Source of the DNA: a virus
Lineage: Duplodnaviria; Caudoviricetes
Virus record (IMG/VR): IMGVR_UViG_3300030060_000055
Coordinates: 1 to 58,571 of that record
Direction: 5' to 3' (one strand)
DNA: 58,571 nucleotides
Shown: positions 1-58,571 of the stretch, piece after piece
How positions within the stretch are numbered: position 1 is the stretch's first letter
Layout of the letters: each line of letters starts with the position of its first letter
Notes under the pieces: generated by a model
Seen by the model: the letters and a program-made list of their open reading frames with translations, nothing else
Told to the model about the DNA's origin: nothing
Database searches by the model: none
Made by a program: the position numbers and the translations under genes

Positions 1-1218
1 CCAGCATGGATAGTTGGCAGACAACCGCATAAGAAGATCATTATGGCTTCACATACTGCTGAACTGTCTCTCCGTTTCGGTAGAATGGTGCGTAACCTTA
101 TTGATAGCGAGGAGTATCAGGATATATTTCCAGACGTAAGTTTGAATCTCGATTCTAAAGCAGCTGGACGATTTGATATATCGGGTGGCGGTGAATATTT
201 TTCAATCGGAGTTGGCGGTGCGGTAACGGGTCGTGGTGCGGATTTGTTAATTATTGATGACCCACACTCAGAACAACAAGGACAGTCTGCTGATCCAAAA
301 ATTTTCGAAAGCACATACGACTGGTATTTATCCGGTCCTAGACAGCGTTTGCAGCCGGGTGGTGCGATTATCATTGTTATGACTAGATGGGGTAAGAAAG
401 ACTTATGTGGTTCTATACTTAAGGATGCAGCTACTAGAGACAATAGTGATGAGTGGGAAGTTATTGAACTGCCAGCTATATTGCCATCAGGCAGAAGTCT
501 ATGGGAAGAATACTGGAAGGTAGATGAACTTGAAAAGATTAAGGCAACCCTACCTATATCACATTGGGAGGCGCAGTATCAACAGAACCCTGTATCGGAA
601 GAAAGTGCTATTGTTAAACGTGAATGGTGGAAGGAATGGGAACATAAAGAACCTCCAGCATGTGAATTCATTATTCAATCATGGGATACCGCTTTCTTAA
701 AAACACAACGCTCTGACTTCTCTGCATGCACTACATGGGGTGTATTCTATAAAGAAGGTGAGAATGGCTATCCTGCTCCACAAGTTATATTGCTGGATGC
801 ATTTCAAGAAAGAATGGAGTTCCCTGAATTAAAACGTAGAGCATTTGAAGAACATCAACTATGGATGCCTGATGCTTTTATTGTTGAGGCAAAAGCTGCT
901 GGTTCACCTTTGATATTTGAATTAAGACAAATGGGCATACCTGTACAAGAGTTTACACCTTCTAGGGGTAACGATAAGATTGCACGTGTAAACGCAGTAG
1001 CAGATTTATTCGCATCAGGTACAGTATGGTATCCGAAGAAAAGATGGGCAGAAGAAGTTGTAGAACAGTTTGCATCTTTTCCTGTAGGAGACCACGATGA
1101 CTTAGTGGACTCTTCAACACAAGCTTTATTAAGATTTAGACAAGGTGGATTTATCAGATTAGAGCATGATGATGATGAGTATGAAGATGTGTCTGATAGG
1201 GTTGCTAAATACTATTAA
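1..1218 (+). CDS. terL: Terminase large subunit, C-terminal part (5' part at 58293-58571)
   Basis: Frame open from base 1 (PAWIVGRQPHKKIIMASHTAELS); TGRGADLLIIDDP Walker B, MTRW motif, nuclease domain with SWDTA and HDDLVDS. Confidence 0.95.
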   Translation, partial: PAWIVGRQPHKKIIMASHTAELSLRFGRMVRNLIDSEEYQDIFPDVSLNLDSKAAGRFDISGGGEYFSIGVGGAVTGRGADLLIIDDPHSEQQGQSADPKIFESTYDWYLSGPRQRLQPGGAIIIVMTRWGKKDLCGSILKDAATRDNSDEWEVIELPAILPSGRSLWEEYWKVDELEKIKATLPISHWEAQYQQNPVSEESAIVKREWWKEWEHKEPPACEFIIQSWDTAFLKTQRSDFSACTTWGVFYKEGENGYPAPQVILLDAFQERMEFPELKRRAFEEHQLWMPDAFIVEAKAAGSPLIFELRQMGIPVQEFTPSRGNDKIARVNAVADLFASGTVWYPKKRWAEEVVEQFASFPVGDHDDLVDSSTQALLRFRQGGFIRLEHDDDEYEDVSDRVAKYY

Positions 1219-1237
1219 TATATTTAAACTGATCTAA

Positions 1238-3646
1238 ATGGCTGAAGAAAACATTGACATAACTGTTGTTGATCCTGAAGTGGTCGCAATAGAAACAGAA
1301 GATGGGGGGATGTTAATTGACTTTGATCCTACCTCCTTAGATGAACAAGTACCCTTTGATGCTAACTTAGCAGAATACTTATCAGAAAAAGATTTATCTT
1401 TCTTAGGACACGAACTTGTGTCAGCTTATGAATCAGATAAAGATTCTAGGTCTGATTGGGAAAAGACATACACAGAAGGTTTAGACAACCTTGGATTAAA
1501 AATAGAAGAACGTAACGAGCCTTGGGCTGGTGCGTGTGGTGTTTATCATCCACTCTTATCAGAAGCGGTTGTACGTTTTCAATCACAAGCTATTACAGAA
1601 ATATTTCCAGCAGCAGGTCCAGTACGAACTAATATAGTTGGCAAGATAACTGACGATAAAGAACAACAAGGTAAACGTGTTCAAGACTATATGAATTATC
1701 TTCTTACAGAAGAAATGAAAGAGTATAGGAATGAAACAGAGAATATGTTGTTTAGTTTGCCTTTAGCTGGATCAGCATTTAAAAAGATTTACTACGATGT
1801 GAACATGCAAAGACCATGTTCCATGTTTATACCAGCAGAAGACTTTGTTGTTAGCTATGGTGCATCTGATTTAAGAACAGCTGCACGTGCTACTCATGTT
1901 ATGAGGATGACATTAAATGATATTTTAAAGTTACAGTACGCTGATTTCTATAGAGAAGTATCTTTACCTCAGTCTAGTATAGGTGCAGATAGGATTAGAG
2001 CGAAGTATGCAGAGTTAGCAGGTGATAATCCTAACTACGAGTACGATGTAAACAGCTATAGCAAAGATGGAATGCACACTTTGTTAGAAATGCATGTAGA
2101 TTTAGACCTAGTAGGTTTTGAAGATGAACGTAATGGCAACAAAACAGGTATTGCTTTGCCTTATGTAGTAACAATAGATCAAGGATCAGGTGAAGTTCTA
2201 TCAATCAGGCGTAATTATTTAGAGTCTGACCCCATGAAAGAGCGTAGACAACACTTTGTTCACTATAAATACATGCCCGGATTAGGCTTTTATGGGTTCG
2301 GATTGATACATATGGTAGGTGGACTAGCAAAATCTGCTACTTCTTTGCTTAGACAACTGGTTGATGCAGGTACTTTAGCTAATTTACCGGGTGGTTTGAA
2401 GACTAGAGGTCTTAGAATCAAGGGTGATGACACTCCAATCTATCCCGGAGAGTTCCGTGATGTAGATATTCCGGGTGGAAGCATCAGAGACAACATAACT
2501 TTCCTTCCATATAAAGAACCATCAGGCACTTTGTACCAATTATTAGGAAATATTGTAGAGGAAGGACGTAGATTTGCTTCTATAACAGACTTGAAGGTGT
2601 CTGACATGAACAATCAAGCACCTGTAGGTACGACATTAGCGTTATTAGAGCGCAATATGAAGGTGATGGGCGCGATTCAAGCTAGATTACACGCATCCAT
2701 GCGCCAAGAACTAGGAATCTTGTCGGATATCATCAAAGATTACATGCCAGCAGACTACGAATACGAAGTTGATGGCGATACAGCCATAAAAGCTGTAGAT
2801 TTTGACGAAAGAGTAGACATAATTCCAGTATCAGACCCAAATGCAGCAACAATGGCGCAAAGAATCATGCAATATCAGGCAGCTTTGCAACTTGCACAGT
2901 CTGCACCACAGTTATATGACCTACCAAAGCTACACAGACAGATGTTAGAGGTGTTAGGCATACGTGATGCGCAAGATATCGTGCCATTAGAGGATGACAT
3001 CAATCCTACAGACCCTGTATCAGAGAATATGGACATACTTAATGGCAAACCTGTAAAAGCTTTCGAGTATCAAGACCATGCTGCACATATCACAGTGCAT
3101 ATGTCTATGTTACAAGACCCCAAGATACAAGAACTTGCTGCCCAAGCACCTAACGCTGACGCAATACAGGCTGCACTAAGCAATCACATAGTAGAACACT
3201 TAGGATTTGAATACAGAAGGCAGATAGAAGAGGAGATAGGAACTAAACTACCACCTGTAGGAGAACCACTACCACCAGAAATAGAACTAAGACTATCAAC
3301 TCTAGTGGCAGCAGCAGCACAACAACTGCTTGGTAAAAACTTACAAGCTGCTCAGATGGAACAGGCACAAGAACAGATGCAAGACCCTGTTCTACAAATG
3401 CAACAACAGGAACTTGCTATCAAAGCACAACAAGCACAAGACAAAACAAACACTGATGAGGCACGTATAGCTGCTGACTTAGAGAAAGCTAGAATGAAAG
3501 ATGAACTAGAACGTATTAAGATCGAAGCTGATCTTGAAATGGCTGGTGCTAAAGTCGGTGCTGATATAGCTAGAGTATCTGCACAAGAAAGAACTAAAGG
3601 TGCAGAGATAGGTAGAAAGATAGCAGATACACTTACTAAAGATTAA
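1238..3646 (+). CDS. Portal protein
   Basis: 802 aa directly after terL; podovirus portal-like motifs (FYGFGLIH, LRQLVDAGTLANLPGG); Q-rich coiled-coil C-terminus. Confidence 0.9.
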   Translation: MAEENIDITVVDPEVVAIETEDGGMLIDFDPTSLDEQVPFDANLAEYLSEKDLSFLGHELVSAYESDKDSRSDWEKTYTEGLDNLGLKIEERNEPWAGACGVYHPLLSEAVVRFQSQAITEIFPAAGPVRTNIVGKITDDKEQQGKRVQDYMNYLLTEEMKEYRNETENMLFSLPLAGSAFKKIYYDVNMQRPCSMFIPAEDFVVSYGASDLRTAARATHVMRMTLNDILKLQYADFYREVSLPQSSIGADRIRAKYAELAGDNPNYEYDVNSYSKDGMHTLLEMHVDLDLVGFEDERNGNKTGIALPYVVTIDQGSGEVLSIRRNYLESDPMKERRQHFVHYKYMPGLGFYGFGLIHMVGGLAKSATSLLRQLVDAGTLANLPGGLKTRGLRIKGDDTPIYPGEFRDVDIPGGSIRDNITFLPYKEPSGTLYQLLGNIVEEGRRFASITDLKVSDMNNQAPVGTTLALLERNMKVMGAIQARLHASMRQELGILSDIIKDYMPADYEYEVDGDTAIKAVDFDERVDIIPVSDPNAATMAQRIMQYQAALQLAQSAPQLYDLPKLHRQMLEVLGIRDAQDIVPLEDDINPTDPVSENMDILNGKPVKAFEYQDHAAHITVHMSMLQDPKIQELAAQAPNADAIQAALSNHIVEHLGFEYRRQIEEEIGTKLPPVGEPLPPEIELRLSTLVAAAAQQLLGKNLQAAQMEQAQEQMQDPVLQMQQQELAIKAQQAQDKTNTDEARIAADLEKARMKDELERIKIEADLEMAGAKVGADIARVSAQERTKGAEIGRKIADTLTKD

Positions 3647-3840
3647 TGGAAGTTGATATAAAGTTTACAGAAGACTTGACACAGAGTTTAAACGATGAGA
3701 TAAATAGAATTACTGAAGTCATTATAGATGGAGAAATAAAGGACCTTACGGAACTTTACCACTATAAGGGCAAGATCGAAGGGTTACGTATTGCCCTCCG
3801 TGAGATAACTGATAAATATAATTCAGTTGTAGAAAGTTAA
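3646..3840 (+). CDS. Small head-module protein
   Basis: TAATG-coupled to portal; 64 aa; usual position between portal and co-chaperonin. Confidence 0.7.
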   Translation: MEVDIKFTEDLTQSLNDEINRITEVIIDGEIKDLTELYHYKGKIEGLRIALREITDKYNSVVES

Positions 3841-3914
3841 TACGCACCTTTCATGGTGAAAGGAAAGGAGAACGTCAAACTCCTATATATATTTGATGCA
3901 ACATAAGGAAACTT

Positions 3915-4301
3915 ATGACAGTTGAAGCAGTAAAAGAGGAAGCTGTAGAGCAAGCGGAATCCGCAGAACCTACACAACTTCCCGAACCTCAAGGGTATAA
4001 AATATTGATAGCACTACCAGAACACGAAGAAGTATCTGATGGTGGTATTATTATTGCAGACCAATATAGAAAGAGAGAGGAGACAGCATCCATAGTGGGT
4101 TTTGTTTTAAAGATGGGTCCAGATTGCTATAAAGATGAAACTAGATTTCCTACAGGACCATACTGTAAGGAAGGCGATTTTATTATTATGAGATCATATA
4201 GTGGCACACGCATGAGTATTCATGGCAAAGAATTTAGACTTATTAATGATGATACTGTAGAAGCTGTTGTAGATGACCCTAGAGGAATAGAGAAAGCATG
4301 A
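3915..4301 (+). CDS. groES: GroES/Cpn10-like co-chaperonin
   Basis: PQGYKILI, GGIII mobile-loop motif, VLKMGP, YSGT, GKEFRLINDDTVEAVV. Confidence 0.9.
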   Translation: MTVEAVKEEAVEQAESAEPTQLPEPQGYKILIALPEHEEVSDGGIIIADQYRKREETASIVGFVLKMGPDCYKDETRFPTGPYCKEGDFIIMRSYSGTRMSIHGKEFRLINDDTVEAVVDDPRGIEKA

Positions 4302-5245
4302 TGGAAGAAGCACAAGCTTTAGAAGAAGAACTTGCTCCTACTACAGAAGTACAAGTACCTGTACCTGATGTAGAGATAGAAGTAGTTGATGATCGTCCAG
4401 TAGAGGATCAAAGACCACCAAAGCAAGAATTATCCGATGATGATGTCGATGAAGAAATAGAAGGCATCGGTGAAAGAACTAAAAAACGTATAGACAAACT
4501 TAAGTTTGATTATCACGAAGAGCGCAGAAAAGCAGAAGCTGCCCAAAAAGTAAGGGATGAAGCTGCTGGCATAGCAAAACAGTTACATGATGAGAATCAG
4601 AGACTTAAAGCTACAGTTGCTAAAAGTGAAGATGCGTTACTTAATAGTTTAAAAACTAAAACCTCTACTGAGATAGAGGCAGCTAAAGAAACTTATAAGC
4701 AAGCATATGAGGCTGGTGACACAGAAAAGTTATTAGAGGCACAAGAAAAGTTATCATCAGCTTATGCTGATAAAAACTATGTTGATAATTATCAACCACA
4801 AATGCCTCAACCAGTACAGCAACCTCAACCACAACAATATGCACAACCTCAATACGCACAACCAACACAAGAACAGGTATCTATAGACCCTGCTGCTGCT
4901 GAATACATAAGGCAGAATCCTTGGTTTGAACGTGCTGGCGATGAGGATATGACAGCATTAGCTTATGGTATGCACGCTAAATTAGTAAGAGAAGGAATCG
5001 ATCCTGTGAGAGACTCTGAAACTTATTATTCAAGAGTAGACGAAGCTGTAAAACAAAGATTTCCAGAACGCTTTGAGGAGAACACTGCATCCTCACAGCG
5101 ACCCTCGACTGTGGTAGCACCTGCTAATAGAGCAAGTACTAAACAGCGCACAGTGCAGTTAACCAAGACTCAAGTTACTCTCGCCAAGAAACTTGGACTT
5201 ACACCAGAACAATACGCAGCGCAATATGCGAAGGAGCAAAGATAA
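4298..5245 (+). CDS. Putative scaffolding protein
   Basis: Acidic coiled-coil protein upstream of capsid genes; C-terminal AKKLGLTPEQYA motif. Confidence 0.7.
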   Translation: MMEEAQALEEELAPTTEVQVPVPDVEIEVVDDRPVEDQRPPKQELSDDDVDEEIEGIGERTKKRIDKLKFDYHEERRKAEAAQKVRDEAAGIAKQLHDENQRLKATVAKSEDALLNSLKTKTSTEIEAAKETYKQAYEAGDTEKLLEAQEKLSSAYADKNYVDNYQPQMPQPVQQPQPQQYAQPQYAQPTQEQVSIDPAAAEYIRQNPWFERAGDEDMTALAYGMHAKLVREGIDPVRDSETYYSRVDEAVKQRFPERFEENTASSQRPSTVVAPANRASTKQRTVQLTKTQVTLAKKLGLTPEQYAAQYAKEQR

Positions 5246-5718
5246 TGGAAAAGTCAGAACAAAATGATGTTCAAGAGCGCAACCCACGTGAATTAGAGTC
5301 AAGAGACTCTGAGCAACGAGAACAACCTTGGTCTCCCCCAAACTTGTTGCCTGACCCTAAACCTGAACCCGGATATGTTTTCCGTTGGATACGTACAGCA
5401 TCTGCTGGACAGTCTGACAATATGAATGTATCAACTAAGTTCAGAGAAGGTTGGACACCTGTTAAAGCAGAGGATCATCCTGAATTGCAAATGGTTAGGG
5501 ATACTAACTCGCAGTTCAAAGATGGTGTAGAGGTAGGTGGATTGCTTTTATGTAAAGCACCTGAAGAAGAAATCAAGAAGCGTGCTGATTATTATATTCA
5601 GCAAGCGGATCAACAGATGTCTGCTTTAGATGCTAACTACATGAGGGATGAAAACCCTGCCATGCCTATGTTTAAAGAAAGGAAGACACAGGTTACTTTT
5701 GGTAAAGGTGGTAAGTAA
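5245..5718 (+). CDS. Conserved head-module protein
   Basis: Coupled ORF; PGYVFRWIR and GGLLLCK motifs; between scaffold and capsid genes. Confidence 0.65.
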   Translation: MEKSEQNDVQERNPRELESRDSEQREQPWSPPNLLPDPKPEPGYVFRWIRTASAGQSDNMNVSTKFREGWTPVKAEDHPELQMVRDTNSQFKDGVEVGGLLLCKAPEEEIKKRADYYIQQADQQMSALDANYMRDENPAMPMFKERKTQVTFGKGGK

Positions 5719-5761
5719 TTACTATCTTTTTTGTTAAATTTTTGTATAAAAGGTATATAAA

Positions 5762-6343
5762 ATGAGTAGTTCAGCAACACCTTACGGAGCAAGACCTGTT
5801 GGCACTTTGAGTGCAAGCGGTTCTTTCACCGGCAAGGTAAGACATTACGGCATAGCTTCTGGCTATGGCACTGCAATTTTCTATGGCGATTTCGTTAAGT
5901 TAGTTGCTGCTGGTACAGTCGAAAAAGACACTGGCACAACTTCATTGACTCCCGTAGGAATTTTTCTAGGTGTATCTTATACCGATCCAAATACAAGCCA
6001 GAAAACTTTTTCTCAATACTTTCCAGCAAGTACAGCAGCTGATGATATTCAAGCTTATGTATTGGATGACCCAAATGTTCTTTTCGAAATGCAAGCAGAT
6101 GGCTCAGCCGCTGTGACCAATATCGGAAACAATGTAGCGGTAGTTCAAACTGCTGGTTCAACAAGTATTGGAACAAGTAAAAACGCCATTGATATATCTA
6201 CAGCAGCCACTACGACTGCTACACTTCCTGTAAGGATAGTAGATATCTCGCCTAAATCTGACAACTCAAGCGGTGATTCATACACTGACTTAGTTGCTAA
6301 GTTTAATGCGGGGCATATCATGGACAATACAACTGGCATATAA
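5762..6343 (+). CDS. Putative capsid decoration/minor capsid protein
   Basis: Beta-rich 193 aa protein immediately upstream of major capsid. Confidence 0.6.
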   Translation: MSSSATPYGARPVGTLSASGSFTGKVRHYGIASGYGTAIFYGDFVKLVAAGTVEKDTGTTSLTPVGIFLGVSYTDPNTSQKTFSQYFPASTAADDIQAYVLDDPNVLFEMQADGSAAVTNIGNNVAVVQTAGSTSIGTSKNAIDISTAATTTATLPVRIVDISPKSDNSSGDSYTDLVAKFNAGHIMDNTTGI

Positions 6344-6356
6344 AGGAGAATAAGAA

Positions 6357-7271
6357 ATGGCAATTTCAAGAGCGCAGTTACTTAAAGAACTCCTTCCGGG
6401 ATTAAATGCCCTGTTTGGATTAGAGTATGCTAAATACGAGAATGAGCATGAGCAGATTTATGAAACAGAAACTTCTGACAGATCGTTTGAAGAAGAAGTG
6501 AAGTTAAGTGGATTTGGTCAAGCTTCTGTTAAAGATGAAGGTTCAGCTATCAATTACGATACTGCACAAGAATCCTTTAGCACTCGTTACAACCATGAAA
6601 CAATAGCGATGGGTTTTGCTATAACTGAAGAAGCGATGGAGGATAACCTCTATGATTCGCTTTCTGCACGTTATACTAAAGCACTTGCTAGAAGCATGGC
6701 TTACACAAAGCAAGTAAAAGCTGCGAATCCTCTTAACCAAGGATTCTCAGGTGGTTCGTTCAATTCTGGCGATGGTGTAGATTTGTTTTCTACTGCACAC
6801 CCTTTGGTGTCAGGAGGAACAAACTCCAACACATTTGCAACACAAGCAGACCTTAATGAAACTTCATTAGAGAACGCTGTGATTCAAATAGCTGGATGGA
6901 CTGATGAGCGTGGACTGTTAATAGCAGCTAAACCACGTAAGCTTATCGTTCCACCAAACGGCATGTTTACTGCTTCACGTATCTTAGAATCTGATGGTAG
7001 ACCAGCGACAGCTGATAACGATCTCAACGCAATCAAAGCGAATGGAAGCATTCCTGAAGGTTACGTTGTTAATCACTTCCTAACAGACACTAATGCATTC
7101 TTCATAATGACAGACGTACCAAATGGCTTTAAGCACTTTGCACGTACTCCATTAGAAACAAGTATGGATGGTGACTTTGATACTGGTAATGTAAGATACA
7201 AAGCAAGAGAAAGATATTCCTTTGGAGTGTCTGATCCACTAGGTATTTTTGGTTCTTCGGGATCAAGCTAG
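6357..7271 (+). CDS. Major capsid protein (HK97 fold, Mu gpT-like)
   Basis: MAISRAQLLKELLPGLNALFG start, GDGVDLFSTAHP, RYKARERYSFG; strong RBS (AAGGAG); downstream terminator. Confidence 0.92.
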   Translation: MAISRAQLLKELLPGLNALFGLEYAKYENEHEQIYETETSDRSFEEEVKLSGFGQASVKDEGSAINYDTAQESFSTRYNHETIAMGFAITEEAMEDNLYDSLSARYTKALARSMAYTKQVKAANPLNQGFSGGSFNSGDGVDLFSTAHPLVSGGTNSNTFATQADLNETSLENAVIQIAGWTDERGLLIAAKPRKLIVPPNGMFTASRILESDGRPATADNDLNAIKANGSIPEGYVVNHFLTDTNAFFIMTDVPNGFKHFARTPLETSMDGDFDTGNVRYKARERYSFGVSDPLGIFGSSGSS

Positions 7272-7278
7272 TAACTTG

Positions 7279-7315
7279 AGGGGAGTTGAAATGATATATA
7301 CTCCCCTTTCTTTCT
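7279..7315 (+). terminator. Rho-independent terminator after capsid gene
   Basis: AGGGGAGT (7279-7286) / ACTCCCCT (7300-7307) stem followed by TTCTTTCT. Confidence 0.75.
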
Positions 7316-7380
7316 AGGGATTAAATTAATCTATCGACTGCCCTAGCAGACTCGCCAAGACGATAGAATTTATTAAGGAG
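7314..7380 (+). ncRNA. Candidate pseudoknotted cis-regulatory leader RNA
   Basis: Crossing stems CTAGGG(7314-19)/CCCTAG(7341-46) and TCTATCG(7330-36)/CGATAGA(7361-67), ending near RBS AAGGAG. Confidence 0.45.
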
Positions 7381-7387
7381 ACTTAGT

Positions 7388-7894
7388 ATGGCAAAATCAA
7401 CATTTTCAGGACCGGTTAGATCACTAGCTGGTTTTATTTCAGCAGGTAATGCTACAGTAACTAGCCTTACTGCTGACACAACTCTCACAGTCGCAGCACA
7501 CTCAGGTAAGATACTTACTTGTAATGACGCTGATGGTAAATTTACTTTACCTAGCATTGTGGCTACAGCACCAAATTCAGATGATGATCCGAATCAACTT
7601 AATAACTTAGGTGCTTCATTTACTTTTGTAATTGAAACAGCAGCTACAGACCTAGATATTTTAACTGATGGAACTGATAAGTTCGTTGGTGGACTGTATA
7701 TGGGTAAAAGCGATGCAGCAGGTAAAACATTTTTCTCAGGTGCAAGCAATGATGTTATAACTTTAAATGGTACAACTAAAGGCGGTATAGCTGGAACTAT
7801 CATTAGAGTTACAGCAATAGCTTCAGCTAAGTATGCAGTAGAGGGTATTAACCTTGCTTCTGGTACTGTAGTAACTCCATTTGCTGACGCTTAA
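7388..7894 (+). CDS. Putative virion structural protein
   Basis: MAKSTFSGPVRS start; A/T/G-rich beta protein after capsid; strong RBS. Confidence 0.7.
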   Translation: MAKSTFSGPVRSLAGFISAGNATVTSLTADTTLTVAAHSGKILTCNDADGKFTLPSIVATAPNSDDDPNQLNNLGASFTFVIETAATDLDILTDGTDKFVGGLYMGKSDAAGKTFFSGASNDVITLNGTTKGGIAGTIIRVTAIASAKYAVEGINLASGTVVTPFADA

Positions 7895-7905
7895 GGGGGT
7901 CTATA

Positions 7906-8340
7906 ATGGCTGATGCAGTAACAACACAAACTATCTTAGACGATGGTGGTAAAAACTTAATAGTTAAATTAACTAATATAAGTGATGGCACTGGTGAAAG
8001 TGATGTCACTAAAGTTGATGTATCTGCTTTAACTTCAGGTATTAATGGTCAAGCATGTTCAGGTATAAATATAAATAGGATATGGTTTAGTAATGTAGGT
8101 ATGGGTTTCAAATTATTTTGGAATGCATCCTCAAATGTATTTGTATTAGAAGCAGGAGCAGATCAAACTGATACTTGGGATTTTACTTGGAGTAGTAAAA
8201 ATTTGCCGGGAATACCTAATAATGCAGGTAGTGGAAAAAATGGTGATCTATTATTAACAACTGTTGGACACACCAGCGGTGATACTTATAGCATCATTAT
8301 TTGGGCAAATAAAAGTTACGATACTGCTACTACAGCGTAA
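7906..8340 (+). CDS. Putative virion structural protein
   Basis: 144 aa beta-rich ORF with RBS in head module. Confidence 0.6.
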   Translation: MADAVTTQTILDDGGKNLIVKLTNISDGTGESDVTKVDVSALTSGINGQACSGININRIWFSNVGMGFKLFWNASSNVFVLEAGADQTDTWDFTWSSKNLPGIPNNAGSGKNGDLLLTTVGHTSGDTYSIIIWANKSYDTATTA

Positions 8341-8537
8341 TGTCTAAGTCAGTAGAAACTGATAACTTACCTTTAGAAGCACGTTTAAGTGGTTTAGAAA
8401 GAGAGTACGCTCTACGTTATGAGTACATAGAGCGTAGACTCGATGAAGGTAGCAAGAAGTTTTTAAGAATAGAAAATATGCTGTGGGGTCTTTATGGTTT
8501 AGTTTCTGTTGCAGTCGCATATATTAAATTTATATGA
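8340..8537 (+). CDS. Small coiled-coil protein with C-terminal TM helix
   Basis: Hydrophobic C-terminus MLWGLYGLVSVAVAYIKFI. Confidence 0.55.
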   Translation: MSKSVETDNLPLEARLSGLEREYALRYEYIERRLDEGSKKFLRIENMLWGLYGLVSVAVAYIKFI

Positions 8538-8851
8538 TGGAAGAATCTGTAAAGAAAAAAATTAATCTTGAAGTAGAGATAGATGCTAATGCAAATAGTG
8601 CAGGTGACAATCCTTTTCAGAAGTGGATACACCTAGCAAGAACTGTTGATGCTTGGAGAATATTTCCAAGAGCGTTTGTAACTGTATATATCATATTACT
8701 TTATAAAGTTGTCACTTGGTTCATGGACATACCAGAACCTAACTTAGAACAAGCAGGTCTTGTGTCTATAGTGGTTGGTGCTATGGCAGCAGTCTTTGGT
8801 ATATATGCTGGTACATCAGGACAAAGTAAAAAGTTTAAAGGTGAGGATTAA
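8534..8851 (+). CDS. Two-TM membrane protein, possible holin
   Basis: DAWRIFPR followed by two hydrophobic helices and a basic tail. Confidence 0.55.
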   Translation: MMEESVKKKINLEVEIDANANSAGDNPFQKWIHLARTVDAWRIFPRAFVTVYIILLYKVVTWFMDIPEPNLEQAGLVSIVVGAMAAVFGIYAGTSGQSKKFKGED

Positions 8852-9132
8852 TGGCTAAAGACTCTAAGTTAAAAAATGCAGGAGTAAGTGGATACAATAA
8901 GCCAAAACGAACACCAAATCATCCTAAAAAATCACACGTAGTTGTTGCCAAGAAAGGCGACAAAACTAAAACAATACGTTTTGGTCAACAGGGTGTTAAA
9001 GGTGCTGGCAAAAATCCTAAGTCTAAAAAAGATAAAGCACGTAAGAAATCATACTATGCAAGACACAATGCACAAGATGCTAGTCCAGATAAGTTTAGCG
9101 CAAGGTATTGGAGTCATAAGGTTAAATGGTAA
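8851..9132 (+). CDS. Small Lys-rich basic protein
   Basis: TIRFGQQG, RKKSYYARH, SARYWSHKVKW. Confidence 0.75.
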   Translation: MAKDSKLKNAGVSGYNKPKRTPNHPKKSHVVVAKKGDKTKTIRFGQQGVKGAGKNPKSKKDKARKKSYYARHNAQDASPDKFSARYWSHKVKW

Positions 9133-9344
9133 TAAGTAGAACTCAAACTAAAAAACAAATGACAGGCAAAAAAAAGAAATCAAGGGTAAATGAAGCTGGT
9201 AATTATACAAAGCCGGGTATGCGTGAGAGAATGTTTAAACGTATTAAGGCTGGTGGTAAAGGTGGAAAGCCCGGACAATGGAGTGCTAGGAAAGCACAGA
9301 TGTTAGCTAAACAATATAAATCAAAAGGTGGAGGATATAAGTGA
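9126..9344 (+). CDS. Small Lys-rich basic protein
   Basis: [27 protein letters not shown] motif. Confidence 0.75.
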   Translation: MVISRTQTKKQMTGKKKKSRVNEAGNYTKPGMRERMFKRIKAGGKGGKPGQWSARKAQMLAKQYKSKGGGYK

Positions 9345-9466
9345 GCAAAGACTTAGAACCAGTAGTAAAGCAGTTGCAGAAAGCATCTAAGATGCATGCA
9401 GCGCAAGCTAAGATAGTAAAGAACCATATAAAGACTATGCACAATGCCGCTAAAAAAAGGAAGTAG
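9341..9466 (+). CDS. Small basic protein, 41 aa (not in ORF track)
   Basis: GTGA overlap with upstream stop, GGAGG RBS; [41 protein letters not shown]. Confidence 0.6.
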
Positions 9467-9596
9467 TCAGAAGGTTATATCTTCTAATATTTCTAAATTA
9501 AAAAAAGAAGGGAGACCACAGAAACAAGCAGTGGCTATTTCATTAGATAAAGCATATGGCAAGAGACCCAAAAGAAGGAACGGGAAAAAAACCTAA
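9444..9596 (+). CDS. Small basic protein, 50 aa (not in ORF track)
   Basis: [38 protein letters not shown], a motif typical of small phage head-region proteins. Confidence 0.7.
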
Positions 9597-9858
9597 AGGA
9601 AGCGGAAGACGTTTATATACAGATGAAAATCCTAAAGATACAGTACCCATTAAGTTTGCAACACCTACAGATGCAAGGAAAACAGTTGCAAAAGTCAAAC
9701 GAATTAAAAAACCTTTTGCTAGAAAAATACAAATACTTACAGTCGGAGAACAAAGATCAAAAGTTATGGGTAAATCTGAGGTCTCTAATATATTTAAAAA
9801 GGGTAAAGACTCAATAAGAAAAACGCATGGCAATAGCAAAAAGTCAAAAAAGTCTTAA
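9556..9858 (+). CDS. Small Lys-rich basic protein
   Basis: [23 protein letters not shown] motif. Confidence 0.7.
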
Positions 9859-10066
9859 AGACTGGACTAAACAAAAATGGCGTACTAAGTCAGGCAAGAA
9901 GTCGTCTGATACAGGAGAAAGATATCTTCCTGAAAAAGCTATCAAAGCTATGTCAAGTTCACAATATGCAGCTACTACTAAAAAGAAAAGAGCAGATACT
10001 AAGAAAGGTAAACAATTTTCTAAACAACCTAAGTCTGCTGCAAAGATATCAAAGAGGTATAGGTAA
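9827..10066 (+). CDS. Small Lys-rich basic protein
   Basis: [30 protein letters not shown]. Confidence 0.7.
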   Translation: MAIAKSQKSLKDWTKQKWRTKSGKKSSDTGERYLPEKAIKAMSSSQYAATTKKKRADTKKGKQFSKQPKSAAKISKRYR

Positions 10067-10482
10067 TGTATGAATATTCTTGCGAAGTTAAAAGAGTCGT
10101 TGATGGTGATACTGTGGACGTTATTCTTAATCTTGGGTTTGATATTTTCTATAAGTCTCGTGTTCGTCTATATGGTATTGATACTCCCGAGTCACGTACT
10201 CGTAACAAAGATGAGAAGGCTAGAGGAAAAATGGCTGCGGCTTACTTAGAAGATGCTATTAACAATGGCAATACTGTTGTTATACAAACAAAACTAAAAG
10301 ATTCTAGGGGTAAGTATGGAAGAGTATTAGGTAATGTATTGGTTGATGATGTAAACATTAATGAACAAATGGTTGACAAACATCTAGCAGTAAAATACTT
10401 TGGACAAAGTAAAGAAGATGTTGAAGAAGAGCATCTTAAGAATAGACAAATATTAATTGATAACGGAACATTTGAACCTTAA
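10066..10482 (+). CDS. Thermonuclease (staphylococcal nuclease family)
   Basis: RVVDGDT, RVRLYGIDTPE, GKYGRVLG motifs. Confidence 0.92.
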   Translation: MYEYSCEVKRVVDGDTVDVILNLGFDIFYKSRVRLYGIDTPESRTRNKDEKARGKMAAAYLEDAINNGNTVVIQTKLKDSRGKYGRVLGNVLVDDVNINEQMVDKHLAVKYFGQSKEDVEEEHLKNRQILIDNGTFEP

Positions 10483-10518
10483 AATAAATCAACATGTTTA
10501 AACAACAGGAGAAAAAAT

Positions 10519-10734
10519 ATGCCAAATGTAGGTAAAAAGAAATTTGCTTATGATGATGCTGGTATGAAAGCAGCACGTGAGGAAATGAAAAAATCAGGTA
10601 AGGATATGGTAATTAATTTTGACGAGGGTGGAAAGGTAGATGACTATCAAGATAGCCTTGTTAAAAAATTTGGTGGCGGTATGCCTAAGTATGGTAAAGG
10701 TGGAATGCCTTACGGAAATACAAAAAAAGATTAA
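10519..10734 (+). CDS. Small putative internal virion protein
   Basis: MPNVGKKKFAY start; repeated xxxGG motifs; AGGAG RBS. Confidence 0.65.
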   Translation: MPNVGKKKFAYDDAGMKAAREEMKKSGKDMVINFDEGGKVDDYQDSLVKKFGGGMPKYGKGGMPYGNTKKD

Positions 10735-10740
10735 TAATAT

Positions 10741-11427
10741 ATGGCAACAGCCACTACTAACAACTTTGACTTAGATATAGCAGAAGCAGCAGAAGAGGCT
10801 TTTGAACTAGCTGGTTTAGAAATGAGAACTGGCTACGACTTGCGTACAGCTAGACGTAGTATAAATCTTATGATGCTTGAGTGGGCAAACAGAGGTTTGA
10901 ACCTATGGCAAGTTGAATCAGGTAGTACAACATTAACTGCTGGAACAGCTACGTATAGTTTAGATGCTGACACTATTGATTTATTAGAACATCATTTAAG
11001 AACGGATGATGGAGAAACAAGTGCGCAAAGTGATACATCTTTAACTAGAGTATCTTTTTCGCAGTATGCTGATATACCTAATAAATTAGATCAAGGTAGA
11101 CCTAATGAAATATTAGTCAATAGAGATAGTGGCACTACATCTTTTACTCTTTATCCAGTTCCTGATAGTACAACCACTTATAAGGTAGTTTGGTACAGGC
11201 TTAGACAGATATATGATGCAGGAACACCAGCATCTAATACTTTAGATATACCTAAAGTATTCTTGCCATGTCTTGTATCAGGTCTTGCTTATTATTTAGC
11301 TATGAAAAATCCAGAAGCAGCACAAAGAATTCCATTCTTAAAGCAACAATATGAAGAACAATGGAAACTTGCATCTGAAGAAAACAGAGTTAAAGCAGCT
11401 GTAAGATTTGTACCGGGAGGTTATTAG
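10741..11427 (+). CDS. Head-tail adaptor/connector protein
   Basis: GYDLRTARRS, WANRGLNLW, YPVPD, GLAYYLA; position after head genes. Confidence 0.7.
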   Translation: MATATTNNFDLDIAEAAEEAFELAGLEMRTGYDLRTARRSINLMMLEWANRGLNLWQVESGSTTLTAGTATYSLDADTIDLLEHHLRTDDGETSAQSDTSLTRVSFSQYADIPNKLDQGRPNEILVNRDSGTTSFTLYPVPDSTTTYKVVWYRLRQIYDAGTPASNTLDIPKVFLPCLVSGLAYYLAMKNPEAAQRIPFLKQQYEEQWKLASEENRVKAAVRFVPGGY

Positions 11428-11428
11428 T

Positions 11429-11773
11429 ATGCCGTATGCTAAAGGTAAACATGCATATGGTATATGTGATAGAACTGGCTTTAGATATCCTTTAAAAGAT
11501 TTAAGAAATCAAATAAAAGATAAAAAAAGAACAGGACTGTTAGTAGGTAAAGACGTATTAGATAAAGATCAACCACAACTACAACTAGGCAGATTAAGGT
11601 TAAATGATCCACAGGCTCTTAAGAATCCTAGACCACAAACAGACTTACAAGCTAGTAGAGGGTTATCTGGATTCAATCCTATAGGTGGATGGAATTCAGC
11701 ATTTGGTGATTCTAGTCTTAGTAATATGGTGTTAAAAGGTCAACTAGGTAATTTAAAAATAACTACAAGCTAA
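11429..11773 (+). CDS. Hypothetical structural-module protein
   Basis: Likely ATG at 11429 (MPYAKGKHAYGICDRTGFRY); DPQALKNPRP. Confidence 0.7.
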   Translation: MPYAKGKHAYGICDRTGFRYPLKDLRNQIKDKKRTGLLVGKDVLDKDQPQLQLGRLRLNDPQALKNPRPQTDLQASRGLSGFNPIGGWNSAFGDSSLSNMVLKGQLGNLKITTS

Positions 11774-12423
11774 TGTCATTTACATTTACAACATTAAAAA
11801 CTGCTATACAAGATTATACTGAAAATACAGAGACCACATTTGTAAATAATCTTTCTACTATAATAGTTCAAGCAGAGAATAGAATTAATGGCGCAGTAGA
11901 ATTACCTAACTATAGAAAGAATCAAACAGCAACTGCTACTATAAACAATCAATATCTTGGAGTGCCTGACGATTTTTTGTATCCATATTCATTAGCGGTA
12001 GTAGATTCAGATGGTAACTATAATTTTTTAATAAACAAAGATGTTAACTTTATAAGAGAAGCATATCCAAAAGCTTCTGCTAATACTGGATTGCCAGAAT
12101 ACTATGCTCAGTTTGATGATGATTTTTATATATTAGGTCCAACACCTGATGCTAATTACACAGTAGAGTTACATTATTTTTATTTACCACAATCTATAAC
12201 AGCCTCATCAGATGGAACAAGTTGGTTAGGAACAAATGCTCCTGATGTTTTACTATTTGGTTCTTTAGTAGAAGCATACATATTTATGAAAGGTGAGCCT
12301 GATATAGTGCAACTTTATGAAACTAGATTTAAAGATGCATTAGATAAATTAGTTATAGAAAATGATGGAAGAAATAGAAAAGATGCTTATAGAAGCGGAC
12401 AAAGAAGATTAGTAGAACAATAA
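11773..12423 (+). CDS. Head-tail adaptor (tail tubular A-like)
   Basis: LKTAIQDYTEN, LGPTPD, APDVLLFGSLVEAY. Confidence 0.7.
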   Translation: MSFTFTTLKTAIQDYTENTETTFVNNLSTIIVQAENRINGAVELPNYRKNQTATATINNQYLGVPDDFLYPYSLAVVDSDGNYNFLINKDVNFIREAYPKASANTGLPEYYAQFDDDFYILGPTPDANYTVELHYFYLPQSITASSDGTSWLGTNAPDVLLFGSLVEAYIFMKGEPDIVQLYETRFKDALDKLVIENDGRNRKDAYRSGQRRLVEQ

Positions 12424-13190
12424 TGTTAAAAGAAAGAATACTAGATTTAGAAGGCAAACATGTAGCTATTGTGGCTATGGGTATGAGTCAAATAGATTTT
12501 CATCTATCACAGTTACATAGTAAGAAGTTTGACGAAGTTTGGGTAATTAATGCGATGATAGGAGTAGTTAAGAAAGCAGATAGAGCATTTATACTTGATC
12601 CTATGTCACGTTTTTTTGATACAGATGAAGCAGCATCTATGACTCAAATGATGAGAGAAGAGTTACCTAAAATAGATTATCCAATATATTCTTGTGAACT
12701 AGATGCAAGAGTGCCAGCAGTAGAAGAGTATCCTATTAAAAGTGTAATAGAAGATACATCATGTGCTTATCTTAACAATACAGTAGCTTATGCTATAGCT
12801 TTTGCTTACTGGAATAATGTTGGTTCTATTAGTATGTTTGGAACAGATTTTACTTATAACAATAACGCACACTTTGCAGAAATGGGTAGAGCATGTTGTG
12901 AATATTGGCTAGGCAAATGCATGGAAAATAATGTTGATGTATCTGTAGCTGTTAGATCAAATCTATTAGATGCTAATGTAGATATGAAAGATAAACTATA
13001 TGGGTATCATCGTTTAAACGATCCAATAGTATCTTATTTAAAAGATGGTGAACTATCAGTATGTAATTATTCAGAGATCATACAAGAAAAAATGATACCA
13101 CATGGAATCATAGGAAGAGAAAATCCTAAAGAGTGGGTTATAGATGAAAGATCAAATGGAAGTACACCACCAGAACCTTTAGTACCATAA
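12423..13190 (+). CDS. Rossmann-like enzyme, possibly GT29 (sialyltransferase-like) related
   Basis: HVAIVAMGMS, EVWVINA, NNTVAYAIAFA, ISMFGTDF pattern. Confidence 0.4.
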   Translation: MLKERILDLEGKHVAIVAMGMSQIDFHLSQLHSKKFDEVWVINAMIGVVKKADRAFILDPMSRFFDTDEAASMTQMMREELPKIDYPIYSCELDARVPAVEEYPIKSVIEDTSCAYLNNTVAYAIAFAYWNNVGSISMFGTDFTYNNNAHFAEMGRACCEYWLGKCMENNVDVSVAVRSNLLDANVDMKDKLYGYHRLNDPIVSYLKDGELSVCNYSEIIQEKMIPHGIIGRENPKEWVIDERSNGSTPPEPLVP

Positions 13191-13480
13191 TGCAAACAGA
13201 TAAATTTGAAATATCAATAGGTAATCTTGGTGTAAAAACTACAGATTATAGAGGACACACAGTAGAAGAAGTTGCTGATATGGCAACTGATAGATTAGTT
13301 TCGATAAGTGATACAGCACCTGACACTATAAAAGCGCAAGCCCATATATTTAAAGATGCTGCACGACAGGTAATTACACACTATATGCATGAGGCAATAA
13401 AAAACCACATATGTACAGTATGTAATCAATTAGAACAGCAAGGACATAAAGACCTTGCCAATATAATAAGGAGGCTGTAA
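13190..13480 (+). CDS. Hypothetical protein
   Basis: Translationally coupled at both ends. Confidence 0.7.
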   Translation: MQTDKFEISIGNLGVKTTDYRGHTVEEVADMATDRLVSISDTAPDTIKAQAHIFKDAARQVITHYMHEAIKNHICTVCNQLEQQGHKDLANIIRRL

Positions 13481-13911
13481 TGGCTATAACACAAGCAATG
13501 TGTACTTCTTTTAAGAAAGAACTTTTAGAAGGCGTACATAATTTTAAAAACTCAGGTGGTAGTACATTCAGGTTAGCACTCTATACGAGTTCAGCTACTA
13601 TGAGTGCAGCAACTACTGCATATACAACTTCTGATGAAGCTAGTGGTACTAACTACACCGCTAAAGGTAATACACTTACACGTGTAGACCCTTCTACTTC
13701 AGGCACAACAGCGTTTACAGACTTTGCTGATCTAACTTTTGGCACAGCAACTGTTACTGCTAGAGGTTGTATGATTTATAACGACTCTGCTTCAGGTGAT
13801 CCGGCAGTTGCAGTATTTGATTTTGGTGCTGATAAAACATCAACAGCAGGTTCATTTACTATAACTTTTCCAACAGCTGATGCAAGTAATGCGATTATAA
13901 GAATAGCTTAA
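13480..13911 (+). CDS. Tail-associated structural protein
   Basis: MAITQAMCTSFKKELL, LALYTSSA, DFGADKTSTAG; GGAGG RBS. Confidence 0.7.
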   Translation: MAITQAMCTSFKKELLEGVHNFKNSGGSTFRLALYTSSATMSAATTAYTTSDEASGTNYTAKGNTLTRVDPSTSGTTAFTDFADLTFGTATVTARGCMIYNDSASGDPAVAVFDFGADKTSTAGSFTITFPTADASNAIIRIA

Positions 13912-13914
13912 TAC

Positions 13915-14748
13915 ATGTCTGTCGGTTGGGGTCGGTCCACTTGGGGAACAGGTCCTTGGGGCGAACCTGCCATAGTCAATGTTTCTGTAGATATTACAGG
14001 TGTTGCTGGTACATCAGCACTTGGAACAGAAACAATAACATGTGATGCTAATGTACCAGAGATAGGTGTTGCAGCTACAGGAGCAGTAGGCTCAGTAGTT
14101 GCTACTGGTGCAGCTAATGTTGCAGAAACAGGATTAGCAGCTACAACTGCTTTAGGAACAGAGTCTGTTACAGCTGATGCTAATGTATCTGAAACAGGCG
14201 TTGCAGCTACAGGTGCGGTTGGTAGCGAAACTGTAACAGGTGATGCTAACTTAACAGAAACAGGTGTATCAGCAACTACTGCATTAGGTACAGAATCTGT
14301 AAGTGGTGATGCTAATGTAGCTGAAACAGGTATAGCAGGTACGTCTGCTATAGGTAATGTTACAGCTTCAGGTATTGCTATTACTGGTGTTTCTGGAACT
14401 GCGTCTACTATAGCAGTAGGTGATGAAACAGTAACATGTGATGCAAATGTAGCTTGTACTGGTTTATCTGCAACAAGTGGACTAGGTACATTAAGTTTAG
14501 TTACAGTAAATGTATTATCTATAACAGGCGTAGAAGGAAATACTACAGCAGGTAATCTTAGTGTTTCAGGTATATCAAATGTATCTGTAACAGGTTTAAA
14601 CGCTACAGGAGAGTTAGGATTTGTAAGTGTATGGGGAGAAATAATACCCGGAGTTACAACATCATGGTCTGATGTAGATGAATCTGTAACTACAACTTGG
14701 TCTGATATAGATGAATCTGTAACTACTACATGGAGTGACGTAGCATAA
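13915..14748 (+). CDS. Repeat-rich tail/fibre-associated protein
   Basis: N-terminal GWGRSTWGTGPWG; ~21-aa repeats (GTESVTADANVSETGVAATGA); 11-aa C-terminal repeats. Confidence 0.7.
   Translation: MSVGWGRSTWGTGPWGEPAIVNVSVDITGVAGTSALGTETITCDANVPEIGVAATGAVGSVVATGAANVAETGLAATTALGTESVTADANVSETGVAATGAVGSETVTGDANLTETGVSATTALGTESVSGDANVAETGIAGTSAIGNVTASGIAITGVSGTASTIAVGDETVTCDANVACTGLSATSGLGTLSLVTVNVLSITGVEGNTTAGNLSVSGISNVSVTGLNATGELGFVSVWGEIIPGVTTSWSDVDESVTTTWSDIDESVTTTWSDVA
14665..14742 (+). repeat. 33-bp tandem repeat (2 full copies plus a partial)
   Basis: TGGTCTGAT(G/A)TAGATGAATCTGTAACTAC.. at 14665 and 14698, degenerate at 14731; encodes WSD(V/I)DESVTTT. Confidence 0.85.
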
Positions 14749-14781
14749 TAAATAGTTTAATATTAGTTTAGAGGGAAAAAA

Positions 14782-17538
14782 ATGGCAACTTATGTAAATG
14801 ATTTAAGATTAAAAGAGATAGCAACTGGTGATGAGTCCGGAACATGGGGCGCATCAACAAATACAAATCTTGAGTTGATAGCAGAAGCATTTAGTTATGG
14901 CACTGAAGCTATTACTACTAATGCAGACACACATACAACAACTATAGCAGATGGTTCTACTGACCCCGGTAGATCAATGTTTCTTAAATATACAGGTGCA
15001 TTAGACTCTGCCTGTACTGTAACTATTGGACCAAACACAGTATCTAAATTATGGCTTATAGAGAATGCCACAACAGGTTCACAAAATTTAGTTATAAGCC
15101 AAGGCACAGGTTCTAACGTAACTATACCAGCTGGTAAAACTAAAATTATATATTCAGATGGTGCTGGCTCTGGTGGTGCAATGGTAGATGCATTAGCATC
15201 TATTAATATAGAAACAAGCGGTATCTTAGAAACATCAGCATCTATACAAACACCATTAATAGAATATACAGATGGTGATGATGCTATAACTATAGCTGAT
15301 GGAGGTCATGTAACTTTTGCTGGAAATATAGATGCTTCTAGTGGAACAATCAAACTAGATGGAGGCTATCCAACAGGAACAGGAAATACTGCTTTAGGAG
15401 ATACAGCCTTAGATAGTGTAACCACAGGTAACTACAATACTGCTATAGGAGAAAATTCTTTAACAGCTAATACAACAGGCGGAACAAATACTGCAATAGG
15501 TTCACGCACTTTGGATGAAAACACTACTGGAAGTTCTAATACTGCTGTCGGTCAAGGAGCGTTAAACTCTAATACAACAGCAGATAACAATACAGCAGTT
15601 GGTCAAGGTTCTATGGCAGCTAACACTACAGGAACAACAAACGTAGCAGTTGGTTCTGCTGCTTTAGCGGCTGCTACTACAGCAAGTGACAATACTGCTA
15701 TAGGTGCTAATGCTTTAACAACAGCAACCACAGGACACAGTAACACAGCTGTCGGTAAGGCTGCTGCTGAAGCACTTACGACTGGTGCAGAAAACGTATT
15801 TGTAGGTGAAAGAGCAGGAGATGCTACAACCACAGGAAGTAATAACACAGGTGTTGGACACAAAGCATTAAGTTCTTTAACTACAGCAAATTCTAATGAA
15901 GCTTTTGGTAACGATGCTTTACAAGCATTAACAACAGGTACTAATAATGTTGCAGTAGGTTCATTTTCTTTAGACGCTTTAACTGATGCTTCTTATCATG
16001 TTGGAGTTGGTTATCAGGCTTTATCTGCTAACACGACAGGAACACAAAATGTAGGAGTAGGTTGGAGTGCTTTATTAACAAACACCACAGGAAGTTATAA
16101 CACAGCCATAGGAAGTTCTGCACTATATGCTAATACAACAGGTGCAAGTAATGTTGCTTTGGGCAGAGACTCTATGGAATCAAATACTACAGGTTCTGAG
16201 AATACTGCGTTGGGTGCGAAAGCATTAAATTCAAATACAACAGGAAGCTATAACGTAGCAGTTGGTCGAAGGGCTTTGGAAGACAATACTACAGCCGATA
16301 ATAATGTTGCTTTAGGTTGGGGTGCATTAACAGAAAACACTACAGGTTCAACCAACACAGCCATAGGAAGAAGCACTTTAGCAGCAAGCACGACAGCTTC
16401 TGATAACACAGGTTGTGGTTATGCTGTATTGTTAGCAAATACAACAGGAACTAATAATACTGGAGTTGGTGTTAATGCTTTACAAGCAAACACGACAGCT
16501 TCTGATAATACTGCGGTGGGTAGAAATGCTTTACTATCAAACACCACAGGTGCATACAATACGGCAGTAGGAAGTTTATGTTTAGACTCTGTTATTGCTG
16601 GTCAAAAACATACTGCTATAGGGTATGGTGCTGGTAAAGATTTAACAGGTGGTGAAGAAAATACATTAGTAGGTTACTTGGCTGGGGAAAATCTTACAAC
16701 ATCGAGTGGTAATGTAGCAGTAGGGCAAGAGGCATTAAAAACAAATACTACTGGAAACTTTAATGTAGCTATAGGTAGAGAATCTTTGCTTGCTCTTACA
16801 ACAGCAGCTAACTGTGTTGCTGTGGGTAAAGCAACTCTTGAAAACGTAACTACAGGAGCAGAAAACGTAGGTATGGGTAAACAAGCTGGTGCATCAGTTA
16901 CTACAGGTGCTGCTAATGTTTTGGTAGGTGATTTTGCTGGAGCAAATTTAACTACAGGTGATAACAATGTTTGCATAGGTCATAATACTGCAACACAAGG
17001 TGAGTCATCTGTTACAAACAGTTCTTGTGTCTATATCGGAGAAGGTGCATCAGGTAATAACACAGCAACTTTTGAATATGTCATAGGACAAGGCAGGATT
17101 GGACTAGGCGGTAACTCTTTTGCTTTTGGTAAAGCAAGTAATGTTGTTTACAATCTTTTTACAAATGACGCTTCATGGACAAGAAGTTCAGACTTAAACA
17201 AAAAAACTAATATAGAAGATACAGATTTAGGTTTAAGTTTTATTAATGAACTTAGACCAGTAACATTTAATTGGAGACCTAATAATGAGTTTCCAGAGCA
17301 TTACAAAGATTATTCTGAAACAGAAAATACTATGAACACAGACGTAAATCTTTATGGAATGATTGCACAAGATGTTGAAAAAGCATTAGATAAAGTTGGT
17401 CATAAAAACTTTGGTGGATGGAAAGAAGAAGAAGATGGTTCACAAAGTTTGTCACAAGAAATGTTTATATACCCATTAATTAATGCTGTTAAAGAATTAT
17501 CAGCAGAAGTTGATGAAATAAAAAAGAAACTTAATTAG
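14782..17538 (+). CDS. Tail fibre with 14-aa beta-solenoid repeats and C-terminal S74 intramolecular chaperone
   Basis: Dozens of NTAVGxxALxxNTT repeats; SSDLNKKTNI...LRPVTFNW...GMIAQDV...LINAVKELS. Confidence 0.9.
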   Translation: MATYVNDLRLKEIATGDESGTWGASTNTNLELIAEAFSYGTEAITTNADTHTTTIADGSTDPGRSMFLKYTGALDSACTVTIGPNTVSKLWLIENATTGSQNLVISQGTGSNVTIPAGKTKIIYSDGAGSGGAMVDALASINIETSGILETSASIQTPLIEYTDGDDAITIADGGHVTFAGNIDASSGTIKLDGGYPTGTGNTALGDTALDSVTTGNYNTAIGENSLTANTTGGTNTAIGSRTLDENTTGSSNTAVGQGALNSNTTADNNTAVGQGSMAANTTGTTNVAVGSAALAAATTASDNTAIGANALTTATTGHSNTAVGKAAAEALTTGAENVFVGERAGDATTTGSNNTGVGHKALSSLTTANSNEAFGNDALQALTTGTNNVAVGSFSLDALTDASYHVGVGYQALSANTTGTQNVGVGWSALLTNTTGSYNTAIGSSALYANTTGASNVALGRDSMESNTTGSENTALGAKALNSNTTGSYNVAVGRRALEDNTTADNNVALGWGALTENTTGSTNTAIGRSTLAASTTASDNTGCGYAVLLANTTGTNNTGVGVNALQANTTASDNTAVGRNALLSNTTGAYNTAVGSLCLDSVIAGQKHTAIGYGAGKDLTGGEENTLVGYLAGENLTTSSGNVAVGQEALKTNTTGNFNVAIGRESLLALTTAANCVAVGKATLENVTTGAENVGMGKQAGASVTTGAANVLVGDFAGANLTTGDNNVCIGHNTATQGESSVTNSSCVYIGEGASGNNTATFEYVIGQGRIGLGGNSFAFGKASNVVYNLFTNDASWTRSSDLNKKTNIEDTDLGLSFINELRPVTFNWRPNNEFPEHYKDYSETENTMNTDVNLYGMIAQDVEKALDKVGHKNFGGWKEEEDGSQSLSQEMFIYPLINAVKELSAEVDEIKKKLN

Positions 17539-17547
17539 GAGTAAAAA

Positions 17548-17892
17548 ATGGCAGTAACAAAAGCAATAACAAGTTGTACCCCATACGTTAATAGTAATAG
17601 CAAAGTTGCTAAATGGGATATAGAAATGACATATGAAAACGATAGTGAAGGAGATGCTACTTACTATAAATCAAGATTTTCTACTACAGTTAATCAAAAA
17701 GATACTGATGCAGATGGTAATGTAACAACTAACTTTACACTTAAAGCTAAAGGTTCTTTTAGTAACGCTGATTTAGTAGCACTTTGTCCTGTATCGCAAT
17801 GGGATATAGTATTTGCTAGTCAGGTAGATAGTGTTATTACTAATCCATCAGTAGACAATACACCTGATAACGATTTTAACGTACCTAGTTAA
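17548..17892 (+). CDS. Putative tail fibre assembly protein
   Basis: Directly after tail fibre; AGGAG RBS. Confidence 0.5.
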   Translation: MAVTKAITSCTPYVNSNSKVAKWDIEMTYENDSEGDATYYKSRFSTTVNQKDTDADGNVTTNFTLKAKGSFSNADLVALCPVSQWDIVFASQVDSVITNPSVDNTPDNDFNVPS

Positions 17893-18593
17893 TGGCAGAA
17901 GTTACAGTACATAACATGCCTTCTGTTTACGTTATGGAAACAGAGATGCCTATAAGTATGGTGAATGACCTTAACGATTACCTTGATGAATACAAAGAAG
18001 ACCAAGATAAAAAATCATTAGCTAATACTTTAGTAGGGCAAATATCTCAAGGCGAACAACTACTAATGGATAACGAAGACTCCAGAGTAAAAGAATATTC
18101 TGAGTTTATATGTAGTCTTGGTGCTGATTATGTTAATTTCTTTTTTAATAGCACAGGCAACAAACTAAACAATCAAAAAGCTATAACAATAGATGAAACT
18201 TGGTCAGTACATAGTTATGAAGGCGACTACAATCCTATACACGATCATGGCACTAAAACAATCATGGGTATATCTACTACAGGTTGGACTAAAGTACCGC
18301 AACAAATATTAGAACAACCTACTGCTGGTTCACCACAATATTCTTTATATCACGCATCTGGTGATTGTGATGGCTACATAGCTTTTAATTATGGTCGTAA
18401 CGAATTAATGAATACAGAAAGACTAAGACCACCACAGTCTTTTATGATGAAGCCAGAAGTAGGAAAACTATTAGTATTTCCTTCTTGGTTACAACACATG
18501 GTATATCCTTTTAAGGGTGAAGGTGAAAGAAGAACAGTAGCATCTAACCTTAACTGTTGGGATGTGCAACCAACAGAAGATGCCACTAACTAG
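17892..18593 (+). CDS. 2OG-Fe(II) oxygenase-like protein
   Basis: YNPIHDH, PEVGKLLVFPSWLQHMVYP, ERRTVASN. Confidence 0.85.
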   Translation: MAEVTVHNMPSVYVMETEMPISMVNDLNDYLDEYKEDQDKKSLANTLVGQISQGEQLLMDNEDSRVKEYSEFICSLGADYVNFFFNSTGNKLNNQKAITIDETWSVHSYEGDYNPIHDHGTKTIMGISTTGWTKVPQQILEQPTAGSPQYSLYHASGDCDGYIAFNYGRNELMNTERLRPPQSFMMKPEVGKLLVFPSWLQHMVYPFKGEGERRTVASNLNCWDVQPTEDATN

Positions 18594-20424
18594 ATATACA
18601 TTTAAACCCGGTATAAATAAAGAGGGTACTTCATATAGTAATGAAGGTAATTGGTTTGATGCTGATAAGATAAGGTTTCGTGCAGGTCGTCCAGAAAAAA
18701 TTGGTGGTTGGGTAAAGAAAAGTGTTAATACTTTTTTAGGCTCAGCAAGAAAATTACATCAATGGGTGGGATTAGATACAGATAAATTTATTGCACTTGG
18801 AACACATCTTAAATTATATTTGTTAAAAGGTAATACTTTTAGCGATATAACTCCTATAAGAGCAACAACTACAAATGGTGTAACTTTTGCAGCTACTAAT
18901 GGTAGTTCTACTATAACTGCAACTGATTCTAATCATGGCGCAAATAAGGGTGATTTTGTTACATTTGCACAGGCGGTTTCATTAGGTGGCAATATTACTG
19001 CTGATGTATTAAATCAAGAGTATGAAATAGCTGGTGTTACAGATGTAAATACATTTACTTTTACAGCAAAAGATACATCAGGTAATACAGTAACTGCTAA
19101 TGCAAGTGACTCAGGTAATGGTGGTTCAGGTGTTGATGGGTCATATCAAATAAATATAGGCTCTGATTTTTATACTAGCGGATTTGGATTTGGTTCAGGT
19201 ACATGGGGTGAAAGTACATGGGGTGGTGGTATTAATAGTTTTGCTACGCAACTTAGGTTGTGGACATTAGATAATTTTGGAGAAGATTTAGTTGCTAATC
19301 CGAGAGGCGGTAGTATTTATTATTGGGATAAAACAAATGGAGAAACTACAAGAGCAGTAGATTTTTCAACTTTATCAGGTGCATCAGATACACCAACTAT
19401 TGCAAATCAAATATTAGTATCTGAAATAGATAGGCACGTTATATGTATGGGTGCAAATCCAATAGGTAGTGCAACACAAGACCCTATGCAAATAAGATGG
19501 TCAGATCAAGAAAATGCAGCAATGTGGACTCCTAAGACAAATAATACTGCTGGTGGATTAAGATTATCTTCTGGTTCAGAAATAATAGGAGCGATAAGAA
19601 CAAGACAAGAGATAGCTATATTTACTGATACAGCTTTATATTCAATGCAGTTTATAGGTCCACCTTTTATTTTTGGTGTTAATTTAATTACTGAAGGTAT
19701 AAGCATGGTGTCACCACAGGCATGTGTTAATGCAAATAATGTTGTGTACTTTATGGATCAAGATAATTTTTATATGTACTCTGGTACAGTACAATCTTTG
19801 CCTTGTACAGTAAGAGCATATGTCTTTGATGATTTTAATTACTCACAAACATTTAAAGTATTTGCTACAAGAAATGCACAATACAATGAGGTATCTTGGT
19901 TTTATTGCTCAAGCAGTTCAGATGAAATAGATAGATATGTTACTTATAACTATCTTGAGCAAACATGGACTATAGGAACATTACCTAGAACATCTTGGAT
20001 TGATGCTGGGGGTGCTACCACAAATCCATTAGCAGCAGGTTCAAGTGGAACTACATCAAATTATTTATATGAACATGAAGTAGGTTCTAATGATGATGGT
20101 TCTGCAATGACTGCATATGTAGAAAGCGCAGATTTTGATGCAGGTGATGGAGATCAATTTATGTTTATAAAAAGATTAATACCTGATGTAGCCTTTGTAG
20201 GTACGGATACAGCACCTGAACTAACGTATTCTATTAAGACTAGAGACTTTCCTTTAGGAAGTTTAAACACTGCAACAACTGCAACAGTAACCAATACTAC
20301 GGGCGTAGCTTATATTAGAGCAAGAGCCAGACAAATGCGTGTAAGAATAGAAAGTACAGATGTAGATAATAGTTGGAGACTAGGCGATACAAGATTTGAT
20401 ATAAAATCGGATGGTAGACGATGA
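18580..20424 (+). CDS. Tail tubular/DNA stabilisation protein (P22 gp10/T7 gp12-like)
   Basis: Likely ATG at 18580 (MPLTRYTFKPGINK); PEKIGGW, IRWSDQE, ends DGRR. Confidence 0.8.
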   Translation: MPLTRYTFKPGINKEGTSYSNEGNWFDADKIRFRAGRPEKIGGWVKKSVNTFLGSARKLHQWVGLDTDKFIALGTHLKLYLLKGNTFSDITPIRATTTNGVTFAATNGSSTITATDSNHGANKGDFVTFAQAVSLGGNITADVLNQEYEIAGVTDVNTFTFTAKDTSGNTVTANASDSGNGGSGVDGSYQINIGSDFYTSGFGFGSGTWGESTWGGGINSFATQLRLWTLDNFGEDLVANPRGGSIYYWDKTNGETTRAVDFSTLSGASDTPTIANQILVSEIDRHVICMGANPIGSATQDPMQIRWSDQENAAMWTPKTNNTAGGLRLSSGSEIIGAIRTRQEIAIFTDTALYSMQFIGPPFIFGVNLITEGISMVSPQACVNANNVVYFMDQDNFYMYSGTVQSLPCTVRAYVFDDFNYSQTFKVFATRNAQYNEVSWFYCSSSSDEIDRYVTYNYLEQTWTIGTLPRTSWIDAGGATTNPLAAGSSGTTSNYLYEHEVGSNDDGSAMTAYVESADFDAGDGDQFMFIKRLIPDVAFVGTDTAPELTYSIKTRDFPLGSLNTATTATVTNTTGVAYIRARARQMRVRIESTDVDNSWRLGDTRFDIKSDGRR

Positions 20425-20588
20425 GTGAAGTATTTAATGTAAACACTCCATTAGAAATACCACCTGAAGAATATAGTGCAGATTATATGCGCAGACTTAT
20501 AAATCAACTGCGTTTAAACTTTGTACAATTAGATTCACCTGATACTATAAGAGAGGTATCACAAGCATTTGATTGGTATATTTCATAA
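20421..20588 (+). CDS. Small tail protein, 55 aa (not in ORF track)
   Basis: ATGA overlap upstream and TAATG overlap downstream; MSEVFNVNTPLEIPPEEYSADYMRRLINQLRLNF. Confidence 0.7.
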   Translation: MSEVFNVNTPLEIPPEEYSADYMRRLINQLRLNFVQLDSPDTIREVSQAFDWYIS

Positions 20589-20920
20589 TGGCAAATAGAT
20601 ATACAGAAGTATTAACAACATTAGCATCAACGAATGCAACAAGTGTTTACACAGTACCAGATAATAAGAGTGCCATAGTTAAGACATTAAGTGCTTATAA
20701 CTCTGATGGTAGTAGTGCATATAGTTTAACAGTACAGTTGACAGACACTAGCGAAAGTACAACAGTTACTTGGGATGTAGAGTCAATAGCAACTAATACA
20801 CGTAAAGGATTTTTAACTAACGGAGAGGTGTTAGTTTTAGATGAATTAGATATAATAAAGCTGACTGCAAGTTCAGCGGATAAATTTCACATCGTAATAG
20901 GTGTGTTGGAAATAGATTAG
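20588..20920 (+). CDS. Small tail structural protein
   Basis: Likely ATG at 20588 (MANRYTEV); YTVP and LVLDELDIIKLTAS motifs. Confidence 0.7.
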   Translation: MANRYTEVLTTLASTNATSVYTVPDNKSAIVKTLSAYNSDGSSAYSLTVQLTDTSESTTVTWDVESIATNTRKGFLTNGEVLVLDELDIIKLTASSADKFHIVIGVLEID

Positions 20921-20929
20921 GAGACCACT

Positions 20930-22603
20930 ATGAGTAATTTTCCATTACAAAATGCAGCAGAGCAACTAGCTAAACAGGGGAGATATGGCGATACCATGAT
21001 GGTACACATGAACCCTATAGAAGTAGATGCTTTAGCAAAACTATCACCAACAGGTCAGTTGACCATTAACCCACAAACAGGGCAACCAGAGGCGTTTCTG
21101 CCACTCGTAGGGTCATTGCTTGCCCCAACACTATTAGGTGGTACAGCATTGGGTGCAGCATTAAGTCCATTAGCAGCATCTGCAATAGGAACTGGAATAG
21201 GAACTATTGCCGAGGGTGGTAGTCTTAAAGAAGGTATAACAGCTGGATTAACAGGCGCAATCACAGGTGGTTTGTTAAAAGGATTTATGCCGGGTGGTGC
21301 TACAGAAATACCCGGAACTGAAGCTGTAACAGATGCAGCAGGACAAGTTACACAAGCAGCAGTACCAGCACAAAGTGTACCTATGCCTGAAATAAATACA
21401 TTACAAGACCTAAGTGCTGCAACTACAGGAACATTAGGAGCAAATGCAGCTGTGCCAACTTCAGGTGGATTTTTTAATCAGTTAGGAAGAAACTTAGGAT
21501 TTACTCCGGCAGCAGGTGAACAAGCAGTACAAGCTGGACAAGGCATAACTCAATCACAAGCTTTTCAGTCACAGTTTCTACCAGCAGCAGCATCAGGATT
21601 AGTAGGTGAAATGTATGTACCAATGGATATGGGTGGACCAGCAGAAGAACCTGATCCATTTGGAGACTATGAAGGTCCTTACACGCCTACAGAACAAAGG
21701 ACTATGATTCCGGGAAGTGGGGGTGATCCACTAGGTTCAGCTTTTGGCGGTGAACAAATGCTTATAGGCGGTAATCCTTTTCCATCAGGACCTGAATTTG
21801 ATGAAGGTGGTAAAGTAAGTAATCCTTTTGATTCTTTACCTGCAATGTCAGGTTTAGCATTAGCTGGCAATATGATGCAAGGAGGTAATTTTGGACTTTT
21901 ACCTATGGCAATAGATCAATTCAGAGGTTCTGATGATAAAGAAACAAAAACTGAAATGGAAAATAAACGCCAAATGATAGGCACTGTTCCAGTAGATATG
22001 GTTGCAGGTATGGATGCTATGCAAGTACCTACAGATATGTTGAATAAAGGTGGTATGCCTTTGCAGAATCCTAGTAAAGCTGATCTTGATAATGATGGAG
22101 AGTTATCTTCATATGAAAGAACAAGAGGTAAAGCTATTGAAGCAAACATGAAAAACATGGGTGGTCTTATAAAGATGGCTAATGGTCGTACACCTGCACA
22201 AGCACAAATAGAAGAAAGCGCAGAAACTTTAGAGCGTAGAAGAATAGATGATGCTATAAGAAAACAAGTAGAAGAAACTATGTCAGCACCTATGATTGAT
22301 CCAAGACTAGGTAGAATGGCTGATCCAATTAGTACACCTGTACAGAAAAGTTTAAACGATGTGATGACACCACAGCCTTTTCAAGCACCATCATTAGCAG
22401 AAATAAGAAGTATGCAAAGTGGAGCATTAGATAGAATGTTTGTACCAACAGACCCTGATAATACAATAGACAGAGGTATGGCAACATTTAACAGACAATA
22501 CAATCCTGTTGTTAGAGGAATAGAGGCAGTCTCACCTGTGCTAACTAAAGGTGCTTTAGAACTGTATGAAGCTATAGACGAATATAGAAAGAGAGATAGA
22601 TAA
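20930..22603 (+). CDS. Putative internal virion/ejection protein
   Basis: GRYGDTMMVH, TINPQTGQPEAF, Gly/Ala-rich hydrophobic stretch, EF-hand-like DLDNDGELSSYE. Confidence 0.65.
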   Translation: MSNFPLQNAAEQLAKQGRYGDTMMVHMNPIEVDALAKLSPTGQLTINPQTGQPEAFLPLVGSLLAPTLLGGTALGAALSPLAASAIGTGIGTIAEGGSLKEGITAGLTGAITGGLLKGFMPGGATEIPGTEAVTDAAGQVTQAAVPAQSVPMPEINTLQDLSAATTGTLGANAAVPTSGGFFNQLGRNLGFTPAAGEQAVQAGQGITQSQAFQSQFLPAAASGLVGEMYVPMDMGGPAEEPDPFGDYEGPYTPTEQRTMIPGSGGDPLGSAFGGEQMLIGGNPFPSGPEFDEGGKVSNPFDSLPAMSGLALAGNMMQGGNFGLLPMAIDQFRGSDDKETKTEMENKRQMIGTVPVDMVAGMDAMQVPTDMLNKGGMPLQNPSKADLDNDGELSSYERTRGKAIEANMKNMGGLIKMANGRTPAQAQIEESAETLERRRIDDAIRKQVEETMSAPMIDPRLGRMADPISTPVQKSLNDVMTPQPFQAPSLAEIRSMQSGALDRMFVPTDPDNTIDRGMATFNRQYNPVVRGIEAVSPVLTKGALELYEAIDEYRKRDR

Positions 22604-23799
22604 TGGCAAAATCTAATAAGGGTGGAGGATTTAATATAGGTCCGTATGGTGGCTTTGATCCATTTGCACCTCCTATTGCACCTATAGGTGGTAGAACAGG
22701 AGGAGGTAAAATTAAACAACCTTTTGGTGGATTTAAAGATATAAGAAGAATGCCACCTAGACCTTCTTTGCAACAACAATATGCAGGATTAAATCAAGGA
22801 GTGCGAGGATTCCAACCTTTAGGTATTAGAGGATATACGCCACCGCCTATGTTTCAACCGCAACCTATTTATGGTGGTCCAGTAAGAGGATATGGAGAAT
22901 TCTCCATTGGAGAACAATTTAATCCATTTGGTTATGGTTCTTTAGGAGGCAATCCTTTTATAAATCCACCGCAATTACCAGAAATTCCTTTTACTCCTCC
23001 TGTTGAAACTCCACAACCGGGAAGTCCTGATTATGTTATACCTGATGACATACAAGCTATTATTGATGGGTTTGAACCACAAATGGATTTAGAACCAGTA
23101 CAAAGGCAAGAACCAGTTTATCAAACACAAGTAGTACAAGGTGGTAGAGATATAATAAATAGGATTGATCCTCCTATTGTAGAACAGCCAACACCAATAG
23201 GACCTGCAATTCCATCAGTGCCTACTATAGCAAGTCAATACACGTCACCACAGATGCCTATAGCACAGACTGCTCCTTTTATAACTAATCAACCAATACA
23301 ACCAATAGGACCTACTAATCTTGCAATAGGTAAAGCAAGTGGTGGTAGAGTTTTAGGTTTTGCCGAAGGTGGTATGCCTGAAGAAAATCAAACATCAGAT
23401 AGATTAGAAGAAGAAACTATAATGGCTTTGATGGGTAAACATCCTAATCCAAAAGAAGTATTTATTAAATATATGGAAGTTTATGGTGAGAATGGTTTGA
23501 TGCAGTTGGCTACAGAAGTAGAAGAAATGATGCGTACAGATGGACGTATGATAGATGGACCGGGTGGTGGTGTTGATGATTTTGTACCAGCCATTATAGA
23601 TAATATGCAACCAGCAGCTTTATCTAAAGATGAATATGTAATACCAGCAGATGTTGTTGCACATGCAGGTGATGGTTCAAGTGAAGCTGGTGGTAAAGAG
23701 TTTGACAAGTTAGTATCAAGAGTTAGAAAAGCAAAGACAGGTAACACAACACAACCTGAACAAATAGAGTTTGAAGAAGAGATAAATCAAATAACATAA
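22603..23799 (+). CDS. Putative internal virion protein
   Basis: Pro/Gly-rich N-terminus; C-terminal GPGGGVDDFVPA...LSKDEYVIPADVV domain. Confidence 0.65.
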   Translation: MAKSNKGGGFNIGPYGGFDPFAPPIAPIGGRTGGGKIKQPFGGFKDIRRMPPRPSLQQQYAGLNQGVRGFQPLGIRGYTPPPMFQPQPIYGGPVRGYGEFSIGEQFNPFGYGSLGGNPFINPPQLPEIPFTPPVETPQPGSPDYVIPDDIQAIIDGFEPQMDLEPVQRQEPVYQTQVVQGGRDIINRIDPPIVEQPTPIGPAIPSVPTIASQYTSPQMPIAQTAPFITNQPIQPIGPTNLAIGKASGGRVLGFAEGGMPEENQTSDRLEEETIMALMGKHPNPKEVFIKYMEVYGENGLMQLATEVEEMMRTDGRMIDGPGGGVDDFVPAIIDNMQPAALSKDEYVIPADVVAHAGDGSSEAGGKEFDKLVSRVRKAKTGNTTQPEQIEFEEEINQIT

Positions 23800-24332
23800 T
23801 GAAAGTTTATTTAGTACCACAAGAATATATTGCTAAAATTTATCCAGATATAGACAAATATATAGATAAGTTAGTACCTACAGCACATGGTAGGTTTGAA
23901 AAAATAGATTTAGTTAATGATATTCTTACAGGTAAAGCAACTCTTTGGACTGTAATAGATGAAGAAGATAATAATAAAATACATGGAATTATATTTACAG
24001 AAGTAACAACTTATCCTAGAAAAAAAATGTTAACTATATCATTTGCATCAGGAGATAATTTAGAAAGTTGGATAGATGAATCTTTAGAGGTATTAGAAAA
24101 TTGGGCAGTTGATAATGAATGCGTAGCTATGGAAATAACAGGACGCAGAGGATGGGTTAAAAAATTAAAATCACATAACTGGCAAGAAGAATTTGTAATT
24201 GTAAAAAAAGATAATTTAAAAAAGAATACTTTAAAAGTAGTAGACACGGAGAAAAAAGATGGGAAAGAAAAGCGGAGGAAGCAGTCAACCTCAACAGGTA
24301 GAGTCAAGGACATATCAGAGTCGACTGCCTGA
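23799..24332 (+). CDS. GNAT-like protein of the ejection module
   Basis: YPRKKMLTI, EITGRRGWVKKL; position among podovirus ejection genes. Confidence 0.55.
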   Translation: MKVYLVPQEYIAKIYPDIDKYIDKLVPTAHGRFEKIDLVNDILTGKATLWTVIDEEDNNKIHGIIFTEVTTYPRKKMLTISFASGDNLESWIDESLEVLENWAVDNECVAMEITGRRGWVKKLKSHNWQEEFVIVKKDNLKKNTLKVVDTEKKDGKEKRRKQSTSTGRVKDISESTA

Positions 24333-25554
24333 ATACGCTGCACCTTTCTACAAGAATCTTGTAGGTAGAGCGCAAGCATTATCTTATGAGGATTATATTC
24401 CTTATACAGCACCACGTGTAGCTGGATTTTCTCCTGAAACTATTGGTGCGCAAGAAGGTATACAAGCTTTAGCAACAAGAGACTTGCCCGGAATAGCGCA
24501 AGCTAGAAACATAGCTGGCATAGCATCAACTACTGGACCTATGATGGTAGGTTCACAATATGGTGGCACTAATGTAAGAAGTAGATTTGGTGGCTCTCCA
24601 ATAAGAAGTACATATAGTGCAGCACCTATAAGAACAGGAGTTACTGGTTTTGGACCTGAAGCATATATGAGAGCAGCTAGGGGTTTTGATGATAGGGCAG
24701 CACAAAGATATATGAATCCATTTTTAAGTAATGTTCTTGACAGACAACAACGTAGAGCAACAGATAGGTTTGCTGAACAACAAGCTACAAGAAATCAACG
24801 TGCTATACAAGCTGGTGCATTTGGAGGTAGTAGACAAGGTGTACAAGATGCAATAGCACAAAGAGAACTAAATGAATCTTTACGTGACATAGAAGCTAAA
24901 GGATTATCTGATGCGTTTACACAGGCTCAACAACAATTTGAAAGAGATAGAACAGCTAGATTTAAAGGATTAACATCATCAGATGCACAACAAATAGCAT
25001 TAGCACAACAAAGGTCTGCGGAACAAATAGCAACAGAACGAGCAAAACAACAAGCAGCAGATCAAAATTTAAGAGCGCAAATTGCACAGATGCAAGGATT
25101 ATCAAATGCAGATAAAAGAAGATTAGAAGCACAGATAGCAACAGGTAGATTTGCACAAGCAGCTGGACGTATGGATTTAGATGCACAACTAGCTAATCAA
25201 AAAGCACAAGAAGCTGCTCTTGCTAGAAGTTTACAAGGATCAAAATTATTAGCAGGTCTTGATAAACAAGAACAAGCATTAGACTTATCAAGATTAAAAG
25301 CACTATCTGATGTAGGATCACAAAGACAAGCACTTATGCAAAGAGCATACGATCAACAGTATGAAGACTTCTTGGCACAAAGAGAGTTCCCATATCAACA
25401 GTTAGAAAGGTACAGTGCCATACTACAAGGTATGCCAGCACAACCAAGTTTTTCAGAAAGAAGATTCACACCATCAGCTAATCCTACAGCACAATTATTA
25501 CAAACAGGATTAGGTGCATATGGTGCGTTTAGAGGACTAGGCGGAGGCGGTTAA
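24259..25554 (+). CDS. DNA transfer/ejection protein
   Basis: RYMNPF, AGAFGGSRQGV, Q/A-rich helices, GLGAYGAF C-terminus. Confidence 0.7.
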   Translation: MGKKSGGSSQPQQVESRTYQSRLPEYAAPFYKNLVGRAQALSYEDYIPYTAPRVAGFSPETIGAQEGIQALATRDLPGIAQARNIAGIASTTGPMMVGSQYGGTNVRSRFGGSPIRSTYSAAPIRTGVTGFGPEAYMRAARGFDDRAAQRYMNPFLSNVLDRQQRRATDRFAEQQATRNQRAIQAGAFGGSRQGVQDAIAQRELNESLRDIEAKGLSDAFTQAQQQFERDRTARFKGLTSSDAQQIALAQQRSAEQIATERAKQQAADQNLRAQIAQMQGLSNADKRRLEAQIATGRFAQAAGRMDLDAQLANQKAQEAALARSLQGSKLLAGLDKQEQALDLSRLKALSDVGSQRQALMQRAYDQQYEDFLAQREFPYQQLERYSAILQGMPAQPSFSERRFTPSANPTAQLLQTGLGAYGAFRGLGGGG

Positions 25555-27116
25555 TGATAGATAGTAATATTAATAAGTTAATATCTATGGCTGAACGTCA
25601 GTCAGATCAGCGTCTTGCGCAAGAATTAAATCCGCAAACAGAAACAGGATTACTTGGACCTGCATTTATATCTGCATCCGAGTTAGCTTATAGGCAAAAA
25701 ATTAGGGATGAGGCACAAGCACAACCTATGCAAAGTCCTCCTATAGTTCAGCAGTTGGCACAACAAGCTACCATGTCACCCGTGCAGCCAATGCCAACTG
25801 CACCTATGCCTATGCAACAACCAATGCAACCTCCTATGCCAATGCCTCAACAACCTATGCCAAGTTTTCAAACTGGTGGTTTAATTCCTACATTTATGCC
25901 ACAGACAGACACTATGATTGATGAATCATTAGCAGAACTAGAAAAAGAACAAAAAAGACAACCAAGATTTTTACAGAATGTAGGGCAAGGTTTATTAGAT
26001 TTTAGTGACAGAGTACAATCAAGGGTAGATGCTAGAAAAGCAGCTGAAGAAGAAAGAAAAAGAAAAGAAAGTATAGTTGTAGATCAAGATAGATTATCAA
26101 GTTTTACTAGACTGCCAGAAAAAGTTGATAAAAGAAATCCACAAGTACAAGCAGCAGGTCCAGATACAGGTTTTCAAAATGTTAATCCTACAACTATGCC
26201 TAAGTATGATGTTAGTATTAAAACTGATAGCATAGTAACACCTGCTAATGCTCAAACTGTACAACAAGCTGCACAGAATAAACAAAGTGATGGCGTATTA
26301 ACACAACTAAAAGGTACGCCTTTATCTCAATCACAACAAGATATATTAATGGCTCAAGCAAAAGCTAATAGTTCACCAGTAACTAATACCGATACAGGAG
26401 AAGAAATAAAAGGACAACCTACCACTGGATTAAATAATGCAGCACAAAAAGATGCAGCTTATGCAGCTTCATCTGACTATGAAACTTTAATACAGCAGTC
26501 TATAAATGCAATGACTGACGAGAAAGGTAAGATGCAAAATAAGTGGCTACGTATAGCAGCTGGTGCATTTAATGCAGCACAAAAAGGTTCACCAACTTTA
26601 CTAGGTGGACTTGCTGATTTAGGTGCTGGAGTAACAGAAGAACTATTAGCATTAAATAAAGAAGAACAAGATCAAGCACAAGAGTTATTTGCATTATATG
26701 CAGCAAGAGAAAAACTTAGACTTGATAGATATACAACTGAATATGATTACGATAAAGATCGTAAAACAAGAATAGCTGATGCAATTAAAAATTATAATGC
26801 TGACCTTGCTAGATATCTAAATACAGATATAACTAAAGATATGACTAAGAGAGAGGCAGAAGCTATAACAGCTATTACATATGCAGATCAAGGAGTTAAA
26901 CCAGCACAAGGTAATTACGGAAGATTCGTAAAAGAAATACAAGGCATTATTAATGATATAAATGCAAGTGATCCTGATTTAACAAATAATGAATTTAAAG
27001 AAATTTTTGATGAACGAATTAAATCTGATAAAGCATTATCTATCGTTTATGATAATTATACAGATAGAGGAACTTTAGGAGTCGAAGACTGGCTAAATGA
27101 AAGACTATCTATTTAG
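25554..27116 (+). CDS. Putative ejection protein
   Basis: Low-complexity PMQ tract and helical C-terminus; between ejection genes. Confidence 0.6.
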   Translation: MIDSNINKLISMAERQSDQRLAQELNPQTETGLLGPAFISASELAYRQKIRDEAQAQPMQSPPIVQQLAQQATMSPVQPMPTAPMPMQQPMQPPMPMPQQPMPSFQTGGLIPTFMPQTDTMIDESLAELEKEQKRQPRFLQNVGQGLLDFSDRVQSRVDARKAAEEERKRKESIVVDQDRLSSFTRLPEKVDKRNPQVQAAGPDTGFQNVNPTTMPKYDVSIKTDSIVTPANAQTVQQAAQNKQSDGVLTQLKGTPLSQSQQDILMAQAKANSSPVTNTDTGEEIKGQPTTGLNNAAQKDAAYAASSDYETLIQQSINAMTDEKGKMQNKWLRIAAGAFNAAQKGSPTLLGGLADLGAGVTEELLALNKEEQDQAQELFALYAAREKLRLDRYTTEYDYDKDRKTRIADAIKNYNADLARYLNTDITKDMTKREAEAITAITYADQGVKPAQGNYGRFVKEIQGIINDINASDPDLTNNEFKEIFDERIKSDKALSIVYDNYTDRGTLGVEDWLNERLSI

Positions 27117-27139
27117 AGGATATAGTATAGAGATATAGA

Positions 27140-30100
27140 ATGGCAGACGAACCAAGAAACACACCAAATCCTTTTGAGATATTTGGTTCAAATACTGGTA
27201 ATGTACCTGACCAATTTGATATTTTTGATACATATCAAAGACCTCCAACACAAGACAATACTTCCGAGCAACTAGGCACTGATAAAGTTAATGATAGATC
27301 ATTACCTATATTTGGTCTTGCTACAAATAACTTTACCCCTGAAGAAAACGATTGGATAGACAGCGTTATAGCTGCACCCAGAGGTGTATTGCGTGGTGCT
27401 GCAAGAACTATACCCTTATTAGGTGAAGGTGTATGGGGCATATTAGATTTAGCAACTAACCTTTCAGGAAAAGAAGATTGGTTGAATCCTAGAGAAAGTG
27501 CATTCATAGCTAGAATGGATGAACTGCGTGATGCTATTGGCTATGAAGATAGTGTAGCTGGTAGAACAGGTGAAGCATTAGGTAGCATACTAGGTTTTGT
27601 AGGGTCAACTATACTTACAGGTGGTGCTGGAGCAGCATCAAGAGTAGGTGCTGGTTATAACGCACTAAAAGCTGGAGAGTTAACTGCTGGGGCAGCAACT
27701 AAAAGTTTAGCATCAGCTATGCAAATAGCAGCACCGGGTTCTGCTATAGGTGTAGGAGAAGCTAGTGGAAGGATGCGTGAGTATGAAGCTGAGATAGGTG
27801 AAGATTTATCTATAGCAGATAGAAACTTGGCAACAGCACTTGCTATACCTTTAGGTGCAACAGAGGTACTACCTATAGTTAGACCTTTATCTATATTATT
27901 TTCTAAGATAACTAAACGAGGATTGCCTAAAGAAACTATTGATAGCTATATGGATTTAGCTAAGTCAGCTGCCATAACTGGTACAGCAGAGGGTGTGCAA
28001 GAAGCATTAGCAAGTATAGGTCAAGATGCTATTGAGAAGGGTGTATATAACGAATCAGCAACTATAGGTGATTCTATAGCATCAGAGTTTGGATATGGTG
28101 GTGGTGCTGGTGCTATCTTTGACTTAGGTGTTAACTTACTTACTAAAGGTAGACCAAGAGGAGGTAGACCTGTTGGACCAGTAGAAGATGATACAGGTGG
28201 ATTATCAGGAACAGAAGCTACAGAGGTAGAAGATGCATCTACTTTAGATGAAGGTAGACCTAACACAGTAGCACAGTTTCAAGGTAGTGAAGAGATAGTA
28301 TTAGATAATGAATTTGAAGTGCCTAAAGATGCAGAGGGTGATGCGGTAATACCTCCTGATGTAAAAGTTGATGATGAAGTAGATATGTATGATGCTCTTG
28401 GCAATTCATACAAAGCTAGAGTTACTGCCGTATCAGATTCTGGTAGCATAAAAATTATAAATCAACAGGGTGAAGAAGTTGTTGCAAATATGAGTCCTAC
28501 AGCAACTACATCTAATGTTAATAATCCAAATTATGAGTTTAAAACAGTAAGCCCTGCATTTAAAAAGTCTGTTAATAATAAAAAAAATGTAAGTGAGTTA
28601 AATGAACAAGAAATAGCAGCAGCACAACTTGCATTAGAAGCACGTATTGAAGAGGCTGGTATTCAATTGATTGGGTTAGATGCACTACAAGATTTAAACG
28701 CTCTCAAACTACATCAAAAAAGAAGACAACAACCTTTAGATACAACTGTTGAGAATCAAACTAAATTAGGACCACAACAAGAAATAGAAGCACAAGCACA
28801 GGCATTTAAAGATGAAGTGCCAACAATACCTGATGCTGAAGAACAAATAAAAACAGAAGCTGTAAGACAACAGTTACAAGAAGTAAGTCCTGAACTGCAA
28901 GCAAATTTAGATCAAGAGGTAGAACTTGAAAGGCAAATACAACAAGCAGAAGATGCTGACAATTTGAATGAAGCAGATGATTTAAAAGAAAAAATAAATC
29001 AAGTAAAAGATAAACAAACAGAGTTAATTAAAAAACAAAAAACACCTATAAGAAGAAGTAGATTAATACAAACTTTTAATAGACCAGATGGTGAGACATT
29101 TACAGCAAGATTTCCTGATAGAGAAAGTGTAGATGCATTTAGTAATAAGAATGTAGTTAAAACTAAAAACAAATTAAATTTAACTACACCAGCATACAAT
29201 CAGTTTAAAACTAAATATGATTCTTATGTAGCTGAAGAAGTTAACTCAGCATATAAATCTGATACAAGAGAATTTAAGTTACAAAGCTTTAGAGACTTTG
29301 TGGCACAAGAACAAGGTTCAGTACAAGTAGGAGATATATTAAGTCAAACAACTCTTAAGAATATTGATCCTAATGATGCAGCGTTTAAACGATTCTTGTA
29401 TCTAAATACAAAGAAAAGAAATTTAAAAGACTTAAATGGTCTACAAAGAAAAGAAATTTTCAGACAAATAGAAGCTTTGCCTACACAAACAGCAGTCAAT
29501 ACAAGTATAGATAAAGCATTTAGTGAAAGCATAGATAATAGACAAGCATTTAGTAAAGCTGAAGCTATAAAAGCTAGAACTAAAGAGTTAGAAAATAAAT
29601 ATACCAAAGCACAACTATTAGATTTAGCTAAAACTAATGGTGTAAGTGAAGAGTTTATACAAGATGCAGTAGGCACTAGAGACAAAACAACTATAGCAAA
29701 AGGTATAGCAAGAAAAGAAATACAGAATCAAATATCAGCAGAAGAAAACTATGAACAAGTTGTAAGTAGAAGTGTTCCTAATGTACAAGTTAGGAAAGTA
29801 AAAACTAAAGCAGCTGACCAAGCAAGAGGATTTCAACAATATAGTGTGTTATATCCTGATGACACAATTATAAAAACTTTAGTGCCAGCAAATATAGATG
29901 TTGCAGATGCAAAGGAGCAAGCAGCTAGACAAACATTTACACAAAGAGTAGAAAGATTAGAAGAAGAAAATATAAAAACTAAAGATGTACCAGATGCATC
30001 ACAACAAGATTATATACAGGCTGTTACTAACTCACTGTTTAAACGCACTAACCCATTAGCAGAATTATTATCTATAGCTGGACCACAAGTAAAACAAAGT

Positions 30101-33100
30101 AGAACACCAGCAATACAAACAGAACAAGTCCAAGACCTAATAGAAGAAGCACCGCAGTTAGAAGCACCTGATCTATCTGGCATTAATTATCAGGGAAACT
30201 TATATAAGTTTAAAGACAATATAAATGCCAGTGATTTTATAATGAATTTAAGGCGCATAGCTAAAAGAACTATGCCTGATGCAGATGTAGTTGCAGTAGA
30301 TACATTGTTTAATGAAAGTGGTGAAGAAGTAGCTGGTGTAACTATTGGTGACATAATAGCTATAAATTTAGAAACTAATCCTGAAAATGGTAGACCTAGA
30401 TTTGCTTCACCTACAGATACTGTCTATCACGAAGCTGTTCATTACTTTATAAATAATAATTATTTTAAACCAGAAGTTTTACAAATCTTAGCTGAGAATC
30501 AACAAAGAATATTTGATATAGCTGAGACAAGATTTGGTGGAAAAGTAGGTACTTTTGAAGAAGCTGTTGCTATAGCATCAGGATATTACAACGAACAAAA
30601 ACTACAAGGCAGAACCCCTTTTGAATTTACACCCGGAATAAGAAGAGTATTTGAACCTCTATTTAAATTTTTTAATCAGGTTGCTAAATACTTTAGTGGC
30701 AAAAAATATAGGAAACTAGAGGATGTATTTGATGCTATAAGAACAGGTGATTTATATCAAGATGCTGTAGATAATCCTAAGATACTTAGTCCACCACAAC
30801 AACAGTTCCAAGAAGAATTGTTTAAACAAACTGGATATGTAGGCTCATACAAAGGCGGATCAATAACAGAAGATATGAATCTTGATTATGATTCAAATAG
30901 AAACATGACACCTTTGTATAGCAGAACACCTTCTTTTGGTTTACAAGAACTAAAGATTAGTGAAATGGGTCAAAGGATTGATAGGTTACAAGATGCTGTA
31001 AATAATACTAAAACTAAATCTACTAAAGCAGATAAATGGTTAACAACTAATAAACAAGGACAAGAGTTATTAACAGGCTCTAACGTGCCTTTTAATAAAC
31101 TTTACCTACAAGATACTAGATTAGATGAATGGTTGTCAGAACAAGTTAATGAAGATGGCAATCCAAGAGAAGTAAGCATAGATGAAATAAAAAATTATTT
31201 AAAAACTAATACTGGTTTTATATCTATGCAAATGACAGGCGGTGATACTACAACTTATGTAAGAGCAACTAATATAAATGAACAACAAACTATAGAGTAT
31301 TATCAAAATGAAATTTTAAATAGCACTATAGCTTTAAATCAATTTACGTCAGGTGTGCAATCACATTTAGTTAATAGGGATGATACATATAAAGCATTAA
31401 AAGAAGAGTTTTATACAGGACCAGACGATCAAGGTTCAGGAGCATTCTACGATTTAACAAGAAATTTAGACCAAATAGAAGAGTCTTATAAAAAATTAAA
31501 TCTTTCTATGAAACAACCTATAGGAAGAAACTTTGATGTTTTAAGACAAGCATTAAATGTAGAAACTAAATCACCTGATTTTCTTTTTTCAGATGCTAAA
31601 GCTGGAGAAATAGAGACAGCTATAAATCAATTAACTGTATCAGGGCAGTTGCTACAAAATACAGATGCTCTAAGAAAGGCTGATCCTGATGGTCATTTAG
31701 AAAAATTTTTAGTAGCTTTAGAAAATAATAAAATAGTTAGTGATCCTATAATAGAAATATTAGATGAGATAAATACAGACTCATTTGATGGCGGTAATAG
31801 GTACAATAAATTAGATTTACAAGATAATAAATTAACTCAATTAGTTAATGCAAGAAATCAAGCAAAAAGACAAAACGAATATTTTACAAGGTTGTTATAT
31901 GGAGAGGGTACAACAGGTGAACTTAATCCTGTAATAAGATCATCATTTGAATCTGCTGGATATGCAACAACTCCCGGTTTTAACATAGATACTACAAGTG
32001 GTAAGTTTACTGATATACAAAGATTAGCATTTCAAGCTATTAAAGATGGCAATCCTAATAAATCAGAAGGACAAATAATACAAGAACGTCTACAAGGAAT
32101 ACCACAAGAAGTTGCAAACTTTACAGAAGATCAATTAGCAGAGTTTACACGTAGACGTAGATTTGATGGTGAAGATTATGGAACTACAGTACACGTAGAA
32201 AATAGTAGAAATGTTGTTTACGCTTGGAATCCCGGTGCTTCGCAAGAACAAAAAGGATACTATTCAAATCCACATTTTCCTAACTCTATACGTAACGCTT
32301 TTGTTCATGCAAGAATAAAAGATGTTTATGTATTAGATGATAATAATACTTTAAAGAAAATATTATTTATAGATGAAGTGCAGTCTGATATGTATGCAGA
32401 TGTAAAGAAAGCTATAGACAAATACTTAAATGAATTAAATGATGGTGATCCTAGAAAAGAAGGAGGTGCATCTTCTTTGACAGAAGCAGAAGTAAAAGAA
32501 GCATTAGAAGGTTATCCAACTACTCAAGATATGCCAGCTGTACCACTTATAGGATTTCCTAAACCTAACTTTAATAAGTGGCAAGATTTTATTATTGAAG
32601 AAATGAATATGCTTGCTGTTAATGAAGGGTTTGATGGCATAGCTATTGCTAGTACAGCAATACAAGCAGAAAGAAATGGTAATAATCTTAAGAACAATTT
32701 TAACTTTTTAAGTTTTTATCCTTCAGTAAAACCATCAGATATTTCTACCAATCTTAGTACAGAATTAACTCATACTCCTTCTGGACAAACAGTAGAAGAA
32801 AGCACTTTATTACAACAGGGATATTTAACACAAGAAGAATTAAATCAAGACGATCCTGTTACTCCTAAATTTATTAGAAGTGCAGCAGCACAATATTTTG
32901 GTGATGTATTTTCAAGAGATACTAACTCATATGAATTTAAAACATATGTAAATTATGCACGTTTAGTAGGTATGACAGATGGATTTATTACTAAAGATAT
33001 GACTTTATCTTTACAAGAATCTAATCCTATTCGTGGGCATTTTGTAGATGGTGTGAATTATTTAGGTAGAGGTATTGGAGAGACACAAGTAGGTAGTGTA

Positions 33101-36100
33101 TCTTCTATATTACCAAATGATCTTGCTGATTTAATTATAGGTCAAATACAAAATGGCATCAGATCAAATATGCAAAGACCTGATATCAATGTAATTACAC
33201 AACAAGAAGCTAGGCAAGATCAAAATAATAATTTAACTATTGATACTTCAAGGTTATTACGTAATGCAGGTAATCAATCAGCTATAGGTGCTGGATATAT
33301 AAACTTAAGAAAGTTAACTGATAATCAAACACAACAGTTTTTTTCTAAGTCAGGATGGGATATATATAGCAATACATACCCTAATAAAATTAAAAAATCT
33401 TTAGATAAACTAGGTATTAAATATGAAACACAAGGTCAATCTGTTAAGGAAATAATACAAGATATATTTGGTGCAGATTCTGATGTGACTATTAATAATG
33501 TAGTAGATAGAGACTTTCATTCTAATAGATTATATCAAGCACCATATGACGAGTTAGTAGAGCAAGAACAATTTACTGTAGATGAAGTTATATTTAGAAC
33601 TAAATCTGAAATAGATGCTAGAAAAGGTAAACCTTTATTACTACAAACAGCATTTAAAGATAATGCTAGATTGCTTTATAGAGGTGAGCCAGCAAAGAAA
33701 CATCAATCAAGATTTAATGTGCCAGTATTTACTTTTGAAAGTGATGCACAAGTAGTAAACAACCCAGCGAAATATTCTAGTACACCAGCAGATGCACAGA
33801 AAGCTAGTTATTGGAAAAGAATTGTAAACTTTTTAGGTAACCTTACAGAGAGTAAATACTTTAGTGGTCTTGGTAATCTTGAACAAAGAAAAGAATATCA
33901 AAGATTAAAAGGATTAACTGCTGGTGAAATTAATAAAGCCGAAAAAGTAGCTAAAGATTTTTATAATGATCTAGGACAATATCTTAATCCTAGAAAATCA
34001 CAAAAAACTAAAGAAGAACTTAATAGAAATGTACAACAGTTTAATGCTTTTATAGAGGGTGGCATGGATGCAGACCCTGCACTTATAACAGATGAAGGTT
34101 TAAGAAAGGTTGCTGTTAAAAGTAAACAAGCTATAGATAGAATAGGACAGATGTTAGTTCAAAGAGGTGTACTACCTAGATCAAAGTTTGAAGAAAATAG
34201 AGGAACATATTTACCTTTGTTATATATGAAACATATTCTTAATAATCCAACAGGTACTAAGTTTTCATATACAAAAGCTAGGAAAGATTTAACAGATGAA
34301 ACTAAATTAATACTAGGTGATATAACAGAACTATCACCAGAGTATAGAGTTCTTGCTGGTGTACAAAGACCATTGCGTGATATGGCAATATTAGATTTTT
34401 TTAATCAAGTTTCTAAGAATCAAAACTGGGCAATACGTAATGATGATATGTTAGTTACTATTGAACAAGGTGGAGTAGAACAAAAGGTAAGTGCTTTGTG
34501 GTTATTAGAAGAAGCTAAAAGATTACAAGAACAAGCAACTTATTTTGAGAATGGTCAACCTGAACAAGCACTAGCTATGAGAAATCTTGCACAGCAATAT
34601 GAACAACTAGGAATGCCTGTAGCAGAAAGACTAGGATATGGTGCTGATAAACCATTAGATGAAAACTTTAAGAGACTACCTACTACTAAACAGTATGGAA
34701 TGATGAGAGGTGTGGCTGTAAGAAAAGAAATTTATGATGATGTCATAGGTACTTTTACTATGGGTGATACTGATAATGCTTTTAGTAAAACCATAGCTGC
34801 TTTAGAAAAAGGCACAAGTATTTGGAAACTTCTTAAAGTACCACTTAACCCACCAACTGTAGTACGTAACGTAGGTTCTAACATGATACTTATGAATATA
34901 GTTGGGGGTGTGCCTATACATAAAGTATTGCCTAGAATGAGACAAGCTATAGAACAAATAAGAAGTAATGGTAAGTATTGGAAGATAGCTGAAGATTACG
35001 GCATACAAAATACACAGTTTACAAATCAAGAAATGCTACAAATAAGTGAAGAGTATTTAGATTTGTTACAAGAAGTTGATCCACTAGGACCAGTAGCTAA
35101 GTTTTTTAGACTGCCAAAATTGTTAACTGCTAGAGTATTTAAAACTGCTGGTGATGTATATCAATTTACAGAATCTGTAGGTAAGACAGCAGTAATAATA
35201 GATGCTATGGAAAGACAAGGCATGTCAGAGTTTGATGCATTTCAACTTGCACAGAAAGCTTTGTTTGATTATTCCGATGTACCTATGGCTGGTAAGTTAT
35301 TTAGGAAAGCACCTATAGGTATGCCTTTCTTTACTTTTTATTACAAAGCATTTCCAGCTTTAGTTGAAGCAGCTATTAATCATCCATTTAGATATGCACC
35401 ATACGTAGCCTTATCAGCTGGACTTACTGCTTTATCTGCATATGCATTTGGTTTTGAAGATGATGAAGAAGAAAAGTTACAAAAAGGATTAGAGCCTTGG
35501 CTTGCTAAAAGAACAGGTGTTTATGTACTGCCTTTTAAAGACAGTGATGGAAGATATCAATTTTTAGATATAGGATATTTCTTTCCTTGGACTATGTACA
35601 CAGATGCAGTAAGAGATATAGCTGGTGGTGATTTCTTTGAAGCACAAAGGACAACAGGATTTTTATCAGGACCTTTTTCAGATATTTTCCTAGCAATTAA
35701 AACTAATAAAGACCCGTTTACACAACGTACTATATGGGATAAACGTGATCCTGTAGAAGATAGAATACAAAATATGTTTTGGTATATGTATAGTTTAGGT
35801 ATGCCTTCATGGTTAACACCTAATGGTGCTATAAGTAAAACTACTAAAGCATTACAAGATATACCTAGACCAACAGGCGCACCAGCAGATACTGTGCCAC
35901 AAGCATTGTTACGTTTTGTTGGAGTAAACGTATATGGATTAGATACAGAAGAAACTAGGATAAGAAATATTAAGAAGATGAGACAAGAGATTCTTGATAT
36001 ACAACAAAGATTTAAGTATGCAATGGCAAATCAATCTTATACACAAGAAAAGAAAGATAGATTAAGACAGAGATACATGCAGATGATTAAAGAAAAAGTA

Positions 36101-36181
36101 GATTTATTGCAAAGGTATAAAATAGATACAGCAATACCAAGACATATATTAGAAAGGGAGAGTAAATTCCAAGATGGATAG
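27140..36181 (+). CDS. Giant (3013 aa) internal virion / large polyvalent protein
   Basis: Hydrophobic Gly/Ala N-terminal region, HEAVH zincin motif, LFIDEVQSD motif, helical ejection-protein-like C-terminus. Confidence 0.8.
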   Translation: MADEPRNTPNPFEIFGSNTGNVPDQFDIFDTYQRPPTQDNTSEQLGTDKVNDRSLPIFGLATNNFTPEENDWIDSVIAAPRGVLRGAARTIPLLGEGVWGILDLATNLSGKEDWLNPRESAFIARMDELRDAIGYEDSVAGRTGEALGSILGFVGSTILTGGAGAASRVGAGYNALKAGELTAGAATKSLASAMQIAAPGSAIGVGEASGRMREYEAEIGEDLSIADRNLATALAIPLGATEVLPIVRPLSILFSKITKRGLPKETIDSYMDLAKSAAITGTAEGVQEALASIGQDAIEKGVYNESATIGDSIASEFGYGGGAGAIFDLGVNLLTKGRPRGGRPVGPVEDDTGGLSGTEATEVEDASTLDEGRPNTVAQFQGSEEIVLDNEFEVPKDAEGDAVIPPDVKVDDEVDMYDALGNSYKARVTAVSDSGSIKIINQQGEEVVANMSPTATTSNVNNPNYEFKTVSPAFKKSVNNKKNVSELNEQEIAAAQLALEARIEEAGIQLIGLDALQDLNALKLHQKRRQQPLDTTVENQTKLGPQQEIEAQAQAFKDEVPTIPDAEEQIKTEAVRQQLQEVSPELQANLDQEVELERQIQQAEDADNLNEADDLKEKINQVKDKQTELIKKQKTPIRRSRLIQTFNRPDGETFTARFPDRESVDAFSNKNVVKTKNKLNLTTPAYNQFKTKYDSYVAEEVNSAYKSDTREFKLQSFRDFVAQEQGSVQVGDILSQTTLKNIDPNDAAFKRFLYLNTKKRNLKDLNGLQRKEIFRQIEALPTQTAVNTSIDKAFSESIDNRQAFSKAEAIKARTKELENKYTKAQLLDLAKTNGVSEEFIQDAVGTRDKTTIAKGIARKEIQNQISAEENYEQVVSRSVPNVQVRKVKTKAADQARGFQQYSVLYPDDTIIKTLVPANIDVADAKEQAARQTFTQRVERLEEENIKTKDVPDASQQDYIQAVTNSLFKRTNPLAELLSIAGPQVKQSRTPAIQTEQVQDLIEEAPQLEAPDLSGINYQGNLYKFKDNINASDFIMNLRRIAKRTMPDADVVAVDTLFNESGEEVAGVTIGDIIAINLETNPENGRPRFASPTDTVYHEAVHYFINNNYFKPEVLQILAENQQRIFDIAETRFGGKVGTFEEAVAIASGYYNEQKLQGRTPFEFTPGIRRVFEPLFKFFNQVAKYFSGKKYRKLEDVFDAIRTGDLYQDAVDNPKILSPPQQQFQEELFKQTGYVGSYKGGSITEDMNLDYDSNRNMTPLYSRTPSFGLQELKISEMGQRIDRLQDAVNNTKTKSTKADKWLTTNKQGQELLTGSNVPFNKLYLQDTRLDEWLSEQVNEDGNPREVSIDEIKNYLKTNTGFISMQMTGGDTTTYVRATNINEQQTIEYYQNEILNSTIALNQFTSGVQSHLVNRDDTYKALKEEFYTGPDDQGSGAFYDLTRNLDQIEESYKKLNLSMKQPIGRNFDVLRQALNVETKSPDFLFSDAKAGEIETAINQLTVSGQLLQNTDALRKADPDGHLEKFLVALENNKIVSDPIIEILDEINTDSFDGGNRYNKLDLQDNKLTQLVNARNQAKRQNEYFTRLLYGEGTTGELNPVIRSSFESAGYATTPGFNIDTTSGKFTDIQRLAFQAIKDGNPNKSEGQIIQERLQGIPQEVANFTEDQLAEFTRRRRFDGEDYGTTVHVENSRNVVYAWNPGASQEQKGYYSNPHFPNSIRNAFVHARIKDVYVLDDNNTLKKILFIDEVQSDMYADVKKAIDKYLNELNDGDPRKEGGASSLTEAEVKEALEGYPTTQDMPAVPLIGFPKPNFNKWQDFIIEEMNMLAVNEGFDGIAIASTAIQAERNGNNLKNNFNFLSFYPSVKPSDISTNLSTELTHTPSGQTVEESTLLQQGYLTQEELNQDDPVTPKFIRSAAAQYFGDVFSRDTNSYEFKTYVNYARLVGMTDGFITKDMTLSLQESNPIRGHFVDGVNYLGRGIGETQVGSVSSILPNDLADLIIGQIQNGIRSNMQRPDINVITQQEARQDQNNNLTIDTSRLLRNAGNQSAIGAGYINLRKLTDNQTQQFFSKSGWDIYSNTYPNKIKKSLDKLGIKYETQGQSVKEIIQDIFGADSDVTINNVVDRDFHSNRLYQAPYDELVEQEQFTVDEVIFRTKSEIDARKGKPLLLQTAFKDNARLLYRGEPAKKHQSRFNVPVFTFESDAQVVNNPAKYSSTPADAQKASYWKRIVNFLGNLTESKYFSGLGNLEQRKEYQRLKGLTAGEINKAEKVAKDFYNDLGQYLNPRKSQKTKEELNRNVQQFNAFIEGGMDADPALITDEGLRKVAVKSKQAIDRIGQMLVQRGVLPRSKFEENRGTYLPLLYMKHILNNPTGTKFSYTKARKDLTDETKLILGDITELSPEYRVLAGVQRPLRDMAILDFFNQVSKNQNWAIRNDDMLVTIEQGGVEQKVSALWLLEEAKRLQEQATYFENGQPEQALAMRNLAQQYEQLGMPVAERLGYGADKPLDENFKRLPTTKQYGMMRGVAVRKEIYDDVIGTFTMGDTDNAFSKTIAALEKGTSIWKLLKVPLNPPTVVRNVGSNMILMNIVGGVPIHKVLPRMRQAIEQIRSNGKYWKIAEDYGIQNTQFTNQEMLQISEEYLDLLQEVDPLGPVAKFFRLPKLLTARVFKTAGDVYQFTESVGKTAVIIDAMERQGMSEFDAFQLAQKALFDYSDVPMAGKLFRKAPIGMPFFTFYYKAFPALVEAAINHPFRYAPYVALSAGLTALSAYAFGFEDDEEEKLQKGLEPWLAKRTGVYVLPFKDSDGRYQFLDIGYFFPWTMYTDAVRDIAGGDFFEAQRTTGFLSGPFSDIFLAIKTNKDPFTQRTIWDKRDPVEDRIQNMFWYMYSLGMPSWLTPNGAISKTTKALQDIPRPTGAPADTVPQALLRFVGVNVYGLDTEETRIRNIKKMRQEILDIQQRFKYAMANQSYTQEKKDRLRQRYMQMIKEKVDLLQRYKIDTAIPRHILERESKFQDG

Positions 36182-36611
36182 AGATAAATTAGTAAAAGAA
36201 ATAATACAAGACGAAGGGTTTGAATATGAAATATATTTAGACCATTTAGGATACCCAACATTTGGTGTTGGTCATTTAATTATTCCTAAAGATAAAGAAT
36301 ATGGCATGGATGTAGGAACACCAGTATCTGAAGAAAGAATATTAGAGTGTTTAAACGCTGACATAGACATAGTGTGTATGGAGTTAGATAGAAACATGTC
36401 ATGGTGGAGAGACTTAGATGATGATAAACAAAGAGTTATGGCGAACATGGCTTTCAACTTAGGTCTACCTAGATTGGGAGGATTCAAAAAATTTTTGAAG
36501 GCTATGGAGGAAGGAGATTTCCAAACAGCCGCTGTCGAAATGATGGATAGTAGATGGGCGACACAGGTAGGGAACAGAGCCAAAAGGTTGAGAGATAGAG
36601 TGGCATCGTGA
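36174..36611 (+). CDS. Endolysin, T4-type lysozyme (GH24)
   Basis: DEG...YLDHLGYPTFGVGH, NMAFNLG, SRWATQVGNRAKRL. Confidence 0.95.
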   Translation: MDRDKLVKEIIQDEGFEYEIYLDHLGYPTFGVGHLIIPKDKEYGMDVGTPVSEERILECLNADIDIVCMELDRNMSWWRDLDDDKQRVMANMAFNLGLPRLGGFKKFLKAMEEGDFQTAAVEMMDSRWATQVGNRAKRLRDRVAS

Positions 36612-36904
36612 CAGAAGCATTTGATCTAATAGCTAAGCTAGGACTGCCTATAGCTAGTGGATTAATAATGGCTTTCTTTATATTCTTAGTTATGAAACAA
36701 CTCATGGATGGTCTAGTAGATGAGATCAAAACCATAGAGGGTATATCTAAGATGCTTATAACAAGAGCATCAACAATGAACAACGACATCATACGTATAG
36801 ATACCAGTGTATCTAGCGCACTTAACATATCGCCAGACTTAGAACGCATAGCTAGAGCAGAGAACTTTGTAGAGGATGGCAGTATAGATGCAAGGCGAGA
36901 CTAA
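36608..36904 (+). CDS. Single-TM coiled-coil membrane protein
   Basis: LGLPIASGLIMAFFIFLV TM then coiled coil; GTGA overlap with endolysin. Confidence 0.75.
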   Translation: MTEAFDLIAKLGLPIASGLIMAFFIFLVMKQLMDGLVDEIKTIEGISKMLITRASTMNNDIIRIDTSVSSALNISPDLERIARAENFVEDGSIDARRD

Positions 36905-37158
36905 TGGATATAGCAAAGATAGTACAAGACTTTGGTTTTCCTGTAGTTATGGTAGTAGGTCTAGGATATTTCGTATACTTTGTATGGCAGACTATAACCA
37001 ATAAGATAGACCCAGCAGTTGCCGAAATGAAAACAACAATCATTAGGCTTACCGACCAGCTTAGATTGTTAGATCAAGATATGATTCGTTTACAACAAAA
37101 GGTAAACACAGTCTTAGAACTTAAAGAAAAAGAAAAGGAAGATGCAAAACAACGATAA
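36904..37158 (+). CDS. Single-TM coiled-coil membrane protein, paralogue of preceding ORF
   Basis: FGFPVVMVVGLGYFVYFVW TM; LDQDMIRL resembles MNNDIIRI. Confidence 0.75.
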   Translation: MDIAKIVQDFGFPVVMVVGLGYFVYFVWQTITNKIDPAVAEMKTTIIRLTDQLRLLDQDMIRLQQKVNTVLELKEKEKEDAKQR

Positions 37159-37609
37159 TATATTTGCGATTGTAGGTATAACATTGGTGTTATTAGTTGT
37201 GGTAATACAACAGTTACAGTCTGATGAAATGGTGCATCAATTTAAAAATCCTAGTTTTTCAGGTGTTGGTACATCCAGTCACTATCTAACTATAGAAAAC
37301 CAAGAGTTCTCTAGGAAAGAAGCTATACGTGAAGAGATACAAGCTTATGTAGAAGAACTAGAAAGAGAAGCTGATAACACTACGTTAGCTAGATTTATAC
37401 GTAACCTAGAGAGTAGAATATACGCACAACTAAGCAGACAATTAGTAGATAGTTTGTTTGGAGAGACTGCATCTGAGTTTGGTATCCTAGAACTAGAAGG
37501 CAACACCATAGAATACAAAGTAGAGGATGACAAAGTAACACTTATAATTACAGATGAAGAAGGCAATACAACAGAAATTACTGTACCTCTTGGTTCTTTT
37601 ACTTTCTAG
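37142..37609 (+). CDS. csgF: CsgF-like curli assembly component
   Basis: Signal-like hydrophobic stretch then MVHQFKNPSFSG (CsgF N-terminal NPxFGG-like motif); FIRNLESRIYAQLSRQLVDSLFG; ends TTEITVP; directly upstream of csgG. Confidence 0.8.
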   Translation: MQNNDNIFAIVGITLVLLVVVIQQLQSDEMVHQFKNPSFSGVGTSSHYLTIENQEFSRKEAIREEIQAYVEELEREADNTTLARFIRNLESRIYAQLSRQLVDSLFGETASEFGILELEGNTIEYKVEDDKVTLIITDEEGNTTEITVPLGSFTF

Positions 37610-38360
37610 TTGTTCATTAATCATACCCCCATTAGATAATGGGTTGCCCCCGATAAGGAACATTGAGCCAGCAGAAGTTGGTTCTCTATTAACTAAACTA
37701 GCAGAAGTATCTAAACCTGAACGCAAACCTGTAGTAGCTATATATCCTTCCTCGTTTAAAGATAATACAGGACAGCGTAGAAGTAATAGCCAGTATGCTA
37801 GTTTTAGCACAGCAGTAACACAAGCACCTGATGCATATCTTATTAGAGCATTACAACACTCTAATGTATTTGATGTAGTAGAGCGTACAGGACTAGATAA
37901 TCTTACTAAAGAACGACAGATTATACGTACAACTCGTGAGTCATTTGATGAAAAACAAAAGGTAAAACCTTTATTGTTTGCTGGTTTATTAATGGAAGGT
38001 GGTGTTGTAAGTTATGAAACCAATGTTAAATCAGGTGGTGCTGGTGCAAGATACTTAGGTATAGGTGCATCAAAACAATATAGACAGGACTCAGTTACTA
38101 TATCTTTACGTACAGTTTCAGTAAGCACAGGTAAAATATTGTTAGAAGTGTTAGTAACTAAGTCAATTCTTAGTGCATCTATCTCTTCAGATGTGTTCAG
38201 ATTTTATACAAATAATACTGAATTAGTTGAAATTGAAAGTGGTATAGTAGAGAATGAGTCTATAAATATTGCTTTGCAGATGGCTATTGAGTTAGCAGTT
38301 CTACAAACAATAGAGGAGGGTTATGAAAAAGGTTATTGGAAACAAAAAGACCACACTTAA
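37554..38360 (+). CDS. csgG: CsgG curli secretion outer-membrane lipoprotein
   Basis: Lipobox LLSSC; FKDNTGQR, FSTAVTQ, VERTGLDNLTKERQII, SGGAGARYLGIG, YRQDSVTISLRTVSVSTG. Confidence 0.93.
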   Translation: MKKAIQQKLLYLLVLLLSSCSLIIPPLDNGLPPIRNIEPAEVGSLLTKLAEVSKPERKPVVAIYPSSFKDNTGQRRSNSQYASFSTAVTQAPDAYLIRALQHSNVFDVVERTGLDNLTKERQIIRTTRESFDEKQKVKPLLFAGLLMEGGVVSYETNVKSGGAGARYLGIGASKQYRQDSVTISLRTVSVSTGKILLEVLVTKSILSASISSDVFRFYTNNTELVEIESGIVENESINIALQMAIELAVLQTIEEGYEKGYWKQKDHT

Positions 38361-39063
38361 TTTATTGTTTCTACTAATATCTTTTAGCGTATATACAGCT
38401 GACAATGAAGTATACATAGATCAGTCAGGTGCAACATCTAACTTAGATATAGAACAAGTTGGCGGTGGTGGTAATATTATTGGTGGATCAGATGCTACAG
38501 CTGGTGCTTCTAATATGACTCCATTGGATTTAGATGGTGCAACTATGACGCTAGACATATTACAGAAAGGTGCATCAAATAAATTTCTTGGTGATATATG
38601 GGCAGATACTTACACAGGTTACTTCTCATTTATAGGTGATAGTAATACATTCAATATGTCTACTGATGAAACCAATGCCACAGGTGCAGATGGTTCTAAT
38701 GTAAATGTACAGGTCACAGGTAATACAAATACTATGACACTCAATCATGCTATGACTGCACTTGCTGCTAATTTAGATTTAGATTGGATAGTGCAAGGTG
38801 GGGGTAATAGTATTACAGCAGCTATAGATGTAGATGGTGCTACTAACTACATGGATATTGATGGTAATGATAATACTGTAACCTATGATGGTGATGGATA
38901 TGCTGGTGGTTATTTCTACCTAGATCATACAGGTGGATCAAGAACATTTAATATAGATCAGGAATCTACATCTGATAATGATTGGCTCAAGATTACATCT
39001 GTTGGCTCTAATGGTACAGTTTGCGTTACTCAGTCAGACGCAACAACTTCATTCGTCTGTTGA
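38323..39063 (+). CDS. Curlin-like secreted beta-repeat protein
   Basis: Signal peptide (..FSVYTA/DNEVYIDQSG); ~22-aa repeats with (Q/T/D)xGxxN turns; adjacent to csgG. Confidence 0.7.
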   Translation: MKKVIGNKKTTLNLLFLLISFSVYTADNEVYIDQSGATSNLDIEQVGGGGNIIGGSDATAGASNMTPLDLDGATMTLDILQKGASNKFLGDIWADTYTGYFSFIGDSNTFNMSTDETNATGADGSNVNVQVTGNTNTMTLNHAMTALAANLDLDWIVQGGGNSITAAIDVDGATNYMDIDGNDNTVTYDGDGYAGGYFYLDHTGGSRTFNIDQESTSDNDWLKITSVGSNGTVCVTQSDATTSFVC

Positions 39064-40093
39064 TATAGGTTCTATATCTGAACTCAGAGGCAATGCACAA
39101 GTCTTAAGAGACAAACCTTATGGTGCTGAACTAGAGTTTAACATTCAACAAATGGATGATGTCCGCACAGAGGCGGGCAGAGTTGCCATTACTTTTGAAG
39201 ATAGTTCTACAGTTAAATTAACTGAACATTCTAAGTTAGTTATAGATGAATATATCTATGACCCTGACCCATCAAAATCTAAGATGGCACTTAAGTTTGC
39301 TAGTGGTACAGCACGTTTTATTACAGGCAAGTTTAATAATAAAAGTAATATATCTATTAAAACACCTACTGCTGATATAGCTATTAGGGGTACAGACTTT
39401 ACTTGTACAGTAGATGAATTAGGTAGAAGTCTAGTTATATTGTTGCCTGATGAGAATGGTATATCTAGTGGCGAGATAGTTGTAGCTACAGCTATGGGTA
39501 GCGTTACATTAAACAAACCTTATCAAGCTACCACAGTATCTGTATATGAAAACAATCCTACTAAACCTGTTACGTTAGATATATCACTAGACTTAATAGA
39601 TAACATGTTGATTGTTAATCCTCCGCAAGAAACAGAACAATCAATAGAGGAAACAAGAACACAATCATCTGTAGATTATTTAGAGTTTGATGATCTTGAT
39701 ATAGATTATTTGAATGAAGATTTTCTTGATGCAGAGGCAGACCTTGAGTTCACAGAACTAGATGTAAACTATTTAGATGTAAATTTTTTAGAAGATTTAC
39801 TTAATGTATTAGATGCATTAGCTATATCTAAAGAAGAAGATCAATTAAAACAAGGCGGTGTAGGTATTCGTATAGTTGGTACGGAAATAGGACAAGATAA
39901 AGATACACAGATTACAACTATAGTTACAGGGCAGACTATAAGTTTAAACAGAACAGTAAATCAAAGTGCAAGATTAAATCTTGATGGTTCTAATAGTTAT
40001 ACGATTATACTTATACAAGATGGTGTTGCTAATACAGTTAAGATTAATGGTGGTTCATCTACAACAATAACAATTAAACAAGGGTCAGGATGA
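38978..40093 (+). CDS. FecR-domain periplasmic protein with acidic linker and beta-rich C-terminus
   Basis: DDVRTEAGRVAITFEDSSTVKLTEHSKLVID, IKTPTADIAIRGTDF; start codon uncertain. Confidence 0.85.
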   Translation: MIGSRLHLLALMVQFALLSQTQQLHSSVDIGSISELRGNAQVLRDKPYGAELEFNIQQMDDVRTEAGRVAITFEDSSTVKLTEHSKLVIDEYIYDPDPSKSKMALKFASGTARFITGKFNNKSNISIKTPTADIAIRGTDFTCTVDELGRSLVILLPDENGISSGEIVVATAMGSVTLNKPYQATTVSVYENNPTKPVTLDISLDLIDNMLIVNPPQETEQSIEETRTQSSVDYLEFDDLDIDYLNEDFLDAEADLEFTELDVNYLDVNFLEDLLNVLDALAISKEEDQLKQGGVGIRIVGTEIGQDKDTQITTIVTGQTISLNRTVNQSARLNLDGSNSYTIILIQDGVANTVKINGGSSTTITIKQGSG

Positions 40094-41856
40094 AGAAAAG
40101 TATTATATTTATAGGTTTGTTTATTACGCTAGGTTCAATATATATTTATCAACCTGTAGCCTATGAAATATTAAAACTAAAAACCTTTGATGCTTTTGTA
40201 GAAGAGAAAGAACCTTCAGGATATTTTACTGTACTTAATATAACTGAAGATGATATAACTAACGAGGGCGGTTATCCTTTACCAAGACAGAGGTTAAGTG
40301 AGATACAAGCGCAGTTGTTAGAAAATGGTGCTTCTGGTATTGGCTGGGTAATCGCCTTCCCACAGCCAGACAGATTTGGTGGTGATGTAGAGTTTAAACA
40401 ATCTTTAGAGCAGGCTGCGTCCGTGCTGGCAATGTTTGAAGGTAACAATGGCTTATATCCTCCTACTACTGGTACTGTAATATTGGGTGATGATATAGGC
40501 GGGATGCAAATAGAAGGTGTGATCCAGAACATTGATATGTTTAAACAATCAGCAGCGCAGGGTTTGGCTGTAGCCCGGACCGATGTAGATAATCTTATAC
40601 GTAGACTTCCTTTGTTAATGCGTACACCTGATGGATGGACACCAGCTTACGGAACAGAAGTATTAAAGATACTGGCTGGTGCAGATACTTATGTTATTAA
40701 AACAAATGATAATGGATTAGAAGAGATACGAGTTAGAGGTTTGCCACCTGTGCCTGTAGATTCTTTAGGTCGTAAGTGGATTAGTTGGGTTAATACACCG
40801 CAGACAGACTTAGCTACTATGGATGTACAAGATAAGTTTGTGTTTATAGGTTTTACAGCTAAAGGTATTATGCCTCAGTTAGCTACGCCTATAGGATTAT
40901 TAGAACCACATAAAATACAAGCAAGCTTAGCTGAAAGTATACTTATACAAGATAGTCCTTACATACCTGACTACGCTCTAGCACTAGAGATATTATTATT
41001 TATTGCCTCTGTCGTATTTGTTTGGCTTGTATTAAACGTATTTGGTATTACTTTAGGGATATCATCCTTTGTTATAGTTTTTGCTTCTACGGCTTTCTAT
41101 GGCGTTTATACGATACAAAGTGGTATATTAATAGATGTAACTTGGGCATTGATATCACAATTTATTACTGCAAGTGTTGCTTTCTACTTAAGATTTAGAG
41201 AACAATACAAGTTAAGACAACAAATAAAAAAACAATTTGAACATTATCTTGACCCAAGACAGGTAAAAGAATTACAAAAAAATCCTAGCTTGTTAAAGTT
41301 AGGGGGAGAAAAACGATATGCTACCTTTTTATTTACTGATGTTAGGGGATTCACTTCTATGTCAGAGTCTCTTGAACCGGAAGACGTTACCTACATTATG
41401 AATAAAGCTTTGACTGCACAACAAAGTGCGGTGCAAAAACATGGTGGTATGGTAGACAAATATATAGGTGATGCAATGATGGCAATATTTAATGCACCTA
41501 TAGACCAAGACTTCCATGAAAATAAAGCTATAGATTGTGCTGTGGATATACAGCGTAACATGGAAAGTTTAAACGTAGAGTTAGCGGACCGGGGTATCCC
41601 AGCTGTAGCTATTGGTATAGGTATAAACACAGGCTATGCTGTAGTAGGAAACATGGGAAGTGAATCTAGATTTGATTACACAGCTATCGGTGATGCTGTA
41701 AATATAGGAGCAAGACTAGAAAGCGGTACAAAAGAGGCTGGTGTTGATGTGTTAATAGGATATAACACTGCTATAAAAAGTGATTATGAGTTAAGATTAT
41801 TAGAACCTTTACATGTAAAAGGTAAGGAGAAAGCATTAGATGTTTACACACTATAA
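40090..41856 (+). CDS. CHASE2-domain class III adenylate/guanylate cyclase
   Basis: N-terminal TM, CHASE2 (YPLPRQRL, FPQPDRFGGD, DVDNLIRRLPL), three TMs, catalytic FTDVRGFT, DKYIGDAMM, DYTAIGDAVNIGARLE. Confidence 0.93.
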   Translation: MKKSIIFIGLFITLGSIYIYQPVAYEILKLKTFDAFVEEKEPSGYFTVLNITEDDITNEGGYPLPRQRLSEIQAQLLENGASGIGWVIAFPQPDRFGGDVEFKQSLEQAASVLAMFEGNNGLYPPTTGTVILGDDIGGMQIEGVIQNIDMFKQSAAQGLAVARTDVDNLIRRLPLLMRTPDGWTPAYGTEVLKILAGADTYVIKTNDNGLEEIRVRGLPPVPVDSLGRKWISWVNTPQTDLATMDVQDKFVFIGFTAKGIMPQLATPIGLLEPHKIQASLAESILIQDSPYIPDYALALEILLFIASVVFVWLVLNVFGITLGISSFVIVFASTAFYGVYTIQSGILIDVTWALISQFITASVAFYLRFREQYKLRQQIKKQFEHYLDPRQVKELQKNPSLLKLGGEKRYATFLFTDVRGFTSMSESLEPEDVTYIMNKALTAQQSAVQKHGGMVDKYIGDAMMAIFNAPIDQDFHENKAIDCAVDIQRNMESLNVELADRGIPAVAIGIGINTGYAVVGNMGSESRFDYTAIGDAVNIGARLESGTKEAGVDVLIGYNTAIKSDYELRLLEPLHVKGKEKALDVYTL

Positions 41857-41888
41857 AAAATTGGCTGCGCCCGCACGTGGTGGTGAAG

Positions 41889-42290
41889 ATGTTTAAAATA
41901 AGTGTCGGACTTGCAATCGCTCTGGTCTTGTCTGGTATATGGATATGGAGTTTAAACGCAACTATAACGCAGCTTCAGGCAAATCAGATCGTACTAGAAA
42001 CTGAAGTCGCTAAACAGAATGAGCAAATAAAAAAGAATTTGGAACAGCAAGCGCAGACTTATGCGCAGATAGACAGCTTAACAAAGAAGAATCAGGAGTC
42101 TATGCGTGAAGTAAACGCACTCAAGCAGACATTCGCTAAGCATGACTTGGATAATCTTGCCCTAGCAAAACCCAAGATGATACAAACTAGAGTCAATAGA
42201 GCGAGCAAGAGAGTGTTCGATGACCTAGTTAAGATAACTAACCCTACACAATTTGATGAGACAGATGAAGAAACTAGCAATACTGATTAG
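41889..42290 (+). CDS. Inner-membrane spanin (Rz-like)
   Basis: N-terminal TM then long coiled coil; overlaps downstream lipoprotein. Confidence 0.8.
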   Translation: MFKISVGLAIALVLSGIWIWSLNATITQLQANQIVLETEVAKQNEQIKKNLEQQAQTYAQIDSLTKKNQESMREVNALKQTFAKHDLDNLALAKPKMIQTRVNRASKRVFDDLVKITNPTQFDETDEETSNTD

Positions 42291-42615
42291 CTTTTGCCTG
42301 TTGGCAAGTGGATGTTCGTTGATGAGACAGGCAGTCAAGCCTATAGAAGTGGTCAACATAGAGGAAAGACCGCCTATGTTTCACCCTCCATTGCCTATGG
42401 AAATGCAGATGATGGAGTTCGATTGGGAGGTTCTAACGCCTGAAATCATGCAAGAGTACCTCACCCTTGTCGAAGAAGGTAAAGCACCTAGACAGGCTTA
42501 TTATGCGCTTACAACGAAGGATTATGAGAACATCAGCAACAACATGGCTGAGATCAAGAGATACACAAGGGATATCCTTGCCATCGTAGAATACTACAGA
42601 GACTTAGACGAGTAG
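42265..42615 (+). CDS. Outer-membrane spanin lipoprotein (Rz1-like)
   Basis: MKKLAILISFCLLASGC lipobox; Pro-rich segment; YYALTTKDYENISNN. Confidence 0.8.
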   Translation: MKKLAILISFCLLASGCSLMRQAVKPIEVVNIEERPPMFHPPLPMEMQMMEFDWEVLTPEIMQEYLTLVEEGKAPRQAYYALTTKDYENISNNMAEIKRYTRDILAIVEYYRDLDE

Positions 42616-42616
42616 A

Positions 42617-42829
42617 TTACTTTGTTCTCCATATTCTGTAACCATTAGGAGAAGGTTCTTCGGTCTTTCTTACTGTAACTGACCAACCCAAACGTATCAT
42701 TGCATGTCTATATCTTTCAGAATCTTTTTTTGTGTTGACCCATATAGAGTCACCCACTTCCATCTTCTCAATGTCTTTTCTAGTTTCTGACCTTGCTTTT
42801 TGTATTGGTATATCTTTATCTATTTTCAT
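42617..42829 (-). CDS. Small putative DNA-binding protein
   Basis: KIDKDIPI, KMEVGDSI, GYRIWRTK motifs. Confidence 0.65.
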   Translation of the reverse strand: MKIDKDIPIQKARSETRKDIEKMEVGDSIWVNTKKDSERYRHAMIRLGWSVTVRKTEEPSPNGYRIWRTK

Positions 42830-42837
42830 TTGTTTTC

Positions 42838-43452
42838 CTATGTTGCTTTTGCTTTTGGATAAGGCATGATTGGGTAATTAAGATTGGCTTTAGCTTTTTT
42901 TGTAAAAGATTTATCTCCCACAAATATTACATATCTGTGTTTTAAAGACCTTAATCTGTAACCTACATCATCACCATATTCTTCCTCCATTTGTTTGTAA
43001 GTTTTGCCTCTGTATGTAGCATGATGCAGATGTGGTTTCGACTTTAAATAAATTTCTTTAATAGGTTTAGTAATACCTGTGTATAAAAAATTTGTGGCTT
43101 GATACACAATACCTACATGACCTTGTGTTGAGTCTGCATAACTAACAACAATTTTGTTGCCTAACTTCTTTAGAGAATTGCCTACTAAAAAAGATGCTTC
43201 GTTCTTGTTGTTATTTTTTAAAACCAATCTATTCAACTCTATAACATCTTTTTTAAAATGCTCTCCACATACTCCTTTGAGTAGCGTGTGTGATGGTGGT
43301 ATTCCATAACTACATATACCTAATAAATCTTTATCAGAATAAAGACCATAAGCAATTTGTAGTGGTGGCATCCTCTTTGCGTAATGAATATCTAATATAA
43401 AAGGTTTTGTTTCTTCATAAGAAACTTTTTTAATTTCATATTTTTCTTTCAC
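42838..43452 (-). CDS. Mom-like (GNAT fold) DNA modification protein
   Basis: HYAKRMP, IELNRL, NEASFLVGNSLKKL, VSYADSTQGHVGIVYQATNFLYTG, KHRYVIF. Confidence 0.75.
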   Translation of the reverse strand: MKEKYEIKKVSYEETKPFILDIHYAKRMPPLQIAYGLYSDKDLLGICSYGIPPSHTLLKGVCGEHFKKDVIELNRLVLKNNNKNEASFLVGNSLKKLGNKIVVSYADSTQGHVGIVYQATNFLYTGITKPIKEIYLKSKPHLHHATYRGKTYKQMEEEYGDDVGYRLRSLKHRYVIFVGDKSFTKKAKANLNYPIMPYPKAKAT

Positions 43453-43943
43453 TACCTTCCTACTGCTTGCATAAATTCGTTTATATGCTCAGTTAATTTA
43501 GTTTGACCTTCTTTGTTTTCTTTTAAATCTTTACGACTTAAAACACCACAGACATTTCTGATTACCTCAGATGCATATGTCTCATCGTTTTCTTCTGACT
43601 CGTCCACAGAGTACAACTGCATCCATCGTTCAGAGTTTAAACGTACCCAGCTTATGTAGCTGGGGTCACGACATATCAAACATGCTCGTTTAAATGCACG
43701 TTCACCTATGGTTACTTCTTCAGGTATCACAGGGTAATCAGTTTCATCTTCCATCCTGACAATACCCAACATATACCTAGCACCTATCTGACTAACAGAT
43801 AATTCTTGCGTTAATAACTTAGGCACATCATCAGGATGTATAAGGAAAGAAACTACTGTACCCTCCCTTGTCTGCCTGTATGCGTGTTTCTTTGCCTCAA
43901 CACCTTGTAAGGCTTTCTCAAGTACATCTTTACCTACTGTCAT
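43452..43943 (-). CDS. Hypothetical protein
   Basis: 163 aa; FLIHPDDVP, CGVLSRKDL. Confidence 0.7.
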   Translation of the reverse strand: MTVGKDVLEKALQGVEAKKHAYRQTREGTVVSFLIHPDDVPKLLTQELSVSQIGARYMLGIVRMEDETDYPVIPEEVTIGERAFKRACLICRDPSYISWVRLNSERWMQLYSVDESEENDETYASEVIRNVCGVLSRKDLKENKEGQTKLTEHINEFMQAVGR

Positions 43944-43952
43944 ACTGCACTC

Positions 43953-44153
43953 CTAATAATATCTAATTTCAAAGATTATTCTTTCAACAGTCGGCATCCA
44001 TACAAGACCAAGCCATAAGGTGAATAACACCAAGCCTGTAATAAATACCACTTTGATTAAGTTAAACCAACTAGACTGTAAGTAATCTATTGCATCACTT
44101 ATTTTGTTAAACACTCGTTCTCTTTTCTGTATTTTCTTTTTAGGTCTACCCAT
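43953..44153 (-). CDS. Small membrane protein
   Basis: GGAG RBS; one TM helix. Confidence 0.6.
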   Translation of the reverse strand: MGRPKKKIQKRERVFNKISDAIDYLQSSWFNLIKVVFITGLVLFTLWLGLVWMPTVERIIFEIRYY

Positions 44154-44162
44154 TTATTTCTC

Positions 44163-44360
44163 CTACTTATTAATAAATTTTAATATCTCAACATCAGCTA
44201 AGATTGCATTAGCTACTACTAAGATTGCAAAGGACAGTAAGAATATGACAAACAAAACAAAGACTATGATGGCTACACCAACCCATTTCATTTCTTTTTC
44301 TAATTCTTTTTCAAATATCTTTTCTTCAAATTCTTCTTCAAATACTTTTTTCAAAGCCAT
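44163..44360 (-). CDS. Small membrane protein
   Basis: Acidic N-terminus and long hydrophobic helix. Confidence 0.55.
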   Translation of the reverse strand: MALKKVFEEEFEEKIFEKELEKEMKWVGVAIIVFVLFVIFLLSFAILVVANAILADVEILKFINK

Positions 44361-44851
44361 AAGCCTATTTCCAATTCATTAATGTCATGTAACACATCAT
44401 CAGGCAAGAAGTAAGCGTGTCTGTTCGTACCCTGTGGGTCACTCCAATACTTCTTATCCTTGCCATCAGCACCCATAATCCACCCCTTGATATAGAACTC
44501 AGGGGGGTTTGCATATACAAGCACGTAAGGTCTGTCGTCCTTATCGTCATCATGTAGTATCAATCGTTTCTTACTGTGATCTACTGTGCGTACTTGTAAC
44601 TTCTGCACATCATCCGCTTGATAGTCACCAAGCGAACCACTCCACCATAAGCCACCCCACTTGGCAACACAAGCCTCGCCCATAGTGCCATAGATGTTGA
44701 TCGCCCATGCGGTCATGTCTTTAGGCGCACCATACTTAGGTGTACGATTGTCTCGTAGATTCTGTACCATGCGCATAAGTCCTTGTTGTCCGGCAGTTAA
44801 CATTTCAGCCGGTGTTAAAGTAACTTTTATTTCTCGTTGAACTCTTTCCAT
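44351..44851 (-). CDS. Hypothetical protein, possible PD-(D/E)xK nuclease fold
   Basis: GTMGEACVAK, ADDVQKLQVRT, IKGWIMG. Confidence 0.55.
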   Translation of the reverse strand: MERVQREIKVTLTPAEMLTAGQQGLMRMVQNLRDNRTPKYGAPKDMTAWAINIYGTMGEACVAKWGGLWWSGSLGDYQADDVQKLQVRTVDHSKKRLILHDDDKDDRPYVLVYANPPEFYIKGWIMGADGKDKKYWSDPQGTNRHAYFLPDDVLHDINELEIGLWL

Positions 44852-45123
44852 TTTTCATCCACCCACTCCAAAGGGTCTACTCCTTCCATCGCCCACCATC
44901 TACCCTCATTACCATGAGCATGTAGTAAGCGATGATGTTCTTCACAAAGCGGTACTGCAAACTGATCTCCTGTTCGCCTCATTCCACGTGAGCCTTCCAT
45001 GATGTGTGTAAGGTGATGCGCTTGCGAAGGTCTACTACAAATTAAACATCCATGTGATCGCACAAAAGTTAGATACTTCTGTGAACGTATCTTGTCCGCC
45101 CAATCGTTAGAAGGGGATGTCAT
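44827..45123 (-). CDS. DUF968/HNH-like Zn-binding protein
   Basis: RSQKYLTFVRSHGCLIC, AHHL, DQFAVPLCEEHH; start may be 45123 or 45150. Confidence 0.75.
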   Translation of the reverse strand: MTSPSNDWADKIRSQKYLTFVRSHGCLICSRPSQAHHLTHIMEGSRGMRRTGDQFAVPLCEEHHRLLHAHGNEGRWWAMEGVDPLEWVDEKWKEFNEK

Positions 45124-45481
45124 CGTCAGAAGGTTTAAACGATGTGTCACTACCTATAGCGGTGTTTTGTGTACCAGTAGTATTTTGTGATTGATAGCCA
45201 ACATCAGGTGGTTTAGGTGTTCCTTGAAAGTATTTCTTACCTTCTTTAGAAACTTTCTCCCAACTGTTTGCCTCTAAATCTTCACCATTAAGAGTCAACT
45301 TAACTAGGTATGTAGGTCTATTATCACCCTCAACTTTGTTCCTGTTCTTGTATATGCGTAGCTTATGTTCCTCGCCTTTCACACGAAAGAACACGCTCAC
45401 ATCTACTGCGCTATCAGGGTTCTCATTATTAGGAAATATCCTAAGACTATCAGGGTATTCTTTTTCCATATTTTTCTCCAT
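45107..45481 (-). CDS. Single-stranded DNA-binding protein (phage OB-fold type)
   Basis: NRPTYLVKL, WEKVSKEGKKYFQG, acidic C-terminus DDDIPF; next to ERF. Confidence 0.8.
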   Translation of the reverse strand: MEKNMEKEYPDSLRIFPNNENPDSAVDVSVFFRVKGEEHKLRIYKNRNKVEGDNRPTYLVKLTLNGEDLEANSWEKVSKEGKKYFQGTPKPPDVGYQSQNTTGTQNTAIGSDTSFKPSDDDIPF

Positions 45482-45496
45482 TAATTAAACAAGTCA

Positions 45497-45597
45497 TGTA
45501 AGGCGGTAGTTTTGTGAGTAACCGCCTTACACTATCCATTTCTTAACCCAAAGAGGACTAGCCTTTGATGAATTGGGTGGCTGAAAGCACACACCCA
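45497..45597 (-). other. Structured intergenic region (hairpins) in SSB leader
   Basis: Perfect 11-bp stem TGTAAGGCGGT(45497-507)/ACCGCCTTACA(45521-31) plus additional short stems. Confidence 0.6.
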
Positions 45598-45601
45598 TCG
45601 G

Positions 45602-46309
45602 TTAAACTTCATCTTGATCTATGACCTCTCTGATTTTTTTCAACTCGGCAACTGCCTCATCAAACTTTTTCTTATCTTGCCTTTGCAACTGTGCAGTTTT
45701 TTCCGCACTAGCTAACCAAAGTTTTTCTACTTCGATTACAGTATCTTTACCTCTAGCCTCTTCAAGAAGGTTTTCTATAAAGACATGTAAATCCTCTGTG
45801 TTGCTAGGCTCTTTTACTTTGCCACCTTTCTGTACCTGTGGCTCAGCACCTACATGATCTGTGTCTGCTATCTGTCCATCATCGTCTACATCTGTAGCTA
45901 TGTTGAGCATAGAACTCAGCGCATACCTACGCATGTAAGTCAGCGCAGAACCTAAAGCTTGTGCGCCATCACGTTGTTGTCTTAATGGCAACTCACTTTC
46001 CATCCACTCACCACTACTATGTAGTAGTCTTGTGACTAAGGTGTTACCTTTATTACTAACGATTGGTATTTGCACCACAGATAAACCATGCTTGCTAGTT
46101 ATAGGAACTATAACTTTTAATATATCAGCTAGATCAGCGTAACTATACTTGTAGCTTTTGCCATCATGTGTACGCACCTCAACTGTTTTGGTTTTAGGTA
46201 TGGTTGGGAACTCAGACTGCGCCTCCGCTAGTGCCTTTCCTAACTCACCTAATGTTTCACTTGTACGACTAGACGTAATTACACCTGTCGTGTCATCAAT
46301 CATTTCCAT
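45602..46309 (-). CDS. erf: ERF-family single-strand annealing protein
   Basis: YKYSYADL, LLHSSGEWMES, QALGSALTYMRRYAL, DDDG. Confidence 0.93.
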   Translation of the reverse strand: MEMIDDTTGVITSSRTSETLGELGKALAEAQSEFPTIPKTKTVEVRTHDGKSYKYSYADLADILKVIVPITSKHGLSVVQIPIVSNKGNTLVTRLLHSSGEWMESELPLRQQRDGAQALGSALTYMRRYALSSMLNIATDVDDDGQIADTDHVGAEPQVQKGGKVKEPSNTEDLHVFIENLLEEARGKDTVIEVEKLWLASAEKTAQLQRQDKKKFDEAVAELKKIREVIDQDEV

Positions 46310-47147
46310 TTAATTCTCCTTGATATTGGTCACAAAATGCAGACACATCACAGAACTTTGCACAACGAATCGCTTCGCCCTTGCGATGTTCTATGACGTA
46401 ATCTTCGTGTTCCTCAACAAATTCTTGGGCTAATTCCTGTGATTCAAATAGTTTAAACGCTCTCTTACCACCGGATTTCATCACCGCAAACTTGTCAGGT
46501 CTCTTCCATCTTTCCTCGTCTGTACAATCAGGCAAGGTGATAGCAGATAACTGATGTGCCTCCACTTTATCACGCACAAACTGTTCTTGTTCTGCAAAAG
46601 TCCATAGGTCTATGTCAGTAACAGTAACTTCACTTTGTGGATAATCAGGATTTCTTTCAGCCTCAAATGAGGAATGGTCACGAATAATGTTAACAATCTG
46701 TAGTTGGGATACTTCCCTACCATTCTTGCGAGCAAGCCAAGCGTATATATTGAGTTGCTCAACATCACTTCTGCGACCATTCATCACCGCATAAGCCTTA
46801 CGAGTTTTCCAATCCATAATTGTTATGCCTTGAGGGTCTAATCTTTGTACGTCTATTTGACCTGATACTGTCCATCCACAACATTGAGCAAAGTATCTTT
46901 GCTCTAAGATATAACCATCTAGTGTTCCTAATTCTAGGATGTGATGCACCGCCCTTCCAAACAGAGACCACACTTGCTTGGAAACATCGACTACGATTTG
47001 ATCGTCATGTTGATATGCTAGGTGTGCTTGTCTAGGTGGCTTGAGTAGTCCTGTTGCGGATATGTCAGCCTTGCCACGTGAATACGTATCTCGGACGACT
47101 GCTTTCGCAAAAACATCCGGAAGATTATTCACATTGCTATACTTCAT
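46296..47147 (-). CDS. PD-(D/E)xK (RecB/Cas4-like) exonuclease
   Basis: FGRAVHHILE, SGQID, IMDWKT, QLNIYAWL, C-terminal CxxFCxxxxFC. Confidence 0.85.
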   Translation of the reverse strand: MKYSNVNNLPDVFAKAVVRDTYSRGKADISATGLLKPPRQAHLAYQHDDQIVVDVSKQVWSLFGRAVHHILELGTLDGYILEQRYFAQCCGWTVSGQIDVQRLDPQGITIMDWKTRKAYAVMNGRRSDVEQLNIYAWLARKNGREVSQLQIVNIIRDHSSFEAERNPDYPQSEVTVTDIDLWTFAEQEQFVRDKVEAHQLSAITLPDCTDEERWKRPDKFAVMKSGGKRAFKLFESQELAQEFVEEHEDYVIEHRKGEAIRCAKFCDVSAFCDQYQGELNGND

Positions 47148-47165
47148 ATTACACTCTCGCTATCT

Positions 47166-47194
47166 ATTAAATACTAGATTCAATAAGTTGTCAA
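47166..47194 (-). promoter_or_regulatory. Sigma70-type promoter for recombination operon
   Basis: Minus strand TTGACA-17 nt-TTTAAT, ~19 nt upstream of ATG at 47147. Confidence 0.75.
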
Positions 47195-47218
47195 ACATTT
47201 GTGTAAATTTGTGCAGAT

Positions 47219-47261
47219 TAAGGGGAAAAGTATTTAACGCTATCGAGACCTTTTCCCCTTA
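47219..47261. repeat. Perfect 12-bp inverted repeat
   Basis: TAAGGGGAAAAG (47219-30) / CTTTTCCCCTTA (47250-61). Confidence 0.8.
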
Positions 47262-47655
47262 TAACTGGAGTGATAAACCATGAATAAATTTATCAACGTA
47301 AAAATTTTTTAAAAAAAAACTTGCACGCAAAATACATTCTATAGTATTTTGTAAATAGAACAAGTGGAGGGGTAAGACCATAGCATTTGTTCATTGATGG
47401 TTACTATGGGATGCATACATAGCCAAATGCGAGACCGAAAGTGTGAACGCAGTATGCCTTAAAGCACTAGATTTAAGTAAGTAGCACACGAATCAGACAT
47501 TGAGTGCAGTAGTCTGATGCCAATGGCGATGTCCGAGAAGATTAGCATGGCGTAATGTCTACTCTTTGTTTACACACAAGGATGTTAGACCTATGCCATA
47601 ACTCAATCCTCAAAGAATAGCATGAGAGTAAGTCCATAAAAAACTGGAGAAAAAT

Positions 47656-47943
47656 ATGGAAAATGAATATGCCTTTGAAGGTGTTGTAATCAGGCTGACT
47701 CAAGCTGACTATGACAAATGGCTTAAAACCTTCACAAACATACCTAACTTAGATGCAGTCCTGATGTCACGTGACGTGTGGTTATCAGAGGAGGCTGACG
47801 ATAAATCAAGAAAGAAATGGTATATGTCCACAGTAAATTATCTTGTCAATGTGGATGCAAGATTCAAAGACAAGAATAAAAAGGACGAGCAAGGACGTAG
47901 GCTCGGTGAAGATGGCAAACATATATTTAAGAGGATGCCATGA
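47656..47943 (+). CDS. Small replication-associated protein
   Basis: GGAG RBS; ATGA-coupled to primase-helicase. Confidence 0.65.
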   Translation: MENEYAFEGVVIRLTQADYDKWLKTFTNIPNLDAVLMSRDVWLSEEADDKSRKKWYMSTVNYLVNVDARFKDKNKKDEQGRRLGEDGKHIFKRMP

Positions 47944-49661
47944 ACGAAGTAAAACTAACTAAAACTTTAGACCAACAACTAAACGATAAAGGAATACATC
48001 TTAGGCACTATGACATAGGGCAACAGAAAACTACATGCCCTGAGTGTTCGCATGAACGCAAGAACAAACGTGACTTGTGCCTGTCAATAAATATAAATGA
48101 ACAGGGCGCACGATGGCGATGCCATCATTGCTTGTGGGAGGGCAACGCATGGCGAGAGTCATTGAAGAAACCACCACAGATACGAAAGGTTGCGCCTAAG
48201 AAACCATCCATAATACCCAACACAAAAAGTGTACGAGGTACATGGGCGGAACAATTCTTGAACGAGCGAGGAATAGACACAGACTTTGCAGACAAACATG
48301 GAGTGGGTGTAGTCTCACACTTTGTTAATAACAAACGACAAGACTGTATTGCCTTTGTGTACAAGAACGAGGAGGGTGTGCCTGTAAATATTAAGTTTCG
48401 CACGCCTGATAAACACTACGCCCAACTACCTGACTGTGAGCGCATCCCTTATGGAATTGATTGTTTAAACGACTCAACGGACACGATCCTGATCTGCGAG
48501 GGCGAGATGGATGCACTCACTTGGAAGTTAATCACAGAGAACGTACTGTCTATACCTGATGGTGCAAGTGATAGAAAGATGGATTGGTTAAGCGAGTTTG
48601 ATTTCAACAAGTACAAAAGAATTTATCTAGCACTTGATAACGATGATGCCGGTATCCAATGTCGTGAGGAGTTGGCAAGAAGGATAGGTAGGGAAAGATG
48701 TTTCATAATTACATATCCTGATAATTGTAAAGATGGCAATGAGATACTATGTAAACACGACAGATCATCGCTGCAACAATGTTTAAACACAGCTGAGCCA
48801 TATCCAATCAAGTCTTTGTATACTGCAAATGGATTTATGGAAGAGGGTTTGCAGTTGTTTAGGGGGGGGTTGCGCAAAGGATTATCCACAGGCATAGAAA
48901 CCCTAGACGATATATTCTTAGTACGTCCATCAGAAGTAACCATATGTAGTGGTGTGCCTAACTGTGGTAAGTCTGAGTTCATAGATGCAATCGCAGTAAA
49001 CATGGCACGTATGCACGATTATAAGTGGGCGATATGTAGTTTTGAAAACCCTGTAAGCGAACATCTAAACAAGCTTGCAGAAAAGAAAGTAGGTAAACCT
49101 ACAAGGGATGGTGCTACTCCTAAGATGGATGAGGAAGAGTTGCTAGATGCTTACGATTGGTTGGCACAACACTTCTTCTTCATAAGATCAGAGGACGAAT
49201 CACCTACGATAGATTGGTGCTTGGAGGCAAGCATCAGCGCAGTATTGAGGTATGGTGTCAACGCAGTAATCTTTGACCCCTATAACGAGTTCGATCATCA
49301 ACGACCACAAGGCATGACAGAGACAGAATACGTCAGTCAGATGATGTCTAAGATAAAAAGGTTTGCGCTCACGTATGGTGTGCATGTGTTCTTCGTAGCG
49401 CATCCGGCTAAGATGCGTAGGTCTGCTGATGGTGAGTTCCCTTTAGTAGAACCCTATGACATTGCCGGTAGTGCAAACTTTGCAAACAAAGCTGATGTGA
49501 TATTGATAGTTGAAAGAGACTTCACACAGGGAAGTAGGGATGTGCGGATACACACAAAGAAGATGAGGTTTAAACAGTCAGGTAGTCTAGGTCAGGTAGA
49601 CTTGGAGTATGACCCTGTTAGTGGGCGATACTCCAAAGCCTTCGGCTATCCAACTATTTAG
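47940..49661 (+). CDS. Primase-helicase (T7 gp4/Twinkle-like)
   Basis: Zn finger CPEC..CHHC, TOPRIM ICEGEMD and LALDNDDAG, SF4 helicase GVPNCGKS, VIFDPYN, VAHP, AGSANFANKAD. Confidence 0.95.
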   Translation: MNEVKLTKTLDQQLNDKGIHLRHYDIGQQKTTCPECSHERKNKRDLCLSININEQGARWRCHHCLWEGNAWRESLKKPPQIRKVAPKKPSIIPNTKSVRGTWAEQFLNERGIDTDFADKHGVGVVSHFVNNKRQDCIAFVYKNEEGVPVNIKFRTPDKHYAQLPDCERIPYGIDCLNDSTDTILICEGEMDALTWKLITENVLSIPDGASDRKMDWLSEFDFNKYKRIYLALDNDDAGIQCREELARRIGRERCFIITYPDNCKDGNEILCKHDRSSLQQCLNTAEPYPIKSLYTANGFMEEGLQLFRGGLRKGLSTGIETLDDIFLVRPSEVTICSGVPNCGKSEFIDAIAVNMARMHDYKWAICSFENPVSEHLNKLAEKKVGKPTRDGATPKMDEEELLDAYDWLAQHFFFIRSEDESPTIDWCLEASISAVLRYGVNAVIFDPYNEFDHQRPQGMTETEYVSQMMSKIKRFALTYGVHVFFVAHPAKMRRSADGEFPLVEPYDIAGSANFANKADVILIVERDFTQGSRDVRIHTKKMRFKQSGSLGQVDLEYDPVSGRYSKAFGYPTI

Positions 49662-49920
49662 ATTTTTTCTTCTTAGATTTTTTAGCCGGTGCTTTACCAC
49701 CTACCCACGCCTCGTTTACATCAGGTGTACTAGGGTCATCGGCTACAAACTTACCGACTTCATTTCTTACCCTTGTAGGTGTAGCGGTTGCTGAAACGCT
49801 ACCACTTTCTGTGGTTGCATCTACAGATACTTCTACTTCTTCTTTAGGTTCAGGCTTATCTACAATCCAATACTTGAACCACGATTTTATTTTATTTAAC
49901 ATATCTTTGTTTTCCTCCAT
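49654..49920 (-). CDS. Hypothetical protein
   Basis: RVRNEVGKFVADDPSTPDVNEAW motif; basic tail. Confidence 0.65.
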   Translation of the reverse strand: MEENKDMLNKIKSWFKYWIVDKPEPKEEVEVSVDATTESGSVSATATPTRVRNEVGKFVADDPSTPDVNEAWVGGKAPAKKSKKKKSK

Positions 49921-50293
49921 TCGTCTATTGTTAATGATAAGTTAGTTTTCTCTACGATACGATCTAAGTCAGCATCCTCTTGCTCTCTCCACATACGAAT
50001 GAGTTTGTATACATACTGCCTTGACACACCTACAAGATTGGCAATCTGATTGCCATTCATACCCTCTTCATGCAGTTCACGTATCCTTGCGGTACGCTCT
50101 GCACTCTCAGGCGGATTAGATGGTTGACATAATGCATCATACTCATCCTGTGTAAGATTAAGATTGAGTTGATATCTTATTGTTGAGACTGGTTGCAAGA
50201 TTATGTTGGATATCTCTGTTAAAGAGTCACCTCTCTTGCGTAAATCTATGGCTTGTTCAAGCCAATAGGGAGACTTATTTCTTCTTGGCATCA
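49896..50293 (-). CDS. Double helix-turn-helix DNA-binding protein
   Basis: GDSLTEISNIILQPVSTIRY and GMNGNQIANLVGVSRQYVYK; likely start near 50290. Confidence 0.75.
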
Positions 50294-51264
50294 TTCTCCT
50301 CTGCTTGTCGCATAGCATTGTCAATGATGTCATCTAACTCAGCGTTGGTAACTGGTTTAGTTCCATTCATTTCGTGTAGCTTTTCTTTTGCTCGCTTTAG
50401 TTCTTCTGCTTGCTTGACCACATTACGTGGGTCGCCTTCAAGTATGTCTTTGCCTGTTACATATCTGTCATGTGCATGTGCAAACCATCTAGGTGCAAAC
50501 GTATCAAGATGATGTTTTGCTATAAGACCAATTAAATCCTCAAACCACAAGACGTATTTTCTTACTGCGTTTACACCTTTACTCTCTATGTCAAATATCC
50601 AATGGCTTTCAGCCAAAGACCGCAAGTCCTCATCGCTTTGCAACTGCCTATACCTACCTGTCTGTACCATGTGATACACATTTGATGTGTCGCTGAACTT
50701 CTTGAACTCTTCACCCCTAAGTATAGGGTCATTAGCACGTTCTCTACCCACGATGATTACCTTCTTGGGTAGCACAACGATTTCTTTTTCTTTCCTGTTG
50801 TCATAAGCACAGATGATATCTGTCTTACGTACCATGCCTTGCAAGAGTATGTACTCATTATCTATAGCCATACGTAACGCAAACTTCTCAGCTACTTTTC
50901 TATCGGTAGTCCATGAACACCCTTGTTCATTAAAGCTATGACACCCTCTGAATACTGCAAATTCATCAGGCAAACTAAGAAAGAAAGCCTTGTCGTCAGG
51001 CTCAAGTGTACCCAAACGATGCTCGCTTTGTAACATGTCATAATTAAAACCCCAATCGTCATACTCAAACATGTCATTGATTAAAGGCATGAAGTCAGAT
51101 GGATTCTCAACTGAGTTCCAATACTGATGGAACATAGTCCAAAAGTTTATAGGCTCTACCTCTCTGTACAAAGCATGTAGTGCCTCAATCCTGTAAGGCT
51201 TATCTACATACAACATTAACTCTGATATGTCCGCTAACTGTTCTTTTATTTTTTCTTTATTCAT
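50275..51264 (-). CDS. Protein with ADP-ribosyltransferase-like (R-S-E) domain
   Basis: AVFRG, CSWTTDRKVAEKFA, KEKEIVV. Confidence 0.5.
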   Translation of the reverse strand: MNKEKIKEQLADISELMLYVDKPYRIEALHALYREVEPINFWTMFHQYWNSVENPSDFMPLINDMFEYDDWGFNYDMLQSEHRLGTLEPDDKAFFLSLPDEFAVFRGCHSFNEQGCSWTTDRKVAEKFALRMAIDNEYILLQGMVRKTDIICAYDNRKEKEIVVLPKKVIIVGRERANDPILRGEEFKKFSDTSNVYHMVQTGRYRQLQSDEDLRSLAESHWIFDIESKGVNAVRKYVLWFEDLIGLIAKHHLDTFAPRWFAHAHDRYVTGKDILEGDPRNVVKQAEELKRAKEKLHEMNGTKPVTNAELDDIIDNAMRQAEENDAKKK

Positions 51265-51467
51265 TTGTTTTCCTTGTTATCTATAGCATCATAAACTTGT
51301 TTAGCTATCACAATCCCCCACAAACAGTCAGTCTGTAAGGATTTGTGAAGCCATTCATTTGCATTGTTTAAACGCCTCTCCCGCATCTGGTTCTGTTCGG
51401 GAGTTGTAAAGTCTATGTTAACTTCATGTGGCTTAATGTGCCACGTGGTTTTCTTTACAGACTGCAT
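51261..51467 (-). CDS. Hypothetical protein
   Basis: Overlapping ORF within early operon. Confidence 0.55.
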   Translation of the reverse strand: MQSVKKTTWHIKPHEVNIDFTTPEQNQMRERRLNNANEWLHKSLQTDCLWGIVIAKQVYDAIDNKENK

Positions 51468-51916
51468 GACAATCTATCTTTAGTATCCAAAGCTTTCTGT
51501 AAGAAAGATATAAGTAAGTCTGCCTCACCTTGTAGGTACTTCATAGCATCGTCATACGTCCACTCGCTAGGCATGTTGTCTTGGAATCCCTGACTCACAT
51601 GCAAAGGTGCATCCTCAACCATGTCTAGAAATTTACGTATACCATCGGTGTCTAAGTAACCTTCGTCATCACACATAGGCAAGATATCCTCCCACCACGA
51701 CAGGTTCATCGCCCACAGTACGCTACCTGAGTTGTACGAATCACGAAAGTACACGTCACCCTGTTTATACAGGTCATCATATATGTTCGACATGTGTTGT
51801 CTTTGTGCCTCGCTTAGTTCTACTTCGCTACCTACTTTGTCAAAGCTATCAAGTGTTTCCTTGTGATCTTCATACTTCTTATCGTATGCCTTCTCTAAAA
51901 ATACATCTGCTCCCAT
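51455..51916 (-). CDS. Hypothetical protein
   Basis: MGADVFL start, YFRDSYN; AAGGAG RBS. Confidence 0.75.
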   Translation of the reverse strand: MGADVFLEKAYDKKYEDHKETLDSFDKVGSEVELSEAQRQHMSNIYDDLYKQGDVYFRDSYNSGSVLWAMNLSWWEDILPMCDDEGYLDTDGIRKFLDMVEDAPLHVSQGFQDNMPSEWTYDDAMKYLQGEADLLISFLQKALDTKDRLSCSL

Positions 51917-52041
51917 TACTTTTTCTCCTTTTGTTTTTTTAATTCATTAAGTTTAAGTTTCAGTTGCCACCTCTTAGGTTTGCGTTGCAACCCCTCATCA
52001 GGATTCTTTTGCCAATCCTTATAAGCTTTAGTCAAGTCCAT
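51916..52041 (-). CDS. Small protein, 41 aa (not in ORF track)
   Basis: GGAG RBS; MDLTKAYKDWQKNPDEGLQRKPKRWQLKLKLNELKKQKEKK; TAATG coupling. Confidence 0.55.
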   Translation of the reverse strand: MDLTKAYKDWQKNPDEGLQRKPKRWQLKLKLNELKKQKEKK

Positions 52042-52234
52042 TGTTTCTCTCCAATAGTTGTACACCCATCTTACGTAACATATCCATCACCATGTTATGT
52101 AATGCCATGTTAGGTTCGTGACGAAACACAAGTGTCTCATCGTTTAAACTGTCTCTTGCAGTCAACAGGATATCCCCATCGTTCTTGAATTCAACAGTCA
52201 TAGTGAGTTCACCCTCCGGTATATTTTCTTGCAT
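52028..52234 (-). CDS. Hypothetical protein
   Basis: GGAG RBS; within operon. Confidence 0.6.
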   Translation of the reverse strand: MQENIPEGELTMTVEFKNDGDILLTARDSLNDETLVFRHEPNMALHNMVMDMLRKMGVQLLERNNGLD

Positions 52235-52238
52235 ACGT

Positions 52239-52568
52239 TTACTCCAGTTCGTAATTAATTAACACACTACACTTGCCAACAATCATGTCACCAAACGCAG
52301 TACGTCCTGTCTTTCTTAGCCACTTATACCATTTTGTAGTAGCCATCTTATTGATTTCGTTTGAGTTATCAAACTTACCTTCTTCGTCTATGATCGCATG
52401 ACATTCCTTGCCATCATGTATGACGTTAAGCACCTCAATCATTCCACTCTTAGTCCACGACTGCATCGTTTTTAAGTCAGGCTTTTCGTCATACTCTACT
52501 ATTTCAAAGAACACACCCTCATCATTAGGCACATCATTTATGTGCATCACATTATATGTATCACTCAT
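52239..52568 (-). CDS. DUF3846-like protein
   Basis: LKTMQSW..GMIE, IIDEEGK, NKMAT, DMIVG. Confidence 0.65.
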   Translation of the reverse strand: MSDTYNVMHINDVPNDEGVFFEIVEYDEKPDLKTMQSWTKSGMIEVLNVIHDGKECHAIIDEEGKFDNSNEINKMATTKWYKWLRKTGRTAFGDMIVGKCSVLINYELE

Positions 52569-52577
52569 TGTCGCCCC

Positions 52578-52979
52578 CTAGTGCAATATTTCATCGTTAA
52601 GTACACGCTCAGCTTGAGCATCCATGCCTTCAAGAACTTCTTCATCAGACATTTTTACCATCTGTTCGGTTTTCACTCTGTGCTGATTCCATTCTTCGTA
52701 CCAATCAAGCCTACCGCTTACATCTTCAAGCACGTCTTTGACCAAAGCTTTTTCTGTACGTAGCATCATGTGGCAAAGAAATGCAGTAAGCATGTCATAC
52801 CATACGCTTACAGGGTCGCCTTCACGTTCTTTGATTTCTTCAAAGCCAACCATGTTTACAAATGTATTTGTGAATCCCCATATCCTTTCGTATGCATCTA
52901 TAGCCTCACCTAAGTCGTCACCTTCGGCACATACAGTTGCGGATATTTTACGTAAGAACTCTTTATCTTTTTTATTCAT
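52578..52979 (-). CDS. Hypothetical protein
   Basis: AAGGAG RBS and upstream promoter. Confidence 0.7.
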   Translation of the reverse strand: MNKKDKEFLRKISATVCAEGDDLGEAIDAYERIWGFTNTFVNMVGFEEIKEREGDPVSVWYDMLTAFLCHMMLRTEKALVKDVLEDVSGRLDWYEEWNQHRVKTEQMVKMSDEEVLEGMDAQAERVLNDEILH

Positions 52980-52999
52980 GTTAATATCTCCTTGATATT

Positions 53000-53027
53000 A
53001 TTTTAGTTATAGTTACCAACATGTCAA
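53000..53027 (-). promoter_or_regulatory. Sigma70-type promoter
   Basis: Minus strand TTGACA-16 nt-TAAAAT. Confidence 0.65.
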
Positions 53028-53055
53028 CGTAATTTAACATTACGTTTACACATCC

Positions 53056-53274
53056 TCATAATTCATTTAACTTAGTTAACAAACCTTCAAGAAAAACTTT
53101 TCTCTCTCTTGCGTCAGCTACCATTTCAGGTGTATAGCTACTATTTTTTCTAATTGACCCATCTTTATTTCTAAGTAAATAAATATCAGGATTTTCGGCA
53201 AGACCTCTAATCCTGTTCAAGTCATAAGAAACACTTTCAATAAGTTCTTCTTTTTCTTTTTTGCTAAATTGCAT
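53056..53274 (-). CDS. Hypothetical protein
   Basis: AGGAG RBS. Confidence 0.65.
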   Translation of the reverse strand: MQFSKKEKEELIESVSYDLNRIRGLAENPDIYLLRNKDGSIRKNSSYTPEMVADARERKVFLEGLLTKLNEL

Positions 53275-53286
53275 AATTTTCTCCTA

Positions 53287-53499
53287 TTAAATATCAGATT
53301 CCAAGAACCTATCGCCATAAGCCTCTGTTGCATTGATCGCTTGATCTACTGCGTTCATGGGTATACCAATCTGTATGTATCCATGGTCAGGTAGACAGGC
53401 AAGCAAGTCTTTTGCGTTGTACAGATTCTGCATCGCTTGCTCATATATTTTCTTATGATCTTCACGTTCACCTAAGTCTGTATCAAATTCCTCACTCAT
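53287..53499 (-). CDS. Hypothetical acidic protein
   Basis: AGGAGG RBS. Confidence 0.65.
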   Translation of the reverse strand: MSEEFDTDLGEREDHKKIYEQAMQNLYNAKDLLACLPDHGYIQIGIPMNAVDQAINATEAYGDRFLESDI

Positions 53500-53735
53500 G
53501 CAAACCTCCTAGCTTTTCTGCGGTTACTTGGTTTAATTCTGTTTAAACATTCCATAGCCACAGCATTCCACAAGCCTAGTGTACATACACCAACACCAAC
53601 ACCTGATGCAAAGAGGACATACACATCAACCCCCCCTACATCATAGGCAATATGTAAACCATACGTATAACCTAGACCACCAAATGCAACTAATCCCATA
53701 GCAGTTGCCACTATTATTATGATGTTAAGCATCAT
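53496..53735 (-). CDS. Small two-TM membrane protein
   Basis: Hydrophobic helices; likely start near 53735 after AAGGAG. Confidence 0.6.
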   Translation of the reverse strand: MMLNIIIIVATAMGLVAFGGLGYTYGLHIAYDVGGVDVYVLFASGVGVGVCTLGLWNAVAMECLNRIKPSNRRKARRFA

Positions 53736-53919
53736 CACTCTCCTTATTATCAACAGGTTCACCTGTTATTTTATCCACAGGGTATGCATGTACTCGCATA
53801 CCTTCTGCCTCACGTGTCACCTCAACTCTAAGAGTTTGTCCTTCTTTAAGTTTAGGTTCTTCTTCTGCAATGGCTAACTTGATAGCCATCTGTATTCTTT
53901 CTTCTATTGAATACTCCAT
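53725..53919 (-). CDS. Hypothetical protein
   Basis: AAGGAG RBS. Confidence 0.65.
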   Translation of the reverse strand: MEYSIEERIQMAIKLAIAEEEPKLKEGQTLRVEVTREAEGMRVHAYPVDKITGEPVDNKESDDA

Positions 53920-53971
53920 AATTTTTCTCCTTATATGTAGTAGGTATATTCATATACATTCATATACCCTA

Positions 53972-54811
53972 CTACTTATCTTCTAACTTAGTGCCATCCC
54001 AATCTAAACCTTGCGTTTGATTCTCGTATATCTTAATCGTCCTATACATCTGTCTATCCATGTTACTCTCACGCATTTCGTTCACAGATGGGAAGTACAC
54101 ACAACCATGCCTCATGTGAAGTGGTAACTCAGCCGGAGTACCATATCCACATGACCAATCTTCTTCGGCATTGAGTTGACGTTCAGTCAAGGCAAAGATG
54201 ATCTTGCGTAGCATAGATGGATGTACCATCGCATAAGCGCATCTGTCTATGTCCAATGGCTGACCGGCAGTCTTTAAAGGCATTTCAATCAAGCCACTAC
54301 TTTTATTAGCTTTCGTATACTCAATCAATGTAATTGCACAAGACAATCCACTATCCTCAAGCTTGTCCACAAGTGACAGGATGCTTGCACCTCTACGCAT
54401 CAAAGTCTTTTCATTGATGTGCGCTGATGCACTTATGTTGACCTTGATCTCAACCACTCTACCCATAGAGCGTTCATCACCAAGCGGACTCATCATATGT
54501 GATGGGCAACCTGACACATACAGAGGTATGTTAGGCATGTATCCGGCTACGTTGTACTCATGTGATGGCAGTCTCTCGAATGACGTAGATGCATGAGCCA
54601 TATCCAATTCGTCAGACATGTGTTGCCTACCATCTTTCCATCCATACTCTGCGAGTTCCATAGCACCATTAACGTCTACGTTACCACTCCATTTGTCAGG
54701 GGCATCATCAGATGCACATCTACCCTTCCATTTAGGTATATTAGGGTCTTTTAAAAACCCTAACATTTCATCAAAGGTCTCAAACCTCATAGCAAAATTA
54801 TTATTAGCCAT
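53972..54811 (-). CDS. vWA-like partner of AAA+ ATPase
   Basis: VEIKVNISASA (MIDAS-like), RRGASILSLVDKLE, HPSMLR, GYGTP; immediately downstream of AAA gene. Confidence 0.65.
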   Translation of the reverse strand: MANNNFAMRFETFDEMLGFLKDPNIPKWKGRCASDDAPDKWSGNVDVNGAMELAEYGWKDGRQHMSDELDMAHASTSFERLPSHEYNVAGYMPNIPLYVSGCPSHMMSPLGDERSMGRVVEIKVNISASAHINEKTLMRRGASILSLVDKLEDSGLSCAITLIEYTKANKSSGLIEMPLKTAGQPLDIDRCAYAMVHPSMLRKIIFALTERQLNAEEDWSCGYGTPAELPLHMRHGCVYFPSVNEMRESNMDRQMYRTIKIYENQTQGLDWDGTKLEDK

Positions 54812-54835
54812 AACTTTCTCCTTGTTTAAACAGTC

Positions 54836-56089
54836 TTACACACCAGCTTCGGTACGAATCCTCTTCACAGTATCATCATCCAAGCCACCAAATACGTACT
54901 GACTAAGCACATCCTCCATGTCACATCCATCAAGTATTGCACGACCACCCTTGATGCTTGCTCTAGGTGATATGACACAACGTATCTTCATGTCATCCTT
55001 TGCCTTACGTAATTTCTGTACGATCTTCGTAAAGTTCCTATCAGGACTGATCTTCAACTCAAGCTTTTCATCATAGTCAAGGCTGATGACTGGCTTGAAT
55101 CTGTCAATGGTTGCACCATCAAGTTGATTCCTACCTACGTACTCTCTGTCTGCACCTCTACCATATGTGTTGGCACATGCAATCAAGCGGAAGTTCGGAT
55201 GTTTCTTGACCACTCCACATGGGAAGTCAGCTACGTCATTCTCCATAGATGCATTGAGAGCAACCAATGCTTGTGGATTAGAACCATCGATTTCATCGAA
55301 CAGGAACAAACCACCATCACGAAAGCACTTAACGAATGAGGACTCAACGTAGTTGCCATTGGCATCCATGTAACCTCTTACTTCGTAAGCTTGGAACATA
55401 GCACCTGACATACCGAATTGGTAATCATCTTGGTCAAAGGCTTTGCCTAACATGTCTGTCAACTGCGTAGCCATTGTGGTCTTACCACTACCGGCACCGC
55501 CTACAAGAAGTACGTTATCACCACGTATCAAGGCTTTGAGTACCTGTGGCAACTTCTCATGCATGAGACCATCAAACTCAACCGCACCGCTAGGCTTGGG
55601 TATCTCAACCACAGTCTTACCACCGCCATGCTTTTCAATCAGATCAACGATCACCTTTTCATTGACACCATCGTGGCAACCATCATCCAATGTTGGATGC
55701 ACCTTCTTGATGATATCAACGATCTCTTTCTCAAGAGCGTTCTTAGGCTCATACTCCGGAGGAGTATCAGACTCACCATCGCCATCAGACTCATGCTCGG
55801 ACTCGGACTCGGAAGAATCATCCTTTTCACCATCTGCATCATCTGCATCATGTGGCTCTGCATCACCGCCATCGCCATCATCTGCATCAGCTTTTAGCTG
55901 AGCGATATCAATGTCGTTGTACAGAGCGATGAGTTCCTCATCGGACATCTGACTAGCACGTTTGCCATAGGCAACTGCTAACTTTTTAAGAACCCTACGC
56001 TCACCATCGGTGAGAGTATCCAATGTGCAAGGGAAACCGAACATTGCTTTAGCACTTTCAGCAATGCTGAGGATTAAATCTACATTCAT
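54836..56089 (-). CDS. MoxR/CbbQ/CobS-like AAA+ ATPase
   Basis: Walker A GGAGSGKT, Walker B FLFDEID, HPNFRLIACANT, LDGATIDRF, ISPR; acidic linker. Confidence 0.9.
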   Translation of the reverse strand: MNVDLILSIAESAKAMFGFPCTLDTLTDGERRVLKKLAVAYGKRASQMSDEELIALYNDIDIAQLKADADDGDGGDAEPHDADDADGEKDDSSESESEHESDGDGESDTPPEYEPKNALEKEIVDIIKKVHPTLDDGCHDGVNEKVIVDLIEKHGGGKTVVEIPKPSGAVEFDGLMHEKLPQVLKALIRGDNVLLVGGAGSGKTTMATQLTDMLGKAFDQDDYQFGMSGAMFQAYEVRGYMDANGNYVESSFVKCFRDGGLFLFDEIDGSNPQALVALNASMENDVADFPCGVVKKHPNFRLIACANTYGRGADREYVGRNQLDGATIDRFKPVISLDYDEKLELKISPDRNFTKIVQKLRKAKDDMKIRCVISPRASIKGGRAILDGCDMEDVLSQYVFGGLDDDTVKRIRTEAGV

Positions 56090-56112
56090 GTGTATTCTCC
56101 AATTAACTGCGT

Positions 56113-56703
56113 TTAAACAACGAACAGACTATCAGTCTGCTCACAAGCCGGACATGGTGCAGTTTCCATATCTAGCATAGCTACGTTCTTACGACTCGTA
56201 CGAAAGTGAAAGTCGCAACTACCACAGGATACTTTCAGCATCCTAGTGGACTGTTTCTTTGTGAAATCGATATCGATTGCCCCATGTGGGTAGTCTCCTA
56301 AGAGACCAAGCACACCATCAATCTGCTCCTTCAAGCGGTTACCGGCATGGGTAGAGGTAAGCTTGCCCTCAAGACCAATCTTCCTCGCTAAGCGAGAAAA
56401 TCTGCCCTTGTGACCACTCTCATTCTTATCCACCACATGAACAAGTTCATGTGCAAGTATTTCCAATGCTTGAAAGCCATCGTCAATCACAGGATTGATA
56501 AACACTTCAAAGTGATTATCACTTGATGCATCAGCATGTATGCAGACACCAAGCACCTTACCACCTCGGTGACGAGGTGCATATCCAACAGACACCCTGT
56601 AGGGTGGCATGTCATCCCAATGACCATCATCAATCGAAAAGATAGAGATCAGTTGATCCGCACCTTCGGTGAGCCAAGCCTCACGATCAGTATAATTTTC
56701 CAT
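56113..56703 (-). CDS. SprT-like zinc metalloprotease
   Basis: LAHELVH...SGHKGRF; C-terminal CxxC...CPAC. Confidence 0.8.
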   Translation of the reverse strand: MENYTDREAWLTEGADQLISIFSIDDGHWDDMPPYRVSVGYAPRHRGGKVLGVCIHADASSDNHFEVFINPVIDDGFQALEILAHELVHVVDKNESGHKGRFSRLARKIGLEGKLTSTHAGNRLKEQIDGVLGLLGDYPHGAIDIDFTKKQSTRMLKVSCGSCDFHFRTSRKNVAMLDMETAPCPACEQTDSLFVV

Positions 56704-56722
56704 AGTATTCTCCAGTTGTTTA

Positions 56723-56764
56723 GTTTAAATACTCTCTTCACTATGTTCAGAGAGTTATTTAAAC
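56723..56764 (-). promoter_or_regulatory. Leader hairpin copy 2 with conserved 11-nt loop
   Basis: GTTTAAATA-CTCTCT-[TCACTATGTTC]-AGAGAG-T-TATTTAAAC (+ strand). Confidence 0.7.
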
Positions 56765-56776
56765 AAATTGTTAAAG

Positions 56777-57208
56777 TTAAGAGCCAATGTGTACTTGAAG
56801 TACATCACCTCCTTTTAGGTCAAGGTCTCTATCAGCAAAGCTGTATGCACCTTCTTTTGCTTTAGCAAAATTCTCTATAAAGTAGCCATGATATCCGGTC
56901 TGCTTTAGCAGTTCGTCTGTTGCTTTCATCACAGACTCAACATCCCAATAGCCATCTTTTACGATGGCTTTCGTAGATGATGCATGCCACAGACGTTCGT
57001 AGGCATTCATGCCCTTCATCCGGTCAAACAATCCGGTATCAATTAATTGACAACTGATGAGAGTGTACTCTCCATCAGGTAAGTCAGAGTAAGTCCAACT
57101 ACTCTCGTCAAGGCTTTCAGCCTTCGTGCCATAGTCAGGAGTAGACCACACCACTCCATATTTTTCCTCAAGCTTTTCAAGCTTGTCAGCAGATATATTT
57201 CTATCCAT
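56777..57208 (-). CDS. Hypothetical protein, first gene of leftward early operon
   Basis: GGAG RBS; HGYFIENF motif. Confidence 0.7.
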   Translation of the reverse strand: MDRNISADKLEKLEEKYGVVWSTPDYGTKAESLDESSWTYSDLPDGEYTLISCQLIDTGLFDRMKGMNAYERLWHASSTKAIVKDGYWDVESVMKATDELLKQTGYHGYFIENFAKAKEGAYSFADRDLDLKGGDVLQVHIGS

Positions 57209-57239
57209 TCTGTTTCTCCAGTTGTTGTTTAGGGGATTA

Positions 57240-57279
57240 GGTTTAAATCCCCTTTCACTACGTTCAAGGGGTTTAAACC
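57240..57279 (-). promoter_or_regulatory. Leader hairpin copy 1 with conserved 11-nt loop
   Basis: GGTTTAAA-T-CCCCTT-[TCACTACGTTC]-AAGGGG-TTTAAACC (+ strand). Confidence 0.7.
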
Positions 57280-57316
57280 AATCCTCTTTACCATTTTCAT
57301 TCTCTCAACATTCTCC

Positions 57317-57345
57317 ATGGTAGCGTAGGACATTATGCACGTCAA
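57317..57345 (-). promoter_or_regulatory. Sigma70-type early promoter
   Basis: Minus strand TTGACG-17 nt-TACCAT. Confidence 0.65.
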
Positions 57346-57381
57346 CTACTGATTGAATGTGGGGTTGCCGAAGGAAACGAA

Positions 57382-57410
57382 TTGATCTACGTTTAGGTAT
57401 GATTTATCAT
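57382..57410 (+). promoter_or_regulatory. Sigma70-type promoter for terS, probably leaderless
   Basis: TTGATC-17 nt-TATCAT, 6 nt before ATG at 57417; no Shine-Dalgarno. Confidence 0.55.
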
Positions 57411-57416
57411 ACCTCC

Positions 57417-57872
57417 ATGACAGATCAAAAGACAAAGAACCCCATAGGTACACTAAGCGTCAAAGAACGCTTATATGCTAGGTATAAGGCTCAAGGCTAT
57501 TCCAATGGCAAGAGCGCAGAGTTAGCCGGATACAAGGGCGGTACAAGTGCAGAAAAGCAAGGCTACAGACTGTCCAAAAAAGCTGATATACAAGACGAAA
57601 TCGCAAGGATATTGGCGGAGCAAGAGACTAGGTCTCTTATTGATAGGGAATCACACCTCGATGAACTGGCAAAGCTAAGGGATAAGGCGGTTGATACAGG
57701 GCAGATCGGCTCAGCAGTAACTGCTGAACATTACCGAGGCAAGGTAGCTAACTTATATACCGAGAGACTAGAAGTCTCAGATGCTAATAAGGAGTCCTCC
57801 GATGAGATAATGACTCGTATCAGTAAACTGCTTGGCAAAGAACAGACCGATAAAGATTCATCTTTACACTAG
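57417..57872 (+). CDS. terS: Terminase small subunit
   Basis: LSVKERLYARY..SAELAGY..GYRL HTH, HLDELAKLRDKA, AEHYRGKVANLY; upstream of terL. Confidence 0.85.
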   Translation: MTDQKTKNPIGTLSVKERLYARYKAQGYSNGKSAELAGYKGGTSAEKQGYRLSKKADIQDEIARILAEQETRSLIDRESHLDELAKLRDKAVDTGQIGSAVTAEHYRGKVANLYTERLEVSDANKESSDEIMTRISKLLGKEQTDKDSSLH

Positions 57873-57962
57873 GGAACTGTTTAAACCTTCTCCAAACTGC
57901 GCAGGTGACGCGTACCAATGTGTTTACACATTTCCTGCGTAGGCGCACACAGTTTTAGCGAC

Positions 57963-58081
57963 ACCCCACCCCCCCTGTACACAAGCGGGACTCCGCACAC
58001 ACACATATACATACTGTTTCAAATTTTCACACAGTAAAAAATGAGTTTTATTTAACAAAGCATTTACATACCCCACCCCCC
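57963..58081. repeat. Duplicated C-rich motif ACCCCACCCCCC
   Basis: Copies at 57963 and 58070 in terS-terL intergenic region. Confidence 0.75.
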
Positions 58082-58292
58082 TAAACACAGATAAACGCTC
58101 TAGGTTCACAGGGCTAGAAAAATTTTGCATATAATTTTGGGGATGTGAGGCTAGTCTATGTTAGTTCCTAATAGCTGTTAACCAGCCTCACGGGGTAGAA
58201 TGGACAGGATTTGTTGAGAGTGTAAGACTGTCCTCTGGAGATACCCTTGCACTACAGTATATAGAGTTGTAATATGGTTGACAATACTACAT

Positions 58293-58571
58293 ATGGGTAT
58301 ATCACAGAAACAGTTGAGAGAGGTTATGGGTCATCTTACAGATGACAATCTTGCTAAGCTTAATGGACCGCAACGTAAGGAACTTGACAACCTCATAGTA
58401 AATTTAGAGAAGGCAGTTGTAAGAGAACAGTCGCAAGATAGTTTCTTGGACTTTGCTGATTCTGTATGGCAAGAGTTTATGTGTGGAGCGCATCATAGAA
58501 AGATGGCTGAAGCTTTTGAGCGTGTAGCTAATGGTGAATGTAAACGCTTGATGATAAACATGCCTCCTAGA
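58293..58571 (+). CDS. terL: Terminase large subunit, N-terminal part (continues at window start)
   Basis: 93 open codons MGISQKQLRE...HHRKMAEAFERVANGECKRLMINMPPR ending at the start of the Walker A region. Confidence 0.92.
   Translation, partial: MGISQKQLREVMGHLTDDNLAKLNGPQRKELDNLIVNLEKAVVREQSQDSFLDFADSVWQEFMCGAHHRKMAEAFERVANGECKRLMINMPPR

Follow-up and report, generated by a model that had tools for sequence, protein, structure and literature searches.

The closest described system is the pelagiphage T8SS/curli module, which in the available parts of three reports (PMC9599517, PMC7029224 and PMC9004378) comprises, in order, one or two small proteins, CsgF, CsgG, a curlin-like protein, a FecR-domain protein, an optional second curlin and a cyclase. 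Its carriers include HTVC023P-like podoviruses, the phage type studied here. In the accessible text of Wittmers et al. 2022 (PMC9599517), the whole cassette is described in podoviruses, where a regulatory role is considered for FecR and the cyclase, is found in 9 podovirus genomes and in myophages, and is reported as expressed in metatranscriptomes; the two small proteins are labelled histidine kinases, and the available portion of the main text makes no mention of CHASE2, endolysin, holin, spanin or lysozyme. According to the available parts of two of these reports, the hosts of related phages lack curli genes (PMC9599517, PMC9004378). Enterobacterial curli systems (PMC7304575, PMC6957492) have CsgG, CsgF and a secreted curlin-repeat subunit in common with the phage cassette, which differs from them by the addition of FecR, a CHASE2 cyclase and two small membrane proteins.

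The last two genes of the cassette have a bacterial counterpart of their own, in which the gene for a periplasmic FecR-domain protein adjoins that for a CHASE2 receptor. In the excerpts available, examples are the Burkholderia LysM/FecR and CHASE2-kinase operon (‘BiofilmReg’; PMC5192318) and the locus-tag run clr, cyaD1, smc02177 (FecR) and smc02178 of S. meliloti (PMC5498481). Outputs in these pairs pass through a Crp-type reader (Clr) or a kinase/response regulator, unlike in the window phage, where none was seen. As shown experimentally in the parts of PMC7529298 and PMC13001267 available to us, the S. meliloti CHASE2 adenylate cyclases CyaD1, CyaD2 and CyaK are fed by NsrA, an outer-membrane beta-barrel protein that is not CsgG.

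Here we analysed a complete 58.6-kb genome of an HTVC023P-type podovirus (the window, that is, the whole stretch of 58,571 nucleotides), whose nearest portal proteins are those of HTVC023P (47%), 023Pt_psg01 (46%) and HTVC027P (44%). Its cassette has the same genes in the same order as the published pelagiphage module, as far as the available text describes it, and nothing essential differs, although the second curlin is missing. The core finding is therefore already known, and the initial annotation, which knew of no functional description of the whole cassette in a podovirus-type genome, is outdated by PMC9599517. What goes beyond print is a relabelling of the small proteins, the adjacency to lysis genes with an alternative cargo at the same site, a six-gene version in Caulobacteraceae and the bacterial FecR-CHASE2 pairs, together with a cyclase that has intact residues but does not occur in 3 of 44 cassettes, and the scarcity of a cNMP reader.

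The podovirus cassette and its gene products

The window cassette (36608-41856) consists of seven co-oriented ORFs on the + strand whose neighbours overlap or touch (junctions of -1 to -86 nt), as first annotated. All seven gene identities proposed at that stage hold, that of the curlin through profiles and those of the CsgF, CsgG, FecR and cyclase genes through Pfam families. The features, with the lysis genes that form the context, are as follows.

8534..8851, + strand: 105-aa two-TM protein far from the cassette, the likelier holin (phrog_10198 4.6e-20; phrog_9990 2.2e-4)
36174..36611, + strand: endolysin, context (PF00959 Phage_lysozyme 1.1e-11; phrog_7 endolysin 1e-17)
36608..36904, + strand: TM-A, predicted 98-aa single-pass membrane protein (phrog_18771 8.7e-22; TM segment 11-29)
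36904..37158, + strand: TM-B, predicted 84-aa single-pass paralogue of TM-A (phrog_18771 1.2e-25)
37142..37609, + strand: CsgF homologue with N-terminal signal sequence (PF10614 3e-18; phrog_35372 8.9e-45)
37554..38360, + strand: CsgG outer-membrane lipoprotein channel (PF03783 2.7e-52)
38323..39063, + strand: curlin-repeat secreted protein of 246 aa, candidate fibre subunit (signal peptide; family profile; model)
38978..40093, + strand: periplasmic FecR-domain protein (PF04773 4e-13; predicted model)
40090..41856, + strand: CHASE2 class III adenylate cyclase (PF05226, CHASE2, 1.8e-25; PF00211, Guanylate_cyc, 4.3e-18)
41877..42290, + strand: Rz-like i-spanin, context (phrog_739 3.1e-10; N-terminal TM 8-26)
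42253..42615, + strand: Rz1-like o-spanin lipoprotein, context (phrog_812 2.6e-15; lipobox Cys in the N-terminus)

From the endolysin through to the cyclase, every gene overlaps or abuts the next, with TM-A starting 4 nt within the endolysin gene. A 20-nt gap separates the cyclase from the Rz-like spanin gene, the 3′ end of which is overlapped by the Rz1-like gene. These lysis genes on either side had gone unmentioned in the initial annotation.

The CsgF match spans positions 3-132 of the 132 in PF10614 and the protein has a hydrophobic segment at residues 7-25, while a phmmer comparison with solved CsgF gave no match. CsgG aligned with E. coli CsgG (3x2r) over residues 7-264 (6.4e-45), including the lipobox Cys20. 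Of the eyelet residues Tyr66, Asn70 and Phe71 (PMC7304575), the window CsgG retains the Phe equivalent alone (F84), a position occupied by F or L among relatives. A search of the 58.6-kb record for CsgE (PF10627) returned no match, with the E. coli control detected. Many curli operons outside the enterobacteria likewise lack CsgE, as reportedly found by Dueholm et al. in 2012.

As a single sequence, the 246-aa protein reaches Pfam Curlin_rpt at an E value of 0.17 at best, compared with 5.8e-13 for the second curlin of a related locus (L103). Its family profile (A3) matched the solved Pontibacter curli subunit (PDB 8c50) at 1.9e-8 and E. coli CsgA (8enq) at 0.18, and hhalign joined the family to the Curlin_rpt-positive second-curlin family (A4) with 99.4% probability (2.9e-21). 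The predicted model is all beta (pLDDT 80), and the closest structure is again 8c50_A (Z 18.7, rmsd 8.6, 192 aligned). Profile and model together place it among the true curlin homologues, with a predicted beta-solenoid fold, so that ‘a simple amyloid factory’, which the initial annotation had set aside, stays a plausible reading.

The model of the FecR-domain protein comprises a signal peptide, a FecR/PupR-like beta domain (approximately residues 28-200), an acidic disordered linker of about 100 aa and a small C-terminal beta domain. It shares PF04773 and the fold of the PupR C-terminal signalling domain with FecR/PupR-type proteins (PupR CCSSD, 6ovk_R: Z 15.7, rmsd 2.6, 137 aligned; BDI_1681, 4m0n: Z 14.4), but the linker and small beta domain stand in place of a cytoplasmic anti-sigma domain and membrane anchor, and no match to the STN part was found. 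The invariant G138-T139 resembles the Gly-Thr self-cleavage site of FecR-type proteins (PMC8144685), a likeness of motif rather than of alignment. We considered and rejected an anti-sigma factor, as the signal-peptide-like start runs straight into the beta domain; since the phage also lacks an ECF sigma region 2 (Sigma70_r2), we refer to a FecR-domain protein. Residues 27-120 of the model also superpose on the RIN retention (plug) module of LapA/MpIBP adhesins (5ix9; PMC5550230) over 72 of 76 residues (Z 7.2, rmsd 2.5, 25% identity), and in both cases a folded periplasmic domain is followed by a long extended segment; however, the channel that RIN plugs is TolC, in a type I system, rather than CsgG, and a Z of 7.2 lies in the range that the tool calls common.

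The cyclase is laid out as a TM segment, a periplasmic CHASE2 domain, a TM bundle and a cytoplasmic cyclase domain (TM-like segments 5-23, 297-315 and 346-364), and matches Cya2-type cyclases (6fht, 4.8e-36; 2w01, 3.3e-32). The catalytic set is present, with D417 and D461 presumably binding metal, K457 and T531 contacting adenine and N538 and R542 stabilizing the transition state. These residues are invariant or nearly so in the family alignment (A6), except T531, which is not listed there and where the consensus is S. In 6fht, an engineered adenylate cyclase, the residue aligned with the adenine-specifying Lys is also a Lys; in 2w01 it is a Glu. The adenylate cyclase residues are thus intact and the enzyme is predicted to be catalytically competent. 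No cNMP-binding domain was found in the phage, and of 61 genomes from the presumed host family 2 carry one, which leaves cAMP output with no evident reader. We also tried Pycsar as an identity: the cyclase matches PycC models (3.9e-27), a match that may be expected of any class III domain, but no cassette protein matches an effector model (PycTM/PycTIR), and the assignment was rejected.

TM-A has a helical tail with a conserved acidic/basic C-terminus, and the TM-B tail is coiled-coil-like with a basic end. No Pfam family was matched by either protein at E ≤ 0.01, or by TM-A at E ≤ 1. A 23-row alignment (A7) resolves them into two orthologous subfamilies, and TM-A orthologues are present in myophage cassettes. 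From their sequences, we regard both as phage-specific single-pass inner-membrane proteins. The published histidine kinase label was rejected, as neither contains a His to accept phosphate (TM-A also lacks Cys) or a kinase (DHp/HATPase_c) domain. The position of the TM genes beside the endolysin in the window fits a holin, with only weak matches to known holin families: a 116-aa form matches holin phrog_4898 at 3e-4 to 6e-4, and an Atlas lead to Holin_BhlA scored 0.85, under the tool’s 0.9 line. The two-TM protein at 8534-8851 is more likely to be the holin of the window phage; its families, phrog_10198 and phrog_9990, adjoin the endolysin or TM-A in other cassette loci. Export of curlin, discussed below, does not account for TM-A and TM-B, which counts against it.

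Linkage across viruses and bacteria

We surveyed 80 CsgG-anchored viral loci, the best 80 of 184 relatives, all of them close (CsgG at least 84% identical), counting each gene only where the sequence reaches far enough on the side concerned. Among these best 80, the side upstream of CsgG carries CsgF in 75/75 loci and a TM gene of the phrog_18771 type in 65/65; on the downstream side, the tallies are 62/62 for curlin, 49/49 for FecR and 41/44 for the cyclase. In a de-duplicated set of 79 loci, 17 have no cyclase, one of these 17 probably being cut by a contig end. The genes are linked far beyond chance, and the co-occurrence across phages that had been named beforehand as a test of the initial annotation is borne out.

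Podovirus cassettes nearly always adjoin lysis genes. Within the same best 80 of 184 relatives, a lysis gene lies no more than 1.5 kb downstream in 26 of the 28 CsgG-anchored loci that could be scored, in four arrangements; some further locus sets were retrieved via genes that themselves adjoin lysis genes. Across at least 4 different phage backbones, the core proteins share 76-100% identity, which points to selection and frequent exchange. At this site, relatives without the cassette, from two backbones (L106; L346 and L335), all have the same alternative secreted-protein cargo (4e-63), and in L106 TM-A is broken off after approximately 20 residues.

The initial annotation was also correct that csgF and csgG occur in marine T4-like phages: HTVC008M and Melnitz have the same gene order as the window cassette. 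These myophage cassettes include the TM genes, and the 15.8-kb stretches examined carry no annotated lysis gene. In Caulobacteraceae contigs with bacterial flanks (L197 and L198), we found a six-gene cassette without the small membrane proteins, TM-A included. FecR-CHASE2 pairs recur in bacteria, with a CHASE2 cyclase no more than 7 kb from a FecR homologue in 21 of 80 bacterial loci, 16 of these 21 without CsgG.

Proposed curlin export and alternative functions

Our favoured explanation, to which we give about even odds, is that the window carries a further copy of the pelagiphage T8SS/curli module already in print, expressed late as cargo and exporting curlin; fibre export late in infection is the simplest reading. 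The module would close the structural-lysis operon, and its place among the lysis genes would mainly reflect late co-expression at a hot spot for cargo. In this late phase, the phage would build a CsgG/CsgF pore in a host without one, and curlin leaving through it would coat or link the infected cell. Such a coat could serve superinfection exclusion, receptor masking or aggregation. Speaking against this reading, Melnitz-infected cells did not clump according to the available part of Buchholz et al. (PMC9004378). The FecR-domain protein, present in every cassette, would be a periplasmic accessory that the pore cannot do without. In most cassettes it may additionally be paired with the CHASE2 cyclase, after the bacterial module, so that the state of the envelope is signalled to the cytoplasm through cAMP. 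Counting against export are the missing second curlin and CsgE, the partly kept eyelet and the lack of an evident cAMP reader.

The initial annotation had instead joined surface curlin, CsgG/CsgF, FecR and the cyclase into one trans-envelope sensor that converts an outside event such as superinfection or contact, to which lysate of neighbouring cells may be added, into cAMP. Such a circuit is plausible; as the main function of the cassette we consider it unlikely. Gene adjacency backs a FecR-CHASE2 link, in bacterial loci as in the available parts of PMC5192318 and PMC5498481. Input from the outer membrane has a precedent in S. meliloti, whose CHASE2 cyclases depend on NsrA for a protein signal to reach them (PMC7529298 and PMC13001267, in part). 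Conserved order and co-occurrence, the apparently intact catalytic residues and the PupR fold of the FecR domain, PupR’s own domain contacting an outer-membrane transducer, are also consistent with sensing. However, the cyclase is absent from between 3/44 and 17/79 of cassettes while FecR is always kept, so cAMP sensing cannot be the cassette’s only job. The rarity of a cNMP receptor and the resemblance of the curlin protein to an ordinary fibre subunit argue in the same direction, as does the FecR-domain gene beside cyaD1, smc02177, which was dispensable for signal perception in S. meliloti (PMC5498481, available text).

Lower still we place the proposal made by Buchholz et al. for Melnitz, a lysis-timing or envelope-breaching module in which the TM proteins are holin/antiholin-like, CsgG/CsgF forms a gated outer-membrane hole and the cyclase sets lysis time; we regard this as improbable. 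The location of the window cassette between endolysin and Rz/Rz1, the recurrent lysis-gene adjacency, the start of TM-A inside the endolysin gene, the weak holin matches and the status of the TM genes as a phage-only addition to a bacterial core would all suit it. Against this, the TM genes also belong to the myophage cassettes, and the stretches examined there show no annotated lysis gene. Every arrangement contains a better holin candidate from the two-TM phrog_10198/1544/9990 family. Moreover, unrelated secreted cargo occupies the same site in cassette-less relatives, one of which has a truncated TM-A, and with spanins present an extra outer-membrane breach would be unneeded.

An uptake channel, as raised in the available parts of Zaragoza-Solas et al. 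(PMC7029224) and Wittmers et al. (PMC9599517), in which a CsgG pore left ungated by the absence of CsgE admits cofactors, siderophores or other solutes to the periplasm of the infected cell, is highly improbable, as it leaves CsgF and the universal curlin-repeat and FecR proteins of the surveyed best 80 of 184 relatives unexplained, and the late-operon position allows little time for nutrition to matter.

Composition of the cassette and published precedents

HMM searches confirmed the seven co-oriented ORFs that the initial annotation had recognized at 36608-41856, all of which lie on the + strand and overlap or abut. They are flanked by lysis genes, which that annotation did not mention.

Features of the cassette and its flanks
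36174-36611, +, endolysin, upstream flank; 4-nt overlap with the first cassette ORF (TM-A)
36608-36904, +, TM-A, 98-aa single-pass membrane protein; phrog_18771, one TM
36904-37158, +, TM-B, 84-aa single-pass membrane protein; phrog_18771, one TM
37142-37609, +, CsgF; PF10614 3e-18
37554-38360, +, CsgG; PF03783 2.7e-52, E. coli CsgG 6.4e-45 with the lipobox Cys aligned
38323-39063, +, 246-aa secreted protein, curlin homologue; family profile and structure model
38978-40093, +, FecR-domain protein; PF04773 4e-13
40090-41856, +, CHASE2 and class III cyclase; CHASE2 1.8e-25, cyclase 4.3e-18
41877-42615, +, Rz- and Rz1-like spanins, starting 20 nt after the cyclase

The window is the whole virus record (CheckV 100%) and encodes terminase, portal, capsid and tail proteins along with ejection and replication functions, with a portal closest to those of the Pelagibacter phages HTVC023P (47%), 023Pt_psg01 (46%) and HTVC027P (44%). 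The module is securely identified. A phmmer comparison of its CsgF with solved CsgF gave no match, a DNA-level search of a phage collection matched only HTVC008M csgG, and scanning 35.5-43.5 kb for promoters and terminators revealed no enrichment. A look for RNA holders of 36174-42615 listed none.

The 246-aa protein is homologous to curlin: the profile of its family matched the solved Pontibacter curli subunit 8c50 (1.9e-8) and the second-curlin family that is positive for Curlin_rpt (99.4% probability). The model is all beta (pLDDT 80), with 8c50 as its best structural match (Z 18.7, rmsd 8.6, 192 aligned) and generic beta-helices scoring lower (Z 16 to 10); this first rank came only from an all-against-all aligner, and Foldseek returned nothing at E<=0.001.

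The cassette itself is already published, and the core finding is known. The csgF/csgG cluster was first seen in pelagimyophages (Zaragoza-Solas et al. 2020, PMC7029224) and was found in Melnitz, where a lysis-timing role was proposed (Buchholz et al. 2022, PMC9004378). Wittmers et al. 2022 (PMC9599517) describe the module from myophages and from nine podovirus genomes of the HTVC023P type; their gene list opens with one or two 'histidine kinases' and continues with CsgF, CsgG, CsgA/B, FecR, a frequent second CsgA/B and an adenylate cyclase; its ocean-virome distribution and expression are reported, and superinfection defence, sibling capture, import and recombination are offered as candidate roles. 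The annotated gene order of the cultured phages HTVC008M (grown on Pelagibacter HTCC1062) and Melnitz (on OM43 H5P1) is the same as in the window cassette. Within the literature searched, curli, phage, adenylate cyclase and FecR came together only in PMC9599517, and no paper combined 'CsgG' and 'CHASE2'; in the main text of PMC9599517, the words endolysin, holin, spanin and lysozyme are all absent. Since the same source places viral curli proteins in 65 of 65 ocean virome stations analysed, at ~0.1% of assembled viral proteins, the module probably alters the surface or fate of very many infected marine cells.

We add to this account that the 'kinase' label should go. TM-A and TM-B contain no histidine and no cysteine and match no Pfam family; because they lack histidine and a Pfam match, we reject the histidine kinase assignment given in PMC9599517. 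An alignment of 23 members resolved two orthologous subfamilies kept from podoviruses to myophages. PADLOC gave no match for either protein, and the ESM Atlas only unnamed viral clusters (0.97).

Distribution in viral and bacterial loci

Co-occurrence was assessed in the best 80 of 184 CsgG relatives in viral contigs, and a locus entered a given count only if its DNA reached far enough on the side in question. With CsgG identities of 84% or more the loci are closely related, yet their phage backbones differ. The genes co-occur across phages, in agreement with the linkage proposed from the sequence: among these 80, CsgF preceded CsgG in 75/75, a phrog_18771-type gene lay upstream of CsgG in 65/65 (28 TM-A/TM-B pairs and 37 single 116-aa forms, here TM116), and curlin and FecR genes lay downstream in 62/62 and 49/49, respectively. 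The cyclase followed CsgG in 41 of 44 and was missing from L021, L026 and L057. When all viral loci were counted after de-duplication, it was present in 62/79, and the 17 loci without it include L104, which is probably cut by the contig end. A further addition to the published picture is that, across the loci examined, FecR always accompanies the pore and the cyclase does not.

Seven loci (L101-L105, L107 and L114) carry a second core variant that is only ~45% identical: its CsgF, CsgG, curlin and FecR are myophage-like (27-51% identity to the window), and a second curlin gene, which myophages also have, is present where the available DNA extends to it. TM-A and TM-B are 80-96% identical to the window in L101-L105 and L107; of these, L103 and L105 include a cyclase in the available DNA, at 81-82% identity; L114 is more diverged (TM-A 43%, TM-B 49%, cyclase 66%). 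That this divergent core stands between well-conserved TM and cyclase genes shows recombination inside the module. HTVC008M and several podovirus loci (L001:1309-1929; L060:5386-6090; L073:5146-5889) have a 2OG-Fe(II) oxygenase gene immediately or a short way 5' of the cassette; that of the window (17892-18593) is 18 kb away.

The full cassette was found in 6 of the 80 best bacterial CsgG loci, all six being MAG contigs of at most 39 kb, which we read as phage DNA by gene content; in L119, the one with flanks scanned, these include an endolysin-like gene and a clamp loader of the gp44 type. In the remaining 74, CsgG stands alone or just with CsgF. Searching with the FecR family led to two Caulobacteraceae MAG contigs of 32 and 82 kb (L197, L198), in which CsgF, CsgG, two curlin-like genes, FecR and a CHASE2 cyclase follow in this order, TM-A and TM-B being absent from both. 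Flanks are ordinary bacterial ones, and the GC content of the cassette is near theirs. Thus, a bacterial six-gene version exists, and the two contigs are exceptions to the statement in PMC9599517 that FecR and cyclase are not within bacterial T8SS operons. This version is rare: 1 of 301 genomes sampled from the order of these contigs had it, namely the query's own. A quick tree of 42 CsgG proteins places all 17 cassette-linked sequences, including both bacterial ones, in a single clade (SH-aLRT 97). Of 80 bacterial loci, 21 have a CHASE2 cyclase close to the FecR homologue, 16 of them apart from the cassette.

FecR, cyclase and the function of the module

Most likely, the cassette is a late-expressed envelope module that would export a curlin fibre late in infection through a phage-built CsgG/CsgF pore, a function that we infer. 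The FecR-domain protein would be an obligatory accessory of this pore and the CHASE2 cyclase a frequent but dispensable sensor arm.

The FecR protein model (mean pLDDT 60) has three regions: a confident beta domain at 28-200, with structural matches to PupR (Z 15.7, rmsd 2.6, 137 aligned) and to BDI_1681 (Z 14.4); a linker at 209-309, ~100 residues long, acidic and disordered; and a C-terminal beta domain modelled at low confidence. Residues 27-120 also superpose on RIN of the adhesin MpIBP (Z 7.2, rmsd 2.5, 72 aligned), a domain whose plug function is described in PMC5550230. By sequence, the family profile gave no match to solved chains at E<=1. The protein has no anti-sigma domain, and no ECF sigma factor was found in the phage genome. 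Gly138-Thr139 is invariant in the family and recalls the FecR self-cleavage motif (PMC8144685). That the C-terminus carries a curlin repeat has been downgraded to a guess, as it has no similarity to the curlin family (probability 1.7%). Complex prediction for the CHASE2 periplasmic domain (24-296) and the FecR domain (28-215) gave ipSAE values of 0.01 and 0.01, which speak neither for nor against binding.

The cyclase retains both metal Asp residues, Lys457, Thr531, Asn538 and Arg542, the pattern of an adenylate cyclase, and it looks active. A conventional reader of its product was not found in the phage, whose genome yielded no cNMP-binding domain. In the presumed host family, that of a MAG titled Candidatus Pelagibacter, such a domain occurs in 2/61 sampled genomes, a figure that is indicative only, and a class III cyclase in 3/61, one of which is the cassette contig itself. 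The trans-envelope sensing circuit ending in cAMP that the initial annotation proposed is a reasonable rival to curlin export: it has bacterial precedent, but the cyclase-less cassettes and the missing cAMP reader count against it. In L197, a Pycsar-type PycTM effector (10548-11141; PF18967 8.8e-25, PADLOC PycTM 9.6e-18) lies ~450 bp downstream of the CHASE2 cyclase, past a possible 71-aa ORF; at this position its sister contig, L198, carries a TetR gene.

Genomic position and lysis genes

PHROG scans of the flanks distinguished four arrangements.

Arrangements of the cassette and lysis genes
Arrangement 1 (window): endolysin, TM-A, TM-B, core, Rz, Rz1
Arrangement 2: endonuclease, TM116, core, Rz, Rz1, endolysin
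Arrangement 3: endonuclease, TM116, core, phrog_1544, endolysin
Arrangement 4: phrog_10198, TM-A, TM-B, core, Rz, Rz1, endolysin

In 26 of 28 CsgG-anchored loci (the exceptions being L026 and L021), a lysis gene is located at most 1.5 kb downstream of the cassette, and the 15.8-kb stretches read in myophages contain no annotated one. This position is what favours the suggested role in lysis timing, but the site is a cargo hot spot as well, which weakens it. Cassette-less relatives of two backbones (L106:11007-13161; L346:4091-7474 and L335:797-4180) carry one alternative pair there, an N/T-rich secreted protein (337-450 aa) and a large secreted protein, inside which the available L106 sequence stops. 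The N/T-rich proteins of L106 and L346 match at 4e-63, and TM-A of L106 is truncated after ~20 residues. L346 and L335 have an additional 122-aa TM/coiled-coil protein with no detectable relation to TM-A/TM-B (probability 0.7%). Late-operon cargo such as lambda bor or Stx genes also adjoins lysis genes.

A two-TM family (phrog_10198/1544/9990) is present in each of the four arrangements and is a more conventional holin candidate. Its window member (105 aa, 8534-8851, phrog_10198 and phrog_9990) lies in the structural region and is the likelier holin of this phage, because its relatives adjoin the endolysin or TM-A in other phages; we therefore reject TM-A and TM-B as the only holin candidates.

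A more elaborate scheme, in which the cassette is a tether and sensor that times lysis, is improbable when taken as a whole. Here, the FecR protein would be a periplasmic plug at the CsgG mouth, similar to RIN in LapA-type adhesins; its ~100-aa acidic linker would thread the pore, and its C-terminal beta domain would attach to the curlin fibre on the surface. A pull or load change on the fibre, from a second phage, a neighbouring cell or lysate proteins, would shift the plug against CHASE2 and switch the cyclase. As the host family is largely without cAMP signalling, cAMP could then be a private phage signal, read by phage factors such as TM-A/TM-B beside the endolysin, and the whole would work like a lysis-inhibition switch.

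Just 5' of the endolysin is a 3013-aa ORF (27140-36181) with no PHROG match, which probably encodes an ejection or internal protein. The last 499 residues recur at 65-100% identity in 37 viral contigs; as a query, this C-terminus retrieved one distant phage record. Other accessory genes of the window encode a Mom-like DNA modification protein (42838-43452, phrog_1384 1.8e-51), a GroES-like co-chaperonin (3915-4301, phrog_3188) and an AAA protein assigned to phrog_249, the 'porphyrin biosynthesis' PHROG (54836-56089).

Follow-up and report, generated by a model that had tools for sequence, protein, structure and literature searches.

A gene for a 'Curli repeat fiber (CsgA/B)' was described by Wittmers et al. 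2022 (PMC9599517) in the T8SS region of HTVC023P-type podoviruses; in the portions of that paper drawn on here, the gene is recorded from every one of the 65 GOV2.0 stations and also from metatranscriptomes, and CsgE is already reported to be missing from these phage clusters. Full-length homologues of the protein studied here are also carried by the T4-like myoviruses HTVC008M (AGE60350, 'curlin-associated protein, CsgB') and Melnitz (gp101), in the same slot between csgG and fecR. The window, i.e., the whole stretch of 58,571 nucleotides that we analyzed, is a complete 58.6-kb genome of an HTVC023P-type phage (a marine SAR11-type podovirus), whose major capsid protein shares 63.0% identity with that of HTVC023P, 66.3% with that of HTVC027P and 60.7% with that of 023Pt_psg01.

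The gene at positions 38323..39063 of the positive strand codes for a curlin-repeat (CsgA/B-like) protein, probably secreted, of a curli secretion cassette carried by phages; the cassette was published in 2022, and the gene is ordinary and already known. The preliminary description of this DNA recognized neither its phage origin nor the fact that the module had appeared in the literature. The traits of the pelagiphage T8SS region given in the cited portions of PMC9599517 were all found in the window: an HTVC023P-type genome (the region also occurs in pelagimyophages) from a marine habitat, a gene order that starts with the small membrane protein(s), named 'HK' there, and goes on with CsgF, CsgG, curlin, FecR and cyclase, and the absence of CsgE. 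Nothing essential differed, the window genome having one curlin gene and not the optional second one, whose place is between FecR and the cyclase. In the main text of PMC9599517, cysteine, disulfide, signal peptide, lysozyme and spanin each have zero occurrences, so that the paired cysteines, the fecR overlap and the flanking lysis genes described below are details added to that text. Also added are a predicted curlin-type solenoid, cysteines that behave throughout the family as short disulfides and, in this phage lineage, a cassette welded into the chain of lysis genes and overlapping fecR. SAR11, the most abundant bacterial group of the surface ocean, is not known to have curli genes itself. 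By supplying it with a pore in the outer membrane and a protein resembling a fibre, phages could alter aggregation, superinfection, nutrient leakage or lysis timing globally; the case for the significance of phage curli in SAR11 was already in print in 2020-2022.

Gene order of the cassette

The gene block, all in the positive strand, is ordered endolysin, two small membrane proteins, CsgF, CsgG, curlin, FecR, CHASE2 cyclase and spanins, and from the endolysin through the cyclase each gene overlaps the next one by 1-86 nt. The endolysin is of the T4-lysozyme type (36174..36611; Pfam Phage_lysozyme, 1.1e-11; phrog_7) and shares 4 nt with the following gene; a tblastn search with it gave 1576 generic matches. 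Next are two paralogous small single-pass membrane proteins of 98 and 84 aa (36608..37158; phrog_18771, 8.7e-22 and 1.2e-25), in which Pfam and NCBIfam revealed no kinase domain and whose homologues are always located 5' of csgF in HTVC008M, Melnitz and the viral loci. The CsgF-type pore-associated protein (37142..37609; Pfam CsgF, 3e-18, profile positions 3-132 of 132; phrog_35372, 8.9e-45) precedes a CsgG-type outer-membrane lipoprotein pore with the lipobox LSSCS (37554..38360; Pfam CsgG, 2.7e-52, 177.6 bits; NCBIfam CsgG, 1.8e-49), which is 48.7% identical to the CsgG of HTVC008M and whose gene is overlapped by the curlin gene over 38 nt. Downstream of the curlin gene lie an exported FecR-domain protein of 371 aa (38978..40093; Pfam FecR, 4e-13), a CHASE2 sensor joined to a class III adenylate/guanylate cyclase (40090..41856; Pfam CHASE2, 1.8e-25, and Guanylate_cyc, 4.3e-18), whose gene fecR overlaps by 4 nt, and, after a gap of 20 nt, a Rz/Rz1-like spanin pair (41877..42615; phrog_739, 3.1e-10; phrog_812, 2.6e-15). 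The AF2 model of the FecR protein had a pLDDT of 67.8, and its residues 57-211 matched the C-terminal cell-surface signalling domain of PupR (6ovm_R; Z 15.8, rmsd 2.7, 134 aligned residues).

The longest overlap, of 86 nt (38978..39063, positive strand), is dual-coding: the last 28 codons and the stop of the curlin gene coincide, in the +1 frame, with the first 28 codons of fecR, which encode its signal peptide. In 73/73 evaluable sequences the distance from the fecR ATG to the end of the curlin stop was 86 nt, and within the overlap the curlin tail was nearly invariant and the FecR N-terminus variable. The neighborhood was constant too: of 80 close viral loci, 77 had csgG directly 5' of the curlin gene, the remaining three beginning at the curlin gene, and fecR lay 3' of it in 78 of the 80, the remaining two stopping there. 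Among 87 loci of three other clades the corresponding counts were 86 for csgG and 85 for fecR, which brings the adjacency of csgG and curlin to 163/167 loci overall; the remaining four begin at the curlin gene.

The preliminary description of this DNA had noted the lack of csgE and csgC, and indeed, when all six frames of the 58,571-base record were searched, neither CsgE (PF10627) nor CsgC (PF10610) turned up at E <= 1, whereas the E. coli control was detected in both searches. This lack is no peculiarity but normal for curli operons of the alphaproteobacterial type, because csgC, csgD and csgE are missing from all Alphaproteobacteria according to the cited part of PMC3521004 and because these phage clusters, as mentioned above, are also without CsgE. 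A scan of positions 35800-43000 gave fewer promoter-like sites than shuffled sequences did and revealed no convincing terminator, and the collinearity with positions 44000-60878 of HTVC023P was too low to reveal an empty insertion site.

In HTVC008M and Melnitz the cassettes do not adjoin the lysis genes and include a second, longer curlin gene after fecR, whereas in the window phage a cassette with one curlin gene lies between the endolysin and the spanins. Unlike the curli system of E. coli, it adds FecR and the CHASE2 cyclase and is without CsgE and CsgC.

Curlin repeats and predicted fold

Read from the sequence, the ORF at 38323-39063, with an ATG start and 246 codons for amino acids, is genuine, and GAGGAGGG lies 4 nt 5' of the ATG. 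As had been proposed, the N-terminus (MKKVIGNKKTT, then LNLLFLLISFSV, then YTA before DNE) has by eye the layout of a Sec signal peptide: a K-rich n-region, a hydrophobic core of 12 residues and A at position -1. The peptide would span residues 1-26 (38323..38400, positive strand) with presumed cleavage after YTA; AF2 gave pLDDT values of 49-52 across residues 1-20, and among homologues the peptide varied in length and sequence, conservation starting at ADNE. The mature protein, of about 220 aa, contains a great deal of Asp, Gly, Thr and Asn and has, from its composition, a net charge of -26. It ends in VCVTQSDATTSFVC, with cysteines at residues 234 and 246.

BLASTP aligned the protein over its full length with the 'curlin-associated' protein of HTVC008M (32% identity, E 1e-17) and the 'curlin associated repeat protein' of Melnitz (29% identity, E 2e-17). 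A family profile built from 54 sequences and compared with PDB sequences matched two CsgA proteins, that of Pontibacter korlensis (8c50_A; E 9.1e-11) and that of E. coli (8enq_A; E 0.004), with E 0.012 for the match after these, and thus relates the protein to experimentally established curlins. The Pfam model PF07012 (Curlin_rpt) gave its sole match in the genome at 38401-38463, with 15.9 bits (E 0.0011), below the gathering cut-off of 20.7; an hmmscan at E <= 0.1 listed no match to it, and the curlin had no PHROG or NCBIfam match. The Melnitz curlin passes the Curlin_rpt cut-off (26 bits vs 20.7), and the model fails to detect 12% of true CsgA/B, as stated in the part of PMC3521004 used here. 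Among 185,579 species genomes no close relative was found.

The AF2 model (pLDDT 85.4, pTM 0.81) presented 17 strands in an all strand-turn-strand arrangement. A VIA search of 48,161 chains returned the P. korlensis CsgA 8c50_A on top (Z 18.1 over 197 aligned residues, with 22% identity and rmsd 8.7), with non-amyloid beta-helices close behind: SufBD-type chains reached Z 15-16, at rmsd 3.0-3.2 vs 8.7 for CsgA. Since such beta-helices score nearly as high, the fold alone is no proof of a curlin. Foldseek against the PDB gave no match at E <= 0.001, so that the curli fibre entries did not come up in it, and the best four BFVD matches (E 3e-6 to 7e-5) were three phage proteins named 'Curlin associated' and one without a name. 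The beta-solenoid that the preliminary description had suggested, with structure prediction as a check, is supported by these models, which predict a curlin-type beta-solenoid with good confidence.

The five repeats quoted in that description were all located, at residues 126-142, 153-169, 175-191, 198-214 and 221-237, spaced by 27, 22, 23 and 23 residues. The motif G-x-x-N occurs eight times in the protein vs 2.7 +/- 1.5 in 5000 residue shuffles, 15 of which reached eight, and a turn-plus-strand pattern occurs six times vs 0.94 +/- 0.95 expected, with 1/5000 shuffles reaching six; both patterns were picked post hoc, once the sequence had been inspected. The repeat pattern is above chance, with that post hoc choice of patterns. 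The first and canonical repeat (residues 28-51, NEVYIDQ SGATS NLDIEQ VGGGGN; 38404..38475, positive strand), recognized by its conservation and its Curlin_rpt match, holds Q34, Q45, G48 and N51, and the stretch LDILQKGASN holds G83 and N86; these six columns, together with G105 and G204, were invariant in the 54-sequence alignment. Residues 27-54 formed the best-conserved block (mean top-residue frequency of 0.61 vs 0.34-0.52 elsewhere), and conservation was highest at the terminal repeats. The curli kernel N/S-x-hydrophobic-x-hydrophobic-x-Q, described in the cited part of PMC10192328 and fitted by NEVYIDQ and SNLDIEQ, is perfect in repeat 1 (N28-Q34 and S39-Q45) and present at Q81, Q213 and Q237; in the middle repeats the kernel Gln is missing and G-x-x-N alone persists. 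Arc insertions occupy residues 55-67, 115-123 and 143-151. The ladder had been called degenerate, which holds solely for the middle repeats, because Q34, Q45, G48, N51, G83 and N86 sit in the N-terminal half (residues 28-125), which had been overlooked and has the most canonical repeat.

With E. coli CsgA and CsgB the protein has in common the repeat kernel, intact in repeat 1, the Q-x-G-x-x-N turns and a presumed export pairing with CsgG/CsgF. CsgA of E. coli contains five repeats and is not known to have a cysteine, whereas the phage curlin has about 8.5 repeats and no N22 targeting segment. The best structural and profile match is the P. korlensis CsgA R15.5 (8c50; PMC10192328), likewise a multi-repeat beta-solenoid, which in the cited part of that paper finishes on a half repeat, an N22-like leader being the exception there. 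The phage curlin also appears to finish on a half repeat, judging from the count of 17 strands, and is without the Gly-rich N22 leader. R15.5 has near-perfect centrosymmetric repeats and no described cysteines, whereas the phage curlin has degenerate middle repeats, arc insertions and a presumably Cys-stapled tail; by our own assignment it would fall in the 'degenerate' class of PMC10192328, as that class appears in the part cited.

Cysteine pair and C-terminal tail

The loop from Cys234 to Cys246 (CVTQSDATTSFVC; 39022..39060, positive strand) is presumed to be closed by a disulfide on the basis of its conservation and of even Cys counts. The C-terminal C-x11-12-C was kept in 115/118 close homologues, i.e., those including the last repeat, so the pair reported in the preliminary description is real and conserved. 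In 38/38 full-length cluster representatives the mature protein had zero, two or four cysteines, never an odd number, with spacings within pairs always of 4-13 residues. Even counts and close pairs are what is expected in an oxidising compartment, and the bond between Cys234 and Cys246 very probably forms, in agreement with the earlier proposal. From the alternation in V-C-V-T-Q, Cys234 would point to the outward face. The AF2 model shows residues 239-246 as coil, and the last 6-residue block averages a pLDDT of 61.

Some other clades of the family, in the same cassette slot, end directly after the last Gln without any tail; further ones have a Cys loop of just 4-9 residues or a Cys pair in mid-protein, and a cap is therefore not a property of the family. 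HTVC008M and Melnitz illustrate this difference: their curlins end in ...Q-x-D without the tail, and the family representatives of their type carry a mid-protein pair 8-9 residues apart.

Export, assembly and rival readings

The protein, a divergent and very acidic curlin of about 8.5 repeats, is probably the substrate of the phage-borne type VIII (curli) secretion cassette. It would be produced late, alongside the lysis genes, from the overlapping gene chain, exported by Sec with cleavage after Ala26, and would cross the periplasm unfolded and without CsgE. From the invariable gene order csgF-csgG-curlin, its way out of the infected SAR11-type cell would then be the CsgG-CsgF pore that the phage places in the outer membrane. 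Outside the cell it is predicted to fold to a two-sheet beta-solenoid, in which Cys234, facing outward from the last strand, would bond Cys246 and staple the 11-residue tail, as the pairing statistics suggest. The conserved first repeat and the last strand, ending at Gln237, might provide head and tail faces for the stacking of a fibre or for holding by CsgF. That real fibres are formed is a tentative reading, with chances slightly short of even; otherwise the protein may be a unit bound to the cell surface, either short or single. Against the secreted-curlin account as a whole speaks the loss of the Gln ladder in the middle repeats; the mature net charge disfavours stacking unless screened by seawater cations, and growth at the fibre end could be blocked by the stapled tail. 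The cited part of PMC9004378 reports an absence of clumping in cytograms or TEM for Melnitz, with its homologous curlin.

Were the stapled tail to fold back and extend the last rung by one antiparallel strand, it would block head-to-tail growth and leave a monomer or stub on CsgF-CsgG; this capped, non-polymerising unit, a sharper form of the proposal in the preliminary description, might feed a phage-made signalling chain, in which the exported FecR protein reads the state of the curlin in the periplasm and modulates the CHASE2 cyclase and hence cAMP. We regard this as unlikely. The tail would fit a hairpin with a 3-residue turn and C234 opposite C246 (VCVTQS-DAT-TSFVC), relatives seem to show ...Q[SN]D-x-G-T... 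at the same turn, and tail and cysteines together are nearly invariant in the clade (the 115/118 above). However, the AF2 model has low-confidence coil and not a strand there, and the other clades are tail-less, have a Cys loop too short for a capping strand or carry the pair in mid-protein. Non-polymerising beta-solenoids have imperfect terminal rungs or blocking additions, according to the cited part of PMC10192328, and the Melnitz result agrees with a capped unit; against it, the terminal repeats are the best conserved, as stacking faces would be. In PupR, the domain resembled by the FecR domain (Z 15.8, rmsd 2.7) binds a transducer of the outer membrane, and curlin, fecR and cyclase genes are joined by overlaps of 86 and 4 nt, but nothing ties curlin and FecR to each other physically. 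It is more doubtful still that a staple-capped knob on CsgF-CsgG would be the outer-membrane element of a signalling path leading from the pore through the FecR/PupR-like protein to the CHASE2 cyclase and cAMP; such a path would resemble TonB-transducer/FecR signalling, except that its output would be a cyclic nucleotide and its timing linked to lysis.

The position of the cassette between the endolysin and the Rz/Rz1 spanins, overlapping the endolysin gene chain, would also suit a late permeabilisation of the outer membrane by CsgG-CsgF, with the curlin occupying or gating the channel in the place of CsgE, which the genome lacks, until lysis. The same placement, or an AC...Rz1-lysozyme arrangement, is found in related contigs (e.g., L006, L008, L042, L047, L072, L079; L013, L014, L057, L067), and a secretin- or pinholin-like role was proposed for Melnitz in the cited part of PMC9004378. 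Nevertheless, we consider this role quite improbable: the cassettes of the T4-like HTVC008M and Melnitz are not beside lysis genes, the outer membrane is already handled by the spanins, a 220-residue solenoid with conserved stacking repeats exceeds the needs of a plug, and CsgF is kept everywhere though a bare pore needs none (an argument taken from the cited part of PMC7029224). A generic secreted beta-helix, such as an adhesin or a calcium-binding surface protein, adjoining csgG without using it could account for the many non-curli beta-helices at Z 10-16 vs the curlin model, the sub-threshold Curlin_rpt score and the abundance of Asp, Gly, Thr and Asn; it is very improbable in view of the profile match to a solved CsgA (E 9.1e-11), the fixed slot right after csgG in 163/167 loci and the existence of relatives that pass Curlin_rpt.

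The C-terminus of the FecR protein was also considered as a curlin repeat and dropped: hhalign against the curlin family gave no significant match (E values of 0.091, 0.016 and 0.029, with probabilities <3%), and the AF2 model of this domain matched only small beta-sandwiches (Z 3.5-3.8). The FecR protein ends in ...I-x-I-x-Q-x-x in all clades. No RNA run with at least half of the sampled words of the window was found among the runs listed; at least half of these words were present in 20 marine or estuary DNA sequencing runs from 16 studies.

Gene order around the curlin gene

The curlin gene (38323-39063, 246 aa) belongs to a chain on the positive strand in which each gene, from the endolysin through the cyclase, overlaps its successor by 1-86 nt: the endolysin (36174-36611), two paralogous small single-pass membrane proteins, tmA and tmB (36608-36904, 98 aa, and 36904-37158, 84 aa; phrog_18771), CsgF (37142-37609; Pfam 3e-18), CsgG (37554-38360; Pfam 2.7e-52, with a lipobox), the curlin, a FecR-domain protein (38978-40093) and a CHASE2 adenylate/guanylate cyclase (40090-41856). 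The Rz/Rz1 spanins lie 20 nt 3' of the cyclase and end the region at 42615, so the curli-FecR-cyclase cassette is flanked by endolysin and spanins (36174-42615). Related contigs showed either this endolysin-cassette-spanin layout or cyclase...Rz1-lysozyme. HTVC008M and Melnitz, two T4-like phages in culture, have the same cassette, which in them does not adjoin lysis genes. Neither CsgE nor CsgC, both reported missing in the preliminary description, turned up at E <= 1 when the complete genome was searched in six frames; according to PMC3521004, csgC, csgD and csgE are absent from all Alphaproteobacteria.

The tmA and tmB proteins, always encoded ahead of csgF, each combine a single membrane helix, at the N-terminus, with a helical, charged tail. 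Both follow the endolysin, so they may have a holin-like role. Their label of 'histidine kinase' in PMC9599517 was unsupported: Pfam and NCBIfam searches found no kinase domain, and 84-98 aa is too short for one.

A word-indexed protein search with the curlin gave 2907 matches at E <= 0.001; the 120 listed came from marine sources, Tara included, and none carried a precomputed Pfam domain. An exhaustive search gave 209 cluster representatives at E <= 0.001. In IMG/VR, 486 contigs had a relative, the best 80 at 84-98% identity; a search of 185,579 species genomes gave no close relative, and the nearest ESM Atlas clusters were 100% viral. The order in the best 80 viral loci was (tmA, tmB,) csgF, csgG, curlin, fecR, (cyclase), with csgG upstream of the curlin in 77 (the remaining three begin at the curlin gene) and fecR downstream in 78 (the other two stop at it). 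Loci from three divergent representatives had csgG upstream in 86/87 and fecR downstream in 85/87. The same slot is annotated 'curlin-associated protein / CsgB' in HTVC008M and 'curlin associated repeat protein' in Melnitz, and both proteins aligned end to end with the window's curlin (32% identity, E 1e-17, and 29%, E 2e-17, respectively).

Repeats, profile and fold of the curlin

The ORF was confirmed as first described, and a strong Shine-Dalgarno sequence, GAGGAGGG, lies 4 nt 5' of its start. Read by eye, the N-terminus is built like a Sec signal peptide, with putative cleavage after YTA. The five repeat strings of about 22-23 aa quoted in the preliminary description were located at residues 126-237, with a spacing of 22-27 residues. 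The QxGxxN ladder is degenerate only in the middle repeats; the most canonical repeat lies in the N-terminal half, which that description overlooked. Conservation was highest at residues 27-54, and Q34, Q45, G48, N51, G83, N86, G105 and G204 were invariant in an alignment of 54 homologues. The pattern G-x-x-N, picked post hoc, occurred 8 times vs 2.7 +/- 1.5 in shuffled sequences, 15 of 5000 of which reached 8.

Against Pfam Curlin_rpt the protein scored 15.9 bits, below the 20.7 cut-off; its Melnitz homologue scores above it. The family profile matched solved CsgA proteins from Pontibacter korlensis (8c50_A, E 9.1e-11) and E. coli (8enq_A, E 0.004). AlphaFold2, run with the 54-sequence alignment, returned the beta-solenoid proposed earlier (pLDDT 85.4, pTM 0.81), with 17 strands in strand-turn-strand order, which in the model are read as about 8.5 repeats. 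Foldseek gave no PDB match at E <= 0.001; a Foldseek-independent search of 48,161 chains placed 8c50_A on top (Z 18.1, 197 aligned, 22% identity, rmsd 8.7), followed by SufBD-type and other beta-helices at Z 15-16 with lower rmsd. The top four BFVD matches (E 3e-6 to 7e-5, TM 0.59-0.72) were three phage proteins named 'Curlin associated' and one unnamed. The segments NEVYIDQ and SNLDIEQ match the curli kernel set out in PMC10192328, where an N22-like leader is the exception and a 'degenerate' class with arc insertions is described; we would place our protein in this class. We consider it probable that the protein is a curlin-type substrate exported through the phage CsgG-CsgF pore, its most likely function; the odds that it forms fibres are near even.

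The mature curlin (38401-39060) is extremely acidic (30 Asp/Glu vs 4 Lys/Arg, net -26), with arcs rich in Asp, among them NYMDIDGNDNTVTYDGDG. The structural matches included 3p4g (Z 13.1), a calcium-dependent beta-helical antifreeze protein. Putative cation binding in seawater is conceivable.

Cysteine pairs and the fecR overlap

The C-terminus, VCVTQSDATTSFVC, contains the Cys pair noted at the first look, Cys234 and Cys246. The last repeat was present in 118 of the 120 listed close homologues (the other two, fragments, were unscored), and 115 of the 118 had a C-x11-12-C end; the exceptions were a first Cys replaced by Trp, a truncated sequence and a different end. From 150 representatives (P0077, P0121-P0269) we kept 38 of 215-300 aa, leaving out 112 as fragments or outliers, and removed the N-terminus by a crude motif rule. 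Mature Cys counts were 0 in 11, 2 in 25 and 4 in 2, never odd, with partners always 4-13 residues apart, as would be expected if an exported protein formed short intramolecular disulfides; these statistics support the disulfide suggested earlier. Six representatives have the pair in a C-terminal loop of 11-13 residues, as our curlin does; seven have it in a C-terminal loop of 4-9 residues directly behind the last Gln, eight (the myophage type) in a mid-protein arc and four in an insertion within the last repeat. Of the two four-Cys proteins, one belongs with the second of these groups and the other with the fourth. This spread over four alternative places shows the C-terminal staple as a feature of the clade, not of the family. 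In the last strand, the alternation V-C-V-T-Q would put Cys234 on the outer face. The tail, a low-confidence coil in the AlphaFold2 model, may cap the end, and the protein may be the non-polymerising sensor suggested at first.

In every one of the 73 evaluable sequences (from the window and from 72 of the 80 loci), fecR overlaps the curlin gene by 86 nt, starting at an ATG in the +1 frame (window 38978-39063), so that the curlin's last repeat and Cys tail also encode the fecR signal peptide. The first 28 FecR residues look like a signal peptide and are far more variable than the near-invariant curlin tail, which is therefore conserved in its own right and does not owe this to fecR. In the FecR model (pLDDT 67.8), an N-terminal signal-peptide helix stands in place of an anti-sigma/transmembrane part. 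Next comes a domain matching the C-terminal cell-surface signalling domain of PupR (6ovm_R; Z 15.8, rmsd 2.7, 134 aligned); residues 208-295 then form an acidic, disordered linker rich in D, E and L, and the protein closes with a small beta domain. In all clades it ends in ...I-x-I-x-Q-x-x, like curlin ends; comparing its profile with that of the curlin family gave no significant match.

Earlier reports and the rest of the genome

The finding is already known. PMC9599517 (2022) describes exactly this region in HTVC023P-type podoviruses, names the gene CsgA/B, notes FecR, the cyclase and the lack of CsgE, and places the region's genes at every one of the 65 GOV2.0 stations as well as in metatranscriptomes. 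For pelagimyophages, PMC7029224 (2020) reports CsgF, CsgG and a 'curli-associated protein' and proposes 'sibling capture'; PMC9004378 (2022) proposes a lysis-timing pore for Melnitz, with which no clumping was seen. Among the papers on pelagiphage curli listed for 2022 onward (PMC9599517, PMC9004378 and one review) there was no experimental follow-up. The details added here are minor, yet useful for designing an experiment.

The window is the whole virus record (58,571 bases; completeness 100% by CheckV). PHROG matches included terminase, portal, major head protein, tail proteins, primase/helicase, Erf recombinase and exonuclease, and the major capsid protein was 66.3% identical to that of Pelagibacter phage HTVC027P, 63.0% to HTVC023P and 60.7% to phage 023Pt_psg01; by sequence, this gene set and these identities make it an HTVC023P-type marine podovirus. 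The capsid protein (6357-7271) was closer (72.8% identity) to Synechococcus phage MinM2 and Planktothrix phages Pag-Yong1 and Pra-JY27 than to cultured pelagiphages. Those three GenBank records have an identical length of 65,014 bp yet are filed under different hosts, and their host labels may deserve a check.

A 3013-aa ORF (27140-36181), whose 3' end overlaps the endolysin gene by 8 nt, had no PHROG match at E <= 1e-5; it presumably encodes a giant protein, either internal to the virion or used in ejection. Auxiliary genes encode a GroES-like co-chaperonin (3915-4301), a 2OG-Fe(II) oxygenase (17892-18593), a Mom-like DNA modification protein (42838-43452) and a CobS-like ATPase (54836-56089; PHROG 'porphyrin biosynthesis').
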